Both the position numbers and the translations under genes were made by a program. From positions 174,800 through 238,799 of the IMG/VR virus record IMGVR_UViG_3300042147_000020: DNA of 64,000 bases, one strand, 5' to 3'. The notes beneath the pieces were generated by a model. It searched no databases, was not told the DNA's origin, and saw nothing but the letters and a program-made list of their open reading frames with translations. Below, piece by piece: positions 1 through 64,000 of the stretch (positions are counted from its first letter, which is position 1; the number at the start of each line of letters is the position of its first letter).

Positions 1-942
1 GTGAACGGTGGTGACCCTTTGATGATGCCTCCGAGTTACTACTGGTCGCTGATTGACATCTTGGACCGTCATAACTGTCCTGCCACGATTGCGTTTACCA
101 CTAACCTGTGGGCGTTCTATAAAAAGCCTGAGCTGTGGGTAGACTTGTTTCGTCATCCGCGTGTGGGCGTTGCTACTTCGTTTCAATACGGTGACAAACG
201 ACTCAAGGGTGACTTGAAACCGTTCACCGAAGCTGAATTCTGGGCCTGCTCTGATCTGATGTTGGAGCTGGTGGGTTATCGACCGACGTTCATTGCGGTC
301 ATTGACAAAGACAATGAAGACTCTGTACTCGACACGGTGTTACTGGCTGCTCGTATGGGAGTAGAGGTCAAGCTGAATCACGCACTGGCTTCAGGTCCAG
401 AGGTGGACTATAAAGGTGTGGTGATGGGGAACCAAAACAAGTTCTTCACTCAAGCTGACATCTACCGACACTACTTGGCCATTTATGACGCTGGGTTAGA
501 GGAACACGAGTACAACACTAAACAGATGACCCGTCGTCTGCGTAATGGTGCAACCACCTGTCCGTTGGCTCGTAACTGCGACCAACACATCCGTGCATTA
601 CAACCGGGTGGTGGTAACTACTTCTCGTGTGGAGCTTTCGGGGATGACAATGAATACCCTATCGACTTTCAGCGTGAGATGTCTGGCGAGTTCTTTACTC
701 CGTTAGAGAGTCAACCTGAACTGTTCAGTATGAAAGACGCCTGTGCTGCGTGTCCGATGTTTGCGATCTGCAACGGGTGCAAGAAGACCATTGCCGACAC
801 CAAACGTTTGGGCCTAACTGAACACCACTGTCGCACAATGAAATCGTTGGCTCCTCGGATCATCGAGGCTAACGGTCTAACGGGTCAGTTAGAACCCACT
901 CCGTATGAAGATGAAACTCCCGTTTTGATTGCCCGAGGTTAA
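1..942 (+). CDS. Radical SAM/SPASM-domain protein, 5'-truncated (N-terminal CxxxCxxC lies outside the window)
   Basis: GGDP (GGE-like) motif at the start, FTTN strand, SPASM-type Cys set CPLARNC...SCGAF...CAACPMFAICNGC...HC. Confidence 0.8.
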   Translation: MNGGDPLMMPPSYYWSLIDILDRHNCPATIAFTTNLWAFYKKPELWVDLFRHPRVGVATSFQYGDKRLKGDLKPFTEAEFWACSDLMLELVGYRPTFIAVIDKDNEDSVLDTVLLAARMGVEVKLNHALASGPEVDYKGVVMGNQNKFFTQADIYRHYLAIYDAGLEEHEYNTKQMTRRLRNGATTCPLARNCDQHIRALQPGGGNYFSCGAFGDDNEYPIDFQREMSGEFFTPLESQPELFSMKDACAACPMFAICNGCKKTIADTKRLGLTEHHCRTMKSLAPRIIEANGLTGQLEPTPYEDETPVLIARG

Positions 943-943
943 A

Positions 944-1915
944 ATGAAGCCTGTTGTCCTCTCCGTGAATCCATGGTACTTCTGTAACTTTCGCTGCTCG
1001 TTCTGTTATCTGACCGAACAACAACTCAGTGACCGTAAACTATTACCGCTAGAACGGTTGGCGGAGATGGTAGACGAAGTACAAGCCGCAGGTTACACCG
1101 TTGAACACATCGACATCTATGGGGGTGAAGTGCTGTTACTGCCCGCTGATTACCTCAACGGGATGAAGCAAGTCTTCCACGACCGAGGGATTGACGATCT
1201 GTGTCTGATCACCAACCTGTCTCTGGTGAATGACGTAGCACTCGATGATGACTACGAGTTGTCGGTGTCGTACGATTTCGAAGCCCGTGAGAAACATGAG
1301 AAAGTCTTTGACAACATGCTTGCCTTACCTCGACAGTTTAACGTGTTGAGTTTGGTGGGTCGTAAGTTCTTGGACGTCGTTACTCCAGACGAATACGTAC
1401 ACACCCTGAACCTGCTCTCCCAGCTCTGGTGTGTGGAACTTAAGCCGTACAGCGAGAACCAAGCCAACGCTGACGCAGTGTCGTTCAAAGAGTTCGAGGA
1501 CTTCGTGTGGGCAGTGATCAAACACCCTGACCGTGAGTTCTATCTGGAGAACGAATCCCTGATTCGCAAAGCGGCTGAAACCAAGACTCGTAATGCGTTC
1601 AGTGACAATCACATCTACATCACCCCTGCGGGTCGTTACGCGGTACTGGAGTTTGATGCCAACGACCGTGAGTTCTTCTTGGAGCTGGATGACTTAGCTG
1701 GTTATCAAGCCTGGTGTGCACTTGAAAAAGAGCGGGTTACCGCCAATGAGTTTTGCAGTAAGTGTCAATTCAAAGGCGGGTGTTTATCCGAACACCTAAG
1801 AGACGTTAGGTCGTTAGAGAACTCCTGTAACGGGTTCCACGACCTGTTAGTGAGGTGGGTAGATGAAGGTAGTCCAACACAGACAGAGACTCGAGATCAC
1901 GCTCGATCTGTTTAA
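944..1915 (+). CDS. Radical SAM protein with C-terminal SPASM-like Cys cluster
   Basis: CNFRCSFC (CxxxCxxC), YGGEV, ITN; C-terminal CSKCQFKGGC...SCNG; ATG at 944 after GAGG. Confidence 0.9.
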   Translation: MKPVVLSVNPWYFCNFRCSFCYLTEQQLSDRKLLPLERLAEMVDEVQAAGYTVEHIDIYGGEVLLLPADYLNGMKQVFHDRGIDDLCLITNLSLVNDVALDDDYELSVSYDFEAREKHEKVFDNMLALPRQFNVLSLVGRKFLDVVTPDEYVHTLNLLSQLWCVELKPYSENQANADAVSFKEFEDFVWAVIKHPDREFYLENESLIRKAAETKTRNAFSDNHIYITPAGRYAVLEFDANDREFFLELDDLAGYQAWCALEKERVTANEFCSKCQFKGGCLSEHLRDVRSLENSCNGFHDLLVRWVDEGSPTQTETRDHARSV

Positions 1916-2879
1916 AGGTTGTGGTCATTCCTGCGGTGGCTGCATGATTGATAAAAGTTTGGGTGGAGACGTGAAAGATCTCCCCGAACTCTTAGCCCTG
2001 ATTCAAGAAATGGTCGGGGTGGGTTACGTAGCGTTTGACCTCGGTGTAGGACCGACGGACTACATGACTGCTGATAACCGTCTCGAAGTGATGCAGAACC
2101 GAACCTTCCAAGAGATGGCTCAACAGTTTCATCAGGTAACATTCAACGCAGCCTTCCTCGACACTAACCTGCTCAACTACGGGGTGATGTGTTACGAGAT
2201 TGATTGTGCAGTACCAGACAAGCCGATTCGCTTTCTGATCCCAGCCGTACCGGCTCATTTCAAGAATGAGAAGTTCGGCTTGATGATTAAAGAAAAGTTG
2301 GAGTACATCAAAAAGAACCTGATCGTAGCTCGACTGAACGAAGCAGGTTTTGTGGTGAACTGTACACAGGAAACTGTGGACGAGAAGTTTGAGGAGCACC
2401 TACGTAATGGGTTTGATATTGAATTCGTGGTGGACAAAGACGACATCCTCACCATCCCTTACGGACGAGCCCCAAACAAAGACTTGCTGGTGGCGCAGAA
2501 TGTTCGTCGAGTGTCTCACCGAATCAGTTCTTTCTATGCGGGGCTGAATGGGGAAGACGAACGTCGACGTAACCCTGATCTCCACTACGACACTGGGACA
2601 ATGGTTAACCTGTTGTACACCGGGGGTAAACTGTACTGGGTTCCTTTCCTCAAAGACGACTGTCCGTTCATAGACGACGACTTTGTGATCCCTCGACCTT
2701 GGACTATGGCTAACCTGTTAGAAGCCCGTAATCGCGCTCGTGATAGCTCCTTGGACTATCTGGAAGGCAGTGAGTGTATGGAGTGTCCTCACCTCGGGAG
2801 CTGTGCCGAGAAAGGCATCACCAGCATCATGCAGAAGTTGTCGATTCGGGATTGCTTAGTGGGGTTGGCCGATGTTTAA
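1863..2879 (+). CDS. Divergent radical SAM-like protein
   Basis: KGCGHSCGGC (CxxxCxxC), GPTD in place of GGE, C-terminal CMECPHLGSC...DC; SD GAGG upstream. Confidence 0.75.
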   Translation: MKVVQHRQRLEITLDLFKGCGHSCGGCMIDKSLGGDVKDLPELLALIQEMVGVGYVAFDLGVGPTDYMTADNRLEVMQNRTFQEMAQQFHQVTFNAAFLDTNLLNYGVMCYEIDCAVPDKPIRFLIPAVPAHFKNEKFGLMIKEKLEYIKKNLIVARLNEAGFVVNCTQETVDEKFEEHLRNGFDIEFVVDKDDILTIPYGRAPNKDLLVAQNVRRVSHRISSFYAGLNGEDERRRNPDLHYDTGTMVNLLYTGGKLYWVPFLKDDCPFIDDDFVIPRPWTMANLLEARNRARDSSLDYLEGSECMECPHLGSCAEKGITSIMQKLSIRDCLVGLADV

Positions 2880-3918
2880 CGAATATGGCGTGATCTCTGT
2901 CAACCTCACGATGGAGATCCTAAAAGGCTGTGGGTTCAGTTGTAGTGACTGTGCCGTACAGAAAGACTTCACTACCTCAGACATTCCTCCAGAGGACTCA
3001 CAGGACCTCCTAGGGCTACTGGATGACCTGCGTGTCAATGAAGTTCGTCTGTTTGAGTTCACTGTAGGTCCAACTGACTTTATCAGTGCCCAGAATGGCT
3101 TCGAGACCTTTAAGCATCCGTTAGTCTTGGGATTAGCTGAACGGTTTGAATCCATGACGTTGTCGTTGGCAATGTTGAGTGACAACCGCTTGGTGGAATT
3201 GGGTGGGGTGATTGACCGTATGATCCCCGAGAAGAAGTTCCGGTTGGTGATCCCTGCCACCCTAAAGAACTTACAGAAACCCAAGTACGTGGAAGCCTTA
3301 CGTCGCCGAGTACACTTGTTGCGCGACAGCCTCCATTCTGCGAAGTTCTACCAGATCTACTTGAACTCCAACATGGTACAGGAGAACCTGAACGAACTGT
3401 CGTACGAGACGGTGTCGAACTCAGGGGCGGCTGACTTAGGGGTTCGTACCACGTTGGAGCACGGCTTCGGTCATGCCCGAGCAGGCTTTCAAAACTTGTT
3501 TAACCGTGATCGGTTCATCTACGACCTGAAGCTCTACGTGGAGCGCAGTAAGGTGCTGAAGGACACCCGGTACCAACGTAAGCTGATTCCGATAACGACC
3601 GATGCGTTAGAGCTGACGTACCGTGCAGGCAAGCTTTATTACACACCGGTGGTGATTGAGAAGTTCCACATCTTTGATCCGGTGTTTGAGATCCCTAAAC
3701 CGTGGACAGCACAAGCGGTACTCGATTTCAAAGAGCAGTTGTACTACCGCATGTTAGAAAAATACGTGGTACACCCATTATGTAGAGATTGTTGCTTTGT
3801 CAACACCTGTGCTTTGGGGGATCATCATGTGGTCATGGATTACCTGAAACACGATGAGTGTTTGACCGACATGAAGAACCGCCACGATATGGATCGAAAG
3901 GATACCCACGGTGAGTGA
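2872..3918 (+). CDS. Divergent radical SAM-like protein, paralog of 1863-2879
   Basis: KGCGFSCSDC, VGPTD, LxYxxGKLY motif shared with the paralog, C-terminal CRDCCFVNTC...EC. Confidence 0.75.
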   Translation: MFNEYGVISVNLTMEILKGCGFSCSDCAVQKDFTTSDIPPEDSQDLLGLLDDLRVNEVRLFEFTVGPTDFISAQNGFETFKHPLVLGLAERFESMTLSLAMLSDNRLVELGGVIDRMIPEKKFRLVIPATLKNLQKPKYVEALRRRVHLLRDSLHSAKFYQIYLNSNMVQENLNELSYETVSNSGAADLGVRTTLEHGFGHARAGFQNLFNRDRFIYDLKLYVERSKVLKDTRYQRKLIPITTDALELTYRAGKLYYTPVVIEKFHIFDPVFEIPKPWTAQAVLDFKEQLYYRMLEKYVVHPLCRDCCFVNTCALGDHHVVMDYLKHDECLTDMKNRHDMDRKDTHGE

Positions 3919-4339
3919 ACATAAAGAGTATCAACGCCTGTACGCCCAACTGGTCACAGATCACCCCGATGACTTTGCCAAGATGGAGATCGTCGAGTCT
4001 GAGGAGCTGGTGGAGAACGCTAAGCACTACTTCCGCGAAGCCACCTTCCCGCTGATCTATCCAGCGAAGTCAATGGCTGTCGCTGTAATCTACGCCCTGT
4101 TACTGGAAGAGACTTACGGGTTACATCCGTTTGACTCCCTTAAAGACCCAGACCTATTCTTAGGTCAAGACCCATACTTCCGTCCGTATGACCAACATCC
4201 CCGTGAATACGATCAATTGATCTGGTGGGTGGCGGAACAACCGAACTGGAAAGAAATGGGCTGGGCACCAAAGACAGTTGAATACTTCTACCTTGAGTGC
4301 ACTGAAGCTGGTATCAGTAAAATCAACGAAGGGGTTTGA
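3911..4339 (+). CDS. Hypothetical accessory protein of the rSAM/oxygenase operon
   Basis: 142 aa ORF overlapping the upstream stop and abutting the next start. Confidence 0.7.
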   Translation: MSEHKEYQRLYAQLVTDHPDDFAKMEIVESEELVENAKHYFREATFPLIYPAKSMAVAVIYALLLEETYGLHPFDSLKDPDLFLGQDPYFRPYDQHPREYDQLIWWVAEQPNWKEMGWAPKTVEYFYLECTEAGISKINEGV

Positions 4340-4340
4340 A

Positions 4341-4898
4341 ATGAAATATGTTGAACCGTGGAGCACTCAATTAGCCCACTTCAATGTCGCAGACTTAGTC
4401 GACTTGGGTGCCTTGCGTGACGAGATCTTCAATCTACACTGTTTGACCGAAGGGGACGACCCAGGACAGAAGTGGATCACCTCTGAGTTCGTACCTGAAA
4501 TTATCCGCATGCGTGATGAACTGATTACCCCACGGGTGATTCAGTACGCCAAAGAGTTGTGGGACTACGACATCCCCAAGATTGAAGTAGAGACCTCGGG
4601 TAAGTGGATTCCTGAAGGTGAAGGACTGTTCCCCCACGTTCATGGTGGTTCGTGTATCAGTACGATCTTTTACCCCTCACCAACTAACTTCGGGTTGAGT
4701 TTTTTCGACCCTCGTTCCAATGCTGGCCGGGGTTATCCGAAAGAGATCCGTGATCGGTTCTTTAAAGCCTTCCCGATTGTTCCTGCGGCGGGGGACATTT
4801 GGATCTTCCCAAGTTACTTACAGCACAGTGTGTCGCACGTCCAAGAGAACGTCCGGTTGAGCATGCTGTGTGAATACTACTTGCGGGAGAACGTTTGA
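4341..4898 (+). CDS. 2OG-Fe(II) oxygenase (PF13759/TIGR02466-like), copy 1
   Basis: PHVHGGS, FDPR, IFPSYLQHSV, RLS motifs. Confidence 0.85.
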   Translation: MKYVEPWSTQLAHFNVADLVDLGALRDEIFNLHCLTEGDDPGQKWITSEFVPEIIRMRDELITPRVIQYAKELWDYDIPKIEVETSGKWIPEGEGLFPHVHGGSCISTIFYPSPTNFGLSFFDPRSNAGRGYPKEIRDRFFKAFPIVPAAGDIWIFPSYLQHSVSHVQENVRLSMLCEYYLRENV

Positions 4899-5464
4899 TG
4901 GAACTGTTCCGTCCTTGGCAAACCAGTATTGCCAGAATCAACGTGGCTGAGTTGTGTGACTTGGATCAGCTTACTCAAGAGATCCTAATTGTCTCTGCCG
5001 GCGGCACTGTAGCCGTCCCACAAGACGCTACACGCGACGATCCGTTCGTAGGTGGCATCGTTACTCTACGTGACGACGTAATCACCCCCAGAGTCATGGA
5101 GTACATTCGCACAGAGTACGGTCTCAACTGTGATCCTGAAACGGTTGCTATGGAAACGTGGGGGATGAACATCGCTCCCGGTAGTGACTTGGAAACACAC
5201 ATCCACGGTTTGTCCAACTTCACGACGGTGTTCTACCCCTGTGAGTCAGACGCTCGCTTAGTACTGGTTGATCCTCGTTTGAATGCAGCACGAGGGTTCT
5301 CTAAGTCTTTGCGTGACCGTAACTTCGGTAACCTACGAGTTGACCCTAAACCCGGAGACTTGTGGATCTTCCCAAGCTTCGTCCCCCATTCTGTGACGTC
5401 AGTAGGTAACGAGTTCCGCCTGTCTTTGGTGAACGATTACTTCCTAGACCCCACCCTCGATTAA
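4898..5464 (+). CDS. 2OG-Fe(II) oxygenase, copy 2
   Basis: THIHGLS, VDPR, IFPSFVPHSV, RLS; TGATG overlap with copy 1. Confidence 0.85.
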   Translation: MELFRPWQTSIARINVAELCDLDQLTQEILIVSAGGTVAVPQDATRDDPFVGGIVTLRDDVITPRVMEYIRTEYGLNCDPETVAMETWGMNIAPGSDLETHIHGLSNFTTVFYPCESDARLVLVDPRLNAARGFSKSLRDRNFGNLRVDPKPGDLWIFPSFVPHSVTSVGNEFRLSLVNDYFLDPTLD

Positions 5465-5475
5465 GAGACCTGAAC

Positions 5476-6030
5476 ATGGAACTGATTCAACCTTGGAACA
5501 CGTCGATCCTTAAAGCGAACGTGTCCCACATGTGTAACGTGGAAGCGATTGCCGATGAGATCCTGTCACTACACAGTCTCTCCCCACAACAGTCCACCAC
5601 GCAGTACAAAATCACCCCAGAAGAGTTCCCAGCTCTGTGTGACTTCCGTGACCGGGTGGTAACTAACCTGGTGAAAGAATTCGTCAAACAAACGATGCGT
5701 TTCGACCTGACACAGTTCACCGTCGATACGTTCGGTAAGTGGTTCGAGAAAGGCATGGATCTTTCTCCGCACACTCACGGTAGCACTGGGATCACCTCTG
5801 TGTTCTACCCGGCTGACTACAAGTCGGGAATGACCGTGTACGATCCGCGTGGTAATGCTTGCCGTGGCTACCCGCGTCAAATCCGGGACGACTACTTCGC
5901 TCCCTTTTACGTCTACCCCAAGGCTGGTGATTTGATCATCATGCCGTCGTTCTTGCAACACTACGTCCCCACCGTAGAAGACGACCTGCGTCTGTCGTTG
6001 ATCAACGATTACATGTTCCCAAGCGTATAA
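5476..6030 (+). CDS. 2OG-Fe(II) oxygenase, copy 3
   Basis: PHTHGST, YDPR, IMPSFLQHYV, RLS. Confidence 0.85.
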   Translation: MELIQPWNTSILKANVSHMCNVEAIADEILSLHSLSPQQSTTQYKITPEEFPALCDFRDRVVTNLVKEFVKQTMRFDLTQFTVDTFGKWFEKGMDLSPHTHGSTGITSVFYPADYKSGMTVYDPRGNACRGYPRQIRDDYFAPFYVYPKAGDLIIMPSFLQHYVPTVEDDLRLSLINDYMFPSV

Positions 6031-6033
6031 ACA

Positions 6034-6066
6034 GAGGAGGGGTTCGTCCCCTCCTTTTATGCCGTC
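6034..6066 (+). terminator. Intrinsic terminator closing the rSAM/oxygenase operon
   Basis: GGAGGGG-ttcgt-CCCCTCC then TTTTATGCCGTC. Confidence 0.8.
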
Positions 6067-6109
6067 ATCTTATGTAAGCTTTTAGCAAATCACGGAAGGG
6101 TGAAGCATT

Positions 6110-6787
6110 ATGTTTGAAGTCGTGGATAAGGGCGCTATTAAAGAGAAACAGCGCAAGTTGAAAGAGCTGGGCCTGTATGAAGGGAATGTGGACGGTATCT
6201 GGGGACCTCTGAGTCAAGCGGCTTGGGATAAGACTCAAGGTGACAAAGTTGTGTCTGCTCCGTTTGATACCACTCGGATCATCTGGGCCACCAAGGTCTC
6301 CAAAGAGTTCATCCTCAAAGTACGGGACATCGCCAAACGTCTTGAGATGCCCACAGAGGGCTCTAACTGGTTGATGGCGTGTATGGCCTTCGAGACCGGT
6401 GAAACCTTCTCACCGACGATCAAGAACGGTGCTGGCGCTCCTTACTACGGACTGATCCAGTTCGGTGAAGCAGCAGCCAAAGATTGTGGCACTACGGTGG
6501 CCGCTCTGGTAAAGATGACTGCTGAGCAACAGCTCGACTACGTATACAAGTTCTTCAAGCCGTACACCGGTAAGCTGAAGACCCTCAGCGACGTTTACTC
6601 TCGCATCATCTGGCCAGTGGCCGTGGGTAAGTCAGAAGACTACGTGATCTTTGACACGAAGGTACGTCCTACTGCGTACGTTCAGAACAAGGGTCTGGAC
6701 ATCAACAAGGACGGCCTCGTCACCAAAGCTGAATGTGCGGCGAAGGTCCAAGAAAAATACGTGCGTGGACTGAAGTTCGTCGCCTAA
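6110..6787 (+). CDS. Modular endolysin: N-terminal peptidoglycan-binding domain plus lysozyme/transglycosylase-like domain
   Basis: QRKLKELGLYEGNVDGIWGPLS (PG_binding_1-like); MACMAFETG catalytic Glu; GLIQF motif. Confidence 0.85.
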   Translation: MFEVVDKGAIKEKQRKLKELGLYEGNVDGIWGPLSQAAWDKTQGDKVVSAPFDTTRIIWATKVSKEFILKVRDIAKRLEMPTEGSNWLMACMAFETGETFSPTIKNGAGAPYYGLIQFGEAAAKDCGTTVAALVKMTAEQQLDYVYKFFKPYTGKLKTLSDVYSRIIWPVAVGKSEDYVIFDTKVRPTAYVQNKGLDINKDGLVTKAECAAKVQEKYVRGLKFVA

Positions 6788-6799
6788 TGGAATCTATAC

Positions 6800-8365
6800 A
6801 TGAGTAAGCTAGCCGCCTACCTCCCCTCGATGGAGGAAGAACAATACGAACCAGAAATCCGTGACGATCACACTGAGTTCTCTCAGTTCGACGTGACTAC
6901 CACTGGTGCTGAAGTTGACCAAGCACTCGCCGACCACAGTACCACTGGTGAGATCATCGCCACGTTGGAAAGTATCCTCGACGACATCGAAGCTACTGAC
7001 AGTCTGACTCCGCAGTCGCGTGTGTTTATCGGCCATTCGATTCAGTCGGTACAACACCGCATCGGCTTGGTTGTTCGCACGCCTTCGATGGAAGCGAATG
7101 ATGAAGACGGTCGCCAGATCTCCATGGAAGGGATCGCCCAAGGGTTGGCTAAACTCTGGGAAGGCACTGTTGAACTGATCCGTAAGATCCTTCGCAGCAT
7201 CCGTGACTTCTTCGCCACGATCCTCGGCTTCGGTAAACGTAAAGAGAAGCGCATCAAGTATCAACTGGAGAAGGCCAAGGAAGGTGGCAACGATGCGTCG
7301 ATCTCCAAGCTGGCTGAGAAGAACCTGCTCAAGCACTTGAAAGACGTGTCTTCGGTACAGAAGGTTCTCGACAATCTGGTAGCTACGCCACTGGGGAAGG
7401 AACGTCCAGAGCAACTGGTTCTACTGTCTCCAGCGTCAGCCCAGATCGTGGTGCGTGAAAGCGATGGTCAGGTGGACAGTTCTCGTCCAATGACGGTCAA
7501 CGGTCAAGACATCGTGGCCATGCGTAAGAAAGACGTGCAGGCCGTGAGTCATATGTCCTTGGGTCAGGTCAAACACGCTCTGATTACTGCCATGGTGGTT
7601 AACGGTGGTCGTACGTTCCTTACTAAGGAGAAGGACTTCGTCTTGATGTCTCACGAAGACGTCAACGAGATGGTGTGGGACACTGCGTTCCGGGGTAAGG
7701 AAGCCCGTCAGAAAGGTAAGGAGCTGTCAGCACTGCTGATGAAGATTGCTAATAAAGCTGAGAAAGCTTTTACTAGCGTCGATGCTTTTAACCGACACAA
7801 TGTCAACATCTCAGACGAGTTGTTAAACGCCACTCGCATTGAGCGCGCCGCTGTCTTCAAGCTCTTCCGTGAGTTCGTTGGTAAGGGCGACATGGTACCG
7901 TTGGGTTCAGCAATGTTGCGCGTAGTGGATCATCATCCTGAACACTTGCAGATTGCCAAGTTCGATCACATTCCTGTGGTCAGCGAGAACATCGGTAAAG
8001 TCGTGAAGATCAAGTTCCCACAATACGGGGAAGTGAAGAAAGCGGCTGACGGTATCGTGACGGTTACACTGTTGAGTAACTTCAACGGTTCAATCGACGC
8101 TGCACTCAAAGGCTTCGAGGACGTACTGAAAGTCTACGAGCGGTTACAAGCGTGGGCGATTAGTAATGCGAAGGGTGATAACATCATCCAACGTCAGGTC
8201 AGTAGCTGCATCCGTGAAATGTACGACGAGCCAGTGAAGTACTTCAGTTCGTACATCCGTGCGGTTGGCGTAATGGAAACAGTCGTGATTGGTTGGGGTG
8301 ATTCTATCACTCACCCGTTGAGCAAGCTGACAGATTCCAAGAACCTGATGGCTGAACTCGCCTAA
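6800..8365 (+). CDS. Virion inner-head protein (phiKZ-type paralog family)
   Basis: Acidic propeptide with SME sites (LPSMEE, TPSMEA, QISMEG) followed by amphipathic helix LWEGTVELIRKILRSIRDFF. Confidence 0.7.
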   Translation: MSKLAAYLPSMEEEQYEPEIRDDHTEFSQFDVTTTGAEVDQALADHSTTGEIIATLESILDDIEATDSLTPQSRVFIGHSIQSVQHRIGLVVRTPSMEANDEDGRQISMEGIAQGLAKLWEGTVELIRKILRSIRDFFATILGFGKRKEKRIKYQLEKAKEGGNDASISKLAEKNLLKHLKDVSSVQKVLDNLVATPLGKERPEQLVLLSPASAQIVVRESDGQVDSSRPMTVNGQDIVAMRKKDVQAVSHMSLGQVKHALITAMVVNGGRTFLTKEKDFVLMSHEDVNEMVWDTAFRGKEARQKGKELSALLMKIANKAEKAFTSVDAFNRHNVNISDELLNATRIERAAVFKLFREFVGKGDMVPLGSAMLRVVDHHPEHLQIAKFDHIPVVSENIGKVVKIKFPQYGEVKKAADGIVTVTLLSNFNGSIDAALKGFEDVLKVYERLQAWAISNAKGDNIIQRQVSSCIREMYDEPVKYFSSYIRAVGVMETVVIGWGDSITHPLSKLTDSKNLMAELA

Positions 8366-8370
8366 CACGC

Positions 8371-8408
8371 GGCATAGAGGGAGGGCTCACGCCCTCCCTC
8401 GTTATGCC
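8371..8408. terminator. Bidirectional terminator between convergent genes
   Basis: GGCATA-GAGGGAGGGC-tcac-GCCCTCCCTC-gt-TATGCC. Confidence 0.75.
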
Positions 8409-8818
8409 CCTTGTGCTCCAAGTAACAACTTCACCAGCTCCATGCCGGTACTGAAGATAGTGTTCAGGGTTTCTACGTCCATCCCACCTTCTTCACTAGA
8501 GTACATAAAGGTGGACATCGCTCCAATCACCACCATGGCCAACGCAATGATCACCGCACCGGCTTTCATAATGTTCACCCCACGGGATGAGCTTGAACCG
8601 AAGCCCTCCAGGTTACCGATGTCCATGGTCAGAATAGCGACTTGGGTTTTATCCTCCATCACTACAATCTTTTCCATAACTTGGTCACCAGTATCGGCCA
8701 AAGTAACCAGCTTGTCGTCTGGCAGATGGAAGTTGCAGATCTTCACGATCATTCCTCCCCATGACTTAGTGCCGATTGCCTCTGAACCGAGAACCCCTAG
8801 CGCGCCTCCGATGTTCAT
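8402..8818 (-). CDS. Hypothetical membrane protein
   Basis: SD GAGGGGAG; hydrophobic segment AGAVIIALAMVVIGAM. Confidence 0.65.
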   Translation of the reverse strand: MNIGGALGVLGSEAIGTKSWGGMIVKICNFHLPDDKLVTLADTGDQVMEKIVVMEDKTQVAILTMDIGNLEGFGSSSSRGVNIMKAGAVIIALAMVVIGAMSTFMYSSEEGGMDVETLNTIFSTGMELVKLLLGAQGA

Positions 8819-8849
8819 ATTGCTCCCCTCGCTCGCAATGCGTGCTATA

Positions 8850-9092
8850 TCAGCTATCCATCTGGTACCTCGAGGTAATCTGGACTCTGGTCTGAGTCTT
8901 CAACCCCTTTGCCTCTATTTCCAACTGCTGGTTGGTTCCTTCCAAGCTCTCTGCCTTTTGAGCAGCTTCGGCTAAAGCTTTAGCAGTGTCATCGTAGTAC
9001 CAATACAGTCCATAGAACAGACCGGTAACTAGAAGTAGTCGGAGACTATGTTTACCAGTCCCCCTGAAAATTAACACCATCCGTGATTTCAT
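8850..9092 (-). CDS. Small membrane-anchored coiled-coil protein
   Basis: N-terminal TM LLLVTGLFYGLYWYY then heptad-like AKALAEAAQKAESLEGTNQQLE; start overlaps the RuvC stop. Confidence 0.6.
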   Translation of the reverse strand: MKSRMVLIFRGTGKHSLRLLLVTGLFYGLYWYYDDTAKALAEAAQKAESLEGTNQQLEIEAKGLKTQTRVQITSRYQMDS

Positions 9093-9679
9093 ATCCCCGC
9101 ACCCTTAACGAAATTGATTAACGCTAAGCATTTGAAGTAACCTACGGCGATGCTGTCAGTGGAGTGCTCGTCGAGATCCTCAATGCGCTTACCAGACATG
9201 TTCCGAAAGTTAGGCAACTTCAGAATAGCCCACTTGACATCATCTTTGTTCTTGCTCTTACCAGACACGCCCACTGCCATCTTTGCCGAAGGAGGATCAA
9301 CTGTCTCCAAAGGCATGCAGAGATCGTATTCGTAGAGCGCGCGACGGATGGCAGTCTTGCATTCAACCAGTGCTTCGAAGGCCTGCGGAAATCGCCCCAA
9401 GAAGGGCGACTCACAGATCAAAGAATGAATACCAAAGTAGCGCATCCAGTTCAACAGCTCCACGCCGTGAGAATGGAGTTTAGCCCATCGACCACCGTGT
9501 ACTTCTTCTACGCCGGGATACCGACGCATGTTACGGCTCCCGTGTAGGGTGTTGACGTCCCGAAGGATAATCTCCCCAGTAAAGAGATCCACGTCGAGGA
9601 TACAAGTCCCCAAGGTGTCTGTACCAGGGTCGATAGCGCCTACACGAAAGTAACGACTGTGTTCAGGGATAAACAACAT
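9089..9679 (-). CDS. ruvC: RuvC-like Holliday junction resolvase
   Basis: GAIDPGT, LICESP, DSIAVG catalytic acidic motifs. Confidence 0.85.
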   Translation of the reverse strand: MLFIPEHSRYFRVGAIDPGTDTLGTCILDVDLFTGEIILRDVNTLHGSRNMRRYPGVEEVHGGRWAKLHSHGVELLNWMRYFGIHSLICESPFLGRFPQAFEALVECKTAIRRALYEYDLCMPLETVDPPSAKMAVGVSGKSKNKDDVKWAILKLPNFRNMSGKRIEDLDEHSTDSIAVGYFKCLALINFVKGAGI

Positions 9680-9685
9680 AAGCGA

Positions 9686-10552
9686 TTAACCGTTGTTAGC
9701 ACTCACGTAGTCGGCGTCAGACAGCAACGGCTCGGTAGCACCCAGTTCGATGTCCTGAGTGAAGCCTTTGTTAGTGAAGGCTACGGAGTGGTGAGTAGTG
9801 ATGAAGGAGTTCACCTGACAGGCGATAACTTCTTTCATGTTGAACTGCGTGTTACCTGGACCTTGAACAGTCAGGGTACGGTCAACACCGGAACACAGAC
9901 CGATCTCGGAGATCACGGCGTAGGCTTCGTTGTCGAACAGAATGCGGCAAGCGTCGATCAGCTCTTTCACGTCTTCGGCACTGAAGATCAGTGTCAAGAT
10001 ACTCGAGGTCGACAGGTAGTCGCCAGACGAACTGATCACACCGGTGTTCGACATCACTGGTGGAGTCGGGTTCAGGTTAGCCAGGTTCGGTACGTACGGT
10101 TCGGTAACTTTCTGGTCACCGTCGACGATCGTGTGGTTGATGGCCGGAGCAGTGTTCGCCAAGCTGATGCGCTTGAGGTAGTACGCCCAGTAGTTGGTAC
10201 CAGCGATGTTCAACAGTACCCGCAGTGCGTAACGACTACGTTCGATGACGGTCAGGTCATTGTCGACGCGGCGCAGTACAAAAGGCAGGTGACGGTACAG
10301 AGCAGCATCGGAAGCTCGGTGTGGCAAAGGAGATGTGTAAGGAACACCATCGGCGCCCACCATGTTCTTGTGACCGCCGTTACCGATACAGTAGTACTGC
10401 ATTGCGGGGCGTTCGAGTTCACTGAGTTCTTCATCAACAAAGACGTTGAACTTCTCGTTGAGAGTGGTGTGGTCCAGAATCGTTGGGCGTTGACCCAGAA
10501 GCAATGAGGTCTGAAGGGATGAGCCCCAGACACTACGGGTAATTGTTTTCAT
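9686..10552 (-). CDS. Virion structural protein (phiKZ-like conserved)
   Basis: Likely start MKTITRS at 10552; lies in the structural block. Confidence 0.6.
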   Translation of the reverse strand: MKTITRSVWGSSLQTSLLLGQRPTILDHTTLNEKFNVFVDEELSELERPAMQYYCIGNGGHKNMVGADGVPYTSPLPHRASDAALYRHLPFVLRRVDNDLTVIERSRYALRVLLNIAGTNYWAYYLKRISLANTAPAINHTIVDGDQKVTEPYVPNLANLNPTPPVMSNTGVISSSGDYLSTSSILTLIFSAEDVKELIDACRILFDNEAYAVISEIGLCSGVDRTLTVQGPGNTQFNMKEVIACQVNSFITTHHSVAFTNKGFTQDIELGATEPLLSDADYVSANNG

Positions 10553-10633
10553 TTGAAAAACCTTTATCAACAAGAGGTGACAGAGTCGACACAGGGCCAA
10601 CTAAATTAATCTGGTTCACAGTATAACTGTACA

Positions 10634-10668
10634 GACGGCATAGAAGGAGGCCGAAGCCTCCTCGTATG
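10634..10668 (-). terminator. Intrinsic terminator
   Basis: AGGAGGC-cgaa-GCCTCCT hairpin (TTCG loop on minus) with GACGGCATA flank. Confidence 0.7.
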
Positions 10669-10669
10669 T

Positions 10670-11242
10670 TTAAGCATCCATCGTGGTAACAGAACCCAGC
10701 GTAGTAGTACCCGCCAAGTAATCCAATTGACCACCACTCGGATCAACCACCTTAATGTAGAAACTGCCACCACCAGCGCTCTTCGGAATGAACCGAGGAG
10801 ACTTGTCAGCGACCTTCAACTCGAACACACCCGCCACAGCCATCGCAGCCGTGATCTGAGTATCGTCAGTCATCAACGTGGTCGTGTTTGGAATCAAGAC
10901 GTCTTGTGCCTCGATCACCAAACCGTACTGTACTTTGAGACTGGCTTTCAGTGTAGAGAAGCTGAAAGGGAAGTTGGCAGGGAATGGTAGTTGCACCACG
11001 CCGTTCATCAGGGTCGTGACGTTACCGCGTTTGTACTTCAGAGTCATCGCCCCTTTGTACTTACCCGGAGTCCCGTCGGTGGCTACGATCCGAGCGGTAC
11101 CCACCACTGTGATCATGTCAGCAGCGTGGGTGTAGATCAGATCCAGATGAGGAATCTCCAGATACACATCGTTCGAATCTTGGAACAATGCGATCAGCGT
11201 TTCGTCACCCGTGCTCTTTAAAACTGTTGCTAATTCCAACAC
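10670..11242 (-). CDS. Putative tail/baseplate-associated virion protein
   Basis: 190 aa ORF, SD AAGGAG, position in the structural block. Confidence 0.55.
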   Translation of the reverse strand: MLELATVLKSTGDETLIALFQDSNDVYLEIPHLDLIYTHAADMITVVGTARIVATDGTPGKYKGAMTLKYKRGNVTTLMNGVVQLPFPANFPFSFSTLKASLKVQYGLVIEAQDVLIPNTTTLMTDDTQITAAMAVAGVFELKVADKSPRFIPKSAGGGSFYIKVVDPSGGQLDYLAGTTTLGSVTTMDA

Positions 11243-11254
11243 GGCGATTACTCC

Positions 11255-12505
11255 TTACAATTTACTCAGGTTATAGTGGATCAACAGTTTGCCCCGCGCG
11301 TTAGTACAGAACTCCTCATTCAACTTCACAACGAAGATGTAACCAAAGTACACGTTGTATGCTTCAGGGTACCGTCTGTTGTAACCGTTGAACTCCACCG
11401 TGGCCCCGTAGAGGTTGTTGGGTGATGGGCGATTCACACATTTAAAGCGTGCTTCGCCCACAGCGTCTGCTTGACGATAGATGTCATTCAGGAACGCTAC
11501 ATCCAAGTTGTGAGTGAGGAACTGGTAGTCGGTTGGGAACTGGACAATCTGTGCAGGGTAGTTGTGTCCGTGGACTTGACCCAGACCTAACAACTCAGCC
11601 GGTTGCTTGAACACAATCGGGAACTCTGGAATGATGACCGGAATCCGTGAGTTGTAATAGACGACCAACGTACCCGAGACATCGGTACAGTGGGCTGGTG
11701 ACAATTGAATCACCAACACCTTAGTCGAAGCACGGTTATACGGTACCGCACCAATGTCTTCCACTCGACCGTTAAACGTCACACGAGCACCGAAGAGGTT
11801 CTTAGGTCCAGGTGTAGCAGCGTACGTCCAAGTCTGACCTACACCGACTCCAAGGTTGGCGTAGAGGGTATCCATGATGGTAGCGAGATACGCACCGTCT
11901 TGAACCGCCCCACGTTTGATCACCTTCAGATAACTACCGTAGTAGATACCGTCGGTGAAAGGTTTGTCGTAGGTGACGAAAGGACGGCCTTGGTTCTGTA
12001 CTGGATTCAACGAACCCAAGTCAGTTACCAGAGCAATGTCCGCCAAGTCTTCCCGAGGCATCAGGTTGACTACGAGTTCCCCAATCCACCGGAGAGAACG
12101 AGGAGTAGCACGCAGCCGATAACCGTGAGCATTGGCCACAGTAATGATTTCTTCATAGAAGTCGTCCGAGTCGAACTGGTAACCATAAGCATCCCGCAAG
12201 ATGTCTAGGAACGCTGAGGTGGTGGTGGGTAAGTCCATCGTGACGTTGATCTTAACGCCATCGAAGAACGTGGCTGCATCCAGCCGGTTGTATGTGAAGT
12301 CTGCCTCACCCACAAACGGGACTGGGGCAAACGGATCAAAGCTTTTACGTACCTTGAGCAGTACTTTGGTTTCACGACCAGAAACGACTGTTGGGTTCAA
12401 GATGGCAATAGTGTCGTCTTGCAACTGTATAGTGTTTCGTGAGTTGATCAGTTCAAGCAAAGCCGCTCTAGGAGATAAGTTGAGCAAACCAATCGTGTCT
12501 AGCAC
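11255..12505 (-). CDS. Putative tail-fibre/baseplate protein (phiKZ gp131-135-like family)
   Basis: GTG start after AAGGAG; FTYNRLD motif; internal duplication NLFGARVTFNG / NLYGATVEFNG. Confidence 0.55.
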   Translation of the reverse strand: MLDTIGLLNLSPRAALLELINSRNTIQLQDDTIAILNPTVVSGRETKVLLKVRKSFDPFAPVPFVGEADFTYNRLDAATFFDGVKINVTMDLPTTTSAFLDILRDAYGYQFDSDDFYEEIITVANAHGYRLRATPRSLRWIGELVVNLMPREDLADIALVTDLGSLNPVQNQGRPFVTYDKPFTDGIYYGSYLKVIKRGAVQDGAYLATIMDTLYANLGVGVGQTWTYAATPGPKNLFGARVTFNGRVEDIGAVPYNRASTKVLVIQLSPAHCTDVSGTLVVYYNSRIPVIIPEFPIVFKQPAELLGLGQVHGHNYPAQIVQFPTDYQFLTHNLDVAFLNDIYRQADAVGEARFKCVNRPSPNNLYGATVEFNGYNRRYPEAYNVYFGYIFVVKLNEEFCTNARGKLLIHYNLSKL

Positions 12506-12585
12506 TATCCTCACTCCTTTACACAAAAAAGAAAAGGCCCCCACACACCCTGTGTTAAAGGATGTGTGGAGACCCTCCGATGGGG

Positions 12586-15420
12586 TTAATCAGGTGGGTT
12601 CAATGACAAACCTAGCAGTAGAGATGCCTCAACTCCTAGCAATCGTTGTAGCACCAACCCAGGCTGTCGCGTAGTGAGGATCACGTCAGCCAGAGGGGTG
12701 GCGTACGTGAATCCAACGAGCTGAGGATTCAGTACGAGCTGGTCAGGCGACGGTGGATAGTCTAAACCACCCATGTCAGGGATCAGGTTCAGTCGGCGTT
12801 CAGTGTTCTTATAATCGAACCCTAAGCCAACATCATTGATCGCCAGTGCAGGTGGCGGTTCTGGATAATCCAACCCATCCGACTCAGCAGCTATCAACAG
12901 CGGCTGTTGTACAGGCTCATACTCAAACCCAGACAGTGTAGGACTTACGGTCAACTCGCCCTCTGGTGGCGTGTAGTCAAACCCGTCTTGAACCGCTGTC
13001 AACTCTAAGTGAGGTGGAACGATCTCGTACGTAAAGCCGTCCAATGTATCAGCCAGTACCATTGTTGGAACAGGGCTTGGGCTGTAGTCAAAACCGTTAG
13101 GCTGAACCAAGGCCAAAGCTGTTTCATCAAAGACTGGGTAATCAAACCCATTGACAGTAATCTCTTCCCACGGAATGTCCGTAGTCGGAGCGTAGTCAAA
13201 GCCGTCCAGTTGAGGAATCACCAGCGCAGTGCGGATGTGCTTGTACTCACCAATGTTAACTGGTGGCATTGCAAGGTACAGGTATTCAGGGATCGCTTGC
13301 TGATTGATGATGTCATCCAATTCCAAAGGCACAGCCTCAGGCATTGAGAAGTACACCGTCGGGATCGTCAAGCGCATGGAGAACTTGGAATAGCCGTCAG
13401 CAGCGAAGTTAACCGTATGGTCCCACTTACCACTGTCACCATGTTCACCAGCATTGTTGGTCATCTCGAAGGTAGCGTTGTCGAGAGTTTCCTCAATCTT
13501 ATCCTGTCCCACACCGTCCATGTTTTGAACGTAGACGTTAGTCTGGTGCAAATGCATGTCGCCGCTACCGTCACCGACTTGATCACCCAAACGAATGGCC
13601 GACCAATTCAACGACAGCATGTTAGTACCGCGCAGCTCACTCAAGAACTGTACAGAGTAACTGCTCAACTGAGTCAACAAGCGAATCATTGCAGCCTGAA
13701 GCTCTGCAAGGCTCACAGTGACGTGTAAGCTTGTACCGGTGGTCAGTGCCAAGAGATTGGTGTAGAGCAGCTCAAACTCCGCCTTAGAGAAGTTTGTCAC
13801 GTCCAGTTGATGTTCCTGCAACCATTGGTCGTAGGTAATCTGTGTACCGTTGTCGAGCTGACAGTTCTTGTTCTGATACAGGTGTAATGCAGCCGCTTCG
13901 GCTTGACCACGAGACTCGTAATGTTCCTGACTGGTGTAGATCCAGTTATGCTCTTTCCAAGCAAGGTGGATCTCTTTACACTTGTCGTAGAACGCTTCAA
14001 CCGATACCAAGTCATTCAAGACAGGTTGGTCTTTCAGCAAAGCATCCAGTACGTCATCAGGAACACGTTCAACCTCAGTGATCTTACGTAGGTCTTCACG
14101 TGTGGGTAGGAACTGTTTACGAACCATCACAGCGTCAGGATTAGGAACGTACACCAAGTTCTGACCCAAGGCTCTGTTCATCGCGTAGATAAACAAAATG
14201 AACGCGTCTTTGGCGTTGTACCACAACTGGTCGCCGGTCAAAGGGTTGTCAAACGAGATAATCGTTTTGTACCAACCTTCCTGAGCGAAGTACAACCAAT
14301 GGTTCAACAGTACATCAGAGAACGTCAGGGCGTAATCGTTACTGCGGTCAACGACTGAGGACTCGAGCATTTTCGTCTTGAGACGGTTACTCGAACTGTT
14401 CGTCATCTTCTCTGTGACTTCAGCAACAGTCGCAGGAATCTGATCATAGTTACCCGGTGCAATCTTAGCCGCACGGTTAACGATCTCAGTAACGGAGAAC
14501 GTGTCAATTGGGTTACCACTGGCGAAGCGCGTGAGGTCAACTCGCTTAACTTCTACAGTCGGGTACAAGTTGCCCGGCTGCTCACTTACGTTATGATGTA
14601 AATTGAACTCAGCCACCGGTAACATGCGGTGCGACATGATTTTGTCGATCAACCACTCGAAGGTATCCTGCTTACCAGCGTTGCGCTGGATGTACAGAAT
14701 GTTCCTATAAAGGAAGAGCATTTGCTCTTTGTCGAGGTGGGAGATATAAGCGTCCAGTCTCCCGTGACTGGCCAAGTACTGCCGGATGTGGAAACTGTGA
14801 ACCTGTTCCGTGTGACAGTTGGTTAACCGCGCGTCCTCAATGAACAGGGGAATGTTTAGGAACAGTATCGCTAGGTGAGCTGCTGGATAAAGATCGTCCA
14901 CCATCACGAACTCAGCCACGTTGTACCGAAGCATGAATGCGTCGATGCGATCTTGGATCTGGCTAACCAGTGAGGTTTCATTCTCTTCGATCAAGAACTG
15001 GTCGATGTAGAGGATCTTACCGTCTGGTGCGGCAATCGCTGCGTTAATGTCCACAGGATTTAAGATACCGTGAATCAGATCTCTCTGAGCAGGGTATCGT
15101 GCAACCAATTGATCATAGAAACGTGTACCGAAAGCGTAGTCCCGCAGAGTTCTGCGATGTACTGAAAGCGTTTGGACATCGAAGGAGATCTCTTCACGAG
15201 TATCCAACGACGTCACTGTCATCGGTGTGTCAGTCGAATGATAGCGTCCCGATAGGTTGAGGTAGTACTTCCAAGTGGCCGGTGCGTCCTCATCGACGTC
15301 CAGTCCCCGTTCGTTCAACCCAACGTTCATCGCGCTAGCAGTCGCTTCACTCTTGATGACAATCGTTTTCGCCATGAGAATCATGGAGTCAACGTAGAGT
15401 CTATAGTAAGCGTTGGACAC
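12586..15420 (-). CDS. Large virion/baseplate protein (phiKZ gp128-like by synteny) with C-terminal peptide repeats
   Basis: GTG start after GGAGG; WKYYLNLSGRYH motif; divergent from the portal gene. Confidence 0.7.
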   Translation of the reverse strand: MSNAYYRLYVDSMILMAKTIVIKSEATASAMNVGLNERGLDVDEDAPATWKYYLNLSGRYHSTDTPMTVTSLDTREEISFDVQTLSVHRRTLRDYAFGTRFYDQLVARYPAQRDLIHGILNPVDINAAIAAPDGKILYIDQFLIEENETSLVSQIQDRIDAFMLRYNVAEFVMVDDLYPAAHLAILFLNIPLFIEDARLTNCHTEQVHSFHIRQYLASHGRLDAYISHLDKEQMLFLYRNILYIQRNAGKQDTFEWLIDKIMSHRMLPVAEFNLHHNVSEQPGNLYPTVEVKRVDLTRFASGNPIDTFSVTEIVNRAAKIAPGNYDQIPATVAEVTEKMTNSSSNRLKTKMLESSVVDRSNDYALTFSDVLLNHWLYFAQEGWYKTIISFDNPLTGDQLWYNAKDAFILFIYAMNRALGQNLVYVPNPDAVMVRKQFLPTREDLRKITEVERVPDDVLDALLKDQPVLNDLVSVEAFYDKCKEIHLAWKEHNWIYTSQEHYESRGQAEAAALHLYQNKNCQLDNGTQITYDQWLQEHQLDVTNFSKAEFELLYTNLLALTTGTSLHVTVSLAELQAAMIRLLTQLSSYSVQFLSELRGTNMLSLNWSAIRLGDQVGDGSGDMHLHQTNVYVQNMDGVGQDKIEETLDNATFEMTNNAGEHGDSGKWDHTVNFAADGYSKFSMRLTIPTVYFSMPEAVPLELDDIINQQAIPEYLYLAMPPVNIGEYKHIRTALVIPQLDGFDYAPTTDIPWEEITVNGFDYPVFDETALALVQPNGFDYSPSPVPTMVLADTLDGFTYEIVPPHLELTAVQDGFDYTPPEGELTVSPTLSGFEYEPVQQPLLIAAESDGLDYPEPPPALAINDVGLGFDYKNTERRLNLIPDMGGLDYPPSPDQLVLNPQLVGFTYATPLADVILTTRQPGLVLQRLLGVEASLLLGLSLNPPD
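12695..13212 (-). repeat. Ten degenerate coding repeats of about 18-20 aa with a G-[FL]-[DTE]-Y core
   Basis: LDGFDY, VNGFDY, PNGFDY, LDGFTY, QDGFDY, LSGFEY, SDGLDY, GLGFDY, MGGLDY, LVGFTY. Confidence 0.85.
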
Positions 15421-15466
15421 GTCTAGGTCCTCCAATCAACTTTTAAAGCGTCACTGGGAGTAATAA

Positions 15467-18391
15467 ATGTCTGGTGCAGATTACGACAATAACCAGCTTC
15501 AGATGTTGGGGCTGGATAGTCAAAAGCGGCGTTTCGAGAAACTCGGGCTGCTCAAGAAGAAACCCCTGGCTACTGCTGTCGTCAGCAAGCTCGTTAGAAA
15601 CAACGAACATCTTGGCAACAGCAACAACGTCAACCCCACCCGTGGCGTCGACATCCCCACAACAGGTTATCTGAATAAAGTCTCGGACATTACCGCTGGT
15701 AACGTAACCGATGCAGAAAACCTTTACCAGATGCTCCCAGATACCGAACTGGCAGAACAGATTCTGGTCAGTAGTATCCTCTCACCGAAAGACATGGTTA
15801 CGACGGAGTTGAACTACGTCTGTAATGAGTCTTCCTTGAAGGGGGAGATCACTGGTGTACTCCTCAGTGTCATCGAAGAATTTTTCACCAAAGTCTATAA
15901 AATAGATCCCCAACTGCCGGGTATTTTGTCAGACGTCCTTTTCAAGAAGGGTAGTTACCCTGTTATGATCATTCCAGAGTCATCTGTGGATGAAATCATC
16001 AACGGTGAACGCAACAACGTAGGTATGGAAGGCCGGGTTGATACCCAGAGCTTGTTCACGCATTCCATCGGTGTTTTGGGTGACTCTACCTTTGAAGACG
16101 GCAAGCCCGTACCGAAAAACCGGGTCAAAGTGTCCATGGAAGACATGAACCAGTACTACACCCAGAACTTCCGCATGTTGCGTCCACGTCTGGCGAAGAA
16201 AGGGTTTGACACCAAGATCTCCGTCTCTGACAACCCGGATCTGTTGAAGGCACCGTTTGTTCATGAGCTACAACGCCGTAAACATCTGGCTGCAACCTTC
16301 AAGCGTCAAGGCTTTGGTATGGAGTCCAACAATGAGGTGTCGCGTGATGACATCGAAATGTCGTTCTACCGGCCTCGTCTACAAGCGGCCCGTCCTGTTG
16401 TTGGTGTAAAGACTGCTGGTCAAGTCAAGCGTGCAACCGTAGGACACCCTCTGGTCATGCGTCTGCCTGCTGAGTCAATCATCCCTGTACACGTTCCGGG
16501 TTCTCCAGACGAACACATCGGTTACTTCGTGATCCTCGACCCTCAGGGCAACCCTGTGGTGAAGGCTAACCGGTCTGAGTACTACAACGACCTGAACATG
16601 AACATGTCTATTAACAAGGACATGGCCAGTCAGTTGATCTCCCAAGGTCAACGTACGGTTGAAGGTTACCAGCAACGTTCGGACATCGACACCGAAGAAG
16701 CCACACGGATCTACGCACAGCTCGTAGAGGAAGACCTGATCGCTCGTCTGCGAAACGGTATCTACGCCGACAACATCGAGATCTCTCGTCCGTTGGAAGT
16801 GTACCGCATCATGTTGGCACGCACCTTTGCAAACATGACCACTCAGTTGTTGTTCGTACCGGCTGAACTGGTGACGTACTTCGCCTTTGACTACAACCGC
16901 TACGGCGTGGGTAAGTCACTACTCGAAGACAACAAGATCCTCGCTTCGCTGCGTGTAATGATGATGCTGTCCAACACCATGGCGGCTATCAAGAACTCTA
17001 CCCCTCACACGGGCCTGAACATTACACTCGACCCTACTGACCCTGATCCATCGGGGACTGTAGAGAAGTTGGTCCACAACTACACTCAGACACGTCAGGC
17101 GTCGTACCCACTGGGTGCGTCTAGTCCGGTGGACATTGTTAACTTCCTGCAAAACGCCGGTGTTGACTTGAACGTCCAAGGTTCTCCTGCGTACCCTGAG
17201 ACTCGGATGGAAGTTGAAGACCGTCAACGTTCAGTAGCTGCACCGAACACTGACCTCGAAGACAACCTGAAGAAGCAGTTCCTGATGTCGCTGGGGTTGT
17301 CCCCAGAGACGGTGGACAACGGTTACAACGTTGAGTTCGCTACTTCGATTGTGACCAGTAACTTGTTGCTGACCAAACGAGTGATGCTGTACCAAGATCT
17401 GTTCACTGCTCTGCTGGGTGAATTCATCCGTAAGTACGTGCTGAACTCCGGTAACTTGATGGACAAGCTCCGCAAGACCGTGGAAGCCAACAAGAACATG
17501 TTACAAGACGTTGACCCTACTAAGCAGAAAGCGCAATTGGCAGAAGGTGGGCAGAAGCCTACTGAAGTTGAAAGCACTGAAGCTGAAGCCATAGACGTTG
17601 ACGTTGACGCGATCGTGGCTGAGTTCATCAACTCCTTGACCGTAACCCTCCCACGTCCAGACAGCATTACTCTGGAACGTCAGATGGAAGCCTACGACAA
17701 GTACATCGAAGGTCTGGAGAAGTGCCTTGAGGCTTACTTCAACAGTGACTTCCTCGACGGTACTTCGTTGGGTGACCAGTCTGATTCTGTGGACGTTGTA
17801 AAAGCGGCTATCTTGGCGCACTTCAAACGCAAGTGGCTGCGTGATAACAACGTCATGCCTGAGCTGGCTGATCTGGTGACCTTTACGGAAGAGAAGCACC
17901 CAATGATCGACTTGCTCACTACTCACACCGAACACGTTGACGCTATCGGCGCCAGCATCCAAGGTTACATGGTTAAAGTTGCCGAGGCTCAGAAAGCTCG
18001 CAATGCACTGACCGAAGCCGTGGAAGCTGACAAAGACATCGAAGTGGGTGGTGGTGGCAGTGGCGACGACTACAGCGACGACACATCCGGTGATGATGAT
18101 CTCGGCGGTGACGACGACGGTCTAGGTGGCGATGATGACGAGTTAGGGGGTATGGACGACATGGGTGACGGAGATGATGAAGGGGGAGACCTCGACACTC
18201 CAGACGACACCGAAGGGGAAGAGGAAGAAGCTGCTACCGATGAGGAAGCGGAAGAAGAACCTGAACCGGATGCTGAGGAAGAAGAGGAGGAAGTGAGTGA
18301 AGAAGCTGACCTAGGCCAATCCAATGGCGGTGGCGGTGCACTGGCTGAGTTCTTGGAACGCAGTAAACGTGAGCGTAGAGACAACCATTAA
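15467..18391 (+). CDS. Portal protein (phiKZ gp129-like) with acidic C-terminal tail
   Basis: 974 aa; synteny with the gp128-like gene; xME sites; long D/E/G-rich C-terminus. Confidence 0.7.
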   Translation: MSGADYDNNQLQMLGLDSQKRRFEKLGLLKKKPLATAVVSKLVRNNEHLGNSNNVNPTRGVDIPTTGYLNKVSDITAGNVTDAENLYQMLPDTELAEQILVSSILSPKDMVTTELNYVCNESSLKGEITGVLLSVIEEFFTKVYKIDPQLPGILSDVLFKKGSYPVMIIPESSVDEIINGERNNVGMEGRVDTQSLFTHSIGVLGDSTFEDGKPVPKNRVKVSMEDMNQYYTQNFRMLRPRLAKKGFDTKISVSDNPDLLKAPFVHELQRRKHLAATFKRQGFGMESNNEVSRDDIEMSFYRPRLQAARPVVGVKTAGQVKRATVGHPLVMRLPAESIIPVHVPGSPDEHIGYFVILDPQGNPVVKANRSEYYNDLNMNMSINKDMASQLISQGQRTVEGYQQRSDIDTEEATRIYAQLVEEDLIARLRNGIYADNIEISRPLEVYRIMLARTFANMTTQLLFVPAELVTYFAFDYNRYGVGKSLLEDNKILASLRVMMMLSNTMAAIKNSTPHTGLNITLDPTDPDPSGTVEKLVHNYTQTRQASYPLGASSPVDIVNFLQNAGVDLNVQGSPAYPETRMEVEDRQRSVAAPNTDLEDNLKKQFLMSLGLSPETVDNGYNVEFATSIVTSNLLLTKRVMLYQDLFTALLGEFIRKYVLNSGNLMDKLRKTVEANKNMLQDVDPTKQKAQLAEGGQKPTEVESTEAEAIDVDVDAIVAEFINSLTVTLPRPDSITLERQMEAYDKYIEGLEKCLEAYFNSDFLDGTSLGDQSDSVDVVKAAILAHFKRKWLRDNNVMPELADLVTFTEEKHPMIDLLTTHTEHVDAIGASIQGYMVKVAEAQKARNALTEAVEADKDIEVGGGGSGDDYSDDTSGDDDLGGDDDGLGGDDDELGGMDDMGDGDDEGGDLDTPDDTEGEEEEAATDEEAEEEPEPDAEEEEEEVSEEADLGQSNGGGGALAEFLERSKRERRDNH

Positions 18392-18446
18392 GACGGCATA
18401 AAAGCCAAAAAAAAAGGGGTGTCAAAGCCCCTTCTTTTTATGCCGC
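18392..18446. terminator. Bidirectional terminator
   Basis: GACGGCATA...A-tract-GGGG-loop-CCCC-TTCTTTTTATGCCGC between convergent genes. Confidence 0.7.
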
Positions 18447-18449
18447 TAT

Positions 18450-18890
18450 TCAACCAACTGCGCTCATCATGTATTTACGATGGTCGCTCAAGATACGTTT
18501 GCGAATGATTGGGGCAGCGCCTTTGAAGACAATAGCCACATCACCATTAGAACAATAGTCCACGTCAGAGAACTTGATCTCGACCGCACCCTCCAACAAC
18601 CTAACGCATTGTGTTATCTCGTGGTTGTAGCATTCGCCGAATTCGTTCTGGAAAAAGAAACTACCTCCGGGTAAAGCAAACAGCACGTACAGGTCATCCG
18701 AGTGATGGGTTGCATCGTTGATAAACACTGTCATGCACGCCGTTGGGAACCCAAGGACGTGGGTGTAACGGGAGTCTCCTGCAAAGGTCTTGCCTCGGCA
18801 GAAAGGAATGTGGTGGAGTACGTCCATGCCGAACGACTCGTCTATCTGTGTCAGTGGTTCAGGGGTGAAGTACATCACAGTGACAGACAT
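18450..18890 (-). CDS. Hypothetical protein
   Basis: 146 aa ORF, SD AAGG. Confidence 0.6.
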   Translation of the reverse strand: MSVTVMYFTPEPLTQIDESFGMDVLHHIPFCRGKTFAGDSRYTHVLGFPTACMTVFINDATHHSDDLYVLFALPGGSFFFQNEFGECYNHEITQCVRLLEGAVEIKFSDVDYCSNGDVAIVFKGAAPIIRKRILSDHRKYMMSAVG

Positions 18891-18928
18891 AACAACCTTC
18901 TTAGGCTAATTGGTTATAAGAACGGGTC

Positions 18929-19216
18929 TTAGTATTCGATCGGATTGGGAACAGCAACGGGACCAACACCATTCATGCGTCGGAAGGTTACTTCAAAGAA
19001 CTTGCGGTCGTGGGTGTTCAAACACAGGTCGTTGTGACCTAGGTGTCCGTGTACTGTCCAACCAGCTTCTTCAAAGCGCATGTAGTCTTCCGCACGCGGA
19101 TAGAAGTTGAAAGCCACCGTGATGAAGTCACCAGCACTACCCATCACCGGATGTCCAAGCAACATCCTTTTACATTTCAAGGCCGCGACGAACTGACCGC
19201 GTCGTTGGTTATCCAT
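18929..19216 (-). CDS. Hypothetical protein
   Basis: Start MDNQRR after AAGGA. Confidence 0.5.
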   Translation of the reverse strand: MDNQRRGQFVAALKCKRMLLGHPVMGSAGDFITVAFNFYPRAEDYMRFEEAGWTVHGHLGHNDLCLNTHDRKFFEVTFRRMNGVGPVAVPNPIEY

Positions 19217-19272
19217 AGGTTTCCTTATTAAAGTTGGGCATAGCAGGGGACCGAAGTCCCCCACCATTTGGT

Positions 19273-21498
19273 TTACACCGATGCAGCACGCACCAGTACG
19301 GAATTCGAACCTAGGTAACCAGGTAGGATTTCCAGCACACGACCGTTGATGTCAACAACGTAGTGGTGAGAGAACTTGGTAGGTTTCTTCCCAGTACGAG
19401 TCAACAGACCGATCATTGCTTTGTGCACCGCAGGGTTTTCGCTAGCCTTCAGGACTTCTGCTGTTTTACCAGCGTACAGTTCCAGAGACCACGGTAGGTG
19501 AGTGACAGAGTTCAGCTCATAACGAGCCAGCACTTGCATCACGTCTGCTTTGTGTTCCTTGTTGAGGTTCTTGCCCAGTTTATCCAGGTAGTCCCAGTAT
19601 TCCTCACCTTTGAGGATATTGGTTACAGAGTTGATGATGTCCGTTGCGCGCTCTGTGTTCAACAGAGACCACAGCAGGCCCATTGCGTCGTTGTGCAGCT
19701 CATTGCCCAGATCGTCGATGTCCAGCACGAAGTCTTCGATCAGGCAGCGGTTGCCGTAGCCCAGGTTCACGCTCAGTGCTTGGTTGACCCGAGCAGTCAG
19801 CTCCTTAACGATGATGTTGTACAGACGAGGGGTGATCTCGTCGTTCTCGTGGTGTTCCCGCAGGAACTTGGCAGCAGCGCTCAGCGTTTGTTTCTTGCTC
19901 AGCTCTACCATCACACCGATCATGTTGCCATCAACGTTGACTGGTTTCATGTCACGGTAGTAGTACTCACGCACTTTGCCGTCGAAGTTCTCAGATCCAA
20001 CCGCAATCACTTCATTGAGGTACTTGATCTCAGCTTCGTCGAAGGAGTGTGCCCCCAACTCAGTCGGAATGATCTTCACTTCTGGGTTCTCCACAGGGAT
20101 ACTAGCCCCGTCTTCCGCCAAAACTACCTGAGGAGCATCCAGTGCAGCCACTTCATCCCAGTCTACTGGCATGACTTTCTTGGATGGGTCCAGGACGTAC
20201 GGGGTACGCGATTTGATTTCGTGTTGCAGGTATTCCATTTTCTCAGCTTCCCCAGGCGCGATTGCCTTAACAACTTCTTTAACCACACCGTCCGGGGTAC
20301 GAACGTGGAACTTCATGTGGGTGTTAGGATCGAAGGCCATATCCCATGGCTGTTCAAGAGTCCAGGTGCGAGTCCACGGGCTGTTGTGTGCAGGGCGGAT
20401 TTCTACGCCGCTGTCCAGTTGTACCAGATCGTAAGGACGGTCTTCGTCGATCGTGTCATGGTTGGTCACGCCACCGGGGCTTTGTGTTGCTACAGGCTCC
20501 ACGTAAGGTTCAGGAACAGGTTTCTGCTGTTGGCTTTCTACGCGTTCAGCAAAAGCACGTTGTTGAGCGTTCTCGTGTTGTTGCATAGCTGGTGTCCCCA
20601 TGTCCTGGAACATTTCTTCAACGATTGCGCTTGGCTGTGCAGCCGCAGGAGCGGGAGCACGCTTCGGCCAATCAGAACTGCTACGACCACCCCACTGATT
20701 CCCGAAAGCATCAGCAGCCGGTGCTGGCGCTGCCTGTGGAGCTGGTGTAGGCGCTGGCAGGGCTGGAGCGGCACTCAGACCACCCCGGCCTTGGTAACCA
20801 CCCGCATTTGGATTGAAAGTGCTTGCAGCAGGAGTACTGGTAGCACCACCAGCGAAGCGACCCCAGTTGATGTTAGGGTTTGCTGCTGGAGCAGGTGAAC
20901 GACCCTGGGCCCACTGCGGCTGTCCTTGCTGAGGCCAGGTCCCTTGTTGTGGCTGGGAGAACTGGTTCTGTTGGAAACCAGGGAACCCTTGTTGCGGTTG
21001 TGGAGCAAAGTTCTGCTGCGACTGCTGCTGAACCTGAGCGATCAACTGACCGATCTGTTGGTGACGCTGCATCAGACGGTTGATCTCAACATCAATACCC
21101 TGACCCATCATGTTCTTCAGAGCGGGATATTGATTGGCCATCATTGCGGTGGCACAAGAAACGACTTCGTTTGCTGCGTTGAGTACGAGTTGCTCCTGAG
21201 AGTTCCCCTGAGTCGTTACTGCGAAAGCTTCTGCCAGCGAAGTAGCCGAAGCCACCAACATCTGGTACAGCTCGTTCTGATAGCCATTTGCAGAGGCCAT
21301 GTTGAACAGGAAGATACGCAGTGGGTTCTTGAAAGCATTGTCCTGCAACATCTTGATCACGTAACCGTTGACGATGTCAGGGAACGCATTCTTGAAAGGA
21401 ACCTGATACGGAGCACCGGCACAGTAGAACTGCTGGTTAACATCGGTTGCCGAAACTGGCAGTTGGTTTACGTTGGGCTGGTTAAAGGTGGAAAACAT
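19273..21498 (-). CDS. Conserved-position protein with a large Q/P/G/A-rich low-complexity region
   Basis: 741 aa ORF downstream of the nvRNAP subunit; Q-rich tract visible. Confidence 0.75.
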   Translation of the reverse strand: MFSTFNQPNVNQLPVSATDVNQQFYCAGAPYQVPFKNAFPDIVNGYVIKMLQDNAFKNPLRIFLFNMASANGYQNELYQMLVASATSLAEAFAVTTQGNSQEQLVLNAANEVVSCATAMMANQYPALKNMMGQGIDVEINRLMQRHQQIGQLIAQVQQQSQQNFAPQPQQGFPGFQQNQFSQPQQGTWPQQGQPQWAQGRSPAPAANPNINWGRFAGGATSTPAASTFNPNAGGYQGRGGLSAAPALPAPTPAPQAAPAPAADAFGNQWGGRSSSDWPKRAPAPAAAQPSAIVEEMFQDMGTPAMQQHENAQQRAFAERVESQQQKPVPEPYVEPVATQSPGGVTNHDTIDEDRPYDLVQLDSGVEIRPAHNSPWTRTWTLEQPWDMAFDPNTHMKFHVRTPDGVVKEVVKAIAPGEAEKMEYLQHEIKSRTPYVLDPSKKVMPVDWDEVAALDAPQVVLAEDGASIPVENPEVKIIPTELGAHSFDEAEIKYLNEVIAVGSENFDGKVREYYYRDMKPVNVDGNMIGVMVELSKKQTLSAAAKFLREHHENDEITPRLYNIIVKELTARVNQALSVNLGYGNRCLIEDFVLDIDDLGNELHNDAMGLLWSLLNTERATDIINSVTNILKGEEYWDYLDKLGKNLNKEHKADVMQVLARYELNSVTHLPWSLELYAGKTAEVLKASENPAVHKAMIGLLTRTGKKPTKFSHHYVVDINGRVLEILPGYLGSNSVLVRAASV

Positions 21499-21621
21499 CT
21501 TGCTGCTCCGTTACTTAGACTGACCGAGGGGATTTGATGTGACCATGCTCTGCCACTGCTGATTTGGGCTTTACAGTGCAGCTCTCTACTTCCTTAAGTG
21601 CGAGACCCATGGTCACACTCC

Positions 21622-23274
21622 TTACTTGGTATATTGGATTCGACGTTGTACATCATCAATCAACGGTCGGAACTTCTCGCTACGCACAACCCGGTAGTTC
21701 GAGTCATACTGGACACAAGTGCCAATACGAGTACGACCATCAGGACTGGCTTTCGGCAGGTTGTTATACGAACCAATCTCCACGATAGACGAGTGTAGCA
21801 GTTTCGACGCATCTGTTGCAGCCGACTTACCGCTATTACGCCCTGTGCCTGTAGCGCTGGTTTGCGGGACAAGGTTAGACGTGATCTTGAAGTACATGTT
21901 ATCCCCAGGACTGGAGATACCTGCCACCTCACCGTGTTGACGGTTGATCTTGGTGATAGCGTCCAAAGTGAGGTTCCGGCGCAGTGCCAGATTGATTTCC
22001 TCTTTGATCTTTGGTTTGCGTGCTGCTTTCTGCAATGCAAACTTGAAGTGGGAGATAGCCTTGTTGATGTCGAACAGCGCATAGCGCAAGACCATCAACT
22101 CTTTATCGTACATCGTGGATTCCACGTTGTCCGACTGGATCACCATCTCAGACAGTGCTCCAATGATAAACGCAAACAGCTCGTACACGTCGTTTACCAG
22201 GATATTCTCACTTCGTAGGTCCAGCCGCGATCGTTCATCCAAGGACTCGTCCAAGGATTCGATGTGGTTCTCGACCTCTTCTGCCAGCTTGCCTTCACTT
22301 TGATTGGACCCAAAGATCAGGTGGCCAAGCAGAATACGCCAAAGACGCGTGCTGTTGATGAACTCTGGTTCTACGCGCTGTGGGAAATGATCCACTACGT
22401 AGAAGAAGCCAGCAACCAACCCAACGTTCTTGGTATTCCACGAAGCACGGGGAATGGCGATTCGCAAGTTGCTCGCGACGTAACCAATCCGACGCATTCC
22501 CCGTAGGGTTCGTGGGCACATCTGTTTCGAGCCACAGATAACCCATTCAGACTTCGGATAGAGGTCATAGTTGACTTCATCCGGATAGCCTACATGGACG
22601 TCCGTATTAGACACCATCTTGAATGTCTGCGTGACACCATACTTGCTGAACAGGTAGTGTGCCATTGTGTGTTTTGCGGTAATGCGGTTTTTCGAGTTTG
22701 CTCCCTTCTCAGGGCTACGATTGTAAACGGTGGCCCACGCCACGTTCGCAGTTTCATTCCATGCCGTCTCTACGCCGTTGTCAGCCACGTCGTACATGCG
22801 GAACGTATGGTCAAGTCGTTCAAAGGTAAGCTTCGTCACCTGCAACGGAATGAATATCGTGTTAACCCCATAGCTAATAGCCCGATCAGCCAAAACTGGA
22901 CTGATACTAAATGTACTGCCTCGAATCGTAATCAACCCCGCCTGGCGGACAAAGGGAAGATACATGTAGCGCTTCAGCAATGGTTCGTTAAAATAGCTGA
23001 AGTTGTACTCCACCAGAAACAAATCGGATCGCGCAATGTCAAACACTGGCTTGCCGGTACGCTTTGGTGTGATCTCGTTGAACTCTTCCTGGGGAGTGCA
23101 ACGACGACAGCCTTCGTATTTCAAGCCCTCTGGGAAGCTCTTTGAAATACTCCTGAACAAACCGTCCACGTAGCGTTCTACGCCACGCATCTGTTCTACC
23201 GCAAGACCAGACATGATCTTATCGTTAAAACGCGGGATAGCTCGTTCGACCAAGTTGAAGAAGTGGTTATCCAT
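21622..23274 (-). CDS. Non-virion RNA polymerase beta-subunit N-terminal part (phiKZ gp123-like)
   Basis: 550 aa; YLPFV, SPGDN..KITS, HSSIVEIGS...SPDGRTRI motifs; position next to gp122-like and capsid genes. Confidence 0.75.
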   Translation of the reverse strand: MDNHFFNLVERAIPRFNDKIMSGLAVEQMRGVERYVDGLFRSISKSFPEGLKYEGCRRCTPQEEFNEITPKRTGKPVFDIARSDLFLVEYNFSYFNEPLLKRYMYLPFVRQAGLITIRGSTFSISPVLADRAISYGVNTIFIPLQVTKLTFERLDHTFRMYDVADNGVETAWNETANVAWATVYNRSPEKGANSKNRITAKHTMAHYLFSKYGVTQTFKMVSNTDVHVGYPDEVNYDLYPKSEWVICGSKQMCPRTLRGMRRIGYVASNLRIAIPRASWNTKNVGLVAGFFYVVDHFPQRVEPEFINSTRLWRILLGHLIFGSNQSEGKLAEEVENHIESLDESLDERSRLDLRSENILVNDVYELFAFIIGALSEMVIQSDNVESTMYDKELMVLRYALFDINKAISHFKFALQKAARKPKIKEEINLALRRNLTLDAITKINRQHGEVAGISSPGDNMYFKITSNLVPQTSATGTGRNSGKSAATDASKLLHSSIVEIGSYNNLPKASPDGRTRIGTCVQYDSNYRVVRSEKFRPLIDDVQRRIQYTK

Positions 23275-23299
23275 CTCTGATCCGACCCTTACCTAACGA

Positions 23300-24472
23300 C
23301 TACTTGAAAGCTAGAAAGAGAGCCGCAATGCCTGTGGCAATGGCTGGAACCCATTTAAGAAACTCCGAAGCATCCTTCCGCACGTGGCTCCGTTCTTCAT
23401 AGTGGTCTTTACGCTCTAGTGCTGCAATGCTCCGCAGGTGCTCCACTCGCGTTTGTTCCTCCTTGAGTCTTGCTCCGGCCTCGTTGATACGTGCCTCCTC
23501 AAGTTTCCACCGATGCTCTTGTGCCTTGCGATCGCTTTCCTCCGCTAAACGTCTCTGCTCGAGATCTCTTCTCCATGTCTCAAACTCCTCCTCGCTTTTC
23601 AGTCGTTCCAGCTTATTCCGATGCTCCTGGGTTTTAAGCTCTAGCGACAGCGCTTCGAGTTCTCGTTTCTTCTCTGCGGCTATATCACCCAACACAGTTG
23701 CTTCTTCGTATGACTTAAACATACCAAGTAAAGCTTCAGCTTCTGGAAAGGCAAAGTATTCAGCCCGAGGTTTCCCAACACCACCACTCTCACTCACCGG
23801 TGCGGTCGAAGCGCGATACACGCCACTGAGCCTGCCCGGATCTTTGATAGGTTGGACTAGGTAGATCTCCTTATTGATGTTGATGTAGCGTGGCCCAAAG
23901 ATGTCTTCGTTGTCAACGATTTGTAGACTGTAACCCACCACTCCTGCTGTATTGATAGTTTCATTGTCGGCCACTAGGCGGTTACGGACGCCGTCCTGAC
24001 TGAATGGATGATGCGGGACATAGCCCCCGACCATCGTGGAAACCACGACGTCTAGGTTGACTAAGTAAAGGGAGCCTCCATTACGTTGTACATCGTCCTC
24101 ATCTATTCCATAATCCACTTGGGCGAAACACTGGCCCATGCGCTGCCTGACACTACCGCTGAGTACTGCGTCGCGTAATGCTCTCATGCCTTCAGACGTT
24201 GCATTGGATAGTCGTTCTACGTCAATATTTACACCGGACCGATACTTGATTGTGTAGCGTACTATGAACTTGCTCAGGCCTCGTACGTTCATTGGCTGAA
24301 TGACGAGGGGCATACCAGAGCGATCAACCATGGTAACGGCCTTGCGAAAGCCGTTAAAGAACTCCTTCTCGATAGAAAGCTGGGAACCGGGTCCAAGATC
24401 CAGAATACCTGGAACTTCAACTAGCGGCGCTTCACGGTTAATGAGTTGGTTGTTGGGAATGTACTGGCTCAT
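23300..24472 (-). CDS. phiKZ gp122-like protein with coiled coil and C-terminal hydrophobic anchor
   Basis: Long E/K/R-rich helix; ends WVPAIATGIAALFLAFK. Confidence 0.6.
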   Translation of the reverse strand: MSQYIPNNQLINREAPLVEVPGILDLGPGSQLSIEKEFFNGFRKAVTMVDRSGMPLVIQPMNVRGLSKFIVRYTIKYRSGVNIDVERLSNATSEGMRALRDAVLSGSVRQRMGQCFAQVDYGIDEDDVQRNGGSLYLVNLDVVVSTMVGGYVPHHPFSQDGVRNRLVADNETINTAGVVGYSLQIVDNEDIFGPRYININKEIYLVQPIKDPGRLSGVYRASTAPVSESGGVGKPRAEYFAFPEAEALLGMFKSYEEATVLGDIAAEKKRELEALSLELKTQEHRNKLERLKSEEEFETWRRDLEQRRLAEESDRKAQEHRWKLEEARINEAGARLKEEQTRVEHLRSIAALERKDHYEERSHVRKDASEFLKWVPAIATGIAALFLAFK

Positions 24473-24530
24473 CGGTATTTCCACTCAATCAGGTATTATC
24501 CCTTGATAATCCTCTTCTTAGTACACCTTG

Positions 24531-24548
24531 ATAATATACACTTGAAAT
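24531..24548 (-). promoter_or_regulatory. Early-type promoter variant (ATTTCAAGTG-TATATTAT)
   Basis: 16/18 identical to the motif at 40273-40290; upstream of the gp122/gp123-like genes. Confidence 0.6.
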
Positions 24549-24561
24549 AGCTTTGAATGCA

Positions 24562-24608
24562 GACGGCATAAAAGGAATCCCCCTGAGCCCGTAGGCCCAG
24601 GGAGTTCC
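24562..24608 (-). terminator. Terminator downstream of the major capsid gene
   Basis: Hairpin followed on minus by TTTTATGCCGTC. Confidence 0.65.
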
Positions 24609-24716
24609 AGTGTCCCCACTTAAAGGACTCACCCTATCAACCTAAGTCAATAAGGTGTTGCAACAAACACTAAGCCCGGAAGCCTAGTGGTTACCACCAG
24701 TTCAGGAAGTGCCCGC

Positions 24717-26927
24717 TTAGGGTTGAACTTCTTGAGTAGATACTGGGATCTTGTTGGTGAGGACTTTGTCCAAGCCTTTCACTTTGATGATCGCCATCAT
24801 CGGCAGGTGGTTGATCTGGAGGTTACGTGGCTGAACCATGGCCTCTGGATAGGTACCACCGTCGCGCTGAACCATCATGCTCGAAGCCAGCTCAGGAATC
24901 CAGGCGTGAACGCCGAAGGTGAGCGGGTCGATGCCTTCAACCTGACCGGTACGGGTCAGAGCGATGACGATGGTGTCCTTCATACGGCTGTCGAAAGAAC
25001 TTTCGATTTGGTATTCAGGGAACGCGATACCGAAGGTACGGCTGTCGCCGACTACCATCAGGTGACGTTGCAGAACTACGTCGGTACCGATCAGCAGTTT
25101 CGGCTGCTGAGAACCACCAACGGCAGCGTTCAGAGCTGGCTGGTAGCCCGAGTCACGGTACATGCGGTACGACACGTCACGAATGGCGTTAACCAGGATC
25201 GCGTTGATGTCTTCGGCACGGTCCATGTCACGGATCGAGGATACCTGAGCTTCCAGGTCGATTTCCTTCTCTTCGAAGAAAGGACGAACCAGGAAACGAC
25301 CGACGCCTTCCACTTCTGGAATGGTGTCGTTACGCTTGACGCTGACAGCGTAAGCACGCAGGGTTTCTGCGTAGTTCAGCAGGCGGGTCACAGCGTTGTT
25401 GGTGTTACGAACGCGAGCAGCGCTGATCAGTGCTTCCAGGTCACGTGCATCACGGTTGCTACCGGCTGGCGAAGGAGCCGAGATCGGAGCGCCCAGTGGG
25501 ATGTGGAAACGGAAGGTGCGATCGTTGGTGTCCAGCAGCAGGCCGCGAGTACGACGGTTGCTGTTGGTACGAGAAGCTTTCAGCTCGTAGGCGAGAACCT
25601 TCGAACCAGCCAGAGCAGCAACGATAGCGGCACCAGCACCAGCGGTCAGGGAGATGTCAACACCGTCTTTGTTCACGATGCTGTCAACGACTACAGGCGA
25701 GCTGTAAACGCGACCGTTACCCAGTTGGGTATCGAACTCACCGTTCAGGTTCACGGCCAGGCGAACAGTCAGTTCACCCGATACGACGCCAGCCAGTACG
25801 TCCGGAGTAACGCCGGCAACGTTCTTGGTGTTGGCATCCAGAACCAGATCCGAAGTACGGAAGTTCAGGTTCATCTCACGGTTTGCACCTTCAACCGACT
25901 TGACGAAGTGGCTGCGAGCCAGACGACGAGTGGTGAAAGCGATTACGTCAGCGCCGTCAGCGTCAGGACCAGCAGCGTCGATCTGGATGTAGATCTTATC
26001 CAGGCCAATGCTGTTGTCGATTGCGTCGGTGTGGTCAATAACGCCAGCGCCGATCAGACCAGGGTGCTGGGACAGACCCAACAGGTTCAGTTCCTGGTTG
26101 ATGGCCAGAGGAGCAGTGGTCACGTCAACGTTGGAGATGCGACGGACTTCACGAGCCAGCAGGGTTTCGTCGATGAACATGTCGGCGTTGGTGCCGTTGG
26201 CCAGAACCACTGGAACCAGAGCAGTGCTCTCGTCAGCCAGGATGGTGTGGTCCATTGCCGCGTCAACCAGGTTCTTACGATTCCAGTTGGTGGCTTTACC
26301 GGTGTTGCTGTGTTGGATGGCGTTGTGCACCAGAGTGCGACGAACGGTGATGTCCAGGCCGCCTTGTTCTGGCGGAACAACAGTGGTAGGGTAGAACATT
26401 TCGGAGAAGCTGTCCTGAACCGACGCCTTCACGTTGAACGCGATGGAGTAAGGCAGGAACTTGGCCAGTTCACGTTCGTCGAACGATTCCAGGGAAGGAG
26501 TGTCGCGAGTATCGACCGAACCGGCAGCGCCGCTCGAACCGATGTCAACAACGCCGTCAATGCCAGCGCCTTGTTCAGCCTGGGAGCGCATAGCTACGTC
26601 GGCGTAAGCAGCAGGGTCGCCTGCGGCCATGGCTGCGATCGCACCGGCTTCCAGTTGTACTTCGGTCAGCTCTTCGCCGCCTTCTTCGCCGTCTTCCATC
26701 GAAGGGCGCAGGGCTTTGAACGCATCACGGATTTCCGACGACAGGTCTTTACAGACGCGCGACAGTTCACTGTGGCCGCCTTCGTCCAGGGATTCCATGG
26801 AGATCAGGTTGGCAGTAGTGCCTTTGGAGGCGAACTCGCTACCTTGGGTAGCAACGGTTGTTTTCAGCGCAGATACCACGTTAGCCAGCGCCGAGCCAGC
26901 GGAACCTTTGTATTTCAGAAGTGACAT
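24717..26927 (-). CDS. Major capsid protein (phiKZ gp120-like)
   Basis: Start MSLLKY after TAAGGA; about 737 aa; N-terminal propeptide with ISME, PSME, PSLE sites; highly biased codon usage. Confidence 0.85.
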   Translation of the reverse strand: MSLLKYKGSAGSALANVVSALKTTVATQGSEFASKGTTANLISMESLDEGGHSELSRVCKDLSSEIRDAFKALRPSMEDGEEGGEELTEVQLEAGAIAAMAAGDPAAYADVAMRSQAEQGAGIDGVVDIGSSGAAGSVDTRDTPSLESFDERELAKFLPYSIAFNVKASVQDSFSEMFYPTTVVPPEQGGLDITVRRTLVHNAIQHSNTGKATNWNRKNLVDAAMDHTILADESTALVPVVLANGTNADMFIDETLLAREVRRISNVDVTTAPLAINQELNLLGLSQHPGLIGAGVIDHTDAIDNSIGLDKIYIQIDAAGPDADGADVIAFTTRRLARSHFVKSVEGANREMNLNFRTSDLVLDANTKNVAGVTPDVLAGVVSGELTVRLAVNLNGEFDTQLGNGRVYSSPVVVDSIVNKDGVDISLTAGAGAAIVAALAGSKVLAYELKASRTNSNRRTRGLLLDTNDRTFRFHIPLGAPISAPSPAGSNRDARDLEALISAARVRNTNNAVTRLLNYAETLRAYAVSVKRNDTIPEVEGVGRFLVRPFFEEKEIDLEAQVSSIRDMDRAEDINAILVNAIRDVSYRMYRDSGYQPALNAAVGGSQQPKLLIGTDVVLQRHLMVVGDSRTFGIAFPEYQIESSFDSRMKDTIVIALTRTGQVEGIDPLTFGVHAWIPELASSMMVQRDGGTYPEAMVQPRNLQINHLPMMAIIKVKGLDKVLTNKIPVSTQEVQP

Positions 26928-27080
26928 GTTTGAGTCCTTACTTATCGGATAAGTATAAGTGGGGTGGAATCGGCATTCTGCCTTTACCAATTGCGACCAC
27001 AACGTATTTTGTTATAGCTGCTATATAATTAAACAGATTTCACAAAACTATTGAAAAGGTCATTGAAACATAGAATATAT

Positions 27081-27611
27081 TTAAACACTCTTAACGAGGC
27101 TCAAATACTCCTTGAAAATCGGAGAGGGTGCAACCTTCTCGAGTGACGACACTGATACCCACAGGCCAATCAACTGGTCCATGAACTTCATGGCATCAGC
27201 TTTTGCGTCAGCGGCAGCTTGTCCTAAGATAGGTGTAATAATTAACGTATCGTTATTCACCAGTTGTGCTGAGAGGCTGTAGCCAGACGCTTCGGCGACA
27301 TCACGACCGATCCAAGCCTCCTCCAAACTAGGCTTGTCCTTGATTCTCAGGTACTGTAACTGATTGGAGATTTTGTCTAACTTATCTGATGCAACGCCAC
27401 TATCAGAACCGTACAGACTGACACCATCGAACGACTGGGCAACCCCCTTAGTCAGGTACGTTGCACGATCCTCATTGAGCATGAGGTATTTCGCTACGTC
27501 CTCTGTCGATAGTATAGTCGTCAACGTCTTGAGATCCATGACCGTTGCCAAATTCAGATTAGCGTATTCCAGTGAACGTTTCAGCCACTGGGGTACTAAG
27601 ATTACTTTCAT
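27081..27611 (-). CDS. phiKZ gp119-like protein
   Basis: 176 aa between the capsid and helicase genes (synteny). Confidence 0.55.
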   Translation of the reverse strand: MKVILVPQWLKRSLEYANLNLATVMDLKTLTTILSTEDVAKYLMLNEDRATYLTKGVAQSFDGVSLYGSDSGVASDKLDKISNQLQYLRIKDKPSLEEAWIGRDVAEASGYSLSAQLVNNDTLIITPILGQAAADAKADAMKFMDQLIGLWVSVSSLEKVAPSPIFKEYLSLVKSV

Positions 27612-27640
27612 TTAAAAACTCCGGGCTGGATAACAGAGAA

Positions 27641-29194
27641 ATGGATCATAAACTACTATTGGTACAGGTGATCACTCTCCTGTATCGGGAAAGTCAACTC
27701 GATAACCGGACAGCAAACTCTGCCGAGCTAGTCGGTCAGATTGTAGCCAGCATTCGTATCCCAGAAACCTCTATGGAGACAGACCGTGGTCGTGAGACCT
27801 TGGTGGGTTTGCGAGCTACCGCGATGTGGATGGCTGGTAACCCGGTTAACCAGGATTACGATAGGACTATCCTACTTCAAAGAATACGTGTAAACGTAGC
27901 GGATGAGGACGGTCTGTACCAAGCGTTTGAAGGCGCCACTGAACCTTGTGAGGACATGAACCTCATCAAGCGCATGGTGCTTGAGTATCGTTCTGAGCTT
28001 CAAGCGTACCTCAACCAGAACCAGATCACTGAGATCTTCAAGCAAGCGTCTCAGAAGGCTCTGTTCAATCCGCACACGATTGACTGGAAGAACTTCGTTA
28101 AAGATGTCATTGGTACCTTAGAACCTTTGGCTACTGTTCAGACTATTGAATCTAACCCAGCTATCGTGGGTTCGGTAGACATCAATGACGACGATGCCGT
28201 CCAAGCCTTGATGGAACAGGCCCAAGACGAACTGTCGGCTGATGGTGTATTGCGTACGGGCTGGCAAGGTATTAACAGAATGTGTGGTGATCAGGGAGGC
28301 TTCCGTCGTGGGGAGTTTATTCTGCTCGGTGCATTACAACACCAATTCAAAACAGGCTTTACTCTGAACCTGTTTAAACACATGTGCATCTATAACAAAC
28401 CGTACATGCGTGATCCACTCAAGAAACCTTTGGGTCTACACATCTCCGCAGAGAACAACCTACTCGACAACGTCATGCAGCTCTACGTGTCGCTTAAGGA
28501 GAACGAAACGGGTGAACCAGTATCAATCCGTGGGGTAGACACTGCCGAGGCTTCTGCGTACGTTAAACGTCGTCTGCGTGAAACTGGTTATGAAGTTCGT
28601 ATGTTGCGGGTTGACCCGTCGCTGTTCGGCTACCGTGACCTGTTCGACTTGGTTCAGAAATACGAATCCGAAGGTTACGAGGTTCACTTCTGTATCCTCG
28701 ACTACCTCAACATGCTATCTAAGCGTGGTTGTCAGCAAGGCCCACACGGTTTCGAGACTCGTGACTTGTTCCGTCGTGTGCGTAACTTCACTGCTCCACG
28801 TGGCATTACGTTCCTTACCCCCCATCAGCTTTCGACTCAGGCTAAAGAACTGGTTCGTTCGCAGATTGAAAACTTCGTGCAAGAGATTGCTAACAAAGGC
28901 TACTACGACTCGTGCCGTACAGTAGACCAAGAAGTTGACATGGAGATTTCGATTCACATTGAGAAAATGAATGGTGAGTCGTGGTTGACCTGTCAGCGTG
29001 GCAAACACCGTAAGATCTCCATCACCCCGGAGAAAGATCTCTACTGCGTCCTACCGTTCTCTAAGGTGGGTAACATTCGAGACGACATTCATGGAGCAGA
29101 CCGCTCTGTGCGTAAAGTGGGTGGCCGTCCTGAGAACGAGGGTGGTAGCAGTAACGTGTGGTGGGAGACTCAGGAATTTAAACAGGCGGCTTAA
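27641..29194 (+). CDS. dnaB: DnaB-like replicative helicase (phiKZ gp118-like)
   Basis: TGWQGINRMCG..GGFRRGE, Walker A variant GALQHQFKT, Walker B ILDYLNML, HQLS, RGKHR. Confidence 0.85.
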   Translation: MDHKLLLVQVITLLYRESQLDNRTANSAELVGQIVASIRIPETSMETDRGRETLVGLRATAMWMAGNPVNQDYDRTILLQRIRVNVADEDGLYQAFEGATEPCEDMNLIKRMVLEYRSELQAYLNQNQITEIFKQASQKALFNPHTIDWKNFVKDVIGTLEPLATVQTIESNPAIVGSVDINDDDAVQALMEQAQDELSADGVLRTGWQGINRMCGDQGGFRRGEFILLGALQHQFKTGFTLNLFKHMCIYNKPYMRDPLKKPLGLHISAENNLLDNVMQLYVSLKENETGEPVSIRGVDTAEASAYVKRRLRETGYEVRMLRVDPSLFGYRDLFDLVQKYESEGYEVHFCILDYLNMLSKRGCQQGPHGFETRDLFRRVRNFTAPRGITFLTPHQLSTQAKELVRSQIENFVQEIANKGYYDSCRTVDQEVDMEISIHIEKMNGESWLTCQRGKHRKISITPEKDLYCVLPFSKVGNIRDDIHGADRSVRKVGGRPENEGGSSNVWWETQEFKQAA

Positions 29195-29199
29195 CAGCC

Positions 29200-29271
29200 A
29201 AAAAAAAAAAAAGAGTCCACGCCCGGACTTGTGAGGAGAGAGCCAAGACGGCTCTCTCCTCTTTATGCCGT
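29200..29271. terminator. Double terminator: 13-nt A tract plus small hairpin (minus) and 12-bp hairpin plus TTTATGCCGT (plus)
   Basis: GAGGAGAGAGCC-aagac-GGCTCTCTCCTC; AGTCC/GGACT hairpin adjacent to A13. Confidence 0.7.
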
Positions 29272-29468
29272 TATGAGGCCGATGAAGGCTTGGTCAGTTC
29301 TTGAGCTTCCTGTACTTCTTTCAGGATTGTGTCAGCTTCGACCTGGGTGATGGCACCTTTGGCTACGTAGAAGTCAACTGCTTCCTGTTGCGTCTTGCCC
29401 GCGAAGAGCTGTGCGCCGCTAAGGATCGACTGCTTGATTTCTGCGATTGTCTCTGCTTTGCTTTTCAT
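29271..29468 (-). CDS. Small hypothetical protein
   Basis: 65 aa; 4-nt overlap with the upstream gene. Confidence 0.6.
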   Translation of the reverse strand: MKSKAETIAEIKQSILSGAQLFAGKTQQEAVDFYVAKGAITQVEADTILKEVQEAQELTKPSSAS

Positions 29469-29773
29469 TCTTCTGCCTTCAGATAGAAATACATTGAACC
29501 GACAGCATCTTCCAATGTTGGCCCGATGATGTCGATGGTTTGGTCCTCGGTCTCACCATTGGCTGTCAGTTGGACGATCGTACCTGAGGCCATGTACTGG
29601 TCTGCTTGATCATCGTCAATCAACCCAGAGGCTACCAGACGGTCTACGGCTTCTTCAATGGTCTGTCCATCGTCGAGGTGTTCGTTGATCGTAATGGTGA
29701 GACTGCGCTGAGCCATCTTCTGGATCTCAGCGAGCATTACTGGTGTAGTCAGTTCGTCATCCAAGTCAGCCAT
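29465..29773 (-). CDS. Small acidic hypothetical protein
   Basis: 102 aa; SD GAGG. Confidence 0.65.
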   Translation of the reverse strand: MADLDDELTTPVMLAEIQKMAQRSLTITINEHLDDGQTIEEAVDRLVASGLIDDDQADQYMASGTIVQLTANGETEDQTIDIIGPTLEDAVGSMYFYLKAEE

Positions 29774-29776
29774 GGT

Positions 29777-30121
29777 TTATTCCTCAGTGTCGTAACCGAG
29801 TAATGTGTTGATGTAGTCGGTACCGTCTACCAACTCAGCCAAGGTATCGGCTTGCGAGAGGTAGGTTTCGACATCGAACGACACCTTGAAGTTTTCACCA
29901 CCAGGTTTACCTTTGACCACGTAACCCATATCGCGCAGGTCATTGATCATCTTGCTGATGCTGACGTCCTTGATGCGATCACCTTGGGTCAGCCCGCGCA
30001 GTTCAGTGCGGGTAAACTCTACCACGATGTCCTTGGTGAATTCGAGTTTGAGATTGATGGCTAGACGTTTCATCATTGCAGCGTTGATGTGTTTAGCCAG
30101 GTTAGAAGTGCTGAGTGCCAT
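29777..30121 (-). CDS. Hypothetical protein
   Basis: 114 aa; SD AAGGA. Confidence 0.65.
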   Translation of the reverse strand: MALSTSNLAKHINAAMMKRLAINLKLEFTKDIVVEFTRTELRGLTQGDRIKDVSISKMINDLRDMGYVVKGKPGGENFKVSFDVETYLSQADTLAELVDGTDYINTLLGYDTEE

Positions 30122-30153
30122 GTGTTACGTTCCTTACTTAGGAGGGGAGGTTA

Positions 30154-30456
30154 TTACTTCTTGGGTTCAAGTACTACGATGTCGCGGTTGTTGCCTTTTA
30201 CTTTCAGGGTGTAGTTACCCGGAATGAAACACAGTGCCTCGCTAGTGCTGACGGTGCGTGCTCTACGAGGCGTGAACTGTTTCGCAGCCGGAGACACTGG
30301 GTCGATTACTTCGATGACGCGCGTAACGGTACGCATCATTGCCCCAGTGGGCAACAGCATGTAGTAAGTCTCGTCGATAGTGTAGCCGTCTCGTGAGGAC
30401 TTGTTGGTTGCCTTTACCCATTCGTTACGTGGAAAGCCTTCAGCTTCTTCGGACAT
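30154..30456 (-). CDS. Hypothetical protein
   Basis: 100 aa; tightly packed with neighbours. Confidence 0.6.
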   Translation of the reverse strand: MSEEAEGFPRNEWVKATNKSSRDGYTIDETYYMLLPTGAMMRTVTRVIEVIDPVSPAAKQFTPRRARTVSTSEALCFIPGNYTLKVKGNNRDIVVLEPKK

Positions 30457-30462
30457 GGTTGC

Positions 30463-30696
30463 TTACTTCGGGAAGTGTGGGGTCAGTACCCAGCCGTTAT
30501 CGTTTTGTTCCAACATCACGTTCGGAACGTAGACCATGCTTTCACCGACCTGAACGGTGATGTTCATGCCGTCCATGTGTTTGCGCTCGAAGCTTTGACT
30601 TTTAACCAGCGCCCCGTAGCCAGCAGCGCAGGCCGAAGTGGTGTTGTGGTCGTTCTCGGTAAGAGTTACCCATTCTGCTGCTTTTGTTTGTGCCAT
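30463..30696 (-). CDS. Hypothetical protein, first gene after an early promoter
   Basis: 77 aa; SD AGGAG. Confidence 0.65.
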   Translation of the reverse strand: MAQTKAAEWVTLTENDHNTTSACAAGYGALVKSQSFERKHMDGMNITVQVGESMVYVPNVMLEQNDNGWVLTPHFPK

Positions 30697-30747
30697 AAAT
30701 GCTCCTGCATTAGTAGATTGATTGAAGAGGTTATCCTATTCACCTAG

Positions 30748-30755
30748 GTAATATA
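30748..30755 (-). promoter_or_regulatory. Early promoter core TATATTAC
   Basis: Exact phiKZ-type early motif on minus, about 50 nt upstream of 30696; second partial copy CATATTAC at 30761-30768. Confidence 0.65.
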
Positions 30756-31305
30756 GGTCTGTAATATGTTTAATTCTACATACACCGGTATGCTCTCGGT
30801 AGAAGTAAAGTCTTACAGAACTCACTTAAGTAATGAACGAGCAATGATGCACGTTCTTAGAAAGCAACAATAATCTTAAAAAGGGAAGTACCACATGGAA
30901 AGCAGTCGCACGAGAACCAACGTGCCAAAACCCACGGAAGGGGGTATTGGTGTGGTGTCTCGTAATGGTACTAGGCGTTACCCTCCTTCAATCCACCTAC
31001 TCACCCAACCGGGTGTATCTGTTTGTCCCTCTCCCGAAGTCTCTACGGTTACAAACGCGATAGCCTTGCATCGGTTTAGTCATCTGTGGAACGTTCAGTT
31101 AGTGCGACAGTGGTGTTGTGAGCTAACCCCTAAGTTGTTAAGCTTTGTAGATAGAGTCGTAGACCTTCACAGAGTAGCACTTAAGGTAATTCTTTTCGGG
31201 TTCGAGTCGTCTGTTGCCAAGCCTGCAAATTCACTCCCATACCTGAACATTGATAGTATGAGATAATCACACATGTCTCCACAACCGCTGTTCCTGTGGC
31301 CAAGG

Positions 31306-31376
31306 GGCATAAAAGCCCTAATGCTCTAGTAGCCTTCTTCGGAAGGCTACTAGAGCAGTCACAGTATCTATGCCGC
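31306..31376. terminator. Strong, apparently bidirectional terminator
   Basis: 15-bp stem GCTCTAGTAGCCTTC-ttcg-GAAGGCTACTAGAGC flanked by GGCATA and TATGCC. Confidence 0.8.
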
Positions 31377-31754
31377 TTGCTTTTTAATGCCTGCGTGTGG
31401 GAACAGCCGTAGGGTGGTGAAGTACCCGTAAGTGTTACCACTGTAACCGTGAGACTTAGGGAGGTTAACTTCGAAGACTTGGACACCGCATTCTTTGAAC
31501 TTACGCTCAAGGTACGCGCCGAACGAGGCGATGAAATCAATTTCCTTGTGTTGACACGAGGAGTGTGGGTCCCCGCTGACTTCCATGTAGAAACGTTGCT
31601 TCTGGGTTGTGAACCCAGCTTTCGTACCATAGGTAAAATACCCAATGTGCGACTGAGGCAAGTTATCCGTCACATCCGTGATCAGGTAGATTTTGGTGTC
31701 TGGTAAGAAATTCAATGCTTCCCTACACTCCACCGCAGCTTTAATTGTAGCCAT
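31368..31754 (-). CDS. Hypothetical protein
   Basis: Start MATIKA after AAGGAG. Confidence 0.6.
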   Translation of the reverse strand: MATIKAAVECREALNFLPDTKIYLITDVTDNLPQSHIGYFTYGTKAGFTTQKQRFYMEVSGDPHSSCQHKEIDFIASFGAYLERKFKECGVQVFEVNLPKSHGYSGNTYGYFTTLRLFPHAGIKKQAA

Positions 31755-31890
31755 CGTGAGTACTCCTTTAGGTGATGACACAAAAACTTGTGGAGATCTG
31801 TTGCTGTGTTAAGTGTTGTCGTGGGCTAGATTATAATTAAAGCTCCACCGGGCAATGTGCCTTTTGGCAACCCGTCATCTAATACGGGGA

Positions 31891-32385
31891 TTATGTCGTC
31901 ATTTCTCCTTGTGCCCACTCAGATTCCAGTTTCCGCTTAACTGGGTTATTGGTGGGTTCCGCAGTGCGGCTTACAACGCGGTAGAAGTCCACAGCAGCCT
32001 CGATCGCGTGTGCGGTGAACTCAGGTACCTCTAATACGTGCATCGCCTCCACGAGGATGTCATCGGCTTCTGACCGAGTGATCCTTACAGGCAGACCATC
32101 GACAATGACTGTCAGGTATTCACACAAGAAGTCGTGGACTACCGCTGCTTGACCATAAATCCCCCACTGTGGAATCAACGACCAGAAGATCTGTGGGACC
32201 GAAGCCCCGTCGGTCAGGTAGCCCGCAGGGATATGTACCCAACGGTTAGACCCTTTAGTGCCGATGTAGTAGCGAAAGCCTTTCAGCACCCGCCAGTAGT
32301 CTTTACCCAGAATCTTACTCGCCTTGACGTCGTACGTCATGAACAGTTCAGCGTCAAACTTTCTGAAACTAACAATGTCCGCCAT
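31891..32385 (-). CDS. DUF1353-like protein
   Basis: IPAGYLTDGASVP..FW and AAVVHDFLC motifs. Confidence 0.75.
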   Translation of the reverse strand: MADIVSFRKFDAELFMTYDVKASKILGKDYWRVLKGFRYYIGTKGSNRWVHIPAGYLTDGASVPQIFWSLIPQWGIYGQAAVVHDFLCEYLTVIVDGLPVRITRSEADDILVEAMHVLEVPEFTAHAIEAAVDFYRVVSRTAEPTNNPVKRKLESEWAQGEMTT

Positions 32386-32424
32386 CACGGTACTCCTTCG
32401 GTAGAGGGACATCCCTCATATCGT

Positions 32425-32455
32425 GACGGCATAAAAGGGAACCGAAGTTCCCTCT
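32425..32455 (-). terminator. Intrinsic terminator
   Basis: AGGGAAC-cgaa-GTTCCCT with GACGGCATAAAA. Confidence 0.7.
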
Positions 32456-32460
32456 CAGCT

Positions 32461-32688
32461 TTAACTATGGTACTTACCGACGATGTAGGGCCAGAATGTC
32501 AAGGCCACGACGTACCAGAACAACATGATCAGCACAACCAACATGTAGTTCTGTCTGTAGGCCTTCATATACAGCCTGCGGTCTTCTCGGAGCTGCTCCG
32601 GGAACTCGGTACAGAGTGTCAATAGAAAGCCGCCCAGAATCGCGTACAGGAGCAATCCGTACAACATAGCAATCACAGCAATGTTCAT
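32461..32688 (-). CDS. Small two-TM membrane protein
   Basis: Two hydrophobic segments separated by a charged loop. Confidence 0.6.
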   Translation of the reverse strand: MNIAVIAMLYGLLLYAILGGFLLTLCTEFPEQLREDRRLYMKAYRQNYMLVVLIMLFWYVVALTFWPYIVGKYHS

Positions 32689-32783
32689 TCCCTTTTCCCC
32701 ACCCTAAGCAAAAGATCATAATGTCATAGAGTAGGGACAAAAAAAAAAAGAAGGGGACCGAAGCCCCCATTCTTTCCCTTCCT

Positions 32784-33182
32784 TTAATGTACCGTGGCTG
32801 GCGTGGTAGGTGCGTAGAACACCTGATCGCCGATGTGGTACTCTTGCAGGTAGAGACGTTTCCATGGGATCACGTTGCCAGGCTTGGATTCATCCAGCAA
32901 GCCTTCGCGTTTCTTGTGGATCGCCATTGGATTGCCGTAAGGTTGCAACGCTTTAACCAATGTTGGATCGTTCAGTACGTCCAACGAGACTTTCTTCCGG
33001 TCTTTGACTTCACGCGAGGTGAAGACTTGGTCAAGTAGACCCAGGGTCTTGAACAGGATGTTGAAGTAGACGAACCCGCCAGAAGCCTTCTTAACGGCTA
33101 CGTGGGGTTTCTCAGGATTAAATGCCTCGGTGTCAATGCCCACCGGGACAGCAACTTCACGACGAGTAGAGAGCAGGCTCAT
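32784..33182 (-). CDS. Hypothetical protein
   Basis: 132 aa ORF overlapping the DHFR end. Confidence 0.6.
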   Translation of the reverse strand: MSLLSTRREVAVPVGIDTEAFNPEKPHVAVKKASGGFVYFNILFKTLGLLDQVFTSREVKDRKKVSLDVLNDPTLVKALQPYGNPMAIHKKREGLLDESKPGNVIPWKRLYLQEYHIGDQVFYAPTTPATVH

Positions 33183-33741
33183 TTAGATCTTTCCTTTTTG
33201 TATACAGTTCAACGGTAAAAGTGGGGGTCGCAAGTAATTCTTCGTTACCCCATTCAGATGGATCGAAGCTTGGGAAGAAGGTATCGCACTCGACTTTGTG
33301 GGTCACATGCGAAATCAACATTACGTCGATCAAGTCCTTCTCTAATGCTTCTTTATATAACTGTCCGCCGCCAGCGAGGTAGATCGGTGTCCCCTCGTCG
33401 TTTAGCTCCCATGCTTTGGCGATGGCATCCTCCAAACTACGTTCGACATACAATCCCAATCGCACGTAATTGCGAACATGTTCCTTACGGGACACTACGA
33501 TGATCGTGCGTCCCGGTAAGACCTTTTGTTCCTGCGGGGTGTAAACCTTTTCTACTCTTTCACTGAGTTTGATCAGGGAATCGACTGTACGACTCCCCAT
33601 AATCAATACTCGCCCCAGTGTAGCTAAGCGGAAGTGTCGCAGTTCTGCTGGGTCTCTCCAAGGCATCCCGCCATTCAACCCGATCCCACGCATTGGTGAC
33701 ATTGCAGTGATCAAACCGATCTTTTTATCTTCAGCACTCAT
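33157..33741 (-). CDS. folA: Dihydrofolate reductase
   Basis: GIGLNGGMPW, ELRHF, IMGSRT, LPGR, AGGGQLY, CDTFFP. Confidence 0.92.
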   Translation of the reverse strand: MSAEDKKIGLITAMSPMRGIGLNGGMPWRDPAELRHFRLATLGRVLIMGSRTVDSLIKLSERVEKVYTPQEQKVLPGRTIIVVSRKEHVRNYVRLGLYVERSLEDAIAKAWELNDEGTPIYLAGGGQLYKEALEKDLIDVMLISHVTHKVECDTFFPSFDPSEWGNEELLATPTFTVELYTKRKDLNEPALYSS

Positions 33742-34388
33742 TGCTGACCCCCATTAATTGTTTTAGGCCCGATGCGATGTACGGTTGCGTTACGATCTTC
33801 AGCCACCAACCCATTCAGGTAGAAAGGCAGATCGTCGTTCATCTCAACGCCCCAATGTTTAATCAAGCCATTGTACCCACGGTTCTGGAACAGCAACACG
33901 TCAGCAGTGGCACGGCGTGGTGCACCCTCTTCACGAGGAGCGTCACGGAATGTGTAGAGCAGGTCACGACAGACACCAGTCCAGATTTCAGATTGGTTCA
34001 TACGAGCCCAGTGGTAGTCTTCTGGGGTTTCGTACCAGATCTCTACCGGGTACACCACCTTCTCGTGGATAGCGTAACCGTCGAAGCCTTGGGCACCCAA
34101 TTGAGTAGCGGGTACCGAGTAGTACAGGTAGTCCGAGATAAACCAGTTCAACGTCCGGTCTAGTTCATCGGTCTTCATGTACATCATCCCTTTCAGGACG
34201 CCTTGCTGCACGATCGGTTGGGTACGATCCCACAACTCCTTAACCATTTCCTTTACGGCACGCTTGTTAGTTTTGCTATGGAACTTGCGCACTAGCGCTA
34301 AACGCAGCAGTACGTCCAGATCGTGGAACAGTACTTCTTTCTCTTGTGCGATCTCTACTTGAATCTCGTCCACGGTAAAACTCTCCAA
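33738..34388 (-). CDS. Hypothetical protein
   Basis: 216 aa ORF coupled to folA. Confidence 0.6.
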   Translation of the reverse strand: MESFTVDEIQVEIAQEKEVLFHDLDVLLRLALVRKFHSKTNKRAVKEMVKELWDRTQPIVQQGVLKGMMYMKTDELDRTLNWFISDYLYYSVPATQLGAQGFDGYAIHEKVVYPVEIWYETPEDYHWARMNQSEIWTGVCRDLLYTFRDAPREEGAPRRATADVLLFQNRGYNGLIKHWGVEMNDDLPFYLNGLVAEDRNATVHRIGPKTINGGQQ

Positions 34389-34441
34389 CTCTGCTCAGAG
34401 TACATTGATTAGTTAAGGGGCTCTAGTGAACCCCCGTTATA

Positions 34442-34903
34442 TCAGCTTACTTTCTTGCTCGGTTCACGACAAACTCGATCCAACTCGAAGTCTGTCGGTT
34501 TGTTGCTCAGACCACTGATCTCGTGATCTGCATTCAGGTACAGGATGCACAACTTGGTGTCACTTGGGTGTTCGTGGCCAAACAACAACCACGGGCTACG
34601 CTCAGACATCATATCCAACGTAGTCATACGCTGTATACGAGCAAAGCGTTGGACTTCAACCATTACCACCCGTTCACAAGGAGCGGTGCGATCAAAGCCT
34701 TTACCCGGTACCCCATCCACCAACATTTGGTCTTTAGAAAGTCCTTGAGTGTAATCACCGCAGTCGGCGAAAAGCACAGCACGGTGTAGACTATCCACAA
34801 AACCAAAATGAACGTTCTCGATTGCAAGAGCCCCAGCCAGTGTATCCAGAGCTGCTTCACGAGTTTCATGGGGTTCACCAGTTTGGCGTACGTACGACAG
34901 CAT
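34442..34903 (-). CDS. Hypothetical protein
   Basis: ORF; start uncertain (34903 or 34936). Confidence 0.5.
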   Translation of the reverse strand: MLSYVRQTGEPHETREAALDTLAGALAIENVHFGFVDSLHRAVLFADCGDYTQGLSKDQMLVDGVPGKGFDRTAPCERVVMVEVQRFARIQRMTTLDMMSERSPWLLFGHEHPSDTKLCILYLNADHEISGLSNKPTDFELDRVCREPSKKVS

Positions 34904-35390
34904 CGGGTGTCTCCACGAGGATTTTGTCAAACTCATGATAAGGTCTGTGATGATGAGTTACGTAGGAATCATCTAGCAGTCCCTTAGGGAACTCTGGCCA
35001 GATGTGTGCTTGTGCTCGGAGTCTTGCAGTCCGCATTTCATCAGACTCCTCCAAGCAGAACATTAGCTTTCCCTGTAAACCGTTATCGAACATTCGCTGG
35101 AGACGATGAGTCAACATCATCTGTGGGTTGGGGTTGTAGCCAGCGGTAGTGAAGAACTCCCCACGACGCAACCCACCACTCAGCCCTGACTGCTGGATCT
35201 TATTCCAGCCTCCAAGGAATTGCTCTTTATGAGCATCGAACTCCTGAGACTGGATTTGTTGATACATCTTGTCCAACCAGTCCCCTCCAAACGTAAGGAC
35301 CTTTAGGTTAGCTGAGTGTTGTTGAAGTTGGGCGTACGGACTATCAGGCCACCGGCGACGAGTACCGAAGTAACGTTTATTCTTTCTCAC
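34875..35390 (-). CDS. Hypothetical protein
   Basis: 171 aa ORF overlapping the ligase end. Confidence 0.5.
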   Translation of the reverse strand: MRKNKRYFGTRRRWPDSPYAQLQQHSANLKVLTFGGDWLDKMYQQIQSQEFDAHKEQFLGGWNKIQQSGLSGGLRRGEFFTTAGYNPNPQMMLTHRLQRMFDNGLQGKLMFCLEESDEMRTARLRAQAHIWPEFPKGLLDDSYVTHHHRPYHEFDKILVETPDAVVRTPNW

Positions 35391-37488
35391 TTGACGTATC
35401 CCCCATCTTCTTAATAGCCTCGGCTACAGCATCGGTAGTTTGGTGATAACGAACTTCAGCAGCCTTCTCGTGGATCTCTGCTACGAACTTGTCGAAGTCG
35501 ACAGGATTCATAACGCGAACATCCAACTTCTCAGCCTTAGTGAGTTTAGCCCCACCACCAACACCTGCTAACAATACATCGGTTTTCTTTGTTACGTCAC
35601 TCGACACGTTAGCCCCAAACCCAGCCAGCAGGTCTTTCAACTGATCACGTGAGTAATGATCGAAGGAACCTGTGATCGCCCAGTTCTGACCCGCCAAGTC
35701 TTGGTTGGCCGCATTGAACAGGGGGTTGTGGATCTCCAGTATTTCCAGCAGCGACGTGTACATCTCTTGGTTCTTTGGATCTTTGAACCAGTTGACGAGA
35801 CTCGTAGCTGTTTCATCACCGATGTCTTTGATGCTTTCGAAGTCATCGTAAGACGCATGGGCAATTTCACTGGCTGTAGCAAACCGACGCGACAACCGCT
35901 TGGAGGTACCTTCCCCCACTTCAGGGATACCCAAGCCAAACAGGAAATTGTGAAGGTTCTGCTTACGCGACGTCTGGATCGCTACGTAGTTGTCCCGAGC
36001 CGAAGTGGCAGCAAACCCTGGGAGTTCCAAGAAATCCGCTGGAGTCAGCTTGTACAGGTCTTGTGGGCGATGGATCTTCTCAGCCTCAATCAGTGAGTCC
36101 AAGGTAGCTGGACCAACACCGTCGATGTTCAGGGCGCCACGGGAAACGAAGTGTTCGAAACGACGCTGAGTCTGCGCAGAGCATTCCCAACCGTTCTGAC
36201 ACATCAGGTCTGCACCCACCTTCACCAGCTTGGAATCACACACCGGACAGTGAGTAGGAGGCTCTATCTGAGCATGTGGAGTGTTCTTCAGCACTACCCG
36301 CAGGATCTTGGGAATCACGTCACCAGCACGGCAAACACGAATCTCATCCAGCAACCCCAGACCCAGTCGAGTGACTTCGTCGTAGTTGTGCAGTGTCACT
36401 GAGGAAACTGTAACGCCTGCCAGATGCACTGGGAGGATCTTGGCCACAGGAGTAACCTGTCCGGTGCGTCCCACTTGGTTCACCACGTTCTGGAGTACAG
36501 ACGTAGCTTCCTGTGCTTGGAACTTGAGAGCCACAGCCCAACGAGGTTCACGGCTACGGAAGCCCAACTTACGCTGGAGTGCCAGTTCGTTAACCTTAAA
36601 CACCAACCCGTCAATCTCGTAAGCGAGGTTTGGGCGGGCCAACTCCATCAACTCCATGAAGTACGCAAAGTCTTTGGCGTTGTCGATTGGGAATGTCGGG
36701 TTGACATTGAAGCCCCACTCAGCAGCCTTCTCCAGTTGCTTCTCATGGGTAGGTTTGATCTCTTGGATCATTCCGTACATGTAGAAGGTCAAACCGCGAT
36801 CCTTCACCACACCGGAGTCAGACTGGCGCAAGGTACCTGCCGCAGCATTACGCGGGTTAGCCTTGGGTTCTTGTCCCTGAGCTATCAGACGTTCGTTCAA
36901 AGCGAGGAACTGTGCTTTATGCATGGTCACTTCACCACGCACTTCCAGCACAGCAGGCCAGTCCTCACCTTTCAGATCCAGAGGGATGCCTTCAACCATA
37001 CGTAGGTTGTCGGTTACGTCTTCCCCAACTTCCCCATCACCCCGAGTTACACCTTGAGCAAACACGCCGTCAATGTAACGCAACCCCACTGCCAAACCGT
37101 CGAGTTTCACCTCACCAGTGGCTTTTGGGTCTACATGACGCTCGCCTTCAGTTTCAGTCAGCCCTGTGAGGTTGTACCACTTCATCAGGTTGTCAAAGTC
37201 AAACACGTTACCCAAGCTGAGCATCGGGATTACGTGACGGACCTTTTGGAAGCCCCGTTCTTTGGGAGTGTGACCAACCCTCTGTGTCGGAGAATCTGGT
37301 GTGACCAAATCAGGACGTTGAAGTTCGAGGGAGACCAGTTCGCGGTAATGGCGATCATAGTCAGTATCAGCAATGGTCGGAGCATCGTTGTCATGATACT
37401 CCTCGTTCCATTTATTGATCAGTCCTCGAAGTTCGAGGATTCTTTCAGGAATATCCACGGCTTCTAAGCTCCGTATTAGATTAAGCAA
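35377..37488 (-). CDS. ligA: NAD-dependent DNA ligase
   Basis: YHDND, HVIPMLSL, KLDG, EVRGE, NPRNAAAG, IDGLVFK, VGRTG, CPVC zinc finger, C-terminal BRCT (TGS...VTKKTD..GG.K); start uncertain. Confidence 0.95.
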   Translation of the reverse strand: MLNLIRSLEAVDIPERILELRGLINKWNEEYHDNDAPTIADTDYDRHYRELVSLELQRPDLVTPDSPTQRVGHTPKERGFQKVRHVIPMLSLGNVFDFDNLMKWYNLTGLTETEGERHVDPKATGEVKLDGLAVGLRYIDGVFAQGVTRGDGEVGEDVTDNLRMVEGIPLDLKGEDWPAVLEVRGEVTMHKAQFLALNERLIAQGQEPKANPRNAAAGTLRQSDSGVVKDRGLTFYMYGMIQEIKPTHEKQLEKAAEWGFNVNPTFPIDNAKDFAYFMELMELARPNLAYEIDGLVFKVNELALQRKLGFRSREPRWAVALKFQAQEATSVLQNVVNQVGRTGQVTPVAKILPVHLAGVTVSSVTLHNYDEVTRLGLGLLDEIRVCRAGDVIPKILRVVLKNTPHAQIEPPTHCPVCDSKLVKVGADLMCQNGWECSAQTQRRFEHFVSRGALNIDGVGPATLDSLIEAEKIHRPQDLYKLTPADFLELPGFAATSARDNYVAIQTSRKQNLHNFLFGLGIPEVGEGTSKRLSRRFATASEIAHASYDDFESIKDIGDETATSLVNWFKDPKNQEMYTSLLEILEIHNPLFNAANQDLAGQNWAITGSFDHYSRDQLKDLLAGFGANVSSDVTKKTDVLLAGVGGGAKLTKAEKLDVRVMNPVDFDKFVAEIHEKAAEVRYHQTTDAVAEAIKKMGDTSSEKE

Positions 37489-37530
37489 AAAAAGAGTGAG
37501 GGGTTGGCCCTCCTCACTCTTACCACGGGT

Positions 37531-38427
37531 TTAGTCGGCCAGCATATACAAGCCGGAGTAAACCTTTTGCGGTTCGTTAATCAGCGTGGCGCTGGATTCG
37601 CCGGTAGCTGAATTGTAGGTCGCCGCCAGTTCCACGATGACCATGTCCAGATCCGGCTGGTCTTCACGACGGCTGTTGTAGCCGTGTGCGCGAGGGTAGC
37701 CCGGACCACGTGGGTCTTTCGGCTGAGGAGCTTCGACGACCAGGTAACGCGAAGTCTTGTTGACCATGTGACGAACCATGTCGCCAGCTTTGAACACCGG
37801 GCGTTCCTGTTGCAGGAGCACCGCCAGTTCGTCTTCAGCCAACGCCTTGGTAGTTTTGTCACTGAGGGCAATGATCTTCTCGACTTCTACACGATCAACC
37901 GGAGACAGGCTCACACCGGTGTATTCGGACAGGTCGAAGTAGACTTCACTTTCCACAACGAAGCAGAAGACGTGTTGCTTGTCGCCCACGATGAAGTGGA
38001 GCACACGTTCGCTGTCGATGGCGAAGTCTTGGGTAGACGCCAGCACTTCACCATTCAGGTACAGAGTGGCCGTTTGGCGCAGGCCTTTCTTGGAAGCGAT
38101 GTGGGAGAACCACGCATCACGATGGTTTGTACCGCCACCGAAACCGAACGGGTTGAAGTCATGGTAAGGACGGACAGGTTTGGCCTTGAAGGACTCTTCG
38201 ATTTTGGCGATAGCTTCAGCAACTACGGAGGAGACTGGGGACATTACTGTGGTACCTTTAATAGGGGATTGAACTTGGCCAACGGTGGCTTCGGGTTTGG
38301 TGGAGGGTAGTAGTTGGATAGCGGGCCTTACAACAGCCTGTTTCGCAGCAGCAGCTTTAGCGCCTGGCTTTGGACCTGGCTTCTTGGCTGGGTTTTCGGT
38401 TTTGTCTTTCGGGATTCCGCGTGGCAT
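37531..38427 (-). CDS. Hypothetical protein with K/P/A-rich N-terminus
   Basis: 298 aa; SD AAGGA. Confidence 0.65.
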   Translation of the reverse strand: MPRGIPKDKTENPAKKPGPKPGAKAAAAKQAVVRPAIQLLPSTKPEATVGQVQSPIKGTTVMSPVSSVVAEAIAKIEESFKAKPVRPYHDFNPFGFGGGTNHRDAWFSHIASKKGLRQTATLYLNGEVLASTQDFAIDSERVLHFIVGDKQHVFCFVVESEVYFDLSEYTGVSLSPVDRVEVEKIIALSDKTTKALAEDELAVLLQQERPVFKAGDMVRHMVNKTSRYLVVEAPQPKDPRGPGYPRAHGYNSRREDQPDLDMVIVELAATYNSATGESSATLINEPQKVYSGLYMLAD

Positions 38428-38449
38428 ACTTCAGTCCTTTCTTTAGGAT

Positions 38450-38701
38450 TTAGGCTTGGTTGTGGTACTTGTTACGGATTTGCTCTACACGGAGTTTGAC
38501 TTCCATAGAGAGGTACTCTTGATGCACACTCTGATCAGCACGACCAACCAGAGTGAGTGCTTCGGAGCCGTCTTTGGACATACCCGGTGGGAATTCGATA
38601 TAATGACGACCATTCTTACTGGTGAACCTTACGCGTGAGCGAATGGTCTCCAAGAAGTTGATGGCTTGTTGCAGTTCTGCTTCGTCAATCTTCACGATCA
38701 T
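38450..38701 (-). CDS. Hypothetical protein
   Basis: 83 aa; SD GAGGAGAG. Confidence 0.6.
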   Translation of the reverse strand: MIVKIDEAELQQAINFLETIRSRVRFTSKNGRHYIEFPPGMSKDGSEALTLVGRADQSVHQEYLSMEVKLRVEQIRNKYHNQA

Positions 38702-38806
38702 GTACAGCTCTCCTCAGAGCAGTCGGATAGAGATAGGGAATAAAGAACCCCTATCTCTATTCTTTTTAAGAACAGGTTTGTTTGGTCATTATATCAGCCG
38801 GAGCTG

Positions 38807-38911
38807 TTAAGAATTACGGGTGTAGCTTTCAGCCTTGTAACGCTCGATGTTCAGATCAGAACGATTGGACTCAGGACTTTCCACCAACTTATCCAAGCCT
38901 TCCAGATTCAT
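38807..38911 (-). CDS. Micro-ORF (34 aa), not in the ORF track
   Basis: ATGA overlap with the stop of 38908-39708; MNLEGLDKLVESPESNRSDLNIERYKAESYTRNS. Confidence 0.4.
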   Translation of the reverse strand: MNLEGLDKLVESPESNRSDLNIERYKAESYTRNS

Positions 38912-39708
38912 TTGCGATTCTTCGGGTCCCATTGGGTTCCCTCCAGTAGATAGTCGAGTTTGCCTTCAGAGGCTTCCTGAATTGCTTGCTCACGATCCAG
39001 TAGGTCTTCAGGGGTCAGGACTTCAGGTTCACCCGCACACACTGGGTCTAGATACACCGCCATGGTCTCATTCCGCACAGACTGAGAGGTTTCCTTAGTC
39101 AGGTCTACGAACTGAGCGATGTGGGAGAACCGACCACCTGTAGACGGATACGGGATGTCGTAGTCGTGTCCCAAGTCTACCGGAATAGGTATCAGGTCTT
39201 CCGCTGTAGGGATATACAGTTCAACCACCCCAGTGATCCCAGGGATACTCCAGTCGGTGCGAGTGATCTTCCAGAGGTGACCAGCGTGTTGGAACAGATA
39301 CGCATTGGTTATCGTCACCTCAGGACACAGGTTAGTGTGGAAGATCGCTTCATCAGAGTCTGGAGCGACCATCCGAACCAAGTGATCCCCGAATGGGTAC
39401 AACACACCGTCTTTATAGACAGTCACCAGATCAGTAGCGTTGTTGAACTCTTCGACCTGCTCAGGGGTAGGTTTGAAAGCACGTTTGTGCGCCCCAGCAC
39501 GAACACCGATGCGATCCAGCTCCAACTGCTCACGAGCAGACAACACTTGCTCACGCTTACCGGAGTCTCTAAGGGAAACCCCTTTGATCTCGGTCAGTTC
39601 CGTAATCCCTTCATTACCCAACCGTTGGGCTACACGTTCGAGGTAATCCTTGGACGCTGATAGCCCTGGGTTATAAACCCCATTGTTCCAACCACGTTTA
39701 TCAGACAT
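38908..39708 (-). CDS. Hypothetical protein
   Basis: About 266 aa; SD GGAG. Confidence 0.65.
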   Translation of the reverse strand: MSDKRGWNNGVYNPGLSASKDYLERVAQRLGNEGITELTEIKGVSLRDSGKREQVLSAREQLELDRIGVRAGAHKRAFKPTPEQVEEFNNATDLVTVYKDGVLYPFGDHLVRMVAPDSDEAIFHTNLCPEVTITNAYLFQHAGHLWKITRTDWSIPGITGVVELYIPTAEDLIPIPVDLGHDYDIPYPSTGGRFSHIAQFVDLTKETSQSVRNETMAVYLDPVCAGEPEVLTPEDLLDREQAIQEASEGKLDYLLEGTQWDPKNRK

Positions 39709-40232
39709 CATTGGTCTCCCTTGAGAACATTCTTGATTTTGTCACGGAGAGCTTGGGACTCAGGTGACTTGGCGACCTCATCCAGAATTGCATCGGCGCC
39801 CGGAGGAACAGGACGATAGTCTTGATCCCCGTACTTCTCCCAGTGTTCACGGATTGGGTTCTTCCGTGGAACAGGTTTGTGGGATTCACGGTCGATAATG
39901 TTCAGAAGCTCTGTATCAGACAGACCGCGTACCGAGTCGCGCATGTACTCTTCGTGACCCCGTTCGTCTTCACGGGTACGGATCGGTGCTGCGCGAGAGA
40001 TTGCTTGGCGGTTCTGAGCATCGTGTTGCCGAAACATCTCTTGGCGTTGGGGAGAGACAGGGAGCGAGTCACTACCCGCCCAGGCTGTACCGAAGTGCGG
40101 CTGAAACAATTTCTCAGCCACATGGTGAGGGATCGTCAGTACGTCACGTGGACTAGCTCGCTTCGAGGCTTTCTTGATAACCTTTTTCTTTGGAGCTTTC
40201 TGCTTAACGTGACGCTTGTTAGACTTTTTCAT
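39708..40232 (-). CDS. Hypothetical protein with very basic N-terminus
   Basis: MKKSNKRHVKQKAPKKKVIKK; follows an early promoter. Confidence 0.65.
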   Translation of the reverse strand: MKKSNKRHVKQKAPKKKVIKKASKRASPRDVLTIPHHVAEKLFQPHFGTAWAGSDSLPVSPQRQEMFRQHDAQNRQAISRAAPIRTREDERGHEEYMRDSVRGLSDTELLNIIDRESHKPVPRKNPIREHWEKYGDQDYRPVPPGADAILDEVAKSPESQALRDKIKNVLKGDQ

Positions 40233-40272
40233 TCTGATCTCCTCAGATCGTTTAGGTTAGTTATGCCCTTAG

Positions 40273-40290
40273 GTAATATATACTTGAAAT
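40273..40290 (-). promoter_or_regulatory. Early promoter ATTTCAAGTA-TATATTAC
   Basis: Exact TATATTAC core plus upstream TTTCAA, 40 nt before 40232. Confidence 0.7.
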
Positions 40291-40440
40291 TTGGTTGGTT
40301 AGAGGGAGTGTTTAGTTACATACGCAGTGTACCCTATGTTGGTTTTGGGGATTGTTTTTGACAGGCAATTTTGGAACCTAATGTTATAGTCACGGACTAA
40401 TTACTGTCCCCTGTTAGTAGCCAAATTTAAGGTTTGAGTC

Positions 40441-42948
40441 ATGATTAGAGAGATGATCAAGTTTGACGGTTCCAGCGAACCCTTCATTGCCGAGAAGGCC
40501 AAGAAGTGGAGCCAGTGGGCAGGTCGTAAACTCGGCAACCGTGTGGATTGGGCTAGCATCCTCCTCGATGCGGTCAATGAGTGTCCTCCGGTCCTGAGCA
40601 CTCAAGAGTTCCAGGAAAAGCTGGTTGACGTCACTTTGCGTGGCGAGAGTTGGGCACACTACCTGATGGCAGGTAAGCTGTATGCCCCACTGATCATGAA
40701 AAAGACCTTCGGACAGACTGTACCGACTGTACGTGAACTCCACTTGTCGCTGGCCGAGAAAGGCTATATGTACAAGCTGGACTACTCGGAAGCTGAATAC
40801 GCCGAAGTAGAAAAGCTGATCCAGCACAAGAAAGACCAGACTTACCCGCATTTCCGCAGCGAATACATCTACAAGAAGTACGCTCTGCAAAACCGTATCG
40901 GCTCTGAGCGCAATGTCTACGAGACACCACAGTTCGTGTACATGCGTATGGCCATGGCTCTCTCTGAAGAGCAGCCGCGTGAACGTCGTATGACTGACGT
41001 TGCCAAGTTCTACGAGCACTTGTCGGACGCTCGTATCAATGCCCCGACTCCAAACTACGTGAACCTGGGTACTCCTCTGCGTGGTTTCGCCTCTTGCTGC
41101 ATTTACAGCAACGAAGACACCGCTGCCTCGATCGGTATCGGTCTACACATTGCTTACACCATGACCTACATGTCTGCTGGTTGCGGTACTCACCTGAACA
41201 CTCGCTCGCTGGGTGACGCCGTTCGTGGTGGCATGATCAAACACCAAGGTAAACTCCCATACGTCCGTGCTACCAAGGCGATGGTTGAGGCCAACCTGCA
41301 AAACGGGCGTGGTGGTGCTGACACGCTGACCTACAGCATGTTCGATCCTGAAAACGAAACCATGCTGCAACTCCAGAACCCGATGTCGGTGGAAGAGAAG
41401 CAGATCCGTGGTATCGACTACTCGGTCACTGTGAGCAAGTTCATCGCTCGCTTCGCTGGTGCCAAGGGCAAGCTGTTCAAGTTCAACTGCTTCACGGCTC
41501 CTGACCTGTACGAAGCCTTCTACTCGGCAGACTTCGCCAAGTTCGAAGAGCTGTACGCCAAGTATGAAGCTGATCCACTTTTCGTCAAGGAGTACTTCAA
41601 CGCTCGTGAGCTGGTACTGGTAGCTCTGACTGAAGCTCTGGAAACCGGTCGTTACTACGTGACCTGGGCTGACGAGATGAATCGTCACACCCCGTTCTAC
41701 GATTCGATCTTCGCTTCCAACCTGTGCCAAGAGATCATGCTACCTCAGCGTGGTTATCGCCACATGATGGACCTGTACTCCAGCTCGGCTGTGGGTTACA
41801 TCAAGCTGACCACTACTGACGGCAACCGCATCAAGCTGGATGCACCGCAGAAGGTCTGGGTAGATCGTGCTCCGGCGGCAAACGCTGGGCCTGGACGTAT
41901 CGGTCGTCAAGCCATTGCTGCGATCGAGTTGGGTCCTGATGAATCGTTCCGCACCGTCAAGAACGGCCTGACCTACAAAGTCGCCACTATTGACGAGATC
42001 AAGCACGAGCCAGAAGTGGCTATGTGTAACATCGGTGGTGTGGTTCCAGCCAACATCGAAAGCGACGAGCAGTGGGCAGAAGTTGCTTACTACACCTTGC
42101 TGATGATCGACATCTGTATCCACAAGGCCGAATACGAACTACCACACATCGGGTTCACCTCGAAGGCACGTATGAACGCCGGTGTTGGTCTGATGGGTGT
42201 TGCTACCTGGATGGCCAAGAACAATTACAAGTATAGCAGTCAAGAAGGTAAGAACGCTCTGTTCCACCTCGACGAAACGCACATGTACCACCTGATCACT
42301 CAGTCGATCAAGTTGGGCAAAGAGCGTGGCAATGCTGAATGGATGCACCGTACCGCTTGGCCAGAAGGTTACCTACCGCAAGACAGTGCTAACCAGAACG
42401 TACTCGAACTGGTAACGGTGGGTCCTGCTCGTGATTGGGCTCCGGTTCGTCAAGACCTGATCGACAACGAAGGCATGCGCTTCTCTTGCGTCAACTCCCA
42501 CATGCCGGGTGAGTCCAGCTCGAAAGCTGCTGGTCAACCAAACGGTCGTTACCCAGTGCGTGACGTTGTGATGACCAAGACCGACAACGGCATTGTGTCG
42601 CGTTGGGCTGCTCCTGAGGGCGACCTGTGGGGTGATCGTTACGAGATCGCATGGGACGTTCCACCAGATGACCAGATCGACAGCTACGCCGTCGGCCAGT
42701 ACTGGTGTGACCAAGGGATGTCGGCAGACCAATGGCGGCGTTTGCCACAAGGTGAGACTGTAGGTTCGGCTGAACTGCTGAAAGGCTTCTTCCGCATGAC
42801 CAAATACGGGTTCAAGTCTCGTTACTACTACAACACTCTGACCACCGAAGCCAAAGTTCTGAGCAACGGTGAGATCGTGATGGTTGAAGTGCGTAACACC
42901 GACAAGGCTCCTGAAGCTGACTGCGGCGCTGGTGGCTGCAAAATGTAA
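40441..42948 (+). CDS. nrdA: Ribonucleotide reductase class Ia alpha subunit
   Basis: ATP-cone-like N-terminus, FASCC, SNLCQE, AMCNIGG, RYYYN, C-terminal CGAGGC. Confidence 0.95.
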   Translation: MIREMIKFDGSSEPFIAEKAKKWSQWAGRKLGNRVDWASILLDAVNECPPVLSTQEFQEKLVDVTLRGESWAHYLMAGKLYAPLIMKKTFGQTVPTVRELHLSLAEKGYMYKLDYSEAEYAEVEKLIQHKKDQTYPHFRSEYIYKKYALQNRIGSERNVYETPQFVYMRMAMALSEEQPRERRMTDVAKFYEHLSDARINAPTPNYVNLGTPLRGFASCCIYSNEDTAASIGIGLHIAYTMTYMSAGCGTHLNTRSLGDAVRGGMIKHQGKLPYVRATKAMVEANLQNGRGGADTLTYSMFDPENETMLQLQNPMSVEEKQIRGIDYSVTVSKFIARFAGAKGKLFKFNCFTAPDLYEAFYSADFAKFEELYAKYEADPLFVKEYFNARELVLVALTEALETGRYYVTWADEMNRHTPFYDSIFASNLCQEIMLPQRGYRHMMDLYSSSAVGYIKLTTTDGNRIKLDAPQKVWVDRAPAANAGPGRIGRQAIAAIELGPDESFRTVKNGLTYKVATIDEIKHEPEVAMCNIGGVVPANIESDEQWAEVAYYTLLMIDICIHKAEYELPHIGFTSKARMNAGVGLMGVATWMAKNNYKYSSQEGKNALFHLDETHMYHLITQSIKLGKERGNAEWMHRTAWPEGYLPQDSANQNVLELVTVGPARDWAPVRQDLIDNEGMRFSCVNSHMPGESSSKAAGQPNGRYPVRDVVMTKTDNGIVSRWAAPEGDLWGDRYEIAWDVPPDDQIDSYAVGQYWCDQGMSADQWRRLPQGETVGSAELLKGFFRMTKYGFKSRYYYNTLTTEAKVLSNGEIVMVEVRNTDKAPEADCGAGGCKM

Positions 42949-43007
42949 TACTGGTTGGGCGTTCTGGGGAGCGCCCTTTCCTTTAATAGTCTTTAGAGAG
43001 TGTTCTC

Positions 43008-44174
43008 GTGACAGTACCAGTAATGATTCAAACGGGGTTTTCTAAAACTCCACCGCAGATTGATCCAGCCATCTTCAACACTAACAAAACGGATTACCAG
43101 AACACCAGCCTGTTGCTAGGGCAACCTGGGGGTTTGTTCGACACGGTGAATAAGCAGTTTCCACAAGTCTGGAAGTTGTACAAGACTGTGAAGTCACTCG
43201 ATTGGGATGAACTAGAGATCCCGATGTCTTCTTGTAAGGCTGAGTTCAAGTCTCTGCCTCGCACCAAATCCCAAAAGATGATCAAGTCTCTGGCTTGGCA
43301 ATGGGAAGCTGACTCTGTTGCATCTCGCAGCATCAGTCACATCGTCAGCCTGTTCAACCCGGCTCCAGAACTATGGGCCGCTTGGCAGCGTATCTCTGAC
43401 CAAGAAGTGATCCACGCGGCGACCTACTCCGAGATCGTTCGGGCTAGCTTCGACAACCCTCGTGAAGTCCTCGACAAGATCCTGGAAGTTACCGAGGCCA
43501 TGCAACGCTTGGAAACGGTTGCAATAGAGATGCGATGGATTCGTGAGCGTGGCTTGCGTTTCCAACTGGGTGAATTCCCGGCTGACCAAGAAACCTACAA
43601 CGCAGCGTTCATGTTTGCGTTCGTGATGTTTGTACTGGAACGTTTGCAGTTCATGGCATCGTTCGGTGTAACCTTCGCATTGGCCGCTGAAGACCTCTTC
43701 ATCCCGATCTGCAAGATGGTACAGAAGATCGCACAAGACGAGTACGAGACTCACTGTGCGTTGGACTTCGCTGTCCTGCAACACGAGATGACAACTGAGC
43801 GTGGGCAGATTGCTTACCAACAGTTGCGTCCTCGCATGAACCGTGTGTTGAACGAAGTCATCGCCTGTGAACTGAACTGGTCGGACTTCGTGTACTGGGA
43901 CGAGGAAACTGAAACCTACGTCGAAGACCTGAAGTACTGTTCCCGTGCTCAGCTCAAAGACTCCGTCCTGTTCCATGCAACCTACGTGTCTCGTTCGATG
44001 CGTTTGGACATGGAGTACCCGCAAGTCGAGAACCTGCCGCTCCACTACATGAAGACCTGGATGAACATGGGTGACACCCAACCTTCACCACAGGAACAAG
44101 CTAACGCTCAGTACAAGGTAAACGTCGTTGTTCGCGATGACGAAGACGTGGACTTCGATGTCTCTGGTTTCTAA
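43008..44174 (+). CDS. nrdB: Ribonucleotide reductase class Ia beta subunit
   Basis: WEADS, EVIHAATY (radical Tyr), LERLQFMASF, QDEYETH, SPQEQ. Confidence 0.92.
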   Translation: MTVPVMIQTGFSKTPPQIDPAIFNTNKTDYQNTSLLLGQPGGLFDTVNKQFPQVWKLYKTVKSLDWDELEIPMSSCKAEFKSLPRTKSQKMIKSLAWQWEADSVASRSISHIVSLFNPAPELWAAWQRISDQEVIHAATYSEIVRASFDNPREVLDKILEVTEAMQRLETVAIEMRWIRERGLRFQLGEFPADQETYNAAFMFAFVMFVLERLQFMASFGVTFALAAEDLFIPICKMVQKIAQDEYETHCALDFAVLQHEMTTERGQIAYQQLRPRMNRVLNEVIACELNWSDFVYWDEETETYVEDLKYCSRAQLKDSVLFHATYVSRSMRLDMEYPQVENLPLHYMKTWMNMGDTQPSPQEQANAQYKVNVVVRDDEDVDFDVSGF

Positions 44175-44185
44175 AGGGGTGCCTC

Positions 44186-44293
44186 ATGGAAGAATCGTTA
44201 AAGCTGTGCTTGTTGATTGCTGGCGTCGTTTTATCCATTGGTCTGTCGGGTTACTGGTTGTGGGTGTGTGGTTGTCGTAAGGGGCATTGTTGA
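44186..44293 (+). CDS. Micro membrane protein (35 aa), not in the ORF track
   Basis: SD AAGGGG; single TM; TGATG coupling to the next gene. Confidence 0.5.
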   Translation: MEESLKLCLLIAGVVLSIGLSGYWLWVCGCRKGHC

Positions 44294-44562
44294 TGGAACC
44301 GCTGTCGTTTGATATTATGGATCGTCTACGGGTTTGCTTTGAATCCAGAGAGTACAAGATCCGTCATGAACACTGTTCAGGTTACGTCCTGCTCAGTGAT
44401 GGTAAGGAACGGTACTTCAAGATCGTCAACGGTCTGTGTAAGCCCGAAGAAGTAGAACATCTGTTCAACTGTACGGGTATCGCTCAAGTCATCGTCCGTA
44501 ACGTTCCAGGGGCCTTGACCTGCGAGTACGTCAACACCGCTGAACATGGTTTCACGTACTAA
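44293..44562 (+). CDS. Hypothetical protein
   Basis: About 89 aa, last gene before the terminator. Confidence 0.55.
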   Translation: MEPLSFDIMDRLRVCFESREYKIRHEHCSGYVLLSDGKERYFKIVNGLCKPEEVEHLFNCTGIAQVIVRNVPGALTCEYVNTAEHGFTY

Positions 44563-44565
44563 CAG

Positions 44566-44609
44566 AAAAAAAAAAAAGAAGGGGTGAGAGCCCCTTCTTT
44601 TATGCCGTC
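44566..44609. terminator. Bidirectional terminator
   Basis: A-tract-GAAGGGG-tgaga-GCCCCTTC-TTTTATGCCGTC. Confidence 0.75.
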
Positions 44610-44613
44610 TTAC

Positions 44614-45228
44614 TTAGCCCGGCATTGGGTTGCACTTGTGGACGAGGAACAACAGGACATCTTCGCGCTGGTTGACCAAGTTGCCACGAGCCTCGACTTC
44701 TTCGAACTGACTACCAATCACTTCAACGCTACTGTAGAGATTGCGCTTGGCTTCCTGAAGAGTCAGGATCAAGTTAAAGCAATCCGAACGATCGGTCTCT
44801 AGGCGAGAGAACCCGCCTTGACAGTCTAGGTACTTCGCGAGGTTGTCACCGGCCCAGTGACGGATAGTCGAATCGTACGCCTGACCAGTCACGTCGAAGG
44901 CAGTGTTACGCAGGTAATCGTACCCGTGGTTCACCGCATCCCAGGTAACCCGTTGTGGTAGAATCACAATGTGACGATTCAGTTGATCCGTCTGGTGGGT
45001 CATCGCGCAACGGACGTGGATCGGACGACAGCCGAAATACGTTGGTTGGCGACGCACGTGAGCCTCCAGCGCAGCGTGTGCCTGATCCTTCAAGCTGTCA
45101 AACGAGTAAGCACCACTCGGTGGTAAAGAAGTGCTGTAATGATTCCACAGTTCCTTCAGACGACGCAGGTCAAGTTCATTGAGGATGTCTCCACCGTCAA
45201 CCGACATCGTAATATCAATAATAGCCAT
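44614..45228 (-). CDS. Hypothetical protein
   Basis: Start MAIIDI after GGAG. Confidence 0.6.
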   Translation of the reverse strand: MAIIDITMSVDGGDILNELDLRRLKELWNHYSTSLPPSGAYSFDSLKDQAHAALEAHVRRQPTYFGCRPIHVRCAMTHQTDQLNRHIVILPQRVTWDAVNHGYDYLRNTAFDVTGQAYDSTIRHWAGDNLAKYLDCQGGFSRLETDRSDCFNLILTLQEAKRNLYSSVEVIGSQFEEVEARGNLVNQREDVLLFLVHKCNPMPG

Positions 45229-45249
45229 GTGAACTCCAAAGTTCAAAGA

Positions 45250-45783
45250 TTAGTGGTTGTAGCCAGTTGGTTTGTTTGTTGCTACAGCGACTGCCAGCGG
45301 TAACTTCTTTGCGTCGAGGTTCACTGGCGCCTTTACAACGTACAACATTTTGTGGTGGCGGAAGATCACGATGCGATCACCAAGAGTCACGTTCAACACC
45401 ACCAGTTCAGACTTGGGCAAACGGTACTCAGCGGCTGAGTCCACTTGGAGCCAGCAATAAGCCGGATCGTTACAATCCCGGATGAAAGTCAGGGAGCCAC
45501 CGCTCACGATGTCAGCTTGACACAGTTCAACCATCCGAGAATCACAACGCTCTAGGATCATCTTGATCAGTTGACCACGGATTTGGTTACTGTGCTGAAG
45601 CTTAACGTCGAACTCGCCTTCTGGATAGGGTACAGAAGGGATGGCCCCCAGTTTCTTATCCAGCACGCCTTGTAGCAACTTGATATGTTCTCGCAACCGA
45701 ACAATAGACCAAGCGTCGTACTCGTGACCGCAAACACACGGTGTTTCCCAGCACTTGATACAATCAGACATTGCCATGAACAA
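45250..45783 (-). CDS. Hypothetical protein with N-terminal Cys cluster
   Basis: DCIKCWETPCVCGHEY (possible Zn site). Confidence 0.6.
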   Translation of the reverse strand: MFMAMSDCIKCWETPCVCGHEYDAWSIVRLREHIKLLQGVLDKKLGAIPSVPYPEGEFDVKLQHSNQIRGQLIKMILERCDSRMVELCQADIVSGGSLTFIRDCNDPAYCWLQVDSAAEYRLPKSELVVLNVTLGDRIVIFRHHKMLYVVKAPVNLDAKKLPLAVAVATNKPTGYNH

Positions 45784-46507
45784 TCTCCTCTTCTAGTACA
45801 ATGGATTCTTTACGGAAACGAACGAGGAACAACGCTTGACCTTTTTGATTCGGGTCTTTGACGTCTAAGTAGATGTGGTTTGTCCTCATGTGACGGAGGT
45901 ACTCGAGTTCCAGATCGCCGTAGACGATTGGTTCAGGGTGGCCCTTAGCACACGACGGCATTTTGAGCTTACCCCAGTCCCATATCCCCTCAGTTACTTT
46001 ACGTTCAATACCAACTAGGTGGACAGCCTCAACCGTCCACCCTGCCATCTGTCGCGGCATACGAGAGTCACGTCCCAGTTCCACTCGGACGATGCGTGAC
46101 TTGACTACAGGTCTACGATCACGACAGATGTAGTCCCGCTTACGAGGCGTTTGCTGAGGGATAGTCCCCAACGCTCGACCCAATTGCACGGGATGTAACT
46201 CCACAGTCTTGATGATCTTGGGAAACGGGGTCTTGTTGAAAGGCCCTAGCGTCTTGAGTTGTTCTTCCACAGGACGTACTGTACCGCCCCATGCGTGGAG
46301 AACCACCGGGTTAGAACGCTTACGACGGAAGCTGACGAGTTGATGGTAGCAGTACGTAACCGGCTGGTCTTTTTCTTCTTCACGTACCCGACAGCTTCTA
46401 ACGTAAGCTATCACCCCCTCTTCAGTTAGGAAGGCATCCACCCCAACTACTTTGGTTATCCAAGTGGAAGGAATCCACGGGGCCGTCCTTCTTAGGTAAT
46501 TAGACAT
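45764..46507 (-). CDS. Hypothetical protein
   Basis: Start MSNYLR overlapping the upstream stop. Confidence 0.55.
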   Translation of the reverse strand: MSNYLRRTAPWIPSTWITKVVGVDAFLTEEGVIAYVRSCRVREEEKDQPVTYCYHQLVSFRRKRSNPVVLHAWGGTVRPVEEQLKTLGPFNKTPFPKIIKTVELHPVQLGRALGTIPQQTPRKRDYICRDRRPVVKSRIVRVELGRDSRMPRQMAGWTVEAVHLVGIERKVTEGIWDWGKLKMPSCAKGHPEPIVYGDLELEYLRHMRTNHIYLDVKDPNQKGQALFLVRFRKESIVLEEEIVHGNV

Positions 46508-46802
46508 CTTTCTTACCGTCCTTATTCTTCGTCGCAGAGAGGTAATACTTACCCTGATACTCGTAGACCTTACACTTGTCGCCCACACTGTACCCAAAGG
46601 CTTTCGCCATCTGCTTCTCGACATAGTAAATCTGCCGGTGGTTAACCATGAAGATCGTCCGGCTTTCAACTTTACTTGCCCGAACACCAGTAATTTCACC
46701 GGTAGCGACCACCATCGCCCCAACAGTCTTGGCGAGGTTCATTGGGATGTTCAGTGTTGCTTCGCGTGGGTTAGGTCGTGAGCTGCGCTCTTGAAAACAC
46801 AT
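46500..46802 (-). CDS. Hypothetical protein
   Basis: 100 aa; SD AAGGA. Confidence 0.55.
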   Translation of the reverse strand: MCFQERSSRPNPREATLNIPMNLAKTVGAMVVATGEITGVRASKVESRTIFMVNHRQIYYVEKQMAKAFGYSVGDKCKVYEYQGKYYLSATKNKDGKKDV

Positions 46803-46818
46803 TGTTAAAGCATCCTTG

Positions 46819-46950
46819 TTATTTGGGCCAAACTATTGCAAGCAGATATTGAAAAGGAGCTGGGTCGTAAATGACCAAGCCGATTAGTGCTGCGTATACC
46901 ACACCCAACGTCCACCAAGACGCTGGGGGTACTTTACCTGAGTCAGACAT
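46819..46950 (-). CDS. Micro membrane protein (43 aa), not in the ORF track
   Basis: MSDSGKVPPASWWTLGVVYAALIGLVIYDPAPFQYLLAIVWPK fills the gap exactly. Confidence 0.5.
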   Translation of the reverse strand: MSDSGKVPPASWWTLGVVYAALIGLVIYDPAPFQYLLAIVWPK

Positions 46951-47287
46951 TCACAACCCTCACCATGCTAGACGCATCAATCATATCGGTGAAGGTGACC
47001 AACCTTTCCTTGCCGTCGTACTCGCAGATGTAGTAGTGTGGAGATCCAATCTCCTGCACTTCCCAATCCCCGGCTATGCCTTCAACCACCATCTGTTCGA
47101 TGACAGTCACTAAATCAGGATGATGGCGAGGTACGGTTTTAAAGTCAACTTTACCGTTACCATCCAATTGCGCATGTGCTATCAGCGCAGGTACTTGTTT
47201 CATCCGCTTGCACATCGCAGCGTCGAAACCCGGATTACCGTAACACCCGTGAATCACAACCTTCCAGCTCTGCTTTACGCCATCCAT
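46943..47287 (-). CDS. Conserved phage hypothetical protein
   Basis: VVIHGCYG...RHHPDLVTVIE...ICEYDGKE pattern, recalled from common phage proteins. Confidence 0.65.
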   Translation of the reverse strand: MDGVKQSWKVVIHGCYGNPGFDAAMCKRMKQVPALIAHAQLDGNGKVDFKTVPRHHPDLVTVIEQMVVEGIAGDWEVQEIGSPHYYICEYDGKERLVTFTDMIDASSMVRVVNV

Positions 47288-47290
47288 AAT

Positions 47291-47809
47291 TCAATCCTCT
47301 TCCACTCGGCACTCTTCGGCTATATGGATGTGTTTTCGCCTAGCATGGATAAACATCGAATTGACTGTTCCACCTAGACCCTTGAGTATAAACAGGAAGT
47401 TCCCATTACTCGTACCGTAGTGTCGCATCTCAGTCCCGTTGATCAACATCATCCAGTCGGCAATCTCACTGGTGACCATGTCTTCACGGGCCGGAGGGAG
47501 GTAAACTTGCTCCTCCCCAAAGACCACCGGCTCACTGTCTGGGTTCAGGACAAACAACACGTACAGGTTATTGTCCTCCAGCAGTTCATCCTCGATCCTC
47601 AGGACATTGTAGTACGGGTAATGATCGAGAGAAGGACTCTCGTATACGTTCCCCACAATTGGTACGTCAGCAAACGCCGGGATGTGTCCCAAGTAAAACA
47701 GCGTGTCATCCACCTTGGGTGTTTCATCGAAGCGATAGACCACTAATGTGACCGCCATGATTCGTCCCTTTTCATTAAGCTCTGCAACGAGCGTGTGGAT
47801 TCTTGACAC
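47291..47809 (-). CDS. Hypothetical protein
   Basis: 172 aa ORF; start may be 47758. Confidence 0.55.
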   Translation of the reverse strand: MSRIHTLVAELNEKGRIMAVTLVVYRFDETPKVDDTLFYLGHIPAFADVPIVGNVYESPSLDHYPYYNVLRIEDELLEDNNLYVLFVLNPDSEPVVFGEEQVYLPPAREDMVTSEIADWMMLINGTEMRHYGTSNGNFLFILKGLGGTVNSMFIHARRKHIHIAEECRVEED

Positions 47810-48077
47810 GTGCTACTTGGGCTGCTGTCAGATGAACCTCTTCTGGTTCTCCTTCAGCTAAGAGTTTGAGATCGACATGAAGGGTGCCGTCCCAAGCCCC
47901 ACCAGAAATGTACAACACCTCTAGGTTGGAGCAGTCGCGTTTGAAAGTACCGGTCAGCAACTTTGCTGCCTGTATCTGTCCCGTGCGTAAACGGTTCCAG
48001 CGTTTGGTGATTTCAAGGGCTGCAAACACAACAGTCAACCCATCACGACCCTTGTACGCCTTAATCTTAAAATCCAT
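47775..48077 (-). CDS. Hypothetical protein
   Basis: 100 aa ORF. Confidence 0.5.
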   Translation of the reverse strand: MDFKIKAYKGRDGLTVVFAALEITKRWNRLRTGQIQAAKLLTGTFKRDCSNLEVLYISGGAWDGTLHVDLKLLAEGEPEEVHLTAAQVARVKNPHARCRA

Positions 48078-48095
48078 CCTGTATTACCTCTTGTT

Positions 48096-48635
48096 TTAGC
48101 TTTCGCGTTTTGTCCCCCGCATAGCACGACGCTTGTCCTTCCGAGGGAACCGTTCGTTAAGTTCCTTAATAATGTCGGGGATCTGAAGCTTGACGATCCT
48201 TGCCGAACTGCTCCGAGTGGTTTGCTGTACTAATGCTAGCGCAGCATCTAGGTCATCGTCTGCCGCATCGAGAGCCGCAGTCCAGATCTCTTCCAGATCC
48301 ATCGTGTTGCTACGACAGTGTACGACTTCAGGGCCCCATGGTAGAACACGGCGAATCATACCGACTATACCGTTTGGACGACTGCTCCATTCTTCCAGCG
48401 CTCCCTCATGGGTGATTAGGTAGGCTTTGATAGTGCCTTCACTCATCACCTCAAGATCACGATCGCCGTTAAGGTACTCCAGCACGTTCAGCCCGTTGAA
48501 TTCCATTGGGATGATAAAGCCCCAGTCAGAATAGTAGTAGCTCACCGGGACTTTAGCAATCAACCCGTTTGGCTTGATCAGGTCCTGGAAGAACATGACT
48601 TCGTTACCAACTACAGCGGCGAAATTGAAAGACAT
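48096..48635 (-). CDS. Hypothetical protein, possible degenerate Ntn-hydrolase-fold partner
   Basis: 179 aa; TAATG coupling to the upstream gene. Confidence 0.55.
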   Translation of the reverse strand: MSFNFAAVVGNEVMFFQDLIKPNGLIAKVPVSYYYSDWGFIIPMEFNGLNVLEYLNGDRDLEVMSEGTIKAYLITHEGALEEWSSRPNGIVGMIRRVLPWGPEVVHCRSNTMDLEEIWTAALDAADDDLDAALALVQQTTRSSSARIVKLQIPDIIKELNERFPRKDKRRAMRGTKRES

Positions 48636-49243
48636 TACTTAGCTCTCCTTGGAGCACGAGGTTTCTTTGGCTCTTGAGCCTGCGTGGCTTCACGAGGGAA
48701 AGCATCCAGCGTAGACATCTCCAGTGCTTGTACCTCACCCCCACAGGTGTTAGCCAGCAGGCTGATACGACGGATGATCTCCGGTGCATCAAAGCCAGCC
48801 TTGTAGAACACGTTAGCGAAGTTCCCCTCAGAACCTTCAGACCAGTACTGGGTCGGATCAATAGACTGGATCACCGCCCCTTCGTCTATATCACGTTCGA
48901 TCAGCCATGCGTGTTCCTGAGTCACCAGAAACATCCGGCGGATTACTTTCACGCCCTTAGCAGACATCCCGCACAACAACCCACGTTCGACCTCGGAGAA
49001 CTCCAGCGGATTGGCGGCGTCATACGACAAATAAAAAGCGGCCAGACGAGGGACGATGAAACCCCAGACGAGGGCCATCTCCGTGGAGTTGAATTCGCCA
49101 CCCACGATGCCAAGCGCAGCACGCTTGCAGGGACTGACGAACAACTTCTGTCCGAAACCGATGTACTCATCACGACCATTGATGTTCATCAACATCTGAC
49201 TGTCAGTAGCCAGGATACCATTTAACAGAACTGCCTGTGACAT
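48635..49243 (-). CDS. HslV/proteasome-beta-like Ntn-hydrolase-fold protein
   Basis: GILATDSQ, K33, SEGSEGNFA, CGGEV motifs. Confidence 0.55.
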   Translation of the reverse strand: MSQAVLLNGILATDSQMLMNINGRDEYIGFGQKLFVSPCKRAALGIVGGEFNSTEMALVWGFIVPRLAAFYLSYDAANPLEFSEVERGLLCGMSAKGVKVIRRMFLVTQEHAWLIERDIDEGAVIQSIDPTQYWSEGSEGNFANVFYKAGFDAPEIIRRISLLANTCGGEVQALEMSTLDAFPREATQAQEPKKPRAPRRAK

Positions 49244-49263
49244 TTTACATGCTCCCTTGAGCT

Positions 49264-49301
49264 GACGGCATAAAGAGTGTGGGGTTGGCCCTCCACACTC
49301 C
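49264..49301 (-). terminator. Intrinsic terminator
   Basis: GAGTGTGG...CCACACTC stem with GACGGCATAAA. Confidence 0.7.
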
Positions 49302-49317
49302 TTGTGTTTTCTACAGC

Positions 49318-49578
49318 TTAGCCTTGGACGCGAGCTTCCAGGCAGCCAGTACGACCGGTCTTGGCCGCAGGTTTGAAGTTCGGGTGATCCGAGCCGGTCA
49401 GGGCGCCAGTGGCGTCGAAGGTCAGCTTGGTACCAACGATGGTTTCTTTCGGCAGAACACCATCGGCGATCTCGAAGGTAACCAGTTCGTTTTTGTCATT
49501 GATGACGGTCAGGGAGCAACCAGCAACTTTCACGAAAGAAACGGTGGTAGCTTTTTCCAGAGCGGTGGACAATTTCAT
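49318..49578 (-). CDS. Small hypothetical protein (early)
   Basis: Start MKLSTA after GGAAAG; promoter at 49630. Confidence 0.6.
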   Translation of the reverse strand: MKLSTALEKATTVSFVKVAGCSLTVINDKNELVTFEIADGVLPKETIVGTKLTFDATGALTGSDHPNFKPAAKTGRTGCLEARVQG

Positions 49579-49629
49579 GAACAGCTTTCCTTGTACAAGG
49601 TTTGTTTTGGTTTGGGTTATTGCACTTAA

Positions 49630-49637
49630 GTAATATA
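49630..49637 (-). promoter_or_regulatory. Early promoter core TATATTAC
   Basis: Exact motif on minus, 52 nt upstream of 49578. Confidence 0.65.
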
Positions 49638-49652
49638 TACCTAAGTTTCGTT

Positions 49653-50531
49653 TCAATCGACGAGTACGGTACCCACGTGTTCCTGCACCCCAGTGGCCTT
49701 AACAGGCTGGTTCTCGGACACCTTGAAAGTCATGAGGGTGGTGATCCCTTCAATGACATTCCCCGGATGCACACGCATGGCTGATCGGGTTGCGTCTATG
49801 TAACCGATGAAGATCACACTACCGAAGTGCGGAGACTCGATCATCTGACCTTCTTCGAACGGGGGACTAGCCATGTAGGTGTCGTACTCAACACGTAGAC
49901 GGTCACGGTTCTTTTGTTCGTAGTCAACAAAGCGAGGACTGGCTTCCCACTCACCGATGTCGACCCTTAACCCGTAGGTGCCATAACCAGCGTAATACGA
50001 GAACGCTTCGTAGTTCGGACCACCACGATCAGCCGACAGAGCAGCCACTTCGAAGATTGCTACGTTACCCCAACGGTCATGAACCTCGGTCTTACCTACG
50101 TGGACGTGTAACCCACGTTCGATGTAGATGGGGTGGTCGTCCCAATCGTAAGCAAGTCGACGGCGTTGTTGACCACGCTTGTAGGGTGTGTCGTCTTTGT
50201 AGATCTGCCAGATCAGTGTATTGAGAAGGCGATTGGGGTTTAAGTCGAGAGTCGGTGCTCCATCAGTCGACAACGACTTGAAGTCTCCGATGTCGATCAA
50301 CATATTGGCGTGGGAGTACGGGTTGAAGTACGCCAACCGATTGGCCTTACGGTCTACCGCTGTGACCAAATAAAAAGTGCCTTCGAACGGTTCGTCGTGT
50401 AGCGCCCCACGAACCATGACGTAAGGTCTGGTTCTAAGGCGAGTTTCGATCTCACGTAACGTGACTGTCATCGGAGTGGGCACCACGGTACGGCAGCCTT
50501 TCCACAGGCTATCGAAAATCTTGTTCAGCAT
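49653..50531 (-). CDS. Hypothetical protein
   Basis: 292 aa; SD AAGGAAG. Confidence 0.65.
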   Translation of the reverse strand: MLNKIFDSLWKGCRTVVPTPMTVTLREIETRLRTRPYVMVRGALHDEPFEGTFYLVTAVDRKANRLAYFNPYSHANMLIDIGDFKSLSTDGAPTLDLNPNRLLNTLIWQIYKDDTPYKRGQQRRRLAYDWDDHPIYIERGLHVHVGKTEVHDRWGNVAIFEVAALSADRGGPNYEAFSYYAGYGTYGLRVDIGEWEASPRFVDYEQKNRDRLRVEYDTYMASPPFEEGQMIESPHFGSVIFIGYIDATRSAMRVHPGNVIEGITTLMTFKVSENQPVKATGVQEHVGTVLVD

Positions 50532-50602
50532 ACGTCTTCCTTAAAAAAAAGAATCCCCGGCGAAGAAGGGGAAGGGAACATCCGCCGGGGATTGCTTAAA
50601 AC

Positions 50603-51211
50603 CTAAAACAGGTTTCGCTGTAACCCTTTGTAATTACAGTTGACAGCTTCCACAAGTTCTTCAATGAGTCCTCTGGCTTTGTGTAGCGCTTCCAGCTTCT
50701 CTGACTGGATAACCACAGGGACGTAAGCCATCTTGATCATGTTTCTTAGACGACCAGTTACGTAGTGCTCACAAATCCACTTGGGTGCGTAAGTCCGAGC
50801 CAACTCCTCTACCGCCATCTCAGCCCACCAGTCTGTCCGGTCAAACAACTTGGGGTCGTCTACCGGGATCAGAACTTCAATCTTTGGGATCGTAGAGTCA
50901 GTTACAAGCTCGGCTCTAGTCACCCGTTCGACTGACAACAAGGTCGGAACTTCACCATCATAATCTTTAGCAGGTCTGTAGAAGTAAACACCTTCCCTGA
51001 ATTGCCCGAAGTTACGGCCATAGGGATTGTTCTCCGACCACAGACTTACTTTCTCGTCCTCTACGTCAAACTCAAACTTGTAGATCGCGTAGTTGATGTC
51101 AGGTTTGACCTCGTTGTGGTAACGGTACAAGGTGATCTGTGCAATACGGCGAATCCATTCGGGATCGTTAAGATCCGTGACCATGTTTAGTGATCCGAAT
51201 AGCGTCAACAT
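50603..51211 (-). CDS. Hypothetical protein
   Basis: Start MLTLFG after GGAGGTG. Confidence 0.6.
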   Translation of the reverse strand: MLTLFGSLNMVTDLNDPEWIRRIAQITLYRYHNEVKPDINYAIYKFEFDVEDEKVSLWSENNPYGRNFGQFREGVYFYRPAKDYDGEVPTLLSVERVTRAELVTDSTIPKIEVLIPVDDPKLFDRTDWWAEMAVEELARTYAPKWICEHYVTGRLRNMIKMAYVPVVIQSEKLEALHKARGLIEELVEAVNCNYKGLQRNLF

Positions 51212-51221
51212 CGCACACCTC

Positions 51222-51830
51222 CTAGATACCGTCGAGGAACTCCTGCTGGGAGCCATGGTCAGACACGCAGGTTGGCAACTGCTCCATGATCGTTTCACCA
51301 AAGCCCATCAGGTTTGTGATCAGGGTAGCCACAGCCGTTGGGTTGACAGTCAGGGGTACGTAATCCAAACGGATCTTGTCATTCCCGACTTTACCGAACA
51401 CGTAGCCCTTAGCGCCCCACTTAGGCTTGTAGCGTTCGATCACCGCCAACACGTCAGCGTGATGATACCAGTGAGTGGAGTTCAGTACATCTTTATCCAC
51501 CACCGCCACAATGCTGACACGAGGGATGTCCTCGATGATCGGCAACCGTGCTTTCTTGACCACCTTGGTGTTGGTGATCTTGACTGGGTCACCCTTATAC
51601 GTCCAAGTGTATCCCTTGTCGTACAGGCCTAGAGCCATCTCCTTCGGATCGAGGTAATCCTTCTGGTTGATGATTTCCGATTCAGGAACGTCGATGGTCA
51701 TTTCCACCACGTTCTGATCCAGATCAGGTTTAACAGACTTTGCATCACGCCACAGGTTTAACGTGATCTCTTCACGAGCGAACAACTCGGGGAGAGGGTA
51801 GTGCATGTTCAACGCCATGAACAACTTCAT
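51222..51830 (-). CDS. Hypothetical protein
   Basis: 202 aa; SD GAGG. Confidence 0.6.
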   Translation of the reverse strand: MKLFMALNMHYPLPELFAREEITLNLWRDAKSVKPDLDQNVVEMTIDVPESEIINQKDYLDPKEMALGLYDKGYTWTYKGDPVKITNTKVVKKARLPIIEDIPRVSIVAVVDKDVLNSTHWYHHADVLAVIERYKPKWGAKGYVFGKVGNDKIRLDYVPLTVNPTAVATLITNLMGFGETIMEQLPTCVSDHGSQQEFLDGI

Positions 51831-51837
51831 GATTACC

Positions 51838-52398
51838 TCACTTACAGAACTTGTTGCTGTCGATAACAGCAGTACGACCTTTCACGTAGAACGCGTAGGT
51901 CTGTGCTGGCTTGGTTTTCATTTTACCGTATTCGCCTTCAGAGGTCTTCATCGACCACCAACCTTCAGAACCACCGATACCGAACACAACGGCGTCATTA
52001 CCTTTGTACTCGATCGTGGTGGATACTTCGATCTTGGACGTATCAATGATACGGATACCAAAGATGTCAAAGTAGTTGTACTGGTACTCACGAACGCCTG
52101 TAACTTTTTCTCCACCGACATCTACCGCACAAGGACGCATGTCAGTTACAACTTGCGTTACACGGTTTTTGTAAGCATCGTAAACAAAGTACCCCAGCAC
52201 GGAAGCTGCGATGATTACCACCACAGCGATCTGCACTTTAGTCCAGAACCAGATACGACGCAGAGCGCTTTGTTTGGTCTGGAGTTTCTCACGGGCTATG
52301 GAACCAGCATCTGGTCCATCGCTAGTTGGGTTCAAGGTGTCGACTGGAGTCACCACTGCTTCTGCTGCGGCCACCATTGGGAGGGACATGTCGTTCAT
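51838..52398 (-). CDS. Single-pass membrane protein
   Basis: TM VQIAVVVIIAASVLGYFVY. Confidence 0.65.
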   Translation of the reverse strand: MNDMSLPMVAAAEAVVTPVDTLNPTSDGPDAGSIAREKLQTKQSALRRIWFWTKVQIAVVVIIAASVLGYFVYDAYKNRVTQVVTDMRPCAVDVGGEKVTGVREYQYNYFDIFGIRIIDTSKIEVSTTIEYKGNDAVVFGIGGSEGWWSMKTSEGEYGKMKTKPAQTYAFYVKGRTAVIDSNKFCK

Positions 52399-52431
52399 GA
52401 GTGTTTTCCTTACTTAAGGTTGGGATTGCGA

Positions 52432-52956
52432 TTAGGTACGACGTTTGTACTGGTGTGCTGGAGGAATGTTCTCTGCGATCAAATTCCTCCAGACGTCTGA
52501 GTTAGCCAAGCGGATTTCCCAGAACGTGTCCGAGTTAGCGAACACGCAGTTGGTCATTACGAAGGTGAGTATCGTTGGTAGATGTTGCACTTGCATCCAA
52601 CGACTCAACCAGTTCTGGTCGGCGGAGCGGGCTTTGAACGTCTGGGCCAACGGAGACTTAGGCTTGGTGAGATCATGTTTCATCTCAGCCCAATCTTTAG
52701 CCGACAGTACAGTGTAGTACGTGGTAGGCTCAGTGATGTGTTGGGGAAGCTCCATCGCTATCTGTTTACGCTGACTGGCCAGTGTCAACAAACCGTCAGA
52801 GGCGATTTGTTGATCAGTGACCGGGGACAGTAGGTCAGTCAACGGTACTAACTTACCGAGCTTGAATGTGTCCACGTAAGCCGACAGGGATTCCACATCG
52901 TCAGTGATTACCCAGTTGTAATCTGGGCGTTTACCTGAGGGCTTGGCATCAAACAT
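52432..52956 (-). CDS. Hypothetical protein
   Basis: 174 aa; SD GAGGTG. Confidence 0.6.
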   Translation of the reverse strand: MFDAKPSGKRPDYNWVITDDVESLSAYVDTFKLGKLVPLTDLLSPVTDQQIASDGLLTLASQRKQIAMELPQHITEPTTYYTVLSAKDWAEMKHDLTKPKSPLAQTFKARSADQNWLSRWMQVQHLPTILTFVMTNCVFANSDTFWEIRLANSDVWRNLIAENIPPAHQYKRRT

Positions 52957-53512
52957 TCTTCACCACCTCTTGCGGCATCAGGATAGCTTTAGGGATCAGC
53001 AACCACGCCCCTTGGAACTTCGCGGTCATTTTGTAACCGAGGTACTCCGTGGTTTTGAGGACTTCACCGAGACGAGCGTCTTTGATGGTGAACTGCTTGG
53101 TTTCTACGGGTCCAGCATCACCGTACTCGATCGGTGCGTGGTGGATACCAAAGAACTCGAAGCCCAGACGATCCAGCTTACGCATCAGGATCGCACTCAT
53201 GGTCGGCGTGTAGTTAGACAGGGTAACGTTGTTGTAGAAACCCAGGCGTTCCAACAGCATGGTGGCCGAGAGCGGCATAGCGAAGTAGTGACTAGCACCT
53301 TCTTCTTTGAAGACCGCGAATTCGGATTTGCCACCATTCGTAATAGAAGGCAGTAGTACCGGATCGAAGCCACGGAAGAACAGATCGCCCTTCGCCCATT
53401 GTTCGATTGCAGCGTTCACGAACTGTTCGGGTGTCAGTCCTTCTGGATGGGCATCACGAATCTGACCAATCATCTTCGACAGCAGCGAGGTATTCTTTCG
53501 GTTAACAGCCAT
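52949..53512 (-). CDS. Hypothetical protein
   Basis: Start MAVNRK after GGAG, overlapping the upstream stop. Confidence 0.6.
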   Translation of the reverse strand: MAVNRKNTSLLSKMIGQIRDAHPEGLTPEQFVNAAIEQWAKGDLFFRGFDPVLLPSITNGGKSEFAVFKEEGASHYFAMPLSATMLLERLGFYNNVTLSNYTPTMSAILMRKLDRLGFEFFGIHHAPIEYGDAGPVETKQFTIKDARLGEVLKTTEYLGYKMTAKFQGAWLLIPKAILMPQEVVKNV

Positions 53513-53802
53513 TACTTTTGCTCCATAGCAGGATGAGGTTGTTGTAACATGTATCGCTTGATACCGACGATAACGTTTACTACGATGTCGCGTGCAACCG
53601 TGGATTCGCTCAAGGCGTTCTCTACCACGTCGAGGGTTTGGAAGTCCCACCACTCGTTCTTACGGGCTTCATCAACAAAGCCAACCCAGTCAATCTTCAT
53701 CTCGTGCTGGTTGATCAGGATGTCCAGAGCATTCTCCAGAGGCATCCCGTGGGTAGCTTTGAGTTGGAACAGTTTGTCCCCAGGAAAAGGTTTCTTCAAC
53801 AT
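53512..53802 (-). CDS. Stand-alone alanyl-tRNA synthetase helical-domain-like fragment
   Basis: PGDKLFQLKATHGMPLE...KIDWVGF resembles AlaRS GxxAFxLYDTYGFP...VDxxGF. Confidence 0.55.
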   Translation of the reverse strand: MLKKPFPGDKLFQLKATHGMPLENALDILINQHEMKIDWVGFVDEARKNEWWDFQTLDVVENALSESTVARDIVVNVIVGIKRYMLQQPHPAMEQK

Positions 53803-53891
53803 ACTCTTGTGGATCTCGATTTGACGTTGACGACGGACAGGCAAGCCTATTGCGAAGTGCATAACTGAATTCCGATTCGGTGTACGCTTAG

Positions 53892-53899
53892 GTAATATA
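53892..53899 (-). promoter_or_regulatory. Early promoter core TATATTAC
   Basis: Exact motif on minus, just downstream of a terminator and upstream of 53802. Confidence 0.65.
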
Positions 53900-53926
53900 G
53901 GTTTGGGATTATTTTCAATCGAACAA

Positions 53927-53963
53927 AAAGAAAAGGGCGTGAACCCTTTTCTTTTATGCCGTT
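53927..53963. terminator. Terminator hairpin
   Basis: AAAAGAAAAGGG-cgtgaa-CCCTTTTCTTTT-ATGCCGTT. Confidence 0.7.
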
Positions 53964-54546
53964 ATCCTGCTGGTGTAAGTACGCAATCTTCGAAGCACCC
54001 ACCGAGGTAGATCTCGAGATAGCGGTTAGTACCAGGCTTTTCGTGGATCAACAGGTGGATACCTTTGTCCACACGGAACTCAACCAGATAACGCCCTTGT
54101 TCGAAGAGCGTCATGATGGTGTCGTCCATGACGACGAAGAATCCACCAACCTGAGGTGTCCGAGGTTTGATGGTCGCCTGTACCGTTTTAATGAACTCTT
54201 CGGTCAGGGCTACTGATTTCTCAGCAGTAACTGGAACGACTTCACGGAACACTCGACGCACTCGAAAGAACGTACCATGGTAGTCGGACGAGCGACTCTT
54301 CACAGTGAACTCAGACATCCCAACCGCTTCATCACCAGTACCTACTTCCCAGTGGGGGTAGGAGTAACCAATGACTTGGCTGTTGTATGGAGCACCAACG
54401 AGTGCACGCTTAACGTAGTCGCGCATGTACATCGAGACACCACAACCAGTGTCAGCCAACCGAGTAACTATTGGTTGGAGTTGGTTCAGGGTGGAAGTGA
54501 TTTCACGGCGGTGTTTCATGTCCACTAAACGCTGTGGTTTTTTCAC
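53962..54546 (-). CDS. Hypothetical protein
   Basis: 194 aa; GTG start after AAGGA. Confidence 0.6.
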   Translation of the reverse strand: MKKPQRLVDMKHRREITSTLNQLQPIVTRLADTGCGVSMYMRDYVKRALVGAPYNSQVIGYSYPHWEVGTGDEAVGMSEFTVKSRSSDYHGTFFRVRRVFREVVPVTAEKSVALTEEFIKTVQATIKPRTPQVGGFFVVMDDTIMTLFEQGRYLVEFRVDKGIHLLIHEKPGTNRYLEIYLGGCFEDCVLTPAG

Positions 54547-54577
54547 AGGAACTTTCCTTTTCAGATTAGATTAAGTA

Positions 54578-55111
54578 TTACTTACGAAGCCAGCTCAGGA
54601 ATCGAGTCCACAGAGTCAGTTCAGGCATCGCTTGGATCTCTTCAGGTGGGGTCGTGGTTTCTACAGCCACCAACTCGTCAGTAGGAATACCCCAAGGGTT
54701 TTCCCCATCACGAGACTTCATCATGATTGGCTTCCAGAACTTACACGCCAGATCCGGGATGTTGTCGAAGTTGGTGAAGCCTAGGTGAATGACCGAAGCG
54801 TCACGACGAGCAGAGCCATCGCAGACCATCATCACCCGCTCACCGTTCTCACCACACCAACCCATGGCCCGAGAGGCACTACCGTTGTCTGTGTTCCAAC
54901 TCCCAGCGATCAGTCCTTCACGCTGTTCGAACTCGTTTACAAAGCTTTGGAACAGCTCAGTGAAGCGACCCTTGGACAGACGGTACACAACCACGAACTG
55001 GAAGCGCCCAGTCATCTGACGCAGGGTTAGAGGATGTTTGATCATTACTGCTCTTCGCAACTCATCCTCCAAAATCACTTCCCCGATTATATCTCTTTGC
55101 ATTGTGTTCAT
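54578..55111 (-). CDS. Hypothetical protein
   Basis: 177 aa; coupled overlap. Confidence 0.6.
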   Translation of the reverse strand: MNTMQRDIIGEVILEDELRRAVMIKHPLTLRQMTGRFQFVVVYRLSKGRFTELFQSFVNEFEQREGLIAGSWNTDNGSASRAMGWCGENGERVMMVCDGSARRDASVIHLGFTNFDNIPDLACKFWKPIMMKSRDGENPWGIPTDELVAVETTTPPEEIQAMPELTLWTRFLSWLRK

Positions 55112-55515
55112 AGTGGGGTATCCGGGTCCTTAATTGCCTTAGCCACCGCTTCATTATAAAGCGCTTCCATTTCCGGGGTGCGTTCTAACTCGTAGTCACA
55201 GTAACGGATTGTCCCTACCTGCTCAGGCGTAGCAGCACGCTCAGCAGGGAACTTGAGGATCTTCTCGAGAATGGCGTTGTCCCCATTACGATCAGCCGAC
55301 CATAAAGCAATGCTGTGCTCAGCATTGGGAACATTAACATTCGCCTCGATGTCGATCATTTGGATGCCACAGCGATCACAGAAGGCTTGGTACTCACGCA
55401 TGAAGTAGCCACGCAGGACAGTCGGTACCACCCATAGAGAGCCAGCTTTATTGAGGTTCAGTCCCCAAGTATGTTCGACCTTACGTTTACCGAGATAGAA
55501 CTTAGTCTTACGCAT
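55108..55515 (-). CDS. Hypothetical protein
   Basis: 135 aa; coupled overlap. Confidence 0.6.
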   Translation of the reverse strand: MRKTKFYLGKRKVEHTWGLNLNKAGSLWVVPTVLRGYFMREYQAFCDRCGIQMIDIEANVNVPNAEHSIALWSADRNGDNAILEKILKFPAERAATPEQVGTIRYCDYELERTPEMEALYNEAVAKAIKDPDTPL

Positions 55516-55948
55516 AACGACACCCCACGACCTCTACGCTTGGATAAAGAATCCCCGCCTTGCGGACTTCATCGGTTTTGATACTCCGACCAAACACCAT
55601 CGCTGGTGCAGTGAAGGCTGCACCCTCAGGTATCGGTGACAGACCCAGTTCTGTCTTGTCGAAGAGCTTGAACTCAGGATACTTCTCCAACAACCAGCGC
55701 CAGCCGTTGGTGTAGAGTTGCTGCTTGATAGCCAGAGTCTCTAAACCTTTGGGTGTAACCAACAATACCTCACGATCACTGTACTGCACGTACCGGTAGT
55801 CGCAATAGTCGTCAATCGCAATGTTGTCAGCGACGAAGTACTGGACAGACTTCAGGTTTGCCCGCAACCACTTCGGTACACACGGATACAACCGAGCAGC
55901 TTTGAACTGTTTTCCCGGAGTAGGGAGCATTCTAAGATTAGCAGCCAT
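55508..55948 (-). CDS. Hypothetical protein
   Basis: 146 aa; SD AAGGA. Confidence 0.6.
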   Translation of the reverse strand: MAANLRMLPTPGKQFKAARLYPCVPKWLRANLKSVQYFVADNIAIDDYCDYRYVQYSDREVLLVTPKGLETLAIKQQLYTNGWRWLLEKYPEFKLFDKTELGLSPIPEGAAFTAPAMVFGRSIKTDEVRKAGILYPSVEVVGCRYA

Positions 55949-55975
55949 TACTACATTCCTTCTAAGGGGATGGGA

Positions 55976-56173
55976 TTAGTGGAACAGTTGGTACAACAGA
56001 TTGGCCAAGCAAATAACAATAAACACGCCAAGGCCAATCCTTAGCTTTATTTCGTTACGATATTCGTCCCGGCGAGCACGGGATTGATTGAGGAGGGGAT
56101 TATTCATCGGTCTTCTCACCACTCTGGCGAGGGAAGCACACCACAGTCTTATGGATCGTACCTTGACCTCCAC
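55976..56173 (-). CDS. Small membrane protein
   Basis: C-terminal TM IGLGVFIVICLANLLY; start uncertain. Confidence 0.4.
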   Translation of the reverse strand: MEVKVRSIRLWCASLARVVRRPMNNPLLNQSRARRDEYRNEIKLRIGLGVFIVICLANLLYQLFH

Positions 56174-56351
56174 GACGGTCTTTGACGACTACCCACTCGA
56201 CACCTTCTTTACGAGCATCGGCGCCCAGAACAGCGTGGGCGGTCCTGGTACAGCCCGGTTCGTCGGTGGTTTCAAAGGACGTGGAGGTTGTTGCGATCGT
56301 GCCGTTGAAGGTCACGGTGGCGGTCAGAATTACGTTCATTAGTAGTGGCAT
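56100..56351 (-). CDS. Small hypothetical protein
   Basis: 83 aa; SD AAGGA. Confidence 0.5.
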   Translation of the reverse strand: MPLLMNVILTATVTFNGTIATTSTSFETTDEPGCTRTAHAVLGADARKEGVEWVVVKDRRGGQGTIHKTVVCFPRQSGEKTDE

Positions 56352-56407
56352 TGTTTCTATCCTTTCTTAAGGGGCATAGTTGGGAGCCCGAAGGCTCCCA
56401 ACTGGAT

Positions 56408-57727
56408 TTACACGATAACGTGCGGGATGAAGCGTTCGTTCTTCCACGACAGAGTCGGGGATTCGAATTCACGGATACACAAGGTAGCCGCTGTGGAGTC
56501 CATCATGTCGTCACGGTCTTCGACAGCGTCGGGAACCATGAACATACCGATGATGAAGTTGTGACGACCTTCGACCTGACCCGGAGGACAGTACGCTTGG
56601 TAAACACAGTCATCGGTGTACGGACCTTCCGACTCGTGCACTAATTCGTTGTGATCACCGAAGATCTTGACGTTAGACGACATGCGACCAACTAGAGGCT
56701 TCTGGACGTACGAAAGACCGGACTTGATGAACGGTTCAGGTGACATGTAGGTAGCTAGGGTAGGAACGTCATCCCACGCGCAACCATAACCCGCTGGGTC
56801 AGATTCACGCAGGTAGGTGATGTAAGCCCAGATACCTTTGTTCGAAGCAAACCAACGCCACGCAGGCTCCAGGAAGGTTACGTTACCTGCCCAGTTAGCC
56901 CACTCTTTGTAACCTTGAGGGAAGTTCTCAACCATCTCTTCCCACGGAGACAAAGCAAAGACCACGTCCAGACGACGCTCACCGATGACCCACGGCTTAT
57001 CACGACAAGCGTGATCGTAGTCGATGTCTTCGAAGGTTGCGAACAGGGTGGTGTTGTTCTGACCCAAGATCTGAGCCAGCGTTTCAGCAGTCACCATGTC
57101 TTCAAAGCTGCGCTGTTCGAACAGTACACCGACAAAGCCTGGGACTTGACCCAGCTCTTCGAGTTCGTGGATCAGCGTAGGCCAGAACATGTTGAGTTGG
57201 TCTTCCTCGTCACCAGTGAACTGTTTGCACAGGTTGGTTTGAAGGTTGACCGATTCGAACAACATGGTCGGGGTATCGCCGTTGAACTCGTAGATCCCGG
57301 TCACCTTTTCAGTGACTGGATCAAACGCAGCATCGAAGCGACCGTACAACGACTGGCGAGCAGAACCGTGGTTACGGAATGTCCACTTGGCGTAGTCAAT
57401 GAAGTACGGGTGTTTACGCAGGAAGTCACAGCCCATGAAATCCATGATGGTCGCATGGTTCTCGTTGAACAGACGACCTACTGCGTCAACCAGTTGGGCG
57501 TAGGCGCGTTCGAACATCAGTTCCATCGGAGCACACGAGGCTTGACGGATGGTGTAGAACGGCATCGCATCTTGGTTCTTGATGAAGTAATCGAAGTAAT
57601 CGGTTACATCCGCTTTGAACTTGGCGTCTGCAATCGCGCCTTCACGATAAAAGCCTTGCGACCAAGGTAGCTCTTCAACCATGATTTGGTTAAGGTCGAA
57701 GCGGATCTTCTTTTTCAAACATTGCAT
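56408..57727 (-). CDS. Glutathionylspermidine-synthase-like ATP-grasp ligase (YgiC/YjfC family)
   Basis: YGRFD, YEFNGDTPTMLFES, LEPAW..FASNKG, YVQKPLVGRMSSNV, ERFIPH. Confidence 0.88.
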   Translation of the reverse strand: MQCLKKKIRFDLNQIMVEELPWSQGFYREGAIADAKFKADVTDYFDYFIKNQDAMPFYTIRQASCAPMELMFERAYAQLVDAVGRLFNENHATIMDFMGCDFLRKHPYFIDYAKWTFRNHGSARQSLYGRFDAAFDPVTEKVTGIYEFNGDTPTMLFESVNLQTNLCKQFTGDEEDQLNMFWPTLIHELEELGQVPGFVGVLFEQRSFEDMVTAETLAQILGQNNTTLFATFEDIDYDHACRDKPWVIGERRLDVVFALSPWEEMVENFPQGYKEWANWAGNVTFLEPAWRWFASNKGIWAYITYLRESDPAGYGCAWDDVPTLATYMSPEPFIKSGLSYVQKPLVGRMSSNVKIFGDHNELVHESEGPYTDDCVYQAYCPPGQVEGRHNFIIGMFMVPDAVEDRDDMMDSTAATLCIREFESPTLSWKNERFIPHVIV

Positions 57728-57729
57728 AC

Positions 57730-58335
57730 TTAACTACTCGCTGAACCGTGGGATGCTGCGCGTGCACTGCTACCGGACATCACGCCAGTAGAGCGGGAGG
57801 AAATGACGCTGCTGGTCATGCTGCTGCGGAAGCTGGGCGAGGAGCGCACAGAAGTCCGGGCTTGGTTCATCATCATCGTGGTGTTGGCAGAACTGGCAGA
57901 GTTCACGCGACGACGACGTTCCTCTTCAGCGTACGAGCTACTACTCGACGGCCTGTAACGCTGGGAGTAGTTGTTCATACCACCCATGCTGTTCATGGCT
58001 TGGGCTAGTAAGAAGCCGGTAGCCATACCGCCCACCAGAGGCCAGACCGAATCGCTGTTCTGACCAGACGCAGTTTCCTTCACGACGTGGATCTCTTTCT
58101 CACCCTTTTCGTTATAGGTGTAGTAGACGTCTTTGACCGACGGGTCTTTGGACTGGAGTTCGGCGAGGGTTTTCTTGCGATCTTCCTCATCGGACGCCAA
58201 GGTCTGACGTACTTGCTTCTGCGCTTCGTCGTCGACGTAAGCATCTGCTTCTGCGGCAGAAGGTTGGTCCGGTTCACAACCGGCAAGGAGGACGGTACTG
58301 GCCACCATGGCCAGAGCTAGTTTGGTTTTATCCAT
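57730..58335 (-). CDS. Lipoprotein with Ser/Gly/Met-rich C-terminal tail, partner of the GspS-like gene
   Basis: Signal peptide with lipobox LLAG-C; internal hydrophobic segment; low-complexity tail; 2 nt from the ligase start. Confidence 0.75.
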   Translation of the reverse strand: MDKTKLALAMVASTVLLAGCEPDQPSAAEADAYVDDEAQKQVRQTLASDEEDRKKTLAELQSKDPSVKDVYYTYNEKGEKEIHVVKETASGQNSDSVWPLVGGMATGFLLAQAMNSMGGMNNYSQRYRPSSSSSYAEEERRRRVNSASSANTTMMMNQARTSVRSSPSFRSSMTSSVISSRSTGVMSGSSARAASHGSASS

Positions 58336-58399
58336 GGATCGAAAAAGCCTTCTACTTTATTGTGGGAGTGGAGCGAGCCTAACCCCGCCCACCGGTTTA

Positions 58400-58678
58400 T
58401 TATGCGATTGGGGTACACGAGTCGATGGTGAAGAGGACCTTTTGGGGATCACCCTCAGCAAACTCACGAAGCTTCCCTATCACCACCGTGAGATCCAACT
58501 GACCTTGTGGTGTAGGGAACCAGCTCAACAACTGATCAACCTGACGTTGCGTTTCCTCAGGGTGATAGTCGATGTAGTGTTCCGGGGCCAGGTCCACCTT
58601 TGGCAATGGCTTACCGAAATCAAACACCGTCCCTGACGGAATATCGAACAACGCCCCGACGTTAAACGGCACCTTCAT
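58400..58678 (-). CDS. Hypothetical protein
   Basis: 92 aa; overlaps the thyA stop. Confidence 0.55.
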   Translation of the reverse strand: MKVPFNVGALFDIPSGTVFDFGKPLPKVDLAPEHYIDYHPEETQRQVDQLLSWFPTPQGQLDLTVVIGKLREFAEGDPQKVLFTIDSCTPIA

Positions 58679-60240
58679 ACCGCAGCCTTCGGGAACTTGA
58701 CCTTAGCAGTGGCTTTGTAGCCCACAACCTTGATGTCGTCGAGCGTGAAGTCAAACAGGTTCTTGACGTGCGGGTTGAGTTGGATGGTTGGGTGAGAATC
58801 GGGATGACCCTCGTGTTCCAACCACTCCAGCACACCAGGCCACTGATCTTCGTAGACGTGACAGTTACCGCCAACGTAAGTGAAGGTGTCAGTCGCCATA
58901 CCCACACACTGTGCGATCATGTGGGTCAGGATCTGGTACTGAACGATGTTGAACGGGTGACCCAGTGGGATGTCGTTACTGCGCATGTAGAGCAACGAAG
59001 ACAGCTTGCGAGTAGGAACACCAGCTTCGTCTAGGAACGCCAAGGTTTCTGGATGGTGCTTCATTTGGGTTTCGTGACGACGGTCGTCATGAGTAGCGGC
59101 CAACTGGATCGCTTCTAGAGACAGGTGCTCAAACCCAGCAGGCTTGAACGTACCTAGCCACTCCAGACGCTCACGGATCGACATCGGTACCGAGAAGAAC
59201 TGACACAGCGTGTGACAAGGACGCAAAGCCATTTCATCCAGCTCACCCACATTCCAAGCAGACAGGATAATGCCTCGATCGTCTGGTTTGGTACGGAGCA
59301 TGTCGATAACGTTTTGCAGTTGGTCAATCTTGCGACTAACAACCGCCACGCTACCGTTACACGCACCACTGGACAGGTCGTCTGGGGTCAGCAACATACC
59401 ACGGAATTCGTAGCCTTGTTGCTCCAGCTTGTCGGCGTCTTCACGACACACCACGCGAGTCTGTTCCCAACCACGCCACTGATGTTGGTAGATCCGTGGG
59501 AGTTCCCCGGCTATCAGTTCCTGACGAGGGATGTCCATTGCATCCATAGCCAGATGTGCATTGGTGAAACCGCCCTGGGGATCTTCCCCGATGAGGATAC
59601 CCTTTTCCTTCGCCATTGCTTTACGCACTTCGAAGCTGAGGTCGCGGTATTCTTCGGTACCCTTCTTGACCCACGAGTCCCAGATATTGACCTTGTGTTC
59701 TTTCAGGAAACGGATGTTGGTATCACCCGAGATCATCCAGACCAGTTCGACCTTGACGCCCTCGACCCAGGTATACTTCGAGGAGACCGCATGGACCTGA
59801 CCCATGGAGATGTCGTACGTGTGAGAAGCACCCACCACAGCACGGGAGTTGACGCCGGTACGAGTGGTATCCTCGACACCTTCTTCCATGATCCGCAGAA
59901 TCAGCTCGCGAACGTTGTCATCTACAGTAGGCTGACGGGCGACTAATCCAACGATCGCTTTGTGGATGCTGCTCGGGTTGAAGTCACGCAACAATGACTT
60001 GTTGCGGATCAGCTTAGCCGATACTTCAGGACGGAACTCGAACGGGATACGTTGGTTGTCCAATTCACACAACATGTCACCGACTTGCATCGGATCGGAC
60101 TTGTTACAAAGACCGGCCATGTAGTTACCGCTCAGGGAGAGTAACTGTACACGTTGGTCGAAGGTGTAGAAGTTCGACGAGTCGTGATCGGCGATCATGC
60201 GCTTTGCCGATTCGCGTTGTTGTTCATTTGGGAAAGTCAT
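58675..60240 (-). CDS. thyA: Thymidylate synthase with N-terminal extension and insertions
   Basis: DRTGV-like TRTGV, NIWDSW, YQHQWR, IILSAWN, LRPCH, YMRSND..LGHPFNIVQY, GNCHVY. Confidence 0.92.
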   Translation of the reverse strand: MTFPNEQQRESAKRMIADHDSSNFYTFDQRVQLLSLSGNYMAGLCNKSDPMQVGDMLCELDNQRIPFEFRPEVSAKLIRNKSLLRDFNPSSIHKAIVGLVARQPTVDDNVRELILRIMEEGVEDTTRTGVNSRAVVGASHTYDISMGQVHAVSSKYTWVEGVKVELVWMISGDTNIRFLKEHKVNIWDSWVKKGTEEYRDLSFEVRKAMAKEKGILIGEDPQGGFTNAHLAMDAMDIPRQELIAGELPRIYQHQWRGWEQTRVVCREDADKLEQQGYEFRGMLLTPDDLSSGACNGSVAVVSRKIDQLQNVIDMLRTKPDDRGIILSAWNVGELDEMALRPCHTLCQFFSVPMSIRERLEWLGTFKPAGFEHLSLEAIQLAATHDDRRHETQMKHHPETLAFLDEAGVPTRKLSSLLYMRSNDIPLGHPFNIVQYQILTHMIAQCVGMATDTFTYVGGNCHVYEDQWPGVLEWLEHEGHPDSHPTIQLNPHVKNLFDFTLDDIKVVGYKATAKVKFPKAAV

Positions 60241-60251
60241 TATTCCTCTCC

Positions 60252-60668
60252 TTAGAGGTAGATGTAAGCGCATTCGTTGTTGAGAATGTGGTCGAGCATC
60301 GACCGGCGATGTATGGCGATCTCGTCCTCGTTGTTATAGATGAAGCAGTCTTGCAGGATTTCAAGGAACGCTTCAATCCGACCCGGTTGTTCAGTTGGGT
60401 GATTAAAGAAGCTGACATGTACGGACGACTCGTGATCGGGTGGAATGTCCATGTCACGGTGATGCGGTGGGATCACATTGGAGATCACAATGATAGTCCC
60501 AGTGTTCTTTGCACGAGCAAAGCAGCAGAGCAGATGTTGAGGTGCCCCGGTTTCAGGATCAGTCAACTTCACGAAGTCACCCAAAGGAGCAACTTGACGG
60601 AATCCTTCAACGTTCAAAAACAACTGACGAACCCGGTTTGGAATCAACGTAGCTTCAGCTTTCAACAT
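60252..60668 (-). CDS. Hypothetical protein
   Basis: Likely start MLKAEA after the promoter-like motif. Confidence 0.5.
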   Translation of the reverse strand: MLKAEATLIPNRVRQLFLNVEGFRQVAPLGDFVKLTDPETGAPQHLLCCFARAKNTGTIIVISNVIPPHHRDMDIPPDHESSVHVSFFNHPTEQPGRIEAFLEILQDCFIYNNEDEIAIHRRSMLDHILNNECAYIYL

Positions 60669-60716
60669 TACACTAACCTTCTGAGGTAAAAAACTTAGGG
60701 ACATTGTTGCAACTAG

Positions 60717-60734
60717 ATGATATACGTTTGAAAT
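60717..60734 (-). promoter_or_regulatory. Early-promoter-like variant ATTTCAAACG-TATATCAT
   Basis: Same TTTCAA-n4-TATAT spacing as 40273 and 24531. Confidence 0.45.
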
Positions 60735-60791
60735 ATCTTTACATGAGGGCATAGAGCCGTGGGGGATTGACCCACGACTCAAACCTTTTAC

Positions 60792-62147
60792 TTACGAAGC
60801 CAGGTCGCTCAAACGTACAGCTTCTTCTTCAGCCGTAGGTTGTACTGAATCGCTGATGCGAACCAGTTCTTCAACTGCAACTTTCATCTGGTCGTCAGTA
60901 GTGCCGACTTCGCGGTGCAGTTCAGTCAACACCTTGGTTTCAGCCGAAGGATCGACTGGAAGCTGTGTTGGGATGCTGTCGATCTGGTCAATGATCGCCT
61001 GAGCGAATGCGTCAACCGATGGAGCAGGCTTGATGGTTTCTTTATAGATCTCGGTCAGGCGGTCGATCGTACCTTGTGGATCTGGATCTTCCGCGTCGAC
61101 GGTGAAGTACAACACACCGTCGGTACCACGAGACATGCCTTCCACGTCTTCAGGAACAGTGAATTGCATCACAGGTTCAGTCAGACCGCGACCGATGTCG
61201 CCTTCAGCCAAGAACGGGGCTTCGTCGATGTGGATCAGTTCTGGACATTCGCCACGCATACGCACTGGCTCTTCAGCACTACCCTCGGCCTCTGGTGCAG
61301 CTTCGTCGTGACCGTGTTCACCAACGAACATGGCATCTACCGCAGCAGCCGCTTTGGCAGCGTCGATGATTTCGATCTGAGCGCGGATGCACAGCTTCGA
61401 CCAGTTTTCGAAGTCGTACAGGGCGTTCTCTTCTGGCAGCTCGAGATCAGCGTCCAGTTCTTCCAGGGTACGGAAGCCGACGGTGATCAGCTCTTCTTCT
61501 TTGCAGAGAACTTCAACGCCTTCTGGCAGACCGATGGACATCACGACGCCGATGTGTTGCAGACCTACTGCGTCAGTGTCGTCGCGGATGAACGCTTCGT
61601 GACCGTAAGTGTACAGGTTGCCGGATTCAGCGTACTCGGTGAAGGACATACCGTTGAAGGTAGCTTCTTCGTCCAGTTCGGTGACCATGCAAGCCAACAG
61701 GCTTTCAGTGGTGTTGAACGACCAGTCGCTGTGGAAGCGTACCGACTCGGCTTCTGGATGACCACCCAGAGCTACGGAGAACTTCTGACCCAGTAGGTCT
61801 TCGCCGATCAGCTTGGTACGCTGGTAGACGAACAACTCGAGCGAGCCATCAGGACGCTGACGGTGGATCAGGATGTACGGGATAGGGTGACGGAAGTGAG
61901 GGTCTGCTTCCAGACGAGCACGTTGAGCCAGCAGAGTACCAGGCTTCAGGGCCTCCATACGCTCACGCAGGACGTCGCGGGTTGGGTCGGACATGGCTTC
62001 ATAGCCTTGAACCGGGAACGCAGCGTCAGCGGCATCACGGAAGAAGCCGAGGATGTTGGCCTTTTTGGCTTGGTCTTTCTTCGACACCACAGGGACGTCG
62101 GTTTCCAGACCAGCTTCGTCTGGGTGCACGTTGTTTGCTTCGGACAT
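60792..62147 (-). CDS. Nudix-fold hydrolase with long acidic C-terminal extension
   Basis: HPIPYILI, YQRT, SVALGGH, ELDEE, HIGVV. Confidence 0.7.
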   Translation of the reverse strand: MSEANNVHPDEAGLETDVPVVSKKDQAKKANILGFFRDAADAAFPVQGYEAMSDPTRDVLRERMEALKPGTLLAQRARLEADPHFRHPIPYILIHRQRPDGSLELFVYQRTKLIGEDLLGQKFSVALGGHPEAESVRFHSDWSFNTTESLLACMVTELDEEATFNGMSFTEYAESGNLYTYGHEAFIRDDTDAVGLQHIGVVMSIGLPEGVEVLCKEEELITVGFRTLEELDADLELPEENALYDFENWSKLCIRAQIEIIDAAKAAAAVDAMFVGEHGHDEAAPEAEGSAEEPVRMRGECPELIHIDEAPFLAEGDIGRGLTEPVMQFTVPEDVEGMSRGTDGVLYFTVDAEDPDPQGTIDRLTEIYKETIKPAPSVDAFAQAIIDQIDSIPTQLPVDPSAETKVLTELHREVGTTDDQMKVAVEELVRISDSVQPTAEEEAVRLSDLAS

Positions 62148-62205
62148 TACGGTTCCTTAACAGTATCAGGGTTAATCACACAAGATTCGGATTCAGTGTG
62201 AGAAA

Positions 62206-62709
62206 TTACTGGCGGTTCTTACGAGCGACCGCAACCTTGGCGGCGATACCGTCAAAGAATCTACTGACCTCGTCATCGGAGATCTCTGGCTGGTATCCGA
62301 GAGTCGATTTAGCGTAGTCGAACACAGTCTCGACGATCTCACGCATTGCCGCCTCAACGTCTTTGGGGAAGCCATCACGCCATTCAGAAGGGGTGTCCAA
62401 CGACCACTCCACCGGGAAGCCCAGTTCGTCCCGATCGTGAATGATGATGTACCAACGGTACGGGTAACCATCACCGACGCGGAAGAAGAACGCGGTGTTA
62501 GTACCGTCCCGGTCACCGTAGAAGTTGTACTGACACAATTCGTCGAAGTGTTTGACCTCTTGGAACGTGATGACTTGTAGGTTCAACGTCCCACACGAAG
62601 TAGGTTTAGACCACATCATCTCACGAGGGAACTTACACTTGCGCAGCCGTTCGAGTTGTGTAGCGTAGAAGTGTAAGGTTGCACTGGATTCAGAGAAAGC
62701 CATTTTCAA
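62206..62709 (-). CDS. Hypothetical protein
   Basis: 167 aa; SD GGAGG. Confidence 0.6.
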   Translation of the reverse strand: MKMAFSESSATLHFYATQLERLRKCKFPREMMWSKPTSCGTLNLQVITFQEVKHFDELCQYNFYGDRDGTNTAFFFRVGDGYPYRWYIIIHDRDELGFPVEWSLDTPSEWRDGFPKDVEAAMREIVETVFDYAKSTLGYQPEISDDEVSRFFDGIAAKVAVARKNRQ

Positions 62710-62717
62710 AACCTCCC

Positions 62718-62754
62718 AACATAAAGGAGGGCCGAAGCCCTCCAGTATGCCGTT
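62718..62754 (-). terminator. Terminator downstream of NAMPT
   Basis: GGAGGGC-cgaa-GCCCTCC with CATA/TATGCCGTT flanks. Confidence 0.7.
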
Positions 62755-62756
62755 AC

Positions 62757-64000
62757 TTAAGCAGCACGCAGACGCGCACGGATTGTTTCCAGGTCGACAC
62801 GGTTGGTGAACTCACCGTTCTTGAAGACCGAACGCAATTCACCAGAACCTTCTTCCAGATCAGCGAAGGTCATTTCCTGCTCTTGTGCGAGGATGAAATC
62901 ACCAGCCTCGTCTTTCACAACACGCAGGAAGCCCTTAGCCGACTTCTTGGCGGTTTCGCCTTCGGTCGCTGGCGCTTTGTACAGGTCGATCAGAGTACCG
63001 CCCACGTCTACAGCAGTAGCCTTGATGGCCATGCCGAAGGTATCGCGGGTGTTGTACTGGTAAGTGTAGCTACCAATACCCAGGACCACGTTGCAGGAAG
63101 CGAAGTTCTTGCGAGCCAGCCGGCGCATGATTTCTTCGGTACGCTGAACGGTGATGCTGTCGCCGTAGATCAGACCGATGTGCTCATCGAGTACACGATA
63201 GTCGTTGTCGTTGACAGTACCGCCGAAGATCTCCCACAGGACTTCGATGGCACCCTTCTCTTCCGCCGACAGGGTGTGTGGAGTGATCAGGTAACCACCA
63301 ACCCAGTGACCTTCTTCGATGGACGCCAGTTCGCCAGCCTTACGACCAGAGAGCTTGTCTTCTGCAAGATAGATCTCACCACCGACCGCACGGAAGTAGA
63401 TCTTCTTCCGACGCTCGGTCAGGATGCCTTCGTGGTAGACCGAGTTGGTCATCAACACGATGGCTTCTGCTTCCGAGAAGACCTCCACACCACAGATGAT
63501 TTCAACAGGATCACCCGAGTCAGGACGCACGACCACTTTATTCAGGCCGGTGCTGTCTTTGGTACGTGCCATGATCTCTGGTTTGAGAGCAGGCAGTACG
63601 TCAGTCAGAACGCCCCAGAAGTTGAAGGAGTCACACACCAGCGAGCAACCGCCGTCTGGGTAGACTTCGGTGATCAGGCGGCGGATGAACTGCTTCTCGC
63701 CTTCCAAACGCAGCTCTTTGAACTCAGCTTCAGTCAGGTCAGGCAGGCCGTCGGCACGACGCTGGTGGATCATCGTGTGCAGGTTCGACAGGATGTTCGC
63801 AGTAGCCACGGCGTGTTCAGTAGCCGGGATAGTGCAAGCCACGAACTGGGTTTCTACGTTGGCACCGTAGTAGTCTTCGACATAGTCGATCGCTGTGATG
63901 GTGTCAGTACCGCAGAAGCTGGTCAAGTGAGCACTGTTCGAACGGCAGCCGTCTTCAGGTCCGCCAACGCCACGGTAGGCGAAGTCGTGACCTTGTACAG
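62757..64000 (-). CDS. nadV: Nicotinamide phosphoribosyltransferase, 5'-truncated
   Basis: HDFAYRG (read upstream of the ORF-track start), GTDT, IPATEH, VCDSFN, RPDSGDP, IYGDSIT, GIGSYTYQYNTRDT, KKSAKG. Confidence 0.92.
   Translation of the reverse strand, partial: VQGHDFAYRGVGGPEDGCRSNSAHLTSFCGTDTITAIDYVEDYYGANVETQFVACTIPATEHAVATANILSNLHTMIHQRRADGLPDLTEAEFKELRLEGEKQFIRRLITEVYPDGGCSLVCDSFNFWGVLTDVLPALKPEIMARTKDSTGLNKVVVRPDSGDPVEIICGVEVFSEAEAIVLMTNSVYHEGILTERRKKIYFRAVGGEIYLAEDKLSGRKAGELASIEEGHWVGGYLITPHTLSAEEKGAIEVLWEIFGGTVNDNDYRVLDEHIGLIYGDSITVQRTEEIMRRLARKNFASCNVVLGIGSYTYQYNTRDTFGMAIKATAVDVGGTLIDLYKAPATEGETAKKSAKGFLRVVKDEAGDFILAQEQEMTFADLEEGSGELRSVFKNGEFTNRVDLETIRARLRAA

What the first reader, a model, noticed from the sequence alone, without database searches (positions are those of the whole stretch)
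1..6066. Phage operon of four radical-SAM/SPASM proteins plus three 2OG-Fe(II) oxygenases: candidate undescribed modification pathway
Seen: eight genes on one strand, overlapping or 1-11 nt apart, closed by one terminator. Three have intact CxxxCxxC, all four rSAM-like proteins have C-terminal SPASM-type Cys sets, and three oxygenases follow. Established: rSAM-SPASM enzymes are mainly peptide/protein maturases (RiPPs, mycofactocin, anaerobic sulfatase maturation), and 2OG oxygenases often tailor the same products. Inference: a multi-step, phage-encoded post-translational (RiPP-like or virion-protein) or small-molecule modification pathway, unusual in a jumbo phage. No precursor peptide is visible here, so the substrate gene may lie left of position 1. 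DNA base hypermodification is a weaker alternative.
Basis: partly seen in the sequence, partly recalled or inferred. Interest (0 to 1): 0.92.

Follow-up and report, generated by a model that had tools for sequence, protein, structure and literature searches.

The report
Radical-SAM cassette maturing a virion protein
The eight genes are the right half of an 11-kb, 14-gene cassette found beside tail-fibre genes in many large phages; its radical-SAM enzymes and iron oxygenases probably modify the invariant Cys-His-x-Ser tail of a small virion protein encoded just left of the window, which nobody has yet explained.

Summary
There are eight co-oriented, overlapping or tightly spaced genes closed by a hairpin at 6035-6055. 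Four are radical-SAM-like with invariant cluster cysteines. One is a 142-aa orphan. Three are PF13759 2OG oxygenases.

The operon is truncated by the window edge. On the phage's own 238.8-kb contig it continues 5.1 kb leftwards: JmjC-type cupin, SPASM radical-SAM, x1, x2, rB, SPASM radical-SAM, then window gene 1.

It is a confidently folded domain ending in (Cys-His-x-Ser)x3-Arg-x-Arg-Arg-stop. That tail is invariant across homologues of 24-50% identity (766 clusters at 50% identity). x1 is present in every related locus fetched through window gene 2.

The gene order recurs in phiKZ-like, Atu_ph07-like and T4-like aquatic phages and in Bdellovibrionota MAG contigs, always beside fibre or baseplate genes.

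In published Atu_ph07 virion proteomics the x1 homologue is a virion protein that runs in the top gel band. The enzymes are absent from the virion.

Best reading: enzymatic maturation of a virion protein tail. The chemistry is unknown; His-to-Ser cyclophanes, thioethers, epimerisation and hydroxylation are candidates. Published genome papers note the genes without assigning a function.

The parts
1..942 (+). g1: radical-SAM/SPASM enzyme, 5' end cut by the window. The full gene is L004:8884-9999 (371 aa).
   Evidence: PF04055 scores 47.5 bits. C19/23/26 and eight C-terminal Cys are invariant in 20/20 orthologues. Identity across phage lineages is 50-72%. The best PDB hit is anSME 4k36, E 5.7e-5.
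944..1915 (+). g2: radical-SAM enzyme with one auxiliary-cluster motif (CxxCx5C...C).
   Evidence: PF04055 scores 40.3 bits. C14/18/21 and C271/274/280/295 are invariant in 17/17 orthologues. The best profile-against-PDB match is the YydG peptide epimerase, E 7e-10, over the N-terminal 133 positions only.
1863..2879 (+). g3: divergent radical-SAM-like protein, paralogue of g4.
   Evidence: No Pfam, NCBIfam or PDB hit. C20/24/27 and C305/308/314/331 are invariant in 8/8 orthologues. g3 and g4 are 24% identical, E 3e-27.
2872..3918 (+). g4: divergent radical-SAM-like protein, paralogue of g3.
   Evidence: C20/24/27 and C304/307/313/330 are invariant in 9/9 orthologues. No library hit.
3911..4339 (+). 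g5: conserved 142-aa helical protein of unknown function, a core member of the cassette.
   Evidence: phrog_20737, E 1e-37. 73 homologues, all unnamed. AF2 pLDDT 93.8. No fold match in PDB and no sequence match. It hits the same 15 phage records as g2 and x2.
4341..4898 (+). g6: PF13759 2OG-Fe(II) oxygenase paralogue.
   Evidence: 37.7 bits against the cut-off of 27. H99-x-H101...H162 and R172-x-S174 are invariant in 16/16 sequences.
4898..5464 (+). g7: PF13759 2OG-Fe(II) oxygenase paralogue.
   Evidence: 35.7 bits. 36-39% identical to g6 and g8.
5476..6030 (+). g8: PF13759 2OG-Fe(II) oxygenase paralogue.
   Evidence: 31.8 bits. Its nearest solved relatives are the uncharacterised structural-genomics proteins 3bvc and 2rg4.
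6035..6055 (+). Terminator-like hairpin that closes the operon.
   Evidence: AGGAGGGG-ttcgt-CCCCTCCT followed by TTTTA.

Best explanation
Window 1-6066 is the distal half of a roughly 11.2-kb late-type operon. On the phage's own contig it reads: tail-fibre genes u1 and u2, then JmjC-type cupin, rA (SPASM radical-SAM), x1, x2, rB, rC (SPASM radical-SAM), g1, g2, g3, g4, g5 and three PF13759 oxygenases.

I propose that x1 is the substrate. It is a 183-aa folded virion protein whose exposed C-terminus is (Cys-His-x-Ser)x3-Arg-x-Arg-Arg. The radical-SAM enzymes would act iteratively on each Cys-His-x-Ser unit. They lack an N-terminal RRE domain, as does anSME, which acts on proteins. The chemistries most consistent with their nearest relatives are:
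- His-C2-to-Ser-C-beta three-residue cyclophanes (rA resembles YhhB/FxsB);
- Cys thioether formation or Cys oxidation (SPASM enzymes rC and g1);
- epimerisation (g2 resembles YydG).

The cupin and the 2OG oxygenases would then hydroxylate or oxidise the product. The matured x1 would be built into the baseplate or fibre region of the virion, possibly covalently cross-linked.

What is shown: gene content, motif invariance, co-occurrence and synteny, and virion location of one homologue. What is inferred: that x1 is the substrate, which residues are modified, every chemical step, and the role in infection.
For: Upstream half. It was recovered on L004 and L003, which are the same sequence as the window. 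rA passes the SPASM model TIGR04085 (30 bits against 27), and its best curated hits are peptide or protein maturases: YhhB 6e-13, FxsB, anSME and PapB.

x1 tail. It is invariant in 80/80 word-index homologues. Alignments A1 and A2 show C168 H169 C172 H173 C176 H177 R180 R182 R183 as invariant, against a mean column identity of 37-39%. Of the best 146 representatives clustered at 50% identity, 140 end in tandem CHxx units, 134 of them with exactly three, followed by R-x-R-R. Position 4 of the unit is Ser in 83% and Asn in 14%. The family has 766 clusters.

Co-occurrence. All loci fetched through g2 that have enough upstream DNA carry exactly one such ORF. Gene order is conserved in 12 phage loci and 9 MAG loci. 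g2, g5 and x2 hit the same 15 phage records.

Structure. AF2 gives x1 a folded domain (pLDDT 89.5) with a low-confidence terminal tail (pLDDT 57-58).

Repeat number. It varies from 3 to 4 to about 9 units while the enzyme set stays the same, as expected for enzymes that act iteratively on a repeated core.

Virion location. In the Atu_ph07 virion proteome the x1 homologue gp170 (31.9 kDa) was found with 8 peptides and 35% coverage. It was most abundant in band 1, above the 117-137-kDa proteins. None of the radical-SAM proteins, x2 or the cupin were listed (PMC6102473 Table S5).

Genomic setting. The cassette always sits next to fibre or baseplate genes. Goslar has the u2 homologue without the cassette.

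Precedents. HxsB and HxsC mature a protein with HxS repeats (PMC13128918). YhhB, HaaB and HtkB make His-x-x cyclophanes (PMC11499958).
Against: No modified residue has been observed. The Atu_ph07 gel used loading buffer with no reducing agent listed, so the high-mass band could be plain disulfides formed by the three Cys.

Three Cys plus three His could simply be a metal or Fe-S site that needs no enzymes.

Six radical-SAM enzymes plus four oxygenases is a large number for a 16-residue tail, so some may have other substrates.

Locus L013 has x1, x2, rC and a B12-radical-SAM but no cupin, rA, g1 or g2 within 10 kb.

Scores against every curated maturase family are far below their cut-offs.

g3 and g4 have no detectable relative outside this cassette. 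x2, rB and g5 have no assignable role. Radical-SAM enzymes are oxygen-sensitive and 2OG oxygenases need oxygen, so how they work together is unexplained.
Confidence: 0.55

Rival explanations
1. x1 is a long-leader RiPP precursor. Its C-terminal 16-mer is modified, cut off and released as a small product such as a metallophore, toxin or signal. It would not be kept on a virion protein.
For: The conserved core lies at the extreme C-terminus next to a SPASM maturase, as in mycofactocin, PQQ and NHLP-type precursors (established knowledge). Cys/His-rich cores suggest metal binding. Repeat number is variable.
Against: The cassette in 20+ loci contains no protease, exporter or immunity gene. The N-terminal 165 residues are a conserved, confidently folded domain. 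The Atu_ph07 homologue was found in virions at 35% coverage. The setting is always the fibre or baseplate module.
Confidence: 0.1
2. The CH-repeat tail of x1 is an unmodified metal or Fe-S binding site of a structural protein. The radical-SAM and oxygenase enzymes make or modify something else, such as another virion protein (fibres), a glycan or lipid, or a small molecule.
For: Cys3His3 with i/i+4 spacing could ligate metals, and trimeric fibres often carry His-ligated metal ions (established knowledge). The number of enzymes exceeds what a 16-residue tail seems to need. RP12 has a non-homologous radical-SAM cassette at the same place without any CH-repeat protein.
Against: x1 directly follows the most canonical peptide-maturase-like enzyme in nearly all loci. 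It co-occurs with the enzymes in all g2-seeded loci. The only other candidate motif, the NPHxxTK fibre repeats, is confined to the phiKZ-like subgroup. The best hits of rA, g1 and g2 are all peptide- or protein-modifying enzymes.
Confidence: 0.2
3. The pathway hypermodifies phage DNA bases or makes modified nucleotides, either viperin-like or MoaA-like chemistry on NTPs or post-replicative thymidine modification.
For: g2's top NCBIfam hits include prokaryotic viperin (1.8e-10) and MoaA. The RSF1 group has two DHFR genes inside the cassette. Radical-SAM enzymes take part in thymidine hypermodification (PMC5889632, PMC8989533).
Against: The viperin and MoaA matches cover only the generic N-terminal 100 residues and score 31-40 bits against cut-offs of 180-284. 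The DHFR pair sits beside an HNH homing endonuclease and is absent from all other lineages, so it looks like an insertion. The cassette contains no kinase, glycosylase-fold transferase, hydroxymethylase or DNA-binding gene. The thymidylate-synthase homologue of the window is 52 kb away. The cassette is embedded in structural genes.
Confidence: 0.05
4. The cassette is a counter-defence or host-takeover module. Matured x1, or a product of the enzymes, neutralises an envelope or periplasmic barrier such as the HXS system.
For: HXS is a radical-SAM-matured HxS-repeat protein that blocks phage DNA entry in the periplasm (PMC13128918). x1 carries HxS units plus a basic tail and is delivered with the virion.
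Against: There is no homology to HxsA, HxsB, HxsC or HxsD above noise. HXS is almost confined to Pseudomonadota (PMC13128918), whereas the cassette also occurs in aquatic T4-like phages and in a Gemella MAG contig. This reading is also compatible with the best explanation, because it concerns the role rather than the mechanism.
Confidence: 0.1

Closest known systems
HXS antiphage system (HxsA with five His-x-Ser repeats, matured by radical-SAM enzymes HxsB and HxsC plus HxsD; PMC13128918)
   Same: Several radical-SAM enzymes mature a full-size protein, not a short peptide. The critical element is a tandem His-x-Ser array rich in basic residues. An accessory small protein of unknown fold is part of the system.
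   Different: There is no sequence membership: HxsB and HxsC models score 13-24 bits against cut-offs of 268-370, and x1, x2 and g5 have no HxsA or HxsD hit. This cassette is phage-encoded, each unit starts with an invariant Cys, it has 4-6 radical-SAM enzymes plus Fe oxygenases, and the substrate is a virion protein.
Triceptide (three-residue cyclophane) synthases YhhB, FxsB, HaaB and HtkB (PMC11499958)
   Same: These are SPASM radical-SAM enzymes that cross-link an aromatic residue, including His-C2, to C-beta of residue +2 in repeated omega-x-x motifs. rA's best curated hit is YhhB, and the x1 repeat contains H-x-S.
   Different: rA scores 48 bits against the cut-off of 445. The substrate is a 183-aa folded protein with no leader or RRE logic. 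The invariant Cys in each unit has no counterpart in triceptides. The cross-link is untested.
Anaerobic sulfatase-maturating enzyme (anSME) and QhpD, which matures the QHNDH gamma subunit
   Same: These are SPASM enzymes without an RRE domain that modify Cys or Ser in proteins. anSME makes formylglycine and QhpD makes Cys-Asp/Glu thioethers. anSME is the best solved relative of g1 and a full-length hit of rA.
   Different: Scores are about a tenth of the family cut-offs. The sulfatase motif C/S-x-P/A-x-R is only loosely echoed by the last unit, C-H-x-S-R. No sulfatase or dehydrogenase is present.
PQQ and mycofactocin pathways
   Same: A SPASM radical-SAM enzyme acts on residues at or near the extreme C-terminus of a gene product encoded next to it, and oxygen-dependent tailoring enzymes follow.
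   Different: Those pathways have short precursors, an RRE protein (PqqD, MftB) and a peptidase, and they release a cofactor. None of these features is detectable here.
YydG radical-SAM peptide epimerase (PDB 8ai1)
   Same: It is the best solved relative of the g2 family (E 7e-10). Both have one auxiliary cluster in addition to the radical-SAM cluster.
   Different: The match covers only the first 133 positions, and the C-terminal halves are unrelated by sequence.
PF13759 / TIGR02466 '2OG-Fe(II) oxygenases' (phrog_81) of phages
   Same: g6, g7 and g8 are members by Pfam score. They share the invariant H...H and RxS residues.
   Different: The family itself has no known substrate; its solved members 3bvc and 2rg4 are uncharacterised. 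Here the first metal motif is H-x-H rather than the classical H-x-D/E.

Membership tests
Radical SAM superfamily (PF04055) | CxxxCxxC motif that binds the SAM-cleaving 4Fe-4S cluster | tested here: met
   Present in g1 (on L004), g2, g3, g4, rA and rC. It is invariant in all 8-20 orthologues of each.
Radical SAM superfamily (PF04055) | Pfam score above the gathering threshold of 29.5 bits | tested here: inconclusive
   g1 scores 47.5 and g2 40.3, so both are met. rA (26.3) and rC (19.3) fall below the threshold. g3 and g4 give no hit at E<=1.
SPASM domain (TIGR04085 / PF13186) | Seven-Cys motif Cx9-15Gx4C ... CxxCx5Cx2-3C ... C for two auxiliary clusters | tested here: met
   g1, rA and rC each have 7-8 invariant C-terminal Cys in that pattern. 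rA passes TIGR04085 (30 bits against 27).
   Only four Cys are invariant (CxxCx5C...C), which is one auxiliary cluster. These are partial-SPASM or twitch-like proteins.
RiPP biosynthetic cluster | Precursor gene with a conserved core, adjacent to its maturase | tested here: met
   x1 directly follows rA and has an invariant C-terminal core. Co-occurrence holds in all adequate loci.
RiPP biosynthetic cluster | Short leader peptide, RRE domain or protein, and leader peptidase or exporter | tested here: not met
   x1 is a 183-aa folded protein. The radical-SAM motifs start at residues 14-29, which leaves no room for an N-terminal RRE. No protease or transporter was found in any locus. x2 and g5 have no RRE-like hit.
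Triceptide synthases (NF041707 YhhB, TIGR04269 FxsB) | Score above the curated cut-off | tested here: not met
   rA scores 48.4 against 445 and 43.1 against 370.
Triceptide synthases (NF041707 YhhB, TIGR04269 FxsB) | Repeated aromatic-x-x motifs in the substrate | tested here: met
   There are three H-x-S units, with position 4 of each CHxx unit being Ser in 83%.
Triceptide synthases (NF041707 YhhB, TIGR04269 FxsB) | C-C cross-link between the ring and C-beta of residue +2 | not testable with these tools
   This needs MS and NMR of matured x1.
HXS defence system | HxsA, HxsB, HxsC and HxsD homologues | tested here: not met
   TIGR03977 and TIGR03978 score 13-24 bits against cut-offs of 268-370. 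No family hits x1, x2, g5 or rB.
Anaerobic sulfatase maturase (TIGR03942) | Score above 349 bits and the substrate motif C/S-x-P/A-x-R | tested here: not met
   rA scores 43 bits and g1 34.8 bits. The x1 units are C-H-x-S, and only the last unit is followed by Arg.
2OG-Fe(II) oxygenase PF13759 | Pfam gathering score; metal-binding His residues; RxS 2OG-binding motif | tested here: met
   Scores are 37.7, 35.7 and 31.8 bits against 27. H99, H101, H162, R172 and S174 are invariant or nearly so in 16 sequences. The first motif is HxH, not HxD.
JmjC / cupin oxygenase (PF08007, PF07883) | Pfam score and the HxD...H triad | tested here: met
   PF08007 scores 36.3 bits against 22. H106, D108 and H146 are invariant in 9/9 sequences. 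This gene lies left of the window.
Phage DNA hypermodification pathway | Base hydroxymethylase, kinase, transferase or DNA glycosylase-fold genes clustered with the radical-SAM genes | tested here: not met
   None was found in the cassette in any lineage. The DHFR pair occurs only in the RSF1 group, beside an HNH gene.

The most novel reading that the evidence does not exclude
Tailed phages of several unrelated lineages, and possibly predatory Bdellovibrionota, use a dedicated battery of radical-SAM and Fe(II) oxygenase enzymes to install RiPP-type cross-links in the (Cys-His-x-Ser)n tail of a baseplate- or fibre-associated virion protein. The candidate cross-links are His-Ser cyclophanes, thioethers and D-residues. 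This would be the first enzymatically 'RiPP-matured' structural protein of a virus. It could be a covalent or metal-binding device used in host recognition or envelope penetration, mirroring the bacterial HXS effector.
Probability: 0.4. Interest if true: 0.9.

Novelty: new variant of a known kind. Interest (0 to 1): 0.8.

Why it matters
Radical-SAM/SPASM maturases are known for short secreted peptides and a few cellular proteins. They are not known for virus particles.

Clusters of 6-12 radical-SAM genes in jumbo, T4-like and Campylobacter phages have been called 'highly unusual' since 2010 without explanation (PMC2853527, PMC12390700). They also lie in the host-recognition cluster of abundant marine myophages (PMC7029224).

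A concrete substrate makes the question directly testable in culturable phages (DT01, RSF1/RSL2, FLC6, S13, Atu_ph07, Phosso). That substrate is a virion protein with an invariant 16-residue tail, in a family of more than 750 clusters.

The finding would also give the large orphan phage PF13759 oxygenase family a first context. It could reveal new peptide chemistry on a Cys-His-x-Ser motif.

Tried and rejected
- A near-identity DNA search of 1-6100 against 50,697 phage records found no match. The phage itself is known only from metagenomes (JGI 3300042147, Logan SRR35147550).
- The 59-aa ORF PA10_00061 of DT01 was considered as a precursor. I rejected it because it has no Cys or His motif, overlaps the g1 orthologue and has no counterpart in L004.
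- The NPHxxTK repeats of tail-fibre u2 were considered as a second substrate. I rejected this because they occur only in the phiKZ-like subgroup.
- Fold and sequence searches gave nothing usable for several proteins. Foldseek against PDB found nothing for x1 or g5, and against BFVD x1 matched only its own family. Profile searches against PDB found nothing usable for x1, x2, g5 or g3/g4.
- A T4-like-group x1 homologue (P0027) searched against isolate phages gave no match.
- HXS membership was tested and rejected.
- I looked for an exact insertion site by homology of g9 to the Goslar endolysin-like gene. tblastn found no match, so I claim only that Goslar has the fibre gene without the cassette.
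- Whether the Bdellovibrionota contigs are chromosomal or phage could not be settled.
- Sigma-70 promoter scans were not informative: 3 sites were found against 5.7 expected.

Full report
**Observation**

The + strand of window 1-6066 carries eight ORFs: g1 1-942, g2 944-1915, g3 1863-2879, g4 2872-3918, g5 3911-4339, g6 4341-4898, g7 4898-5464 and g8 5476-6030. They overlap or lie 1-11 nt apart. An 8-bp GC-rich hairpin followed by TTTTA sits at 6035-6055. Pfam calls g2 Radical_SAM (40.3 bits) and g6-g8 2OG-FeII_Oxy_5 (31.8-37.7 bits against a cut-off of 27). g3, g4 and g5 hit nothing. The window belongs to a phiKZ-like jumbo phage: it has PhiKZ_MCP at E 3.5e-213, phiKZ_IP at 6800-8365, and its own replication and nucleotide-metabolism genes.

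**The operon is cut by the window edge**

An exact-protein look-up of g2 found the window's own contig. It is JGI 3300042147 Ga0450910_000001, 238,799 bp, held as locus L004, where window position 1 equals L004 position 9058. A Logan copy of the same sequence was also found. On the same strand, upstream of g1, lie:
- u1, more than 744 aa, with PHROG matches to virion structural and tail-fibre families;
- u2, 541 aa, a tail-fibre protein with five ~61-aa NPHxxTK repeats;
- a JmjC_2/cupin protein (L004:3944-4453);
- rA (4454-5491);
- x1 (5496-6047);
- x2 (6068-6796);
- rB (6780-7844), which has no radical-SAM motif;
- rC (7859-8851);
- the full g1 (8884-9999).

The cassette therefore has 14 genes over about 11.2 kb. 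Six of them carry CxxxCxxC (rA, rC, g1-g4) and four are Fe oxygenases.

**Cysteine motifs**

In alignments of 8-20 orthologues per gene (19-87% identity), the CxxxCxxC cysteines are invariant in all six families. rA, rC and g1 keep 7-8 further invariant cysteines in the SPASM pattern. g2, g3 and g4 keep only CxxCx5C...C. All other cysteines vary. rA passes the SPASM model TIGR04085. The 2OG paralogues keep H-x-H...H and R-x-S. The cupin keeps H-x-D...H.

**The predicted substrate exists**

x1 ends ...CHTSCHGACHGSRGRR-stop. The Atu_ph07, Phosso, DT01 and RSF1 counterparts end in the same pattern even though their bodies are otherwise barely alignable. All 80 homologues from the word-index search carry the tail. 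In alignments A1 and A2 the only invariant positions apart from three Gly/Pro are C168 H169 C172 H173 C176 H177 R180 R182 R183.

An index-free HMM search of 1.84 billion cluster representatives found 766 family members. Of the best 146, 140 end in tandem C-H-x-x units, 134 of them with exactly three, and these are followed by R-x-R-R. Position 4 of the unit is Ser in 83% and Asn in 14%, so each unit contains His-x-Ser. Repeat number rises to 4 (L020) and to about 9 (L026).

AlphaFold2 gives a confident alpha/beta domain (pLDDT 89.5, pTM 0.83) with a low-confidence terminal tail. The fold matches nothing in PDB, and in BFVD it matches only its own family. No CHxxCH peptide is encoded anywhere in the window.

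**Co-conservation**

g2, g5 and x2 each hit the same 15 phage records: DT01, the RSF1/RSL2/FLC/S13 group, Atu_ph07 and Phosso. Loci seeded with g2 from IMG/VR (L008-L012) and loci seeded with x1 (L013-L018) share one gene order: cupin, rA, x1, x2, (rB), rC..., g1, g2, (g3, g4), g5, then oxygenases. This order holds across phiKZ-like, Atu_ph07-like (470-490 kb) and ~170-kb T4-like aquatic phage contigs. The T4-like contigs add a B12-binding radical-SAM gene.

A scan of one genome per species found the same cassette on contigs of five Bdellovibrionota MAGs, a Rhodobacteraceae MAG (with two tandem x1 genes), a Gemella MAG and a Dysosmobacter assembly.

The neighbours are always fibre or baseplate genes. 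Examples are a 4,449-aa virion protein and baseplate wedge in Atu_ph07, DUF4815 and baseplate wedge or T4 gp15-like genes in the T4-like contigs, and Peptidase_S74 fibres in L015 and L021. Goslar has the u2 homologue followed directly by an endolysin-like gene with no cassette. RP12 has an unrelated four-radical-SAM cassette at that place.

**Experimental hint from the literature**

Atu_ph07 virion ESI-MS/MS (PMC6102473, Table S5) lists gp170, the x1 homologue. Its predicted mass is 31.89 kDa, and it was found with 8 peptides and 35% coverage in bands 1-9, most abundantly in band 1. In the same gel, 117-137-kDa proteins peak in band 2 and 28-kDa proteins in band 7. gp176, gp177 and gp181 are listed. 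The radical-SAM proteins gp164, gp165, gp168 and gp171, x2 (gp169) and the cupin (gp172) are not listed. So x1 is a virion protein and the enzymes are not. x1 also migrates as an SDS- and heat-stable high-mass species. The described loading buffer lists no reductant, so disulfides are an alternative to enzymatic cross-links.

**What the enzymes resemble**

- rA's best curated hits are YhhB (6e-13), FxsB, anSME, PapB and DynA, several of them matching over the full length.
- g1's best hits are anSME (PDB 4k36) and peptide maturases.
- The g2 family profile hits the YydG peptide epimerase at 7e-10 and viperin and MoaA only at ~1e-3, over the generic N-terminal core.
- The g3/g4 family hits nothing.

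All scores are about a tenth of the family cut-offs, so none of these proteins is a member of a curated family. In all six proteins the radical-SAM motif begins at residues 14-29, so there is no N-terminal RRE domain. anSME, which acts on proteins, has the same layout.

YhhB, HaaB and HtkB cross-link His-C2 to C-beta of residue +2 (PMC11499958). HxsB and HxsC mature the HxS-repeat protein HxsA, giving +8 Da on the sequence SHRSS (PMC13128918). These are the closest functional analogues, but x1, x2, g5 and rB show no Hxs homology. g5 (AF2 pLDDT 93.8, helical) and x2 have no detectable relatives of known function.

**Mechanism proposed**

The cassette is expressed with the fibre genes. The radical-SAM enzymes act iteratively on each Cys-His-x-Ser unit of the x1 tail. 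Candidate reactions are His-to-Ser cyclophane formation, Cys thioether formation or oxidation, and epimerisation. The cupin and PF13759 oxygenases would add oxygen-dependent tailoring. The matured x1 is then incorporated into the baseplate or fibre region.

Shown: the anatomy, the invariance, the co-occurrence, and the virion location of one homologue. Inferred: that x1 is the substrate, every chemical step, and the biological role.

Rivals, with my estimate for each:
- a released RiPP (0.1);
- an unmodified metal site, with the enzymes serving another substrate (0.2);
- DNA or nucleotide modification (0.05);
- a counter-defence role, which is compatible with the main model (0.1).

**Novelty**

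Genome papers have counted these genes without assigning a function. Examples are six radical-SAM genes in DT01 (PMC8541153); eight in Aeromonas phage 332-Vera, called 'highly unusual' (PMC12390700), although that phage was not among the tblastn hits and its genes were not compared here; cassettes in the host-recognition cluster of pelagimyophages (PMC7029224); and cupin, radical-SAM and 2OG genes in S13 and FLC6 (PMC11898562, PMC8066314). I found no paper that describes the CH-repeat protein or links it to the enzymes. I rate it a new variant of a known kind: a radical-SAM maturase system with a repeat-bearing substrate, here acting on a virion protein.

Noticed in passing
L030:15071-21026 (Ralstonia phage RP12) and L031 (Goslar): RP12 carries a different, non-homologous cassette of four CxxxCxxC proteins at the equivalent place, right after u2-type fibre genes. 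It has no CH-repeat protein. A small ORF074 there ends ...SHTHYSPDGSY. Goslar has the fibre gene followed directly by an endolysin-like gene. Radical-SAM cassettes beside fibre genes may be a wider theme.
   Followed up: partly
L021:4487-8226; L019, L020, L024, L025; L023: The cassette occurs on contigs of five Bdellovibrionota MAGs. In L021 it is preceded by three Peptidase_S74 fibre proteins with a weak N-terminal prepilin-methylation motif. In L023 an x1-like tail lies next to prepilin-peptidase-like and pilin-like ORFs. Whether these contigs are chromosomal or phage is unresolved.
   Followed up: partly
L026 (Dysosmobacter segnis BX15, 4.3-kb contig): This is the closest relative of the window phage found (rC 86% and g1 71% identical). 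Its x1 tail is expanded to about nine CHxS units. It is probably phage DNA in a bacterial assembly.
   Followed up: no
L002:5044-6333 (RSF1): An HNH endonuclease gene plus two dihydrofolate reductase genes interrupt the cassette in the RSF1 group only. This looks like a mobile insertion rather than part of the pathway.
   Followed up: partly
L013, L017, L018: The T4-like aquatic versions add a 533-576-aa B12-binding radical-SAM protein. L013 lacks the cupin, rA, g1 and g2 within 10 kb of x1.
   Followed up: no
L022:9965-10555 (Gemella MAG, 208-kb contig): This is a variant x1 with tail CHSSCHSNCHHR-stop and no RxRR. It is surrounded by five radical-SAM-like genes and coiled-coil proteins, in the only Gram-positive-associated locus found.
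   Followed up: partly
window 58675-60270 (-): A thymidylate-synthase homologue of 531 aa, about twice the usual size. Its Pfam match is split and it has a ~110-aa N-terminal extension. It could be a modified-pyrimidine enzyme.
   Followed up: no
window 56408-57724 (-) and 62757-63923 (-): A glutathionylspermidine-synthase-like protein (PF03738, E 8.7e-39) and a nicotinate phosphoribosyltransferase-family protein (PF04095, E 3e-24). Both are auxiliary metabolic genes of the jumbo phage.
   Followed up: no
window 6110-6787 (+): g9 directly after the operon matches baseplate-hub and peptidase PHROGs and has a weak PG_binding_1 domain. It is annotated as a transglycosylase in DT01. The phiKZ internal-head protein gene follows at 6800-8365.
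   Followed up: partly
L004:2258-3883 (left of the window): Tail-fibre protein u2 has five ~61-aa repeats built around NPHxxTKxQVGLG. Homologues occur in 132 phage records, among them Goslar, PCH45 and RP12.
   Followed up: yes

What the first reader, a model, noticed from the sequence alone, without database searches (positions are those of the whole stretch)
1863..3918. Two paralogous atypical rSAM proteins with GPTD replacing the SAM-binding GGE motif
Seen: both share KGCGxSCxxC, VGPTD, LxYxxGKLY..P, F.IP.PWT and C-terminal CxxCx5C, whereas the first two rSAMs keep GGD/GGE. Inference: these may be catalytically altered or non-catalytic Fe-S subunits (scaffold, substrate recognition or electron transfer) forming a heteromeric complex with the canonical pair.
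Basis: partly seen in the sequence, partly recalled or inferred. Interest (0 to 1): 0.7.

Follow-up and report, generated by a model that had tools for sequence, protein, structure and literature searches.

The report
Divergent radical-SAM paralogs in phage cassette
Two adjacent genes of a soil jumbo phage encode very divergent but strictly conserved radical-SAM-like iron-sulfur proteins, part of a large enzyme cassette that probably modifies the Cys-His-rich tail of a neighbouring phage protein; what chemistry they do is unknown.

Summary

Predicted structures show a radical-SAM (beta/alpha)6 half-barrel plus a SPASM/twitch-like C-terminal domain. The best match is anSMEcpe, at Z 15.3 for ORF3 and 12.8 for ORF4.

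They belong to an uncurated family of about 200 clusters at 50% identity. No Pfam or NCBIfam model reaches threshold. Across 132 representatives these features are near-invariant:
- CX3CX2C, with Gly or Asp and never an aromatic residue before the third Cys
- G-P-T-D after strand beta2, where GGE normally sits
- Asn72, Asn166 and Arg202
- four C-terminal Cys

This looks like a remodelled but constrained active site, not a decayed one.

"Non-catalytic" and "heteromeric complex" remain untested; the one complex prediction gave no answer. Copy number varies from 1 to 4 per cassette through repeated duplications, which argues against a fixed 2+2 complex.

The genes lie in a conserved cassette found in jumbo phages and in one Oligoflexia MAG. 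In this genome it also holds four canonical rSAM/SPASM enzymes, a cupin and three 2OG oxygenases. It also holds a ~180-aa protein whose C-terminus, (C-H-x-S)3-R-G-R-R, is kept in 79 of 80 homologs and is the likely substrate.

The parts
1..942 (+). 3' part of canonical rSAM/SPASM gene 'ORF1'. The full gene is 371 aa and starts 174 nt upstream of the window, at L003:14626-15741. It has CNFKCTFC, GGD, and a full SPASM Cys set.
   Evidence: Pfam Radical_SAM 2.9e-12; phrog_1802 3.7e-49; Cys map.
929..1915 (+). Canonical rSAM 'ORF2', 328 aa, with CNFRCSFC, GGE and CX2CX5C...C. It is the closest GGE-bearing relative of the ORF3/ORF4 family.
   Evidence: Pfam Radical_SAM 4.8e-10. The family HMM hits ORF2-type proteins weakly in 5 loci. 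hhalign of the family against the ORF2 type gives probability 94.4%, E 8.8e-8, 304 columns.
1863..2879 (+). ORF3, 338 aa: atypical rSAM/SPASM-like Fe-S protein. It is the slowly evolving copy (66% identical to DT01 gp058).
   Evidence: AF2 pLDDT 88.8, pTM 0.87. anSMEcpe Z 15.3 over 290 residues.
1920..1943 (+). ORF3 CX3CX2C motif (CGHSCGGC). Gly26 occupies the position that is usually aromatic.
2049..2060 (+). ORF3 G-P-T-D directly after predicted strand beta2 (residues 56-62), the place of GGE.
2775..2855 (+). ORF3 C-terminal Cys305, Cys308, Cys314 and Cys331 (CX2CX5C-X16-C): inferred ligands of one auxiliary [4Fe-4S] cluster.
   Evidence: 100% conserved in 132 representatives; coordinates checked.
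2872..3918 (+). ORF4, 348 aa: paralog of ORF3 and the faster-evolving copy (41% identical to DT01 gp057). Its start overlaps the ORF3 stop.
   Evidence: AF2 pLDDT 79.6. anSMEcpe Z 12.8.
2929..2952 (+). ORF4 CX3CX2C motif (CGFSCSDC). Asp26 precedes the third Cys.
3067..3078 (+). ORF4 G-P-T-D motif.
3781..3861 (+). ORF4 C-terminal Cys304, Cys307, Cys313 and Cys330 (plus Cys308).
3911..4339 (+). 142-aa protein (phrog_20737). Its start overlaps the ORF4 stop. It is conserved in 7 related phage cassettes and often sits directly after an atypical copy.
4278..4898 (+). 2OG-Fe(II) oxygenase-like protein (PF13759), paralog 1.
   Evidence: 3.1e-9.
4895..5464 (+). 2OG-Fe(II) oxygenase-like protein (PF13759), paralog 2.
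   Evidence: 1.2e-8.
5476..6030 (+). 2OG-Fe(II) oxygenase-like protein (PF13759), paralog 3. This is the end of the cassette; a baseplate-hub/lysozyme-like gene follows at 6110-6787.

Best explanation
ORF3 and ORF4 are tandem-duplicated members of an uncurated, very divergent branch of the radical-SAM/SPASM-type peptide-maturase fold.

Each most likely binds two [4Fe-4S] clusters. One sits on the N-terminal CX3CX2C loop. The other is a fully Cys-ligated auxiliary cluster on CX2CX5C...C (inferred from motif and fold).

Their cosubstrate pocket is remodelled: Gly or Asp replaces the aromatic residue, P-T-D sits where GGE sits, and I-P-A sits where the S-x-D ribose motif sits. It is nevertheless under strict purifying selection. 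I therefore infer that they are working enzymes or cluster-dependent subunits, not decayed copies.

They work inside a conserved cassette of about 10 kb. Its other genes are four canonical rSAM/SPASM enzymes, a JmjC/cupin protein, three 2OG oxygenases and three small or unknown proteins. Its most probable substrate is the invariant C-terminal tail (C-H-x-S)3-R-G-R-R-COOH of a ~180-aa protein encoded next to the first rSAM.

The two copies most likely act on different residues or steps of that tail. This is sub-functionalisation after duplication, with ORF3 the more constrained copy.

Shown: paralogy, fold, motif conservation, cassette synteny, tail conservation.

Inferred: cluster content, that the tail is the substrate, that the proteins are catalytically competent.

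Unknown: the chemistry, and whether SAM is cleaved.
For: Paralogy.

Fold:
- AF2 models with a (beta/alpha)6 core plus hairpin and C-terminal helices.
- Foldseek top hits are all rSAM/SPASM or twitch enzymes.
- VIA-align gives anSMEcpe Z 15.3 for ORF3 and 12.8 for ORF4, followed by SuiB, ChlB, SkfB, TigE, CteB and viperin.
- AFDB cluster representative A0A0F9PAZ7, 'Radical SAM core domain-containing protein', TM 0.76, E 7e-20.
- Protein-language-model neighbours are rSAM/SPASM clusters.

Sequence link to a GGE-bearing rSAM of the same cassette: hhalign probability 94.4%, E 8.8e-8, 304 columns. Weak Pfam Radical_SAM hits in 7 of 32 members.

Conservation:
- 197 clusters at E<=1e-3.
- CX3CX2C in all 130 sequences with an intact N-terminus.
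- G63 89%, P64 92%, T65 93%, D66 99%, N72 95%, N166 86%, R202 93%, four C-terminal Cys 100%.

Duplication history: the ORF3 clade is sister to the ORF4 clade (SH-like support 89), with independent duplications elsewhere.

Cassette:
-.
- The canonical members score best against peptide maturases: YhhB, FxsB, anSME, PapB, DynA.

Substrate candidate:
- A tail protein is present in 8 of 8 loci with enough flank.
- 79 of 80 homologs end in (CHxx)3-R[GS]RR while their bodies are 28-50% identical.

Precedents for rSAM enzymes acting on repeat-bearing targets: the NCBIfam CXXX-repeat target and maturase families, and HxsB/HxsC maturing the protein HxsA with HxS repeats (PMC13128918).
Against: - No curated HMM recognises ORF3 or ORF4.
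- Homology to rSAM rests on fold, one sub-threshold profile match and the Cys motif.
- Three of the textbook SAM-contact motifs are changed, so SAM binding is not assured.
- The model is least confident exactly around the cluster loop (pLDDT about 71 in ORF3, about 42 in ORF4).
- No residue-level structural superposition was available, and three alignments place GGE against V-G-P, P-T-D or T-A-D.
- The substrate assignment is guilt by association only.
- The heterodimer test gave no answer.
- rSAM enzymes and O2-dependent oxygenases in one cassette of a phage that also carries a class I (aerobic) RNR is an unresolved oddity.
Confidence: 0.6

Rival explanations
1. ORF3 and ORF4 no longer cleave SAM. 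They serve as Fe-S scaffold, electron-relay or substrate-holding subunits bound to the canonical rSAM enzymes or to each other. The unique iron is perhaps closed by a protein ligand such as Asp66, as a Glu does in TsrM (my recollection, not checked here).
For: - Loss of GGE, of the aromatic residue and of the S-x-D ribose motif.
- Translational coupling ORF2-ORF3-ORF4-142 aa.
- Asymmetric divergence of the two copies.
- One of three complex runs scored 0.46, but the tool says this must not be used as evidence.
- In the HXS system a small protein, HxsD, binds one rSAM (PMC13128918). Here a conserved 142-aa protein follows ORF4.
Against: - The CX3CX2C site keeps exactly three Cys in all members and the pocket residues are near-invariant. 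This is expected for catalysis.
- Bona fide rSAM enzymes without a literal GGE exist (HemN and BioB, from my knowledge).
- Copy number of 1 to 4 per cassette, with one copy in RSL2, argues against a fixed heteromer.
- No interaction evidence was obtained.
Confidence: 0.25
2. The cassette does not act on the Cys-His tail protein. Instead it makes or modifies a small molecule or a nucleotide/DNA base (a phage auxiliary metabolic or DNA-hypermodification pathway). ORF3 and ORF4 would be small-molecule rSAM enzymes of the viperin/MoaA/BtrN kind.
For: - Viperin, MoaA, BlsE and BtrN are among the structural matches.
- In RSL2 two genes that look DHFR-like by eye lie inside the cassette (not tested).
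- The DT01 authors loosely linked the rSAM genes to DNA repair and host metabolism (PMC8541153).
Against: - The best full-length structural matches and the best HMM matches of the canonical members are peptide- or protein-modifying SPASM enzymes.
- The tail protein is syntenic in 8 of 8 loci, and its last 16 residues are almost invariant.
- The bacterial version has a 104-aa precursor-like protein.
- The cassette sits in the tail/baseplate module, not the nucleotide-metabolism module.
Confidence: 0.1
3. The resemblance is a relic. ORF3 and ORF4 are structural or assembly proteins of the virion that merely descend from rSAM enzymes, and their Cys motifs bind Zn or stabilise the fold.
For: - Location between tail-fibre-like genes and a baseplate-hub/lysozyme gene.
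- A similar placement of eight rSAM genes in the structural cluster of phage 332-Vera was noted as 'highly unusual' (PMC12390700).
Against: - The family also occurs in a bacterial MAG among ordinary chromosomal genes.
- The polar residues kept at the C-terminal ends of the barrel strands are typical of enzymes.
- No virion proteomics evidence was found.
Confidence: 0.05

Closest known systems
Anaerobic sulfatase-maturating enzyme anSMEcpe (PDB 4K36-4K39) and other rSAM/SPASM peptide or protein maturases (SuiB, CteB, ChlB, SkfB, TigE, PqqE)
   Same: - Whole-length fold: (beta/alpha)6 rSAM core followed by a beta-hairpin and Cys-bearing C-terminal helices. Z is 15.3 over 290 of 338 residues for ORF3 and 12.8 over 303 residues for ORF4.
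- CX3CX2C after beta1, and a CX2CX5C motif in the C-terminal domain.
- A protein or peptide is the likely substrate.
   Different: - Sequence identity is 7-13%.
- There is no GGE, no aromatic residue before the third Cys, and no S-x-D on beta4.
- Only four C-terminal Cys are conserved, enough for one auxiliary cluster instead of two, and the X3-Cys of CX2CX5CX3C is missing.
- Pfam and NCBIfam SPASM or Radical_SAM models do not reach threshold.
The cassette's own GGE-bearing rSAM 'ORF2' (window 929-1915) and its orthologs
   Same: - Nearest detectable sequence relative: hhalign probability 94.4%, E 8.8e-8 over 304 columns. The family HMM hits ORF2-type proteins at E 1e-9 to 4e-4.
- Same length.
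- Same reduced CX2CX5C...C C-terminus.
   Different: ORF2 keeps CNFRCSFC, YGGE and VSYD, and passes the Pfam Radical_SAM threshold. ORF3 and ORF4 do not.
HXS anti-phage system: the rSAM enzymes HxsB/HxsC plus the small protein HxsD mature the protein HxsA, which carries His-Xaa-Ser repeats (Nat Commun 2026, PMC13128918)
   Same: - Several rSAM enzymes encoded together with a repeat-bearing protein substrate, and here H-x-S also recurs within C-H-x-S.
- A small conserved partner-sized protein lies next to an rSAM.
- The target is a whole protein rather than a short peptide.
   Different: - HXS is a bacterial defence system; this cassette is phage-borne.
- NCBIfam HxsB/HxsC scores are 12-24 bits against cut-offs of 268-370.
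- The repeat here starts with Cys and lies at the extreme C-terminus.
- There is no peptidoglycan-binding domain in the tail protein.
- ORF3 and ORF4 themselves give no Hxs hit.
CXXX-repeat radical-SAM target peptides and their maturases (NCBIfam TIGR04117 and TIGR04115; Pfam 38.1 PF27846 'tSAM_targ_Cxxx_rpt' as named by the ESM Atlas)
   Same: - The target carries Cys at every fourth residue, next to rSAM/SPASM maturases.
- The Atlas lists a largely viral cluster with PF27846 among the feature neighbours of the tail protein.
   Different: - There are only three repeats, each Cys-His, followed by R-G-R-R.
- No HMM hit of the tail protein to these families.
- The Atlas score of 0.43 is only a lead.
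- The cassette's maturases do not reach the TIGR04115 cut-off.
gp057 and gp058 of Pseudomonas phage pPa_SNUABM_DT01 (MW735835)
   Same: - Orthologs of ORF4 (41% identity) and ORF3 (66% identity), in the same order and the same cassette.
- Already labelled 'radical SAM protein' in GenBank, and counted among six rSAM genes by the authors (PMC8541153).
   Different: Only a generic label. The atypical motifs, the family and the cassette's likely substrate were not discussed.

Membership tests
Radical SAM superfamily | CX3CX2C motif in the loop after strand beta1, giving three Cys ligands to a [4Fe-4S] cluster | tested here: met
   CGHSCGGC and CGFSCSDC at residues 20-27 of both proteins. The motif is present in all 130 family representatives with an intact N-terminus. 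Apparent absences are start-codon miscalls at Met28.
Radical SAM superfamily | Partial (beta/alpha)6 TIM-barrel core | tested here: met
   AF2 models have six beta-alpha units. VIA-align Z is 15.3 and 12.8 to anSMEcpe, and all top matches are rSAM enzymes.
Radical SAM superfamily | Match to Pfam PF04055 above the gathering score | tested here: not met
   No hit for ORF3 or ORF4 even at E<=1. Seven of 32 relatives give weak hits, best E 0.0016.
Radical SAM superfamily | GGE (or GGD) motif at the C-terminal end of beta2, contacting the amino group of SAM | tested here: not met
   G-P-T-D follows beta2 (residues 56-62) in ORF3, and T-V-G-P-T-D in ORF4. Asp66 (99% conserved) may replace the Glu, but the register differs between alignments.
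Radical SAM superfamily | Aromatic or bulky residue before the third Cys (CX3CX-phi-C), packing on the adenine of SAM | tested here: not met
   The residue is Gly in 90%, Asp in 7% and never aromatic. The four canonical paralogs have Phe or His.
Radical SAM superfamily | Reductive cleavage of SAM to a 5'-deoxyadenosyl radical | not testable with these tools
   This needs anaerobic biochemistry.
SPASM / twitch subfamily (PF13186, TIGR04085) | C-terminal domain with CX2CX5CX3C plus upstream Cys, seven Cys for two auxiliary clusters (SPASM) | tested here: not met
   Only CX2CX5C plus one Cys 16 residues downstream is conserved. The X3-Cys position is Gly318 (EKG) in ORF3. There is no SPASM HMM hit.
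SPASM / twitch subfamily (PF13186, TIGR04085) | Beta-hairpin plus helical C-terminal extension packed on the barrel and carrying at least one auxiliary Fe-S site | tested here: met
   The model has a hairpin at 248-259 and helices at 282-325. The structural alignment runs to the C-terminus of anSMEcpe, SuiB and ChlB. Four invariant Cys are present.
HXS system maturases HxsB/HxsC | Score above the NCBIfam TIGR03978 / TIGR03977 cut-offs | tested here: not met
   ORF3 and ORF4 give no hit. The canonical paralogs score 12.8-23.8 bits against cut-offs of 370 and 267.9.
HXS system maturases HxsB/HxsC | Neighbouring target protein with tandem His-Xaa-Ser repeats | tested here: inconclusive
   The tail protein ends in C-H-x-S repeated three times. 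H-x-S is therefore present, but embedded in a Cys-led repeat, and the protein is otherwise unrelated.
CXXX-repeat rSAM target system (TIGR04115 maturase, TIGR04117 target) | Target peptide with Cys every fourth residue | tested here: met
   79 of 80 homologs have (CHxx)3, and all 80 have C-x3-C-x3-C.
CXXX-repeat rSAM target system (TIGR04115 maturase, TIGR04117 target) | Maturase and target reach the curated HMM cut-offs | tested here: not met
   No TIGR04115 or TIGR04117 hit for this genome's proteins. Only neighbours in locus L005 score, at 73.9 bits against a cut-off of 350.

The most novel reading that the evidence does not exclude
ORF3 and ORF4 define a new subclass of the radical-SAM fold. 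In this reading, the pocket built from C-x-G-C, P-T-D, Asn72, Asn166 and Arg202 supports chemistry that differs from canonical 5'-deoxyadenosyl radical generation. It might use another binding mode of SAM, another cosubstrate, or cluster-only redox or sulfur chemistry. The cassette as a whole would be a virus-encoded multi-step maturation pathway, with six rSAM-like proteins and four oxygenases. It would turn the invariant (Cys-His-x-Ser)3-RGRR tail of a phage protein into a heavily modified, possibly metal-binding or cross-linked structure used during infection.
Probability: 0.25. Interest if true: 0.8.

Novelty: new variant of a known kind. Interest (0 to 1): 0.55.

Why it matters
Radical-SAM enzymes are usually recognised by CX3CX2C plus GGE-type SAM contacts. 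A family of about 200 sequence clusters keeps the fold and both cluster sites but has a differently built and equally conserved pocket. Studying it would test which SAM contacts are dispensable, or reveal non-canonical chemistry.

The surrounding cassette is one of the largest concentrations of rSAM-like genes known in a virus. It is conserved from Ralstonia/Burkholderia to Pseudomonas-type jumbo phages and occurs in at least one bacterium. It comes with a clear candidate substrate that can be examined by mass spectrometry in a cultivable relative, pPa_SNUABM_DT01. This makes a long-noted curiosity, 'many rSAM genes in the structural module of jumbo phages', directly testable.

Tried and rejected
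- **Near-identical DNA in phage GenBank records:** none found.
- **Pfam and NCBIfam on ORF3 and ORF4:** no family. PHROGs gave only a weak hit to phrog_31457, of unknown function.
- **Profile search of solved structures by sequence:** only MiaB at E 0.6, over the Cys loop.
- **hhalign of the small alignments against canonical paralogs:** partial matches only. A full-length match needed the 132-sequence profile.
- **Complex prediction, ORF3 + ORF4:** verdict 'no answer', with scores 0.46, 0.00 and 0.00 and controls not run. Not used as evidence.
- **The search for related loci with the family alignment in genome contigs:** A single-protein scan only recovered the Oligoflexia MAG itself.
- **Virion proteomics of related phages:** the supplement of PMC5468394 covers RP12 and RP31, whose rSAM genes are of another type. 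Nothing usable.
- **Literature searches:** nothing beyond genome-announcement-level remarks on phage rSAM cassettes, 'tSAM', CXXX repeats or phage RiPPs.
- **Public runs:** only two rhizosphere metagenome DNA runs hold the region, and no RNA run does. Expression was therefore not examined.
- **Rejected idea, copy number matches repeat number:** the number of atypical copies (1 to 4) does not track the number of CH repeats (2 to 3).

Full report
**What the window is.** The window is the last 64 kb of a 238,799-bp single-contig virus record. It comes from a rhizosphere metagenome, and CheckV rates it 86% complete. It is a jumbo phage. ORF3 and ORF4 have orthologs in Pseudomonas phage pPa_SNUABM_DT01 (66% and 41% identity) and distant ones in the Ralstonia/Burkholderia phages RSL2, RSF1, FLC and S13. 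The rest of the window holds ordinary jumbo-phage genes: a virion protein, a polymerase, a DnaB-like helicase, an NAD-dependent ligase, a class I RNR and a thymidylate synthase. It has no tRNA genes.

**The observation.**
- ORF3 (1863-2879, 338 aa) and ORF4 (2872-3918, 348 aa) lie on the + strand and overlap by ATGTTTAA.
- The two upstream genes do keep GGD and GGE.
- BLASTP between the two gives 24% identity over 335 residues, E 2e-28.
- Their ortholog alignments match with probability 100%, E 1e-46.

**What the proteins are.**
- Neither protein hits any Pfam or NCBIfam model.
- AlphaFold2 models built on natural alignments are confident: ORF3 pLDDT 88.8 and pTM 0.87; ORF4 pLDDT 79.6 and pTM 0.83.
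- Both models show six beta-alpha units, then a beta-hairpin and C-terminal helices.
- Foldseek's significant PDB matches are all radical-SAM enzymes with SPASM or twitch domains, or viperin and MoaA.
- VIA-align gives anSMEcpe Z 15.3 over 290 residues for ORF3 and Z 12.8 for ORF4. SuiB, ChlB, SkfB, TigE and CteB follow.
- The nearest AlphaFold-DB cluster is labelled 'Radical SAM core domain-containing protein' (TM 0.76, E 7e-20).
- Language-model neighbours are rSAM/SPASM clusters.
- At the sequence level, a 132-member family profile aligns over 304 columns with the cassette's own GGE-bearing rSAM, the ORF2 type (probability 94.4%, E 8.8e-8).
- Seven of 32 relatives give weak Pfam Radical_SAM hits.
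These are radical-SAM-fold proteins.

**How atypical and how conserved.**
- An exhaustive profile search finds 197 clusters at 50% identity with E<=1e-3, and 176 with E<=1e-10. Nearly all are 330-390 aa, and no ordinary rSAM enzymes are drawn in.
- Among 132 full-length representatives, CX3CX2C is present in every sequence whose N-terminus is called. The apparent exceptions start at the Met just after the motif, which is a gene-calling artefact. The same artefact affects RSL2 ORF071.
- The residue before the third Cys is Gly in 90% and Asp in 7%, and never aromatic.
- Conservation at other positions: G63 89%, P64 92%, T65 93%, D66 99%, N72 95%, N166 86%, R202 93%.
- Cys305, Cys308, Cys314 and Cys331 are each 100% conserved.
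- The model places G-P-T-D directly after strand beta2 (56-62), where GGE sits in canonical enzymes.
- Strand beta4 carries I-P-A where the four canonical paralogs have S-x-D.
- Exact residue equivalence is uncertain. BLASTP pairs GGE with V-G-P or deletes it. hhalign pairs it with T-A-D. An ungapped reading anchored on helix alpha1 pairs G-G-E with P-T-D, so that Asp66 replaces the Glu (my reading of the sequences).
- The four C-terminal Cys fit one fully ligated auxiliary cluster of the CX2CX5C...C kind. The X3-Cys and the upstream Cys of a full SPASM domain are absent. This is an inference from motifs.

- 'Atypical' is right.
- 'Non-catalytic' is not supported. Decayed enzymes lose their site, whereas here the altered site is the most conserved part of the protein.
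- Whether SAM is bound and cleaved cannot be settled in silico.
- The heteromer idea could only be tried for ORF3 + ORF4, and the job returned 'no answer'. I do not use it as evidence.
- Comparative data speak against a fixed 2+2 complex. RSL2 has one copy. This phage, DT01, L004 and L005 have two. An Oligoflexia MAG has three, and L009 has four in tandem.
- In the family tree the ORF3 clade is sister to the ORF4 clade (support 89). The copies of L004 and of L007 arose by separate duplications.
- ORF3 is the most conserved gene of the cassette and ORF4 one of the least. Against DT01 they are 66% and 41% identical, while ORF2 is 59%, the 142-aa protein 59% and the tail protein 37%. That asymmetry fits sub- or neo-functionalisation.

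**The surroundings.** On the + strand of locus L003 (genome 160001-179800) the genes run in this order:

| Order | Gene | Size / note |
|---|---|---|
| 1 | JmjC/cupin protein | 174 aa |
| 2 | rSAM/SPASM | 345 aa |
| 3 | tail protein | 183 aa |
| 4 | phrog_20767 protein | 245 aa |
| 5 | unknown protein | 373 aa |
| 6 | rSAM/SPASM | 337 aa |
| 7 | ORF1, rSAM/SPASM | 371 aa |
| 8 | ORF2, rSAM | 328 aa |
| 9 | ORF3 | 338 aa |
| 10 | ORF4 | 348 aa |
| 11 | phrog_20737 protein | 142 aa |
| 12-14 | PF13759 2OG-oxygenase paralogs | three genes |

- Tail-fibre-like genes precede the cassette and a baseplate-hub/lysozyme-like gene follows it.
- The genome has only these four Pfam-detectable rSAM genes and these two atypical copies.
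- The same cassette, with variations, is found in DT01, RSL2 and five metagenomic contigs.
- It is also found on a 97-kb contig of an Oligoflexia MAG, among ordinary bacterial genes such as AhpC/AhpF, OsmC and a rhodanese.
- Published genome papers mention these genes only as curiosities (PMC8541153, PMC12390700, PMC8066314, PMC11898562).

**Likely substrate.**
- Directly after the first rSAM/SPASM gene, every locus with enough flank (8 of 8) encodes a protein whose C-terminus is a Cys-led four-residue repeat ending in R-[GS]-R-R. The protein is about 180 aa in phages and 104 aa in the MAG.
- Among 80 database homologs whose bodies are only 28-50% identical, 79 end in (C-H-x-x)3-R-[GS]-R-R-COOH.
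- The canonical rSAMs of the cassette score best, though below cut-offs, against peptide maturases: YhhB, FxsB, anSME, PapB and DynA.
- Curated precedents exist for rSAM enzymes acting on CXXX-repeat peptides (TIGR04115 and TIGR04117).
- There is also a precedent for paired rSAM enzymes maturing a whole protein with His-x-Ser repeats, helped by a small partner protein. This is the HXS system (PMC13128918).
- I therefore infer that the cassette modifies this tail, and that ORF3 and ORF4 contribute one or more steps.
- The 142-aa protein overlaps the ORF4 stop and recurs next to atypical copies in other loci. It is a candidate partner, which I could not test.

**Verdict.**
- The feature is real and its description is accurate.
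- It is a divergent, uncurated branch of a known superfamily, sitting in a conserved but uncharacterised phage cassette. I rate it a new variant of a known kind.
- The mechanism I commit to is a cluster-dependent enzyme with a remodelled cosubstrate pocket, acting on the Cys-His tail protein. My confidence is about 0.6.

Noticed in passing
L003:11238-11789 (+), i.e. genome 171238-171789, about 3.0-3.6 kb upstream of window position 1: A 183-aa protein that ends in CHTSCHGACHGSRGRR. The last 16 residues, (CHxx)3-R[GS]RR-COOH, are kept in 79 of 80 homologs whose bodies are only 28-50% identical. It always follows the first rSAM/SPASM gene of the cassette. It is the likely substrate or a metal-binding tail.
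   Followed up: yes
window 3911-4339 (+): A 142-aa protein (phrog_20737) with a GTG start overlapping the ORF4 stop. It is conserved in DT01, RSL2 and five metagenomic cassettes, often directly after an atypical rSAM copy. It is a possible small partner protein, comparable to HxsD in the HXS system.
   Followed up: partly
window 4278-6030 (+) and L003:9671-10195: Three tandem PF13759 2OG-Fe(II)-oxygenase paralogs and a JmjC/cupin protein share the cassette with six oxygen-sensitive rSAM-like proteins. The phage also encodes an aerobic class I RNR (window 40441-42948).
   Followed up: partly
L007 (MAG Oligoflexia bacterium, JARLHE010000037.1), 18-11071: A bacterial version of the cassette. It has three atypical copies, canonical rSAM/SPASM genes, the 245-aa protein and a 104-aa precursor-like protein ending in ...CNSNFICHSNCYTPPPKSRSRR. 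It is flanked by ordinary chromosomal genes (AhpC/AhpF, OsmC, rhodanese).
   Followed up: partly
L009:10001-14548: Four atypical rSAM-like genes in tandem in one metagenomic phage contig. Their motif variants include S-P-T-D, N-P-T-D and G-P-V-D.
   Followed up: partly
L005:17089-20356: A second Cys-repeat protein (187 aa, ending in CQRSCQVNCQVGCQVACQGC...) lies between two PapB-like rSAM/SPASM maturases in the same phage contig. It looks like a separate CXXX-repeat maturation unit.
   Followed up: partly
L002:6971-8035 (RSL2 ORF071) and proteins P0003, P0008, P0011 and others: Gene calls for this family often start at the Met just after CX3CX2C, or further downstream in RSL2. Public annotations therefore lack the cluster motif, although the upstream in-frame sequence encodes it.
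   Followed up: yes
L003:14597-14622 (+), about 180-200 nt upstream of window position 1: A strong terminator-like hairpin (10 pairs, 7 of them G-C, followed by a T run) lies between the 337-aa rSAM gene and ORF1. The cassette may therefore be two transcription units, or be attenuated there.
   Followed up: no
window 1863-1915: ORF2 carries a C-terminal extension that its orthologs lack. It overlaps the ORF3 start by 53 nt. A GAGGTGG ribosome-binding-like sequence precedes the ORF3 ATG.
   Followed up: partly
L002:9104-10253 (RSL2 ORF073 and ORF074): Two genes inside the RSL2 cassette look like dihydrofolate reductases by eye, from the N-terminal I-G-x-x-G-x-x-P-W pattern. This was not tested with any tool.
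   Followed up: no

What the first reader, a model, noticed from the sequence alone, without database searches (positions are those of the whole stretch)
4341..6030. Tandem triplication of HxH-type 2OG-Fe(II) oxygenases
Seen: three ~185 aa paralogs share PWxT at the N-terminus, HxH (HVH, HIH, HTH) rather than HxD, DPRxNAxRG[YF], PS[YF]xxH and RLS. They are clearly diverged, so the duplication is old and retained. Inference: each hydroxylates a different residue or site of the same substrate the rSAM enzymes act on.
Basis: partly seen in the sequence, partly recalled or inferred. Interest (0 to 1): 0.65.

Follow-up and report, generated by a model that had tools for sequence, protein, structure and literature searches.

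The report
Three oxygenase paralogs ending phage rSAM cassette
Three old, diverged copies of an uncharacterised iron-oxygenase gene close a 14-gene radical-SAM operon that many phiKZ-like giant phages share, and the operon also encodes a protein with a near-invariant Cys-His tail that is a testable candidate for their common substrate.

Summary
Window 4341-4898, 4898-5464 and 5476-6030 encode three 184-188 aa paralogs (oxA, oxB, oxC; 36-39% identical).

HxH is not special to them. It is the hallmark of the whole PF13759 family, including the solved but uncharacterised 3BVC and 2RG4.

The oxC model is a prolyl-hydroxylase-like double-stranded beta-helix. H99/H101, H162 and R172-x-S174 sit on the canonical strands.

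The three genes are the tightly packed last genes of a ~13.5 kb operon: a cupin, six radical-SAM proteins, four unknowns, then the oxygenases and a hairpin. The cassette recurs in at least 14 phiKZ-like jumbo phages, including pPa_SNUABM_DT01 and RSF1.

- oxA and oxC are separate orthologous clades.
- oxB is an older, faster-evolving lineage kept in at least two phages.
- Copy number elsewhere is 1-3, with independent duplications and one degenerate copy.

New lead: cassette gene 3 (u183) ends in CHxSCHxxCHxxRGRR, invariant across 82 homologues.

Best reading, inferred: non-redundant tailoring oxygenases of a RiPP-like protein-maturation pathway. The substrate is unproven.

The parts
1..942 (+). 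3' part of rS371, a radical-SAM/SPASM-like gene. The full gene is G000:C1:174626-175741, which is L003 16627-17742 (371 aa).
   Evidence: PF04055 at 47.5 bits, phrog_1802 at E 4e-49, and the motifs CNFKCTFC and CAACPMFAICNGC.
929..1915 (+). rS328, a radical-SAM gene (328 aa).
   Evidence: PF04055 at 40.3 bits and the motif CNFRCSFC. In L012 its orthologue is fused to the u142 orthologue.
1863..2879 (+). rL338, a divergent radical-SAM-like gene (338 aa).
   Evidence: CX3CX2C motif CGHSCGGC and phrog_31457. It is 24-25% identical to rL348 at E 1e-27 to 1e-29. No Pfam hit.
2872..3918 (+). rL348, a divergent radical-SAM-like gene (348 aa) and paralog of rL338.
   Evidence: CX3CX2C motif CGFSCSDC and phrog_31457.
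3911..4339 (+). u142, a 142 aa protein of unknown function and a probable partner of the radical-SAM enzyme rS328.
   Evidence: phrog_20737 at E 1e-37. Orthologues occur in the related cassettes compared (the reduced L019 and L020 clusters were not checked). In L012 it is fused to the C-terminus of the rS328 orthologue as one 456 aa ORF.
4341..4898 (+). oxA, a PF13759 oxygenase paralog (185 aa, HVH).
   Evidence: PF13759 at 37.7 bits. It belongs to the oxA clade of 12 sequences with 99% support. An AAGGGG ribosome-binding-like stretch lies upstream, and the start is 1 nt after the u142 stop.
4898..5464 (+). oxB, a PF13759 oxygenase paralog (188 aa, HIH) and the fastest-evolving copy.
   Evidence: PF13759 at 35.7 bits. 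Its ATG overlaps the oxA TGA. The word search found only itself. The exhaustive search found an orthologue, P0018, at 49% identity, lying in an A-B-C triplet in L013-L015.
5476..6030 (+). oxC, a PF13759 oxygenase paralog (184 aa, HTH) and the most conserved copy.
   Evidence: PF13759 at 31.8 bits and phrog_81 at E 2e-16. Orthologues are 46-80% identical. The AlphaFold model has pLDDT 94.1. Foldseek's top matches are 3BVC and 2RG4, followed by P4H, PHD2 and Tpa1.
6035..6055 (.). GC-rich hairpin (8 bp stem, 6 of them GC) followed by TTTTAT, 5 nt after the oxC stop codon. It is the probable end of the operon.
   Evidence: Seen in the sequence. The scan reports the stem on the - strand. On the + strand the T run is read from the sequence, not called by the tool.

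Best explanation
oxA, oxB and oxC are three functional, non-redundant paralogs of the PF13759 family. This family has a prolyl-hydroxylase-like double-stranded beta-helix fold. Its metal site is His-x-His...His, and an Arg-x-Ser sits where 2-oxoglutarate oxygenases bind the C5 carboxylate of 2-oxoglutarate.

They are the last three genes of a conserved operon of phiKZ-like jumbo phages. That operon also encodes a small cupin, six radical-SAM proteins (at least three with SPASM-type cysteine motifs) and four proteins of unknown function.

The most likely role is oxidative tailoring, probably hydroxylation, of the same protein substrate that the radical-SAM/SPASM enzymes cross-link. The best candidate substrate is the flexible C-terminal tail C-H-x-S-C-H-x-x-C-H-x-x-R-G-R-R of the cassette's own gene 3, u183. 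Different paralogs would serve different positions or maturation stages.

Shown:
- Paralogy, family membership and fold.
- Conservation of the ligand residues.
- Operon structure.
- Conserved synteny and duplication history.
- Invariance of the u183 tail.

Inferred:
- Dependence on 2-oxoglutarate.
- Hydroxylase chemistry.
- A protein rather than a small-molecule substrate.
- u183 as that substrate.
- Division of labour among the three copies.
For: Family and fold:
- All three pass the PF13759 cut-off.
- The oxC model has pLDDT 94.1. H99/H101 lie at the end of strand 96-99, H162 opens strand 162-164, and R172/S174 lie on strand 171-180.
- Nearest structures are 3BVC and 2RG4 (TM 0.82 and 0.79), then prolyl hydroxylases, PHD2 and Tpa1.
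- The family profile also hits prolyl 4-hydroxylase 6T8M at E 0.0024, aligning the distal His and the Arg.
- H99, H101, H162 and R172 are at least 90% conserved in 140 representatives.

Operon:
- The genes are 1 nt apart, overlapping, or 11 nt apart, and a hairpin follows oxC.

Synteny:
- The same gene order occurs in pPa_SNUABM_DT01, RSF1 and 12 metagenomic jumbo-phage loci.
- Three more distant relatives also sit beside radical-SAM genes.
- All radical-SAM matches in this genome lie in the cassette.

Non-redundancy:
- The oxA clade has 99% support and the oxC clade 96%. The oxB pair has 98% support and lies outside A+C.
- All copies keep the ligand residues.

Protein substrate:
- rS345 passes the SPASM domain cut-off. 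Its best named matches are peptide maturases: YhhB, FxsB, PapB, DynA and the anaerobic sulfatase maturase.
- The u183 family of 82 sequences has invariant C168, C172, H173, C176 and H177, and near-invariant H169, S171, R180, R182 and R183.
- The tail is the low-confidence end of an otherwise confident model.

Precedents:
- A protein with HxS repeats matured by radical-SAM enzymes (PMC13128918).
- Radical-SAM enzymes that cross-link His (PMC11499958).
Against: - No biochemistry exists for any PF13759 member in the papers searched here. The chemistry, and even the use of 2-oxoglutarate, is therefore unproven. I know of no characterised 2-oxoglutarate oxygenase with a three-His site (own knowledge).
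- Copy number varies from 1 to 3 between cassettes that otherwise look complete, so three copies are not required.
- Distant family members occur in T4-like phages without radical-SAM neighbours.
- The u183 tail could be a metal-binding site of a structural protein rather than a substrate.
- No RiPP recognition element or leader was identified.
- Several structural neighbours act on small molecules: PolD, HygX and SnoN.
- Oxygen-dependent and oxygen-sensitive enzymes in one operon need some explanation.
Confidence: 0.45

Rival explanations
1. The enzymes and cassette are as described, but the substrate is another protein or a short peptide rather than u183. Candidates are an adjacent tail-fibre or baseplate protein, or a small ORF such as those found between the radical-SAM genes in some relatives. 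u183 would then be a metal-binding accessory or structural protein.
For: - The cassette lies between tail-fibre-like genes and a baseplate-hub or cell-wall hydrolase gene.
- Small ORFs of 54-88 aa lie between rS337 and rS371 in L004, L005, L008 and L016.
- Cys/His repeats are classic metal ligands.
- The marine homologue of u183 carries a Peptidase_S74 fibre-chaperone domain, which fits a structural protein.
Against: - This genome has no small ORF at that position. The gap is only 32 nt and holds a hairpin.
- u183 is the only cassette protein with an invariant, flexible terminal motif, and it is present in every cassette examined.
Confidence: 0.2
2. The cassette makes or modifies a small molecule, nucleotide or DNA base, and the three oxygenases hydroxylate that compound.
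For: - The best NCBIfam matches of rS328 are viperin-like and MoaA, and there are weak QueE-like PHROG matches.
- Small-molecule 2-oxoglutarate oxygenases (PolD, HygX, SnoN) are among the structural neighbours.
- The DT01 paper links its radical-SAM genes to DNA repair or metabolism.
Against: - Those radical-SAM matches cover only the N-terminal cluster-binding region and fall far below the cut-offs.
- SPASM-type motifs and peptide-maturase matches dominate.
- No nucleotide-metabolism, glycosyl- or amino-transferase gene lies in the cassette.
- The nearest characterised structural neighbours by fold include protein prolyl hydroxylases.
Confidence: 0.15
3. The three copies are functionally redundant, kept for dosage, or oxB is drifting towards loss. 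In that case the triplication has no division of labour.
For: - Copy number varies from 1 to 3 between cassettes.
- One L012 copy has lost HxH and the distal His.
- Against L013, oxB path length is about twice that of oxA and about four times that of oxC (1.17 against 0.65 and 0.30).
- oxB has changed residues that are invariant in A and C: K88, W89 and Q161.
Against: - A and C have been kept as separate clades across phages whose other cassette proteins differ by 20-60%.
- oxB keeps every ligand residue and an intact frame in two lineages that are only 48% identical.
Confidence: 0.1
4. The oxygenases act independently of the radical-SAM enzymes on a host target. This would resemble the proposed role of the many 2OG-Fe(II) oxygenase auxiliary genes of cyanophages and pelagiphages.
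For: - PHROGs files phrog_81 under 'moron, auxiliary metabolic gene and host takeover'.
- Homologues in Pelagibacter phage Mosig and Synechococcus phage S-SKS1 lack radical-SAM neighbours.
- Tpa1 and PHD2-like folds act on cellular proteins.
Against: - Start and stop codons abut or overlap within the cassette.
- Linkage to radical-SAM genes is invariable in every member of this subfamily examined, down to about 27% identity.
Confidence: 0.1

Closest known systems
PF13759 (2OG-FeII_Oxy_5) proteins with solved structures: 3BVC (Roseovarius nubinhibens Ism_01780) and 2RG4 (Oceanicola granulosus)
   Same: Same Pfam family and same fold (TM 0.82 and 0.79). They share H-x-H, DPR, the distal His and R-I-S.
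   Different: About 20% identity. They are bacterial and about 25 residues longer, and their function is also unknown. The phage proteins score below the TIGR02466 cut-off.
Phage '2OG-Fe(II) oxygenase' auxiliary genes of T4-like cyanophages and pelagiphages (phrog_81)
   Same: Same PHROG and Pfam family.
   Different: Those genes are scattered among replication and structural genes with no radical-SAM neighbours. Here the genes are the fixed last members of a radical-SAM operon.
Prolyl-4-hydroxylase, PHD2 and Tpa1-type 2-oxoglutarate protein hydroxylases
   Same: Double-stranded beta-helix core, a distal His on strand VII and a basic residue on strand VIII. Foldseek E is about 1e-6, and the profile hit to 6T8M has E 0.0024.
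   Different: The metal motif is HxH rather than HxD. Identity is 11-17% and there is no sequence-level family membership.
RiPP pathways that combine radical-SAM enzymes with a 2-oxoglutarate oxygenase, for example polytheonamide PoyB/C/D with PoyI (own knowledge)
   Same: Several radical-SAM enzymes plus an Fe/2-oxoglutarate hydroxylase acting on one ribosomal substrate.
   Different: Those pathways are bacterial, with a leader-peptide precursor and unrelated enzyme subfamilies. Here the cassette is phage-borne, and the candidate substrate is the tail of a folded 183 aa protein.
HXS antiphage system (HxsA-D; PMC13128918)
   Same: A whole protein with His-x-Ser repeats is matured by radical-SAM enzymes with a small partner protein. 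The u183 tail contains H-T-S, H-G-A and H-G-S. u142 is fused to a radical-SAM enzyme in L012.
   Different: HxsB and HxsC models score 13-24 bits against cut-offs of 268-370, and no HxsA match was found. HXS has no oxygenases and is bacterial, not phage-borne. The cassette is not a member.
Triceptide (three-residue cyclophane) radical-SAM/SPASM maturases, including His-linking HtkB and HaaB (PMC11499958)
   Same: The best NCBIfam matches of rS345 are the cyclophane-forming YhhB and FxsB. The substrate motif type, aromatic-x-x with His, is present in the u183 tail.
   Different: Scores are far below the family cut-offs (48 against 445 bits). No cross-link has been shown.

Membership tests
Pfam PF13759 (2OG-FeII_Oxy_5) | Whole-protein score at or above the gathering cut-off of 27 bits | tested here: met
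   37.7, 35.7 and 31.8 bits for oxA, oxB and oxC. The genome search found exactly these three places.
Pfam PF13759 (2OG-FeII_Oxy_5) | Double-stranded beta-helix fold like the solved members 3BVC and 2RG4 | tested here: met
   The oxC model has pLDDT 94.1. Foldseek gives 3BVC at E 1e-11 and TM 0.82, and 2RG4 at TM 0.79. oxA and oxB were not folded.
Pfam PF13759 (2OG-FeII_Oxy_5) | Family signature H-x-H ... D-P-R ... H ... R-x-S | tested here: met
   The signature is invariant in the three paralogs. It is at least 90% conserved in 140 representatives and is present in 3BVC and 2RG4.
NCBIfam TIGR02466 | Score at or above the curated cut-off of 62.5 bits | tested here: not met
   27.3, 27.2 and 17.8 bits. 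The proteins are related to this subfamily but are not members of it.
Fe(II)/2-oxoglutarate-dependent oxygenase superfamily | His-x-Asp/Glu...His facial triad | tested here: not met
   The carboxylate position is His: HVH, HIH and HTH. This holds for the whole PF13759 family.
Fe(II)/2-oxoglutarate-dependent oxygenase superfamily | Basic residue on strand VIII (R/K-x-S/T) that binds the C5 carboxylate of 2-oxoglutarate | tested here: met
   R172-L-S174 lies on the last core strand, 171-180. It aligns with R-I-A of prolyl 4-hydroxylase 6T8M. This is positional evidence only.
Fe(II)/2-oxoglutarate-dependent oxygenase superfamily | 2-oxoglutarate turnover coupled to substrate oxidation | not testable with these tools
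   Needs an enzyme assay.
Radical-SAM/SPASM protein or peptide maturation (RiPP-like) system | Radical-SAM CX3CX2C cluster motif in the neighbouring enzymes | tested here: met
   All six have it. Two pass the PF04055 cut-off, rS371 and rS328. rS345 (26.3 bits) and rS337 (19.2 bits) score below it, and rL338 and rL348 have no Pfam match.
Radical-SAM/SPASM protein or peptide maturation (RiPP-like) system | SPASM auxiliary-cluster domain | tested here: inconclusive
   TIGR04085 passes for rS345 only (30 against 27 bits). It scores 17.5 bits for rS337 and 14.9 bits for rS371. A CX2CX5CX3C-like motif occurs in three of the six.
Radical-SAM/SPASM protein or peptide maturation (RiPP-like) system | A co-encoded precursor with a conserved core that is modified | tested here: inconclusive
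   The candidate is u183, with an invariant C-terminal CHxSCHxxCHxxRGRR. Modification has not been shown. The oxC-u183 complex prediction gave no verdict.
HXS system (HxsA-D) | HxsB and HxsC equivalog models above their cut-offs, and an HxsA repeat protein | tested here: not met
   HxsB scored up to 23.8 bits against 370. HxsC scored up to 23.3 bits against 267.9. u183 matched no NCBIfam model.

The most novel reading that the evidence does not exclude
The cassette is a phage-encoded, RiPP-like pathway. Six radical-SAM/SPASM enzymes and up to five cupin-fold oxygenases, including oxA, oxB and oxC, jointly rebuild the Cys-His tail of a tail- or baseplate-associated virion protein (u183) into a cross-linked, hydroxylated tip that may bind metal. 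This would be the first virion protein shown to need radical-SAM plus oxygenase maturation, and the first function for the PF13759 family with its three-His site.
Probability: 0.25. Interest if true: 0.85.

Novelty: new variant of a known kind. Interest (0 to 1): 0.6.

Why it matters
PF13759 is a large family, abundant in marine and jumbo phages, and I found no characterised member in the literature searched here. Authors have noted clusters of six to eight radical-SAM genes in phiKZ-like phages as 'highly unusual' without explaining them (PMC12390700, PMC8541153).

Placing the three oxygenases at the end of one conserved operon, and finding in that operon a protein with an invariant 16-residue Cys-His-Arg tail, turns an annotation puzzle into a direct experiment. 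Co-express the tail protein with subsets of the cassette and read the mass of one peptide.

If the inference holds:
- It gives a function to PF13759.
- It tests whether a three-His site supports 2-oxoglutarate chemistry.
- It shows that phages use RiPP-type chemistry on their own proteins.

Tried and rejected
- **Near-identical DNA in isolates.** Megablast of window 1-8400 against 50,697 phage records found nothing.
- **Word search with oxB.** It returned only oxB itself. The exhaustive search was therefore used, and it overturned the idea that oxB is an orphan.
- **Complex prediction, oxC with u183.** Score 0.21 against a mark of 0.32, so no verdict. This counts neither for nor against binding.
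- **Fold of u183.** The model is confident (pLDDT 87.5). It has no convincing match among solved structures: Foldseek best E 0.16, VIA-align best Z 4.0. The weak baseplate rows at Z about 3 are not used as evidence. Only uncharacterised phage proteins match in BFVD.
- **Atlas look-ups.** u245 gave nothing usable. u373 gave a weak PLD-like feature match (score 0.90, 111 shared features), treated as a lead only. One Atlas call failed because the server was busy.
- **Sigma-70 promoter scan.** It found fewer sites than in shuffles. It is also uninformative for phiKZ-like phages, which use their own RNA polymerases.
- **Literature.** No functional study of PF13759, TIGR02466, 3BVC or 2RG4 was found.
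- **Expression data.** The DNA occurs in two rhizosphere metagenome studies and no RNA run holds it.
- **HXS membership.** Considered and rejected, because scores are far below the cut-offs.
- **Link between number of CH units and number of intact oxygenase copies.** The counts are suggestive but the sample is too small and not phylogenetically independent. CH units against intact copies: 1/1 in L005, 2/1 in L012, 3/2-3 in most, 13/3 in L007, 4/1 in L019 and L020.
Full report
**Observation**

The window is the last 64 kb of a 238,799 bp IMG/VR virus record estimated at about 86% complete. It is a phiKZ-like jumbo phage:
- A phiKZ internal-head-protein gene lies at 6800-8365.
- DUF7208, DUF7941, an NAD-dependent ligase and a ribonucleotide reductase lie further on.

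Three adjacent + strand genes at 4341-4898 (oxA, 185 aa), 4898-5464 (oxB, 188 aa) and 5476-6030 (oxC, 184 aa) are 36-39% identical to one another. BLASTP E-values are 1e-39 to 1e-52. Each passes the Pfam cut-off for PF13759 and matches phrog_81. They fall below the TIGR02466 cut-off.

**What the proteins are**

A 140-sequence family alignment shows that H99, H101, Y111, D123, P124, R125, P148, G151, P157, H162 and R172 (oxC numbering) are at least 90% conserved.

The only sequence relatives with solved structures are two uncharacterised structural-genomics proteins, 3BVC and 2RG4. Both also read H-I-H. HxH is therefore the hallmark of the family, not a local oddity.

The oxC model is confident, with pLDDT 94.1. 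Its secondary structure places HxH at the end of the second core strand, H162 at the start of the seventh, and R172-L-S174 on the eighth. These are the canonical positions of the metal triad and of the residue that binds the C5 carboxylate of 2-oxoglutarate.

After 3BVC and 2RG4, the nearest structures are 2-oxoglutarate oxygenases. They include bacterial prolyl 4-hydroxylase, PHD2 and Tpa1, and also small-molecule enzymes such as PolD, HygX and SnoN. The family profile reaches prolyl 4-hydroxylase 6T8M at E 0.0024.

I found no functional study of the family. To my knowledge a three-His site has not been described in a characterised 2-oxoglutarate oxygenase. Dependence on 2-oxoglutarate is therefore likely from the conserved Arg, but unproven.

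**Context**

The genes are packed as an operon:
- The u142 stop and the oxA start are 1 nt apart.
- The oxA TGA overlaps the oxB ATG.
- oxB and oxC are 11 nt apart.
- A GC-rich hairpin plus TTTTAT follows oxC.

Fetching the DNA upstream of the window (L003) shows the full cassette on the + strand:
1. cupin/JmjC-like, 174 aa
2. radical-SAM/SPASM rS345
3. u183
4. u245
5. u373
6. rS337
7. rS371
8. rS328
9. rL338
10. rL348
11. u142
12. oxA
13. oxB
14. oxC

. All six radical-SAM-like proteins carry CX3CX2C. Three carry a SPASM-type CX2CX5CX3C motif. rS345 passes the SPASM domain cut-off, and its best named matches are peptide maturases. Every radical-SAM match in the genome lies in this cassette.

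Tail-fibre-like genes precede the cassette, and a baseplate-hub or cell-wall hydrolase gene follows it.

**Distribution**

The same cassette, in the same order, is found in:
- Pseudomonas phage pPa_SNUABM_DT01.
- Ralstonia phage RSF1, and by tblastn RSL2, RsoM3USA and Burkholderia phages FLC6, FLC8 and SURPRISE13.
- Twelve metagenomic jumbo-phage loci.

Three more distant PF13759 relatives picked from the exhaustive search also sit beside radical-SAM genes. Two of these are in reduced cassettes where a PF13640 oxygenase replaces the cupin.

A 28%-identical homologue in a T4-like pelagiphage has no such neighbours.

Published descriptions mention these radical-SAM and oxygenase genes without explaining them. 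One calls eight radical-SAM genes in a structural cluster 'highly unusual'.

**Duplication history**

In trees of 25 and 64 sequences:
- oxA falls in a clade of 12 with 99% support.
- oxC falls in a clade of 21 with 96% support.
- These two clades are sisters with 90% support.
- oxB pairs with one orthologue with 98% support, outside A+C.

That orthologue, P0018, is 48-49% identical. It was missed by the word search and found by the exhaustive one. It lies in the same A-B-C triplet in L013-L015.

Between this phage and L013, oxA is 63% identical, oxB 48% and oxC 76%. The radical-SAM proteins are 68-85% identical. oxB is therefore the fastest-evolving copy. It has replaced residues that are invariant in both other clades: K88, W89, Q161, P52 and L32. 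It still keeps all ligand residues.

Other cassettes carry one copy (L005), A plus C, or A plus a B-like copy (L016). Some have a short fourth type of about 150 aa that lacks the DPRxNAxRGYP loop (L001, L007, L009, L010). RSF1 and L012 duplicated the gene independently. One L012 copy has lost HxH and the distal His.

**A candidate substrate**

Cassette gene 3, u183 (L003 13239-13790), has a homologue in every cassette examined. All end in C-H-[TSY]-S-C-H-x-x-C-H-x-x-R-G-R-R. Across 82 homologues, C168, C172, H173, C176 and H177 are invariant, and H169, S171, R180, R182 and R183 are nearly so.

- The unit count is usually three. It is one in L005, two in L012, four in L019 and L020, and thirteen in L007.
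- In the marine L019 the repeats are followed by a Peptidase_S74 domain, known from tail fibres and endosialidases. This suggests a fibre-like virion protein.
- The u183 model is confident (pLDDT 87.5) except for the tail (about 56). It has no convincing known fold.
- u142 is fused to the rS328 orthologue in L012, which marks it as a partner of that enzyme.

There are published precedents: a whole protein with HxS repeats matured by radical-SAM enzymes (PMC13128918), and radical-SAM enzymes that cross-link His (PMC11499958). By score, however, the cassette is not a member of either system.

**Interpretation**

The best-supported reading is that oxA, oxB and oxC are non-redundant tailoring oxygenases of a phage-borne, RiPP-like protein-maturation pathway, with the u183 tail as the most likely shared substrate.

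Only paralogy, family, fold, operon structure, synteny, duplication history and tail invariance are shown. The chemistry and the substrate are inferred. The single complex prediction (oxC with u183) gave no verdict.

The rivals are:
- Another protein or peptide substrate.
- A small-molecule or nucleotide pathway.
- Redundancy or decay.
- Action on a host target independent of the radical-SAM enzymes.

**Verdict**

The genes themselves are new members of a known but uncharacterised family. The cassette is a new variant of radical-SAM plus oxygenase maturation systems. Interest is moderate to high, because it is now directly testable in cultivable relatives.

Noticed in passing
L003 13239-13790 (G000:C1:171238-171789, upstream of the window): u183 is a 183 aa protein ending in CHTSCHGACHGSRGRR. 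The Cys/His/Arg positions are invariant or nearly so in 82 homologues. It has a confident model with no known fold.
   Followed up: yes
L007 1954-2637 (IMGVR_UViG_3300011799_000001): The u183 homologue has its CHSSCHS unit expanded to 13 CH units before the same terminal RGRR.
   Followed up: partly
L019 3713-4585 (TARA marine contig, 241 kb): Here the u183 homologue carries four CH units followed by GDGPGDGSSDRRLK and a Peptidase_S74 (fibre or endosialidase chaperone) domain. The cassette is reduced, and a PF13640 oxygenase replaces the cupin.
   Followed up: partly
L012 10560-11930 (IMGVR_UViG_3300044852_000015): The rS328 and u142 orthologues are fused into one 456 aa ORF. This phage is closest to the window in its flanking structural genes (80-84% identical), yet its cassette genes are much more diverged or rearranged. 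That suggests cassette exchange or fast evolution.
   Followed up: partly
L003 16598-16623 (between rS337 and rS371, just upstream of window position 1): A strong terminator-like hairpin (10 bp, 7 of them GC, then TTTATG) lies inside the cassette. Several relatives have small ORFs of 54-88 aa at this position. The cassette may be two transcription units.
   Followed up: no
L001 8135-8587, L007 9517-9990, L009 9092-9586, L010 9131-9586: A fourth, short (about 150 aa) PF13759-like gene type lies before u142 in some cassettes. It keeps HxH, the distal His and R-x-S but lacks the DPRxNAxRGYP loop. It is absent from the window's phage.
   Followed up: partly
window 6110-6787: A 225 aa protein has a weak peptidoglycan-binding N-terminus and a strong match to the C-terminal part of baseplate-hub or peptidase PHROGs (phrog_4928 and phrog_196). 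It is conserved immediately after the cassette in relatives.
   Followed up: no
protein P0172: A u183 homologue is labelled 'Streptomyces sp. CHB9.2' in NCBI but sits on a 241,743 bp contig. This is probably a jumbo-phage contig filed within a bacterial assembly.
   Followed up: no
L003 14466-15587: u373 has no family match. The Atlas feature search gives a weak PLD-like lead (score 0.90, few shared features).
   Followed up: partly
window 4341-6030: Near-identical DNA occurs in rhizosphere metagenomes from two studies, and relatives occur in compost metagenomes. No RNA run holds it.
   Followed up: no
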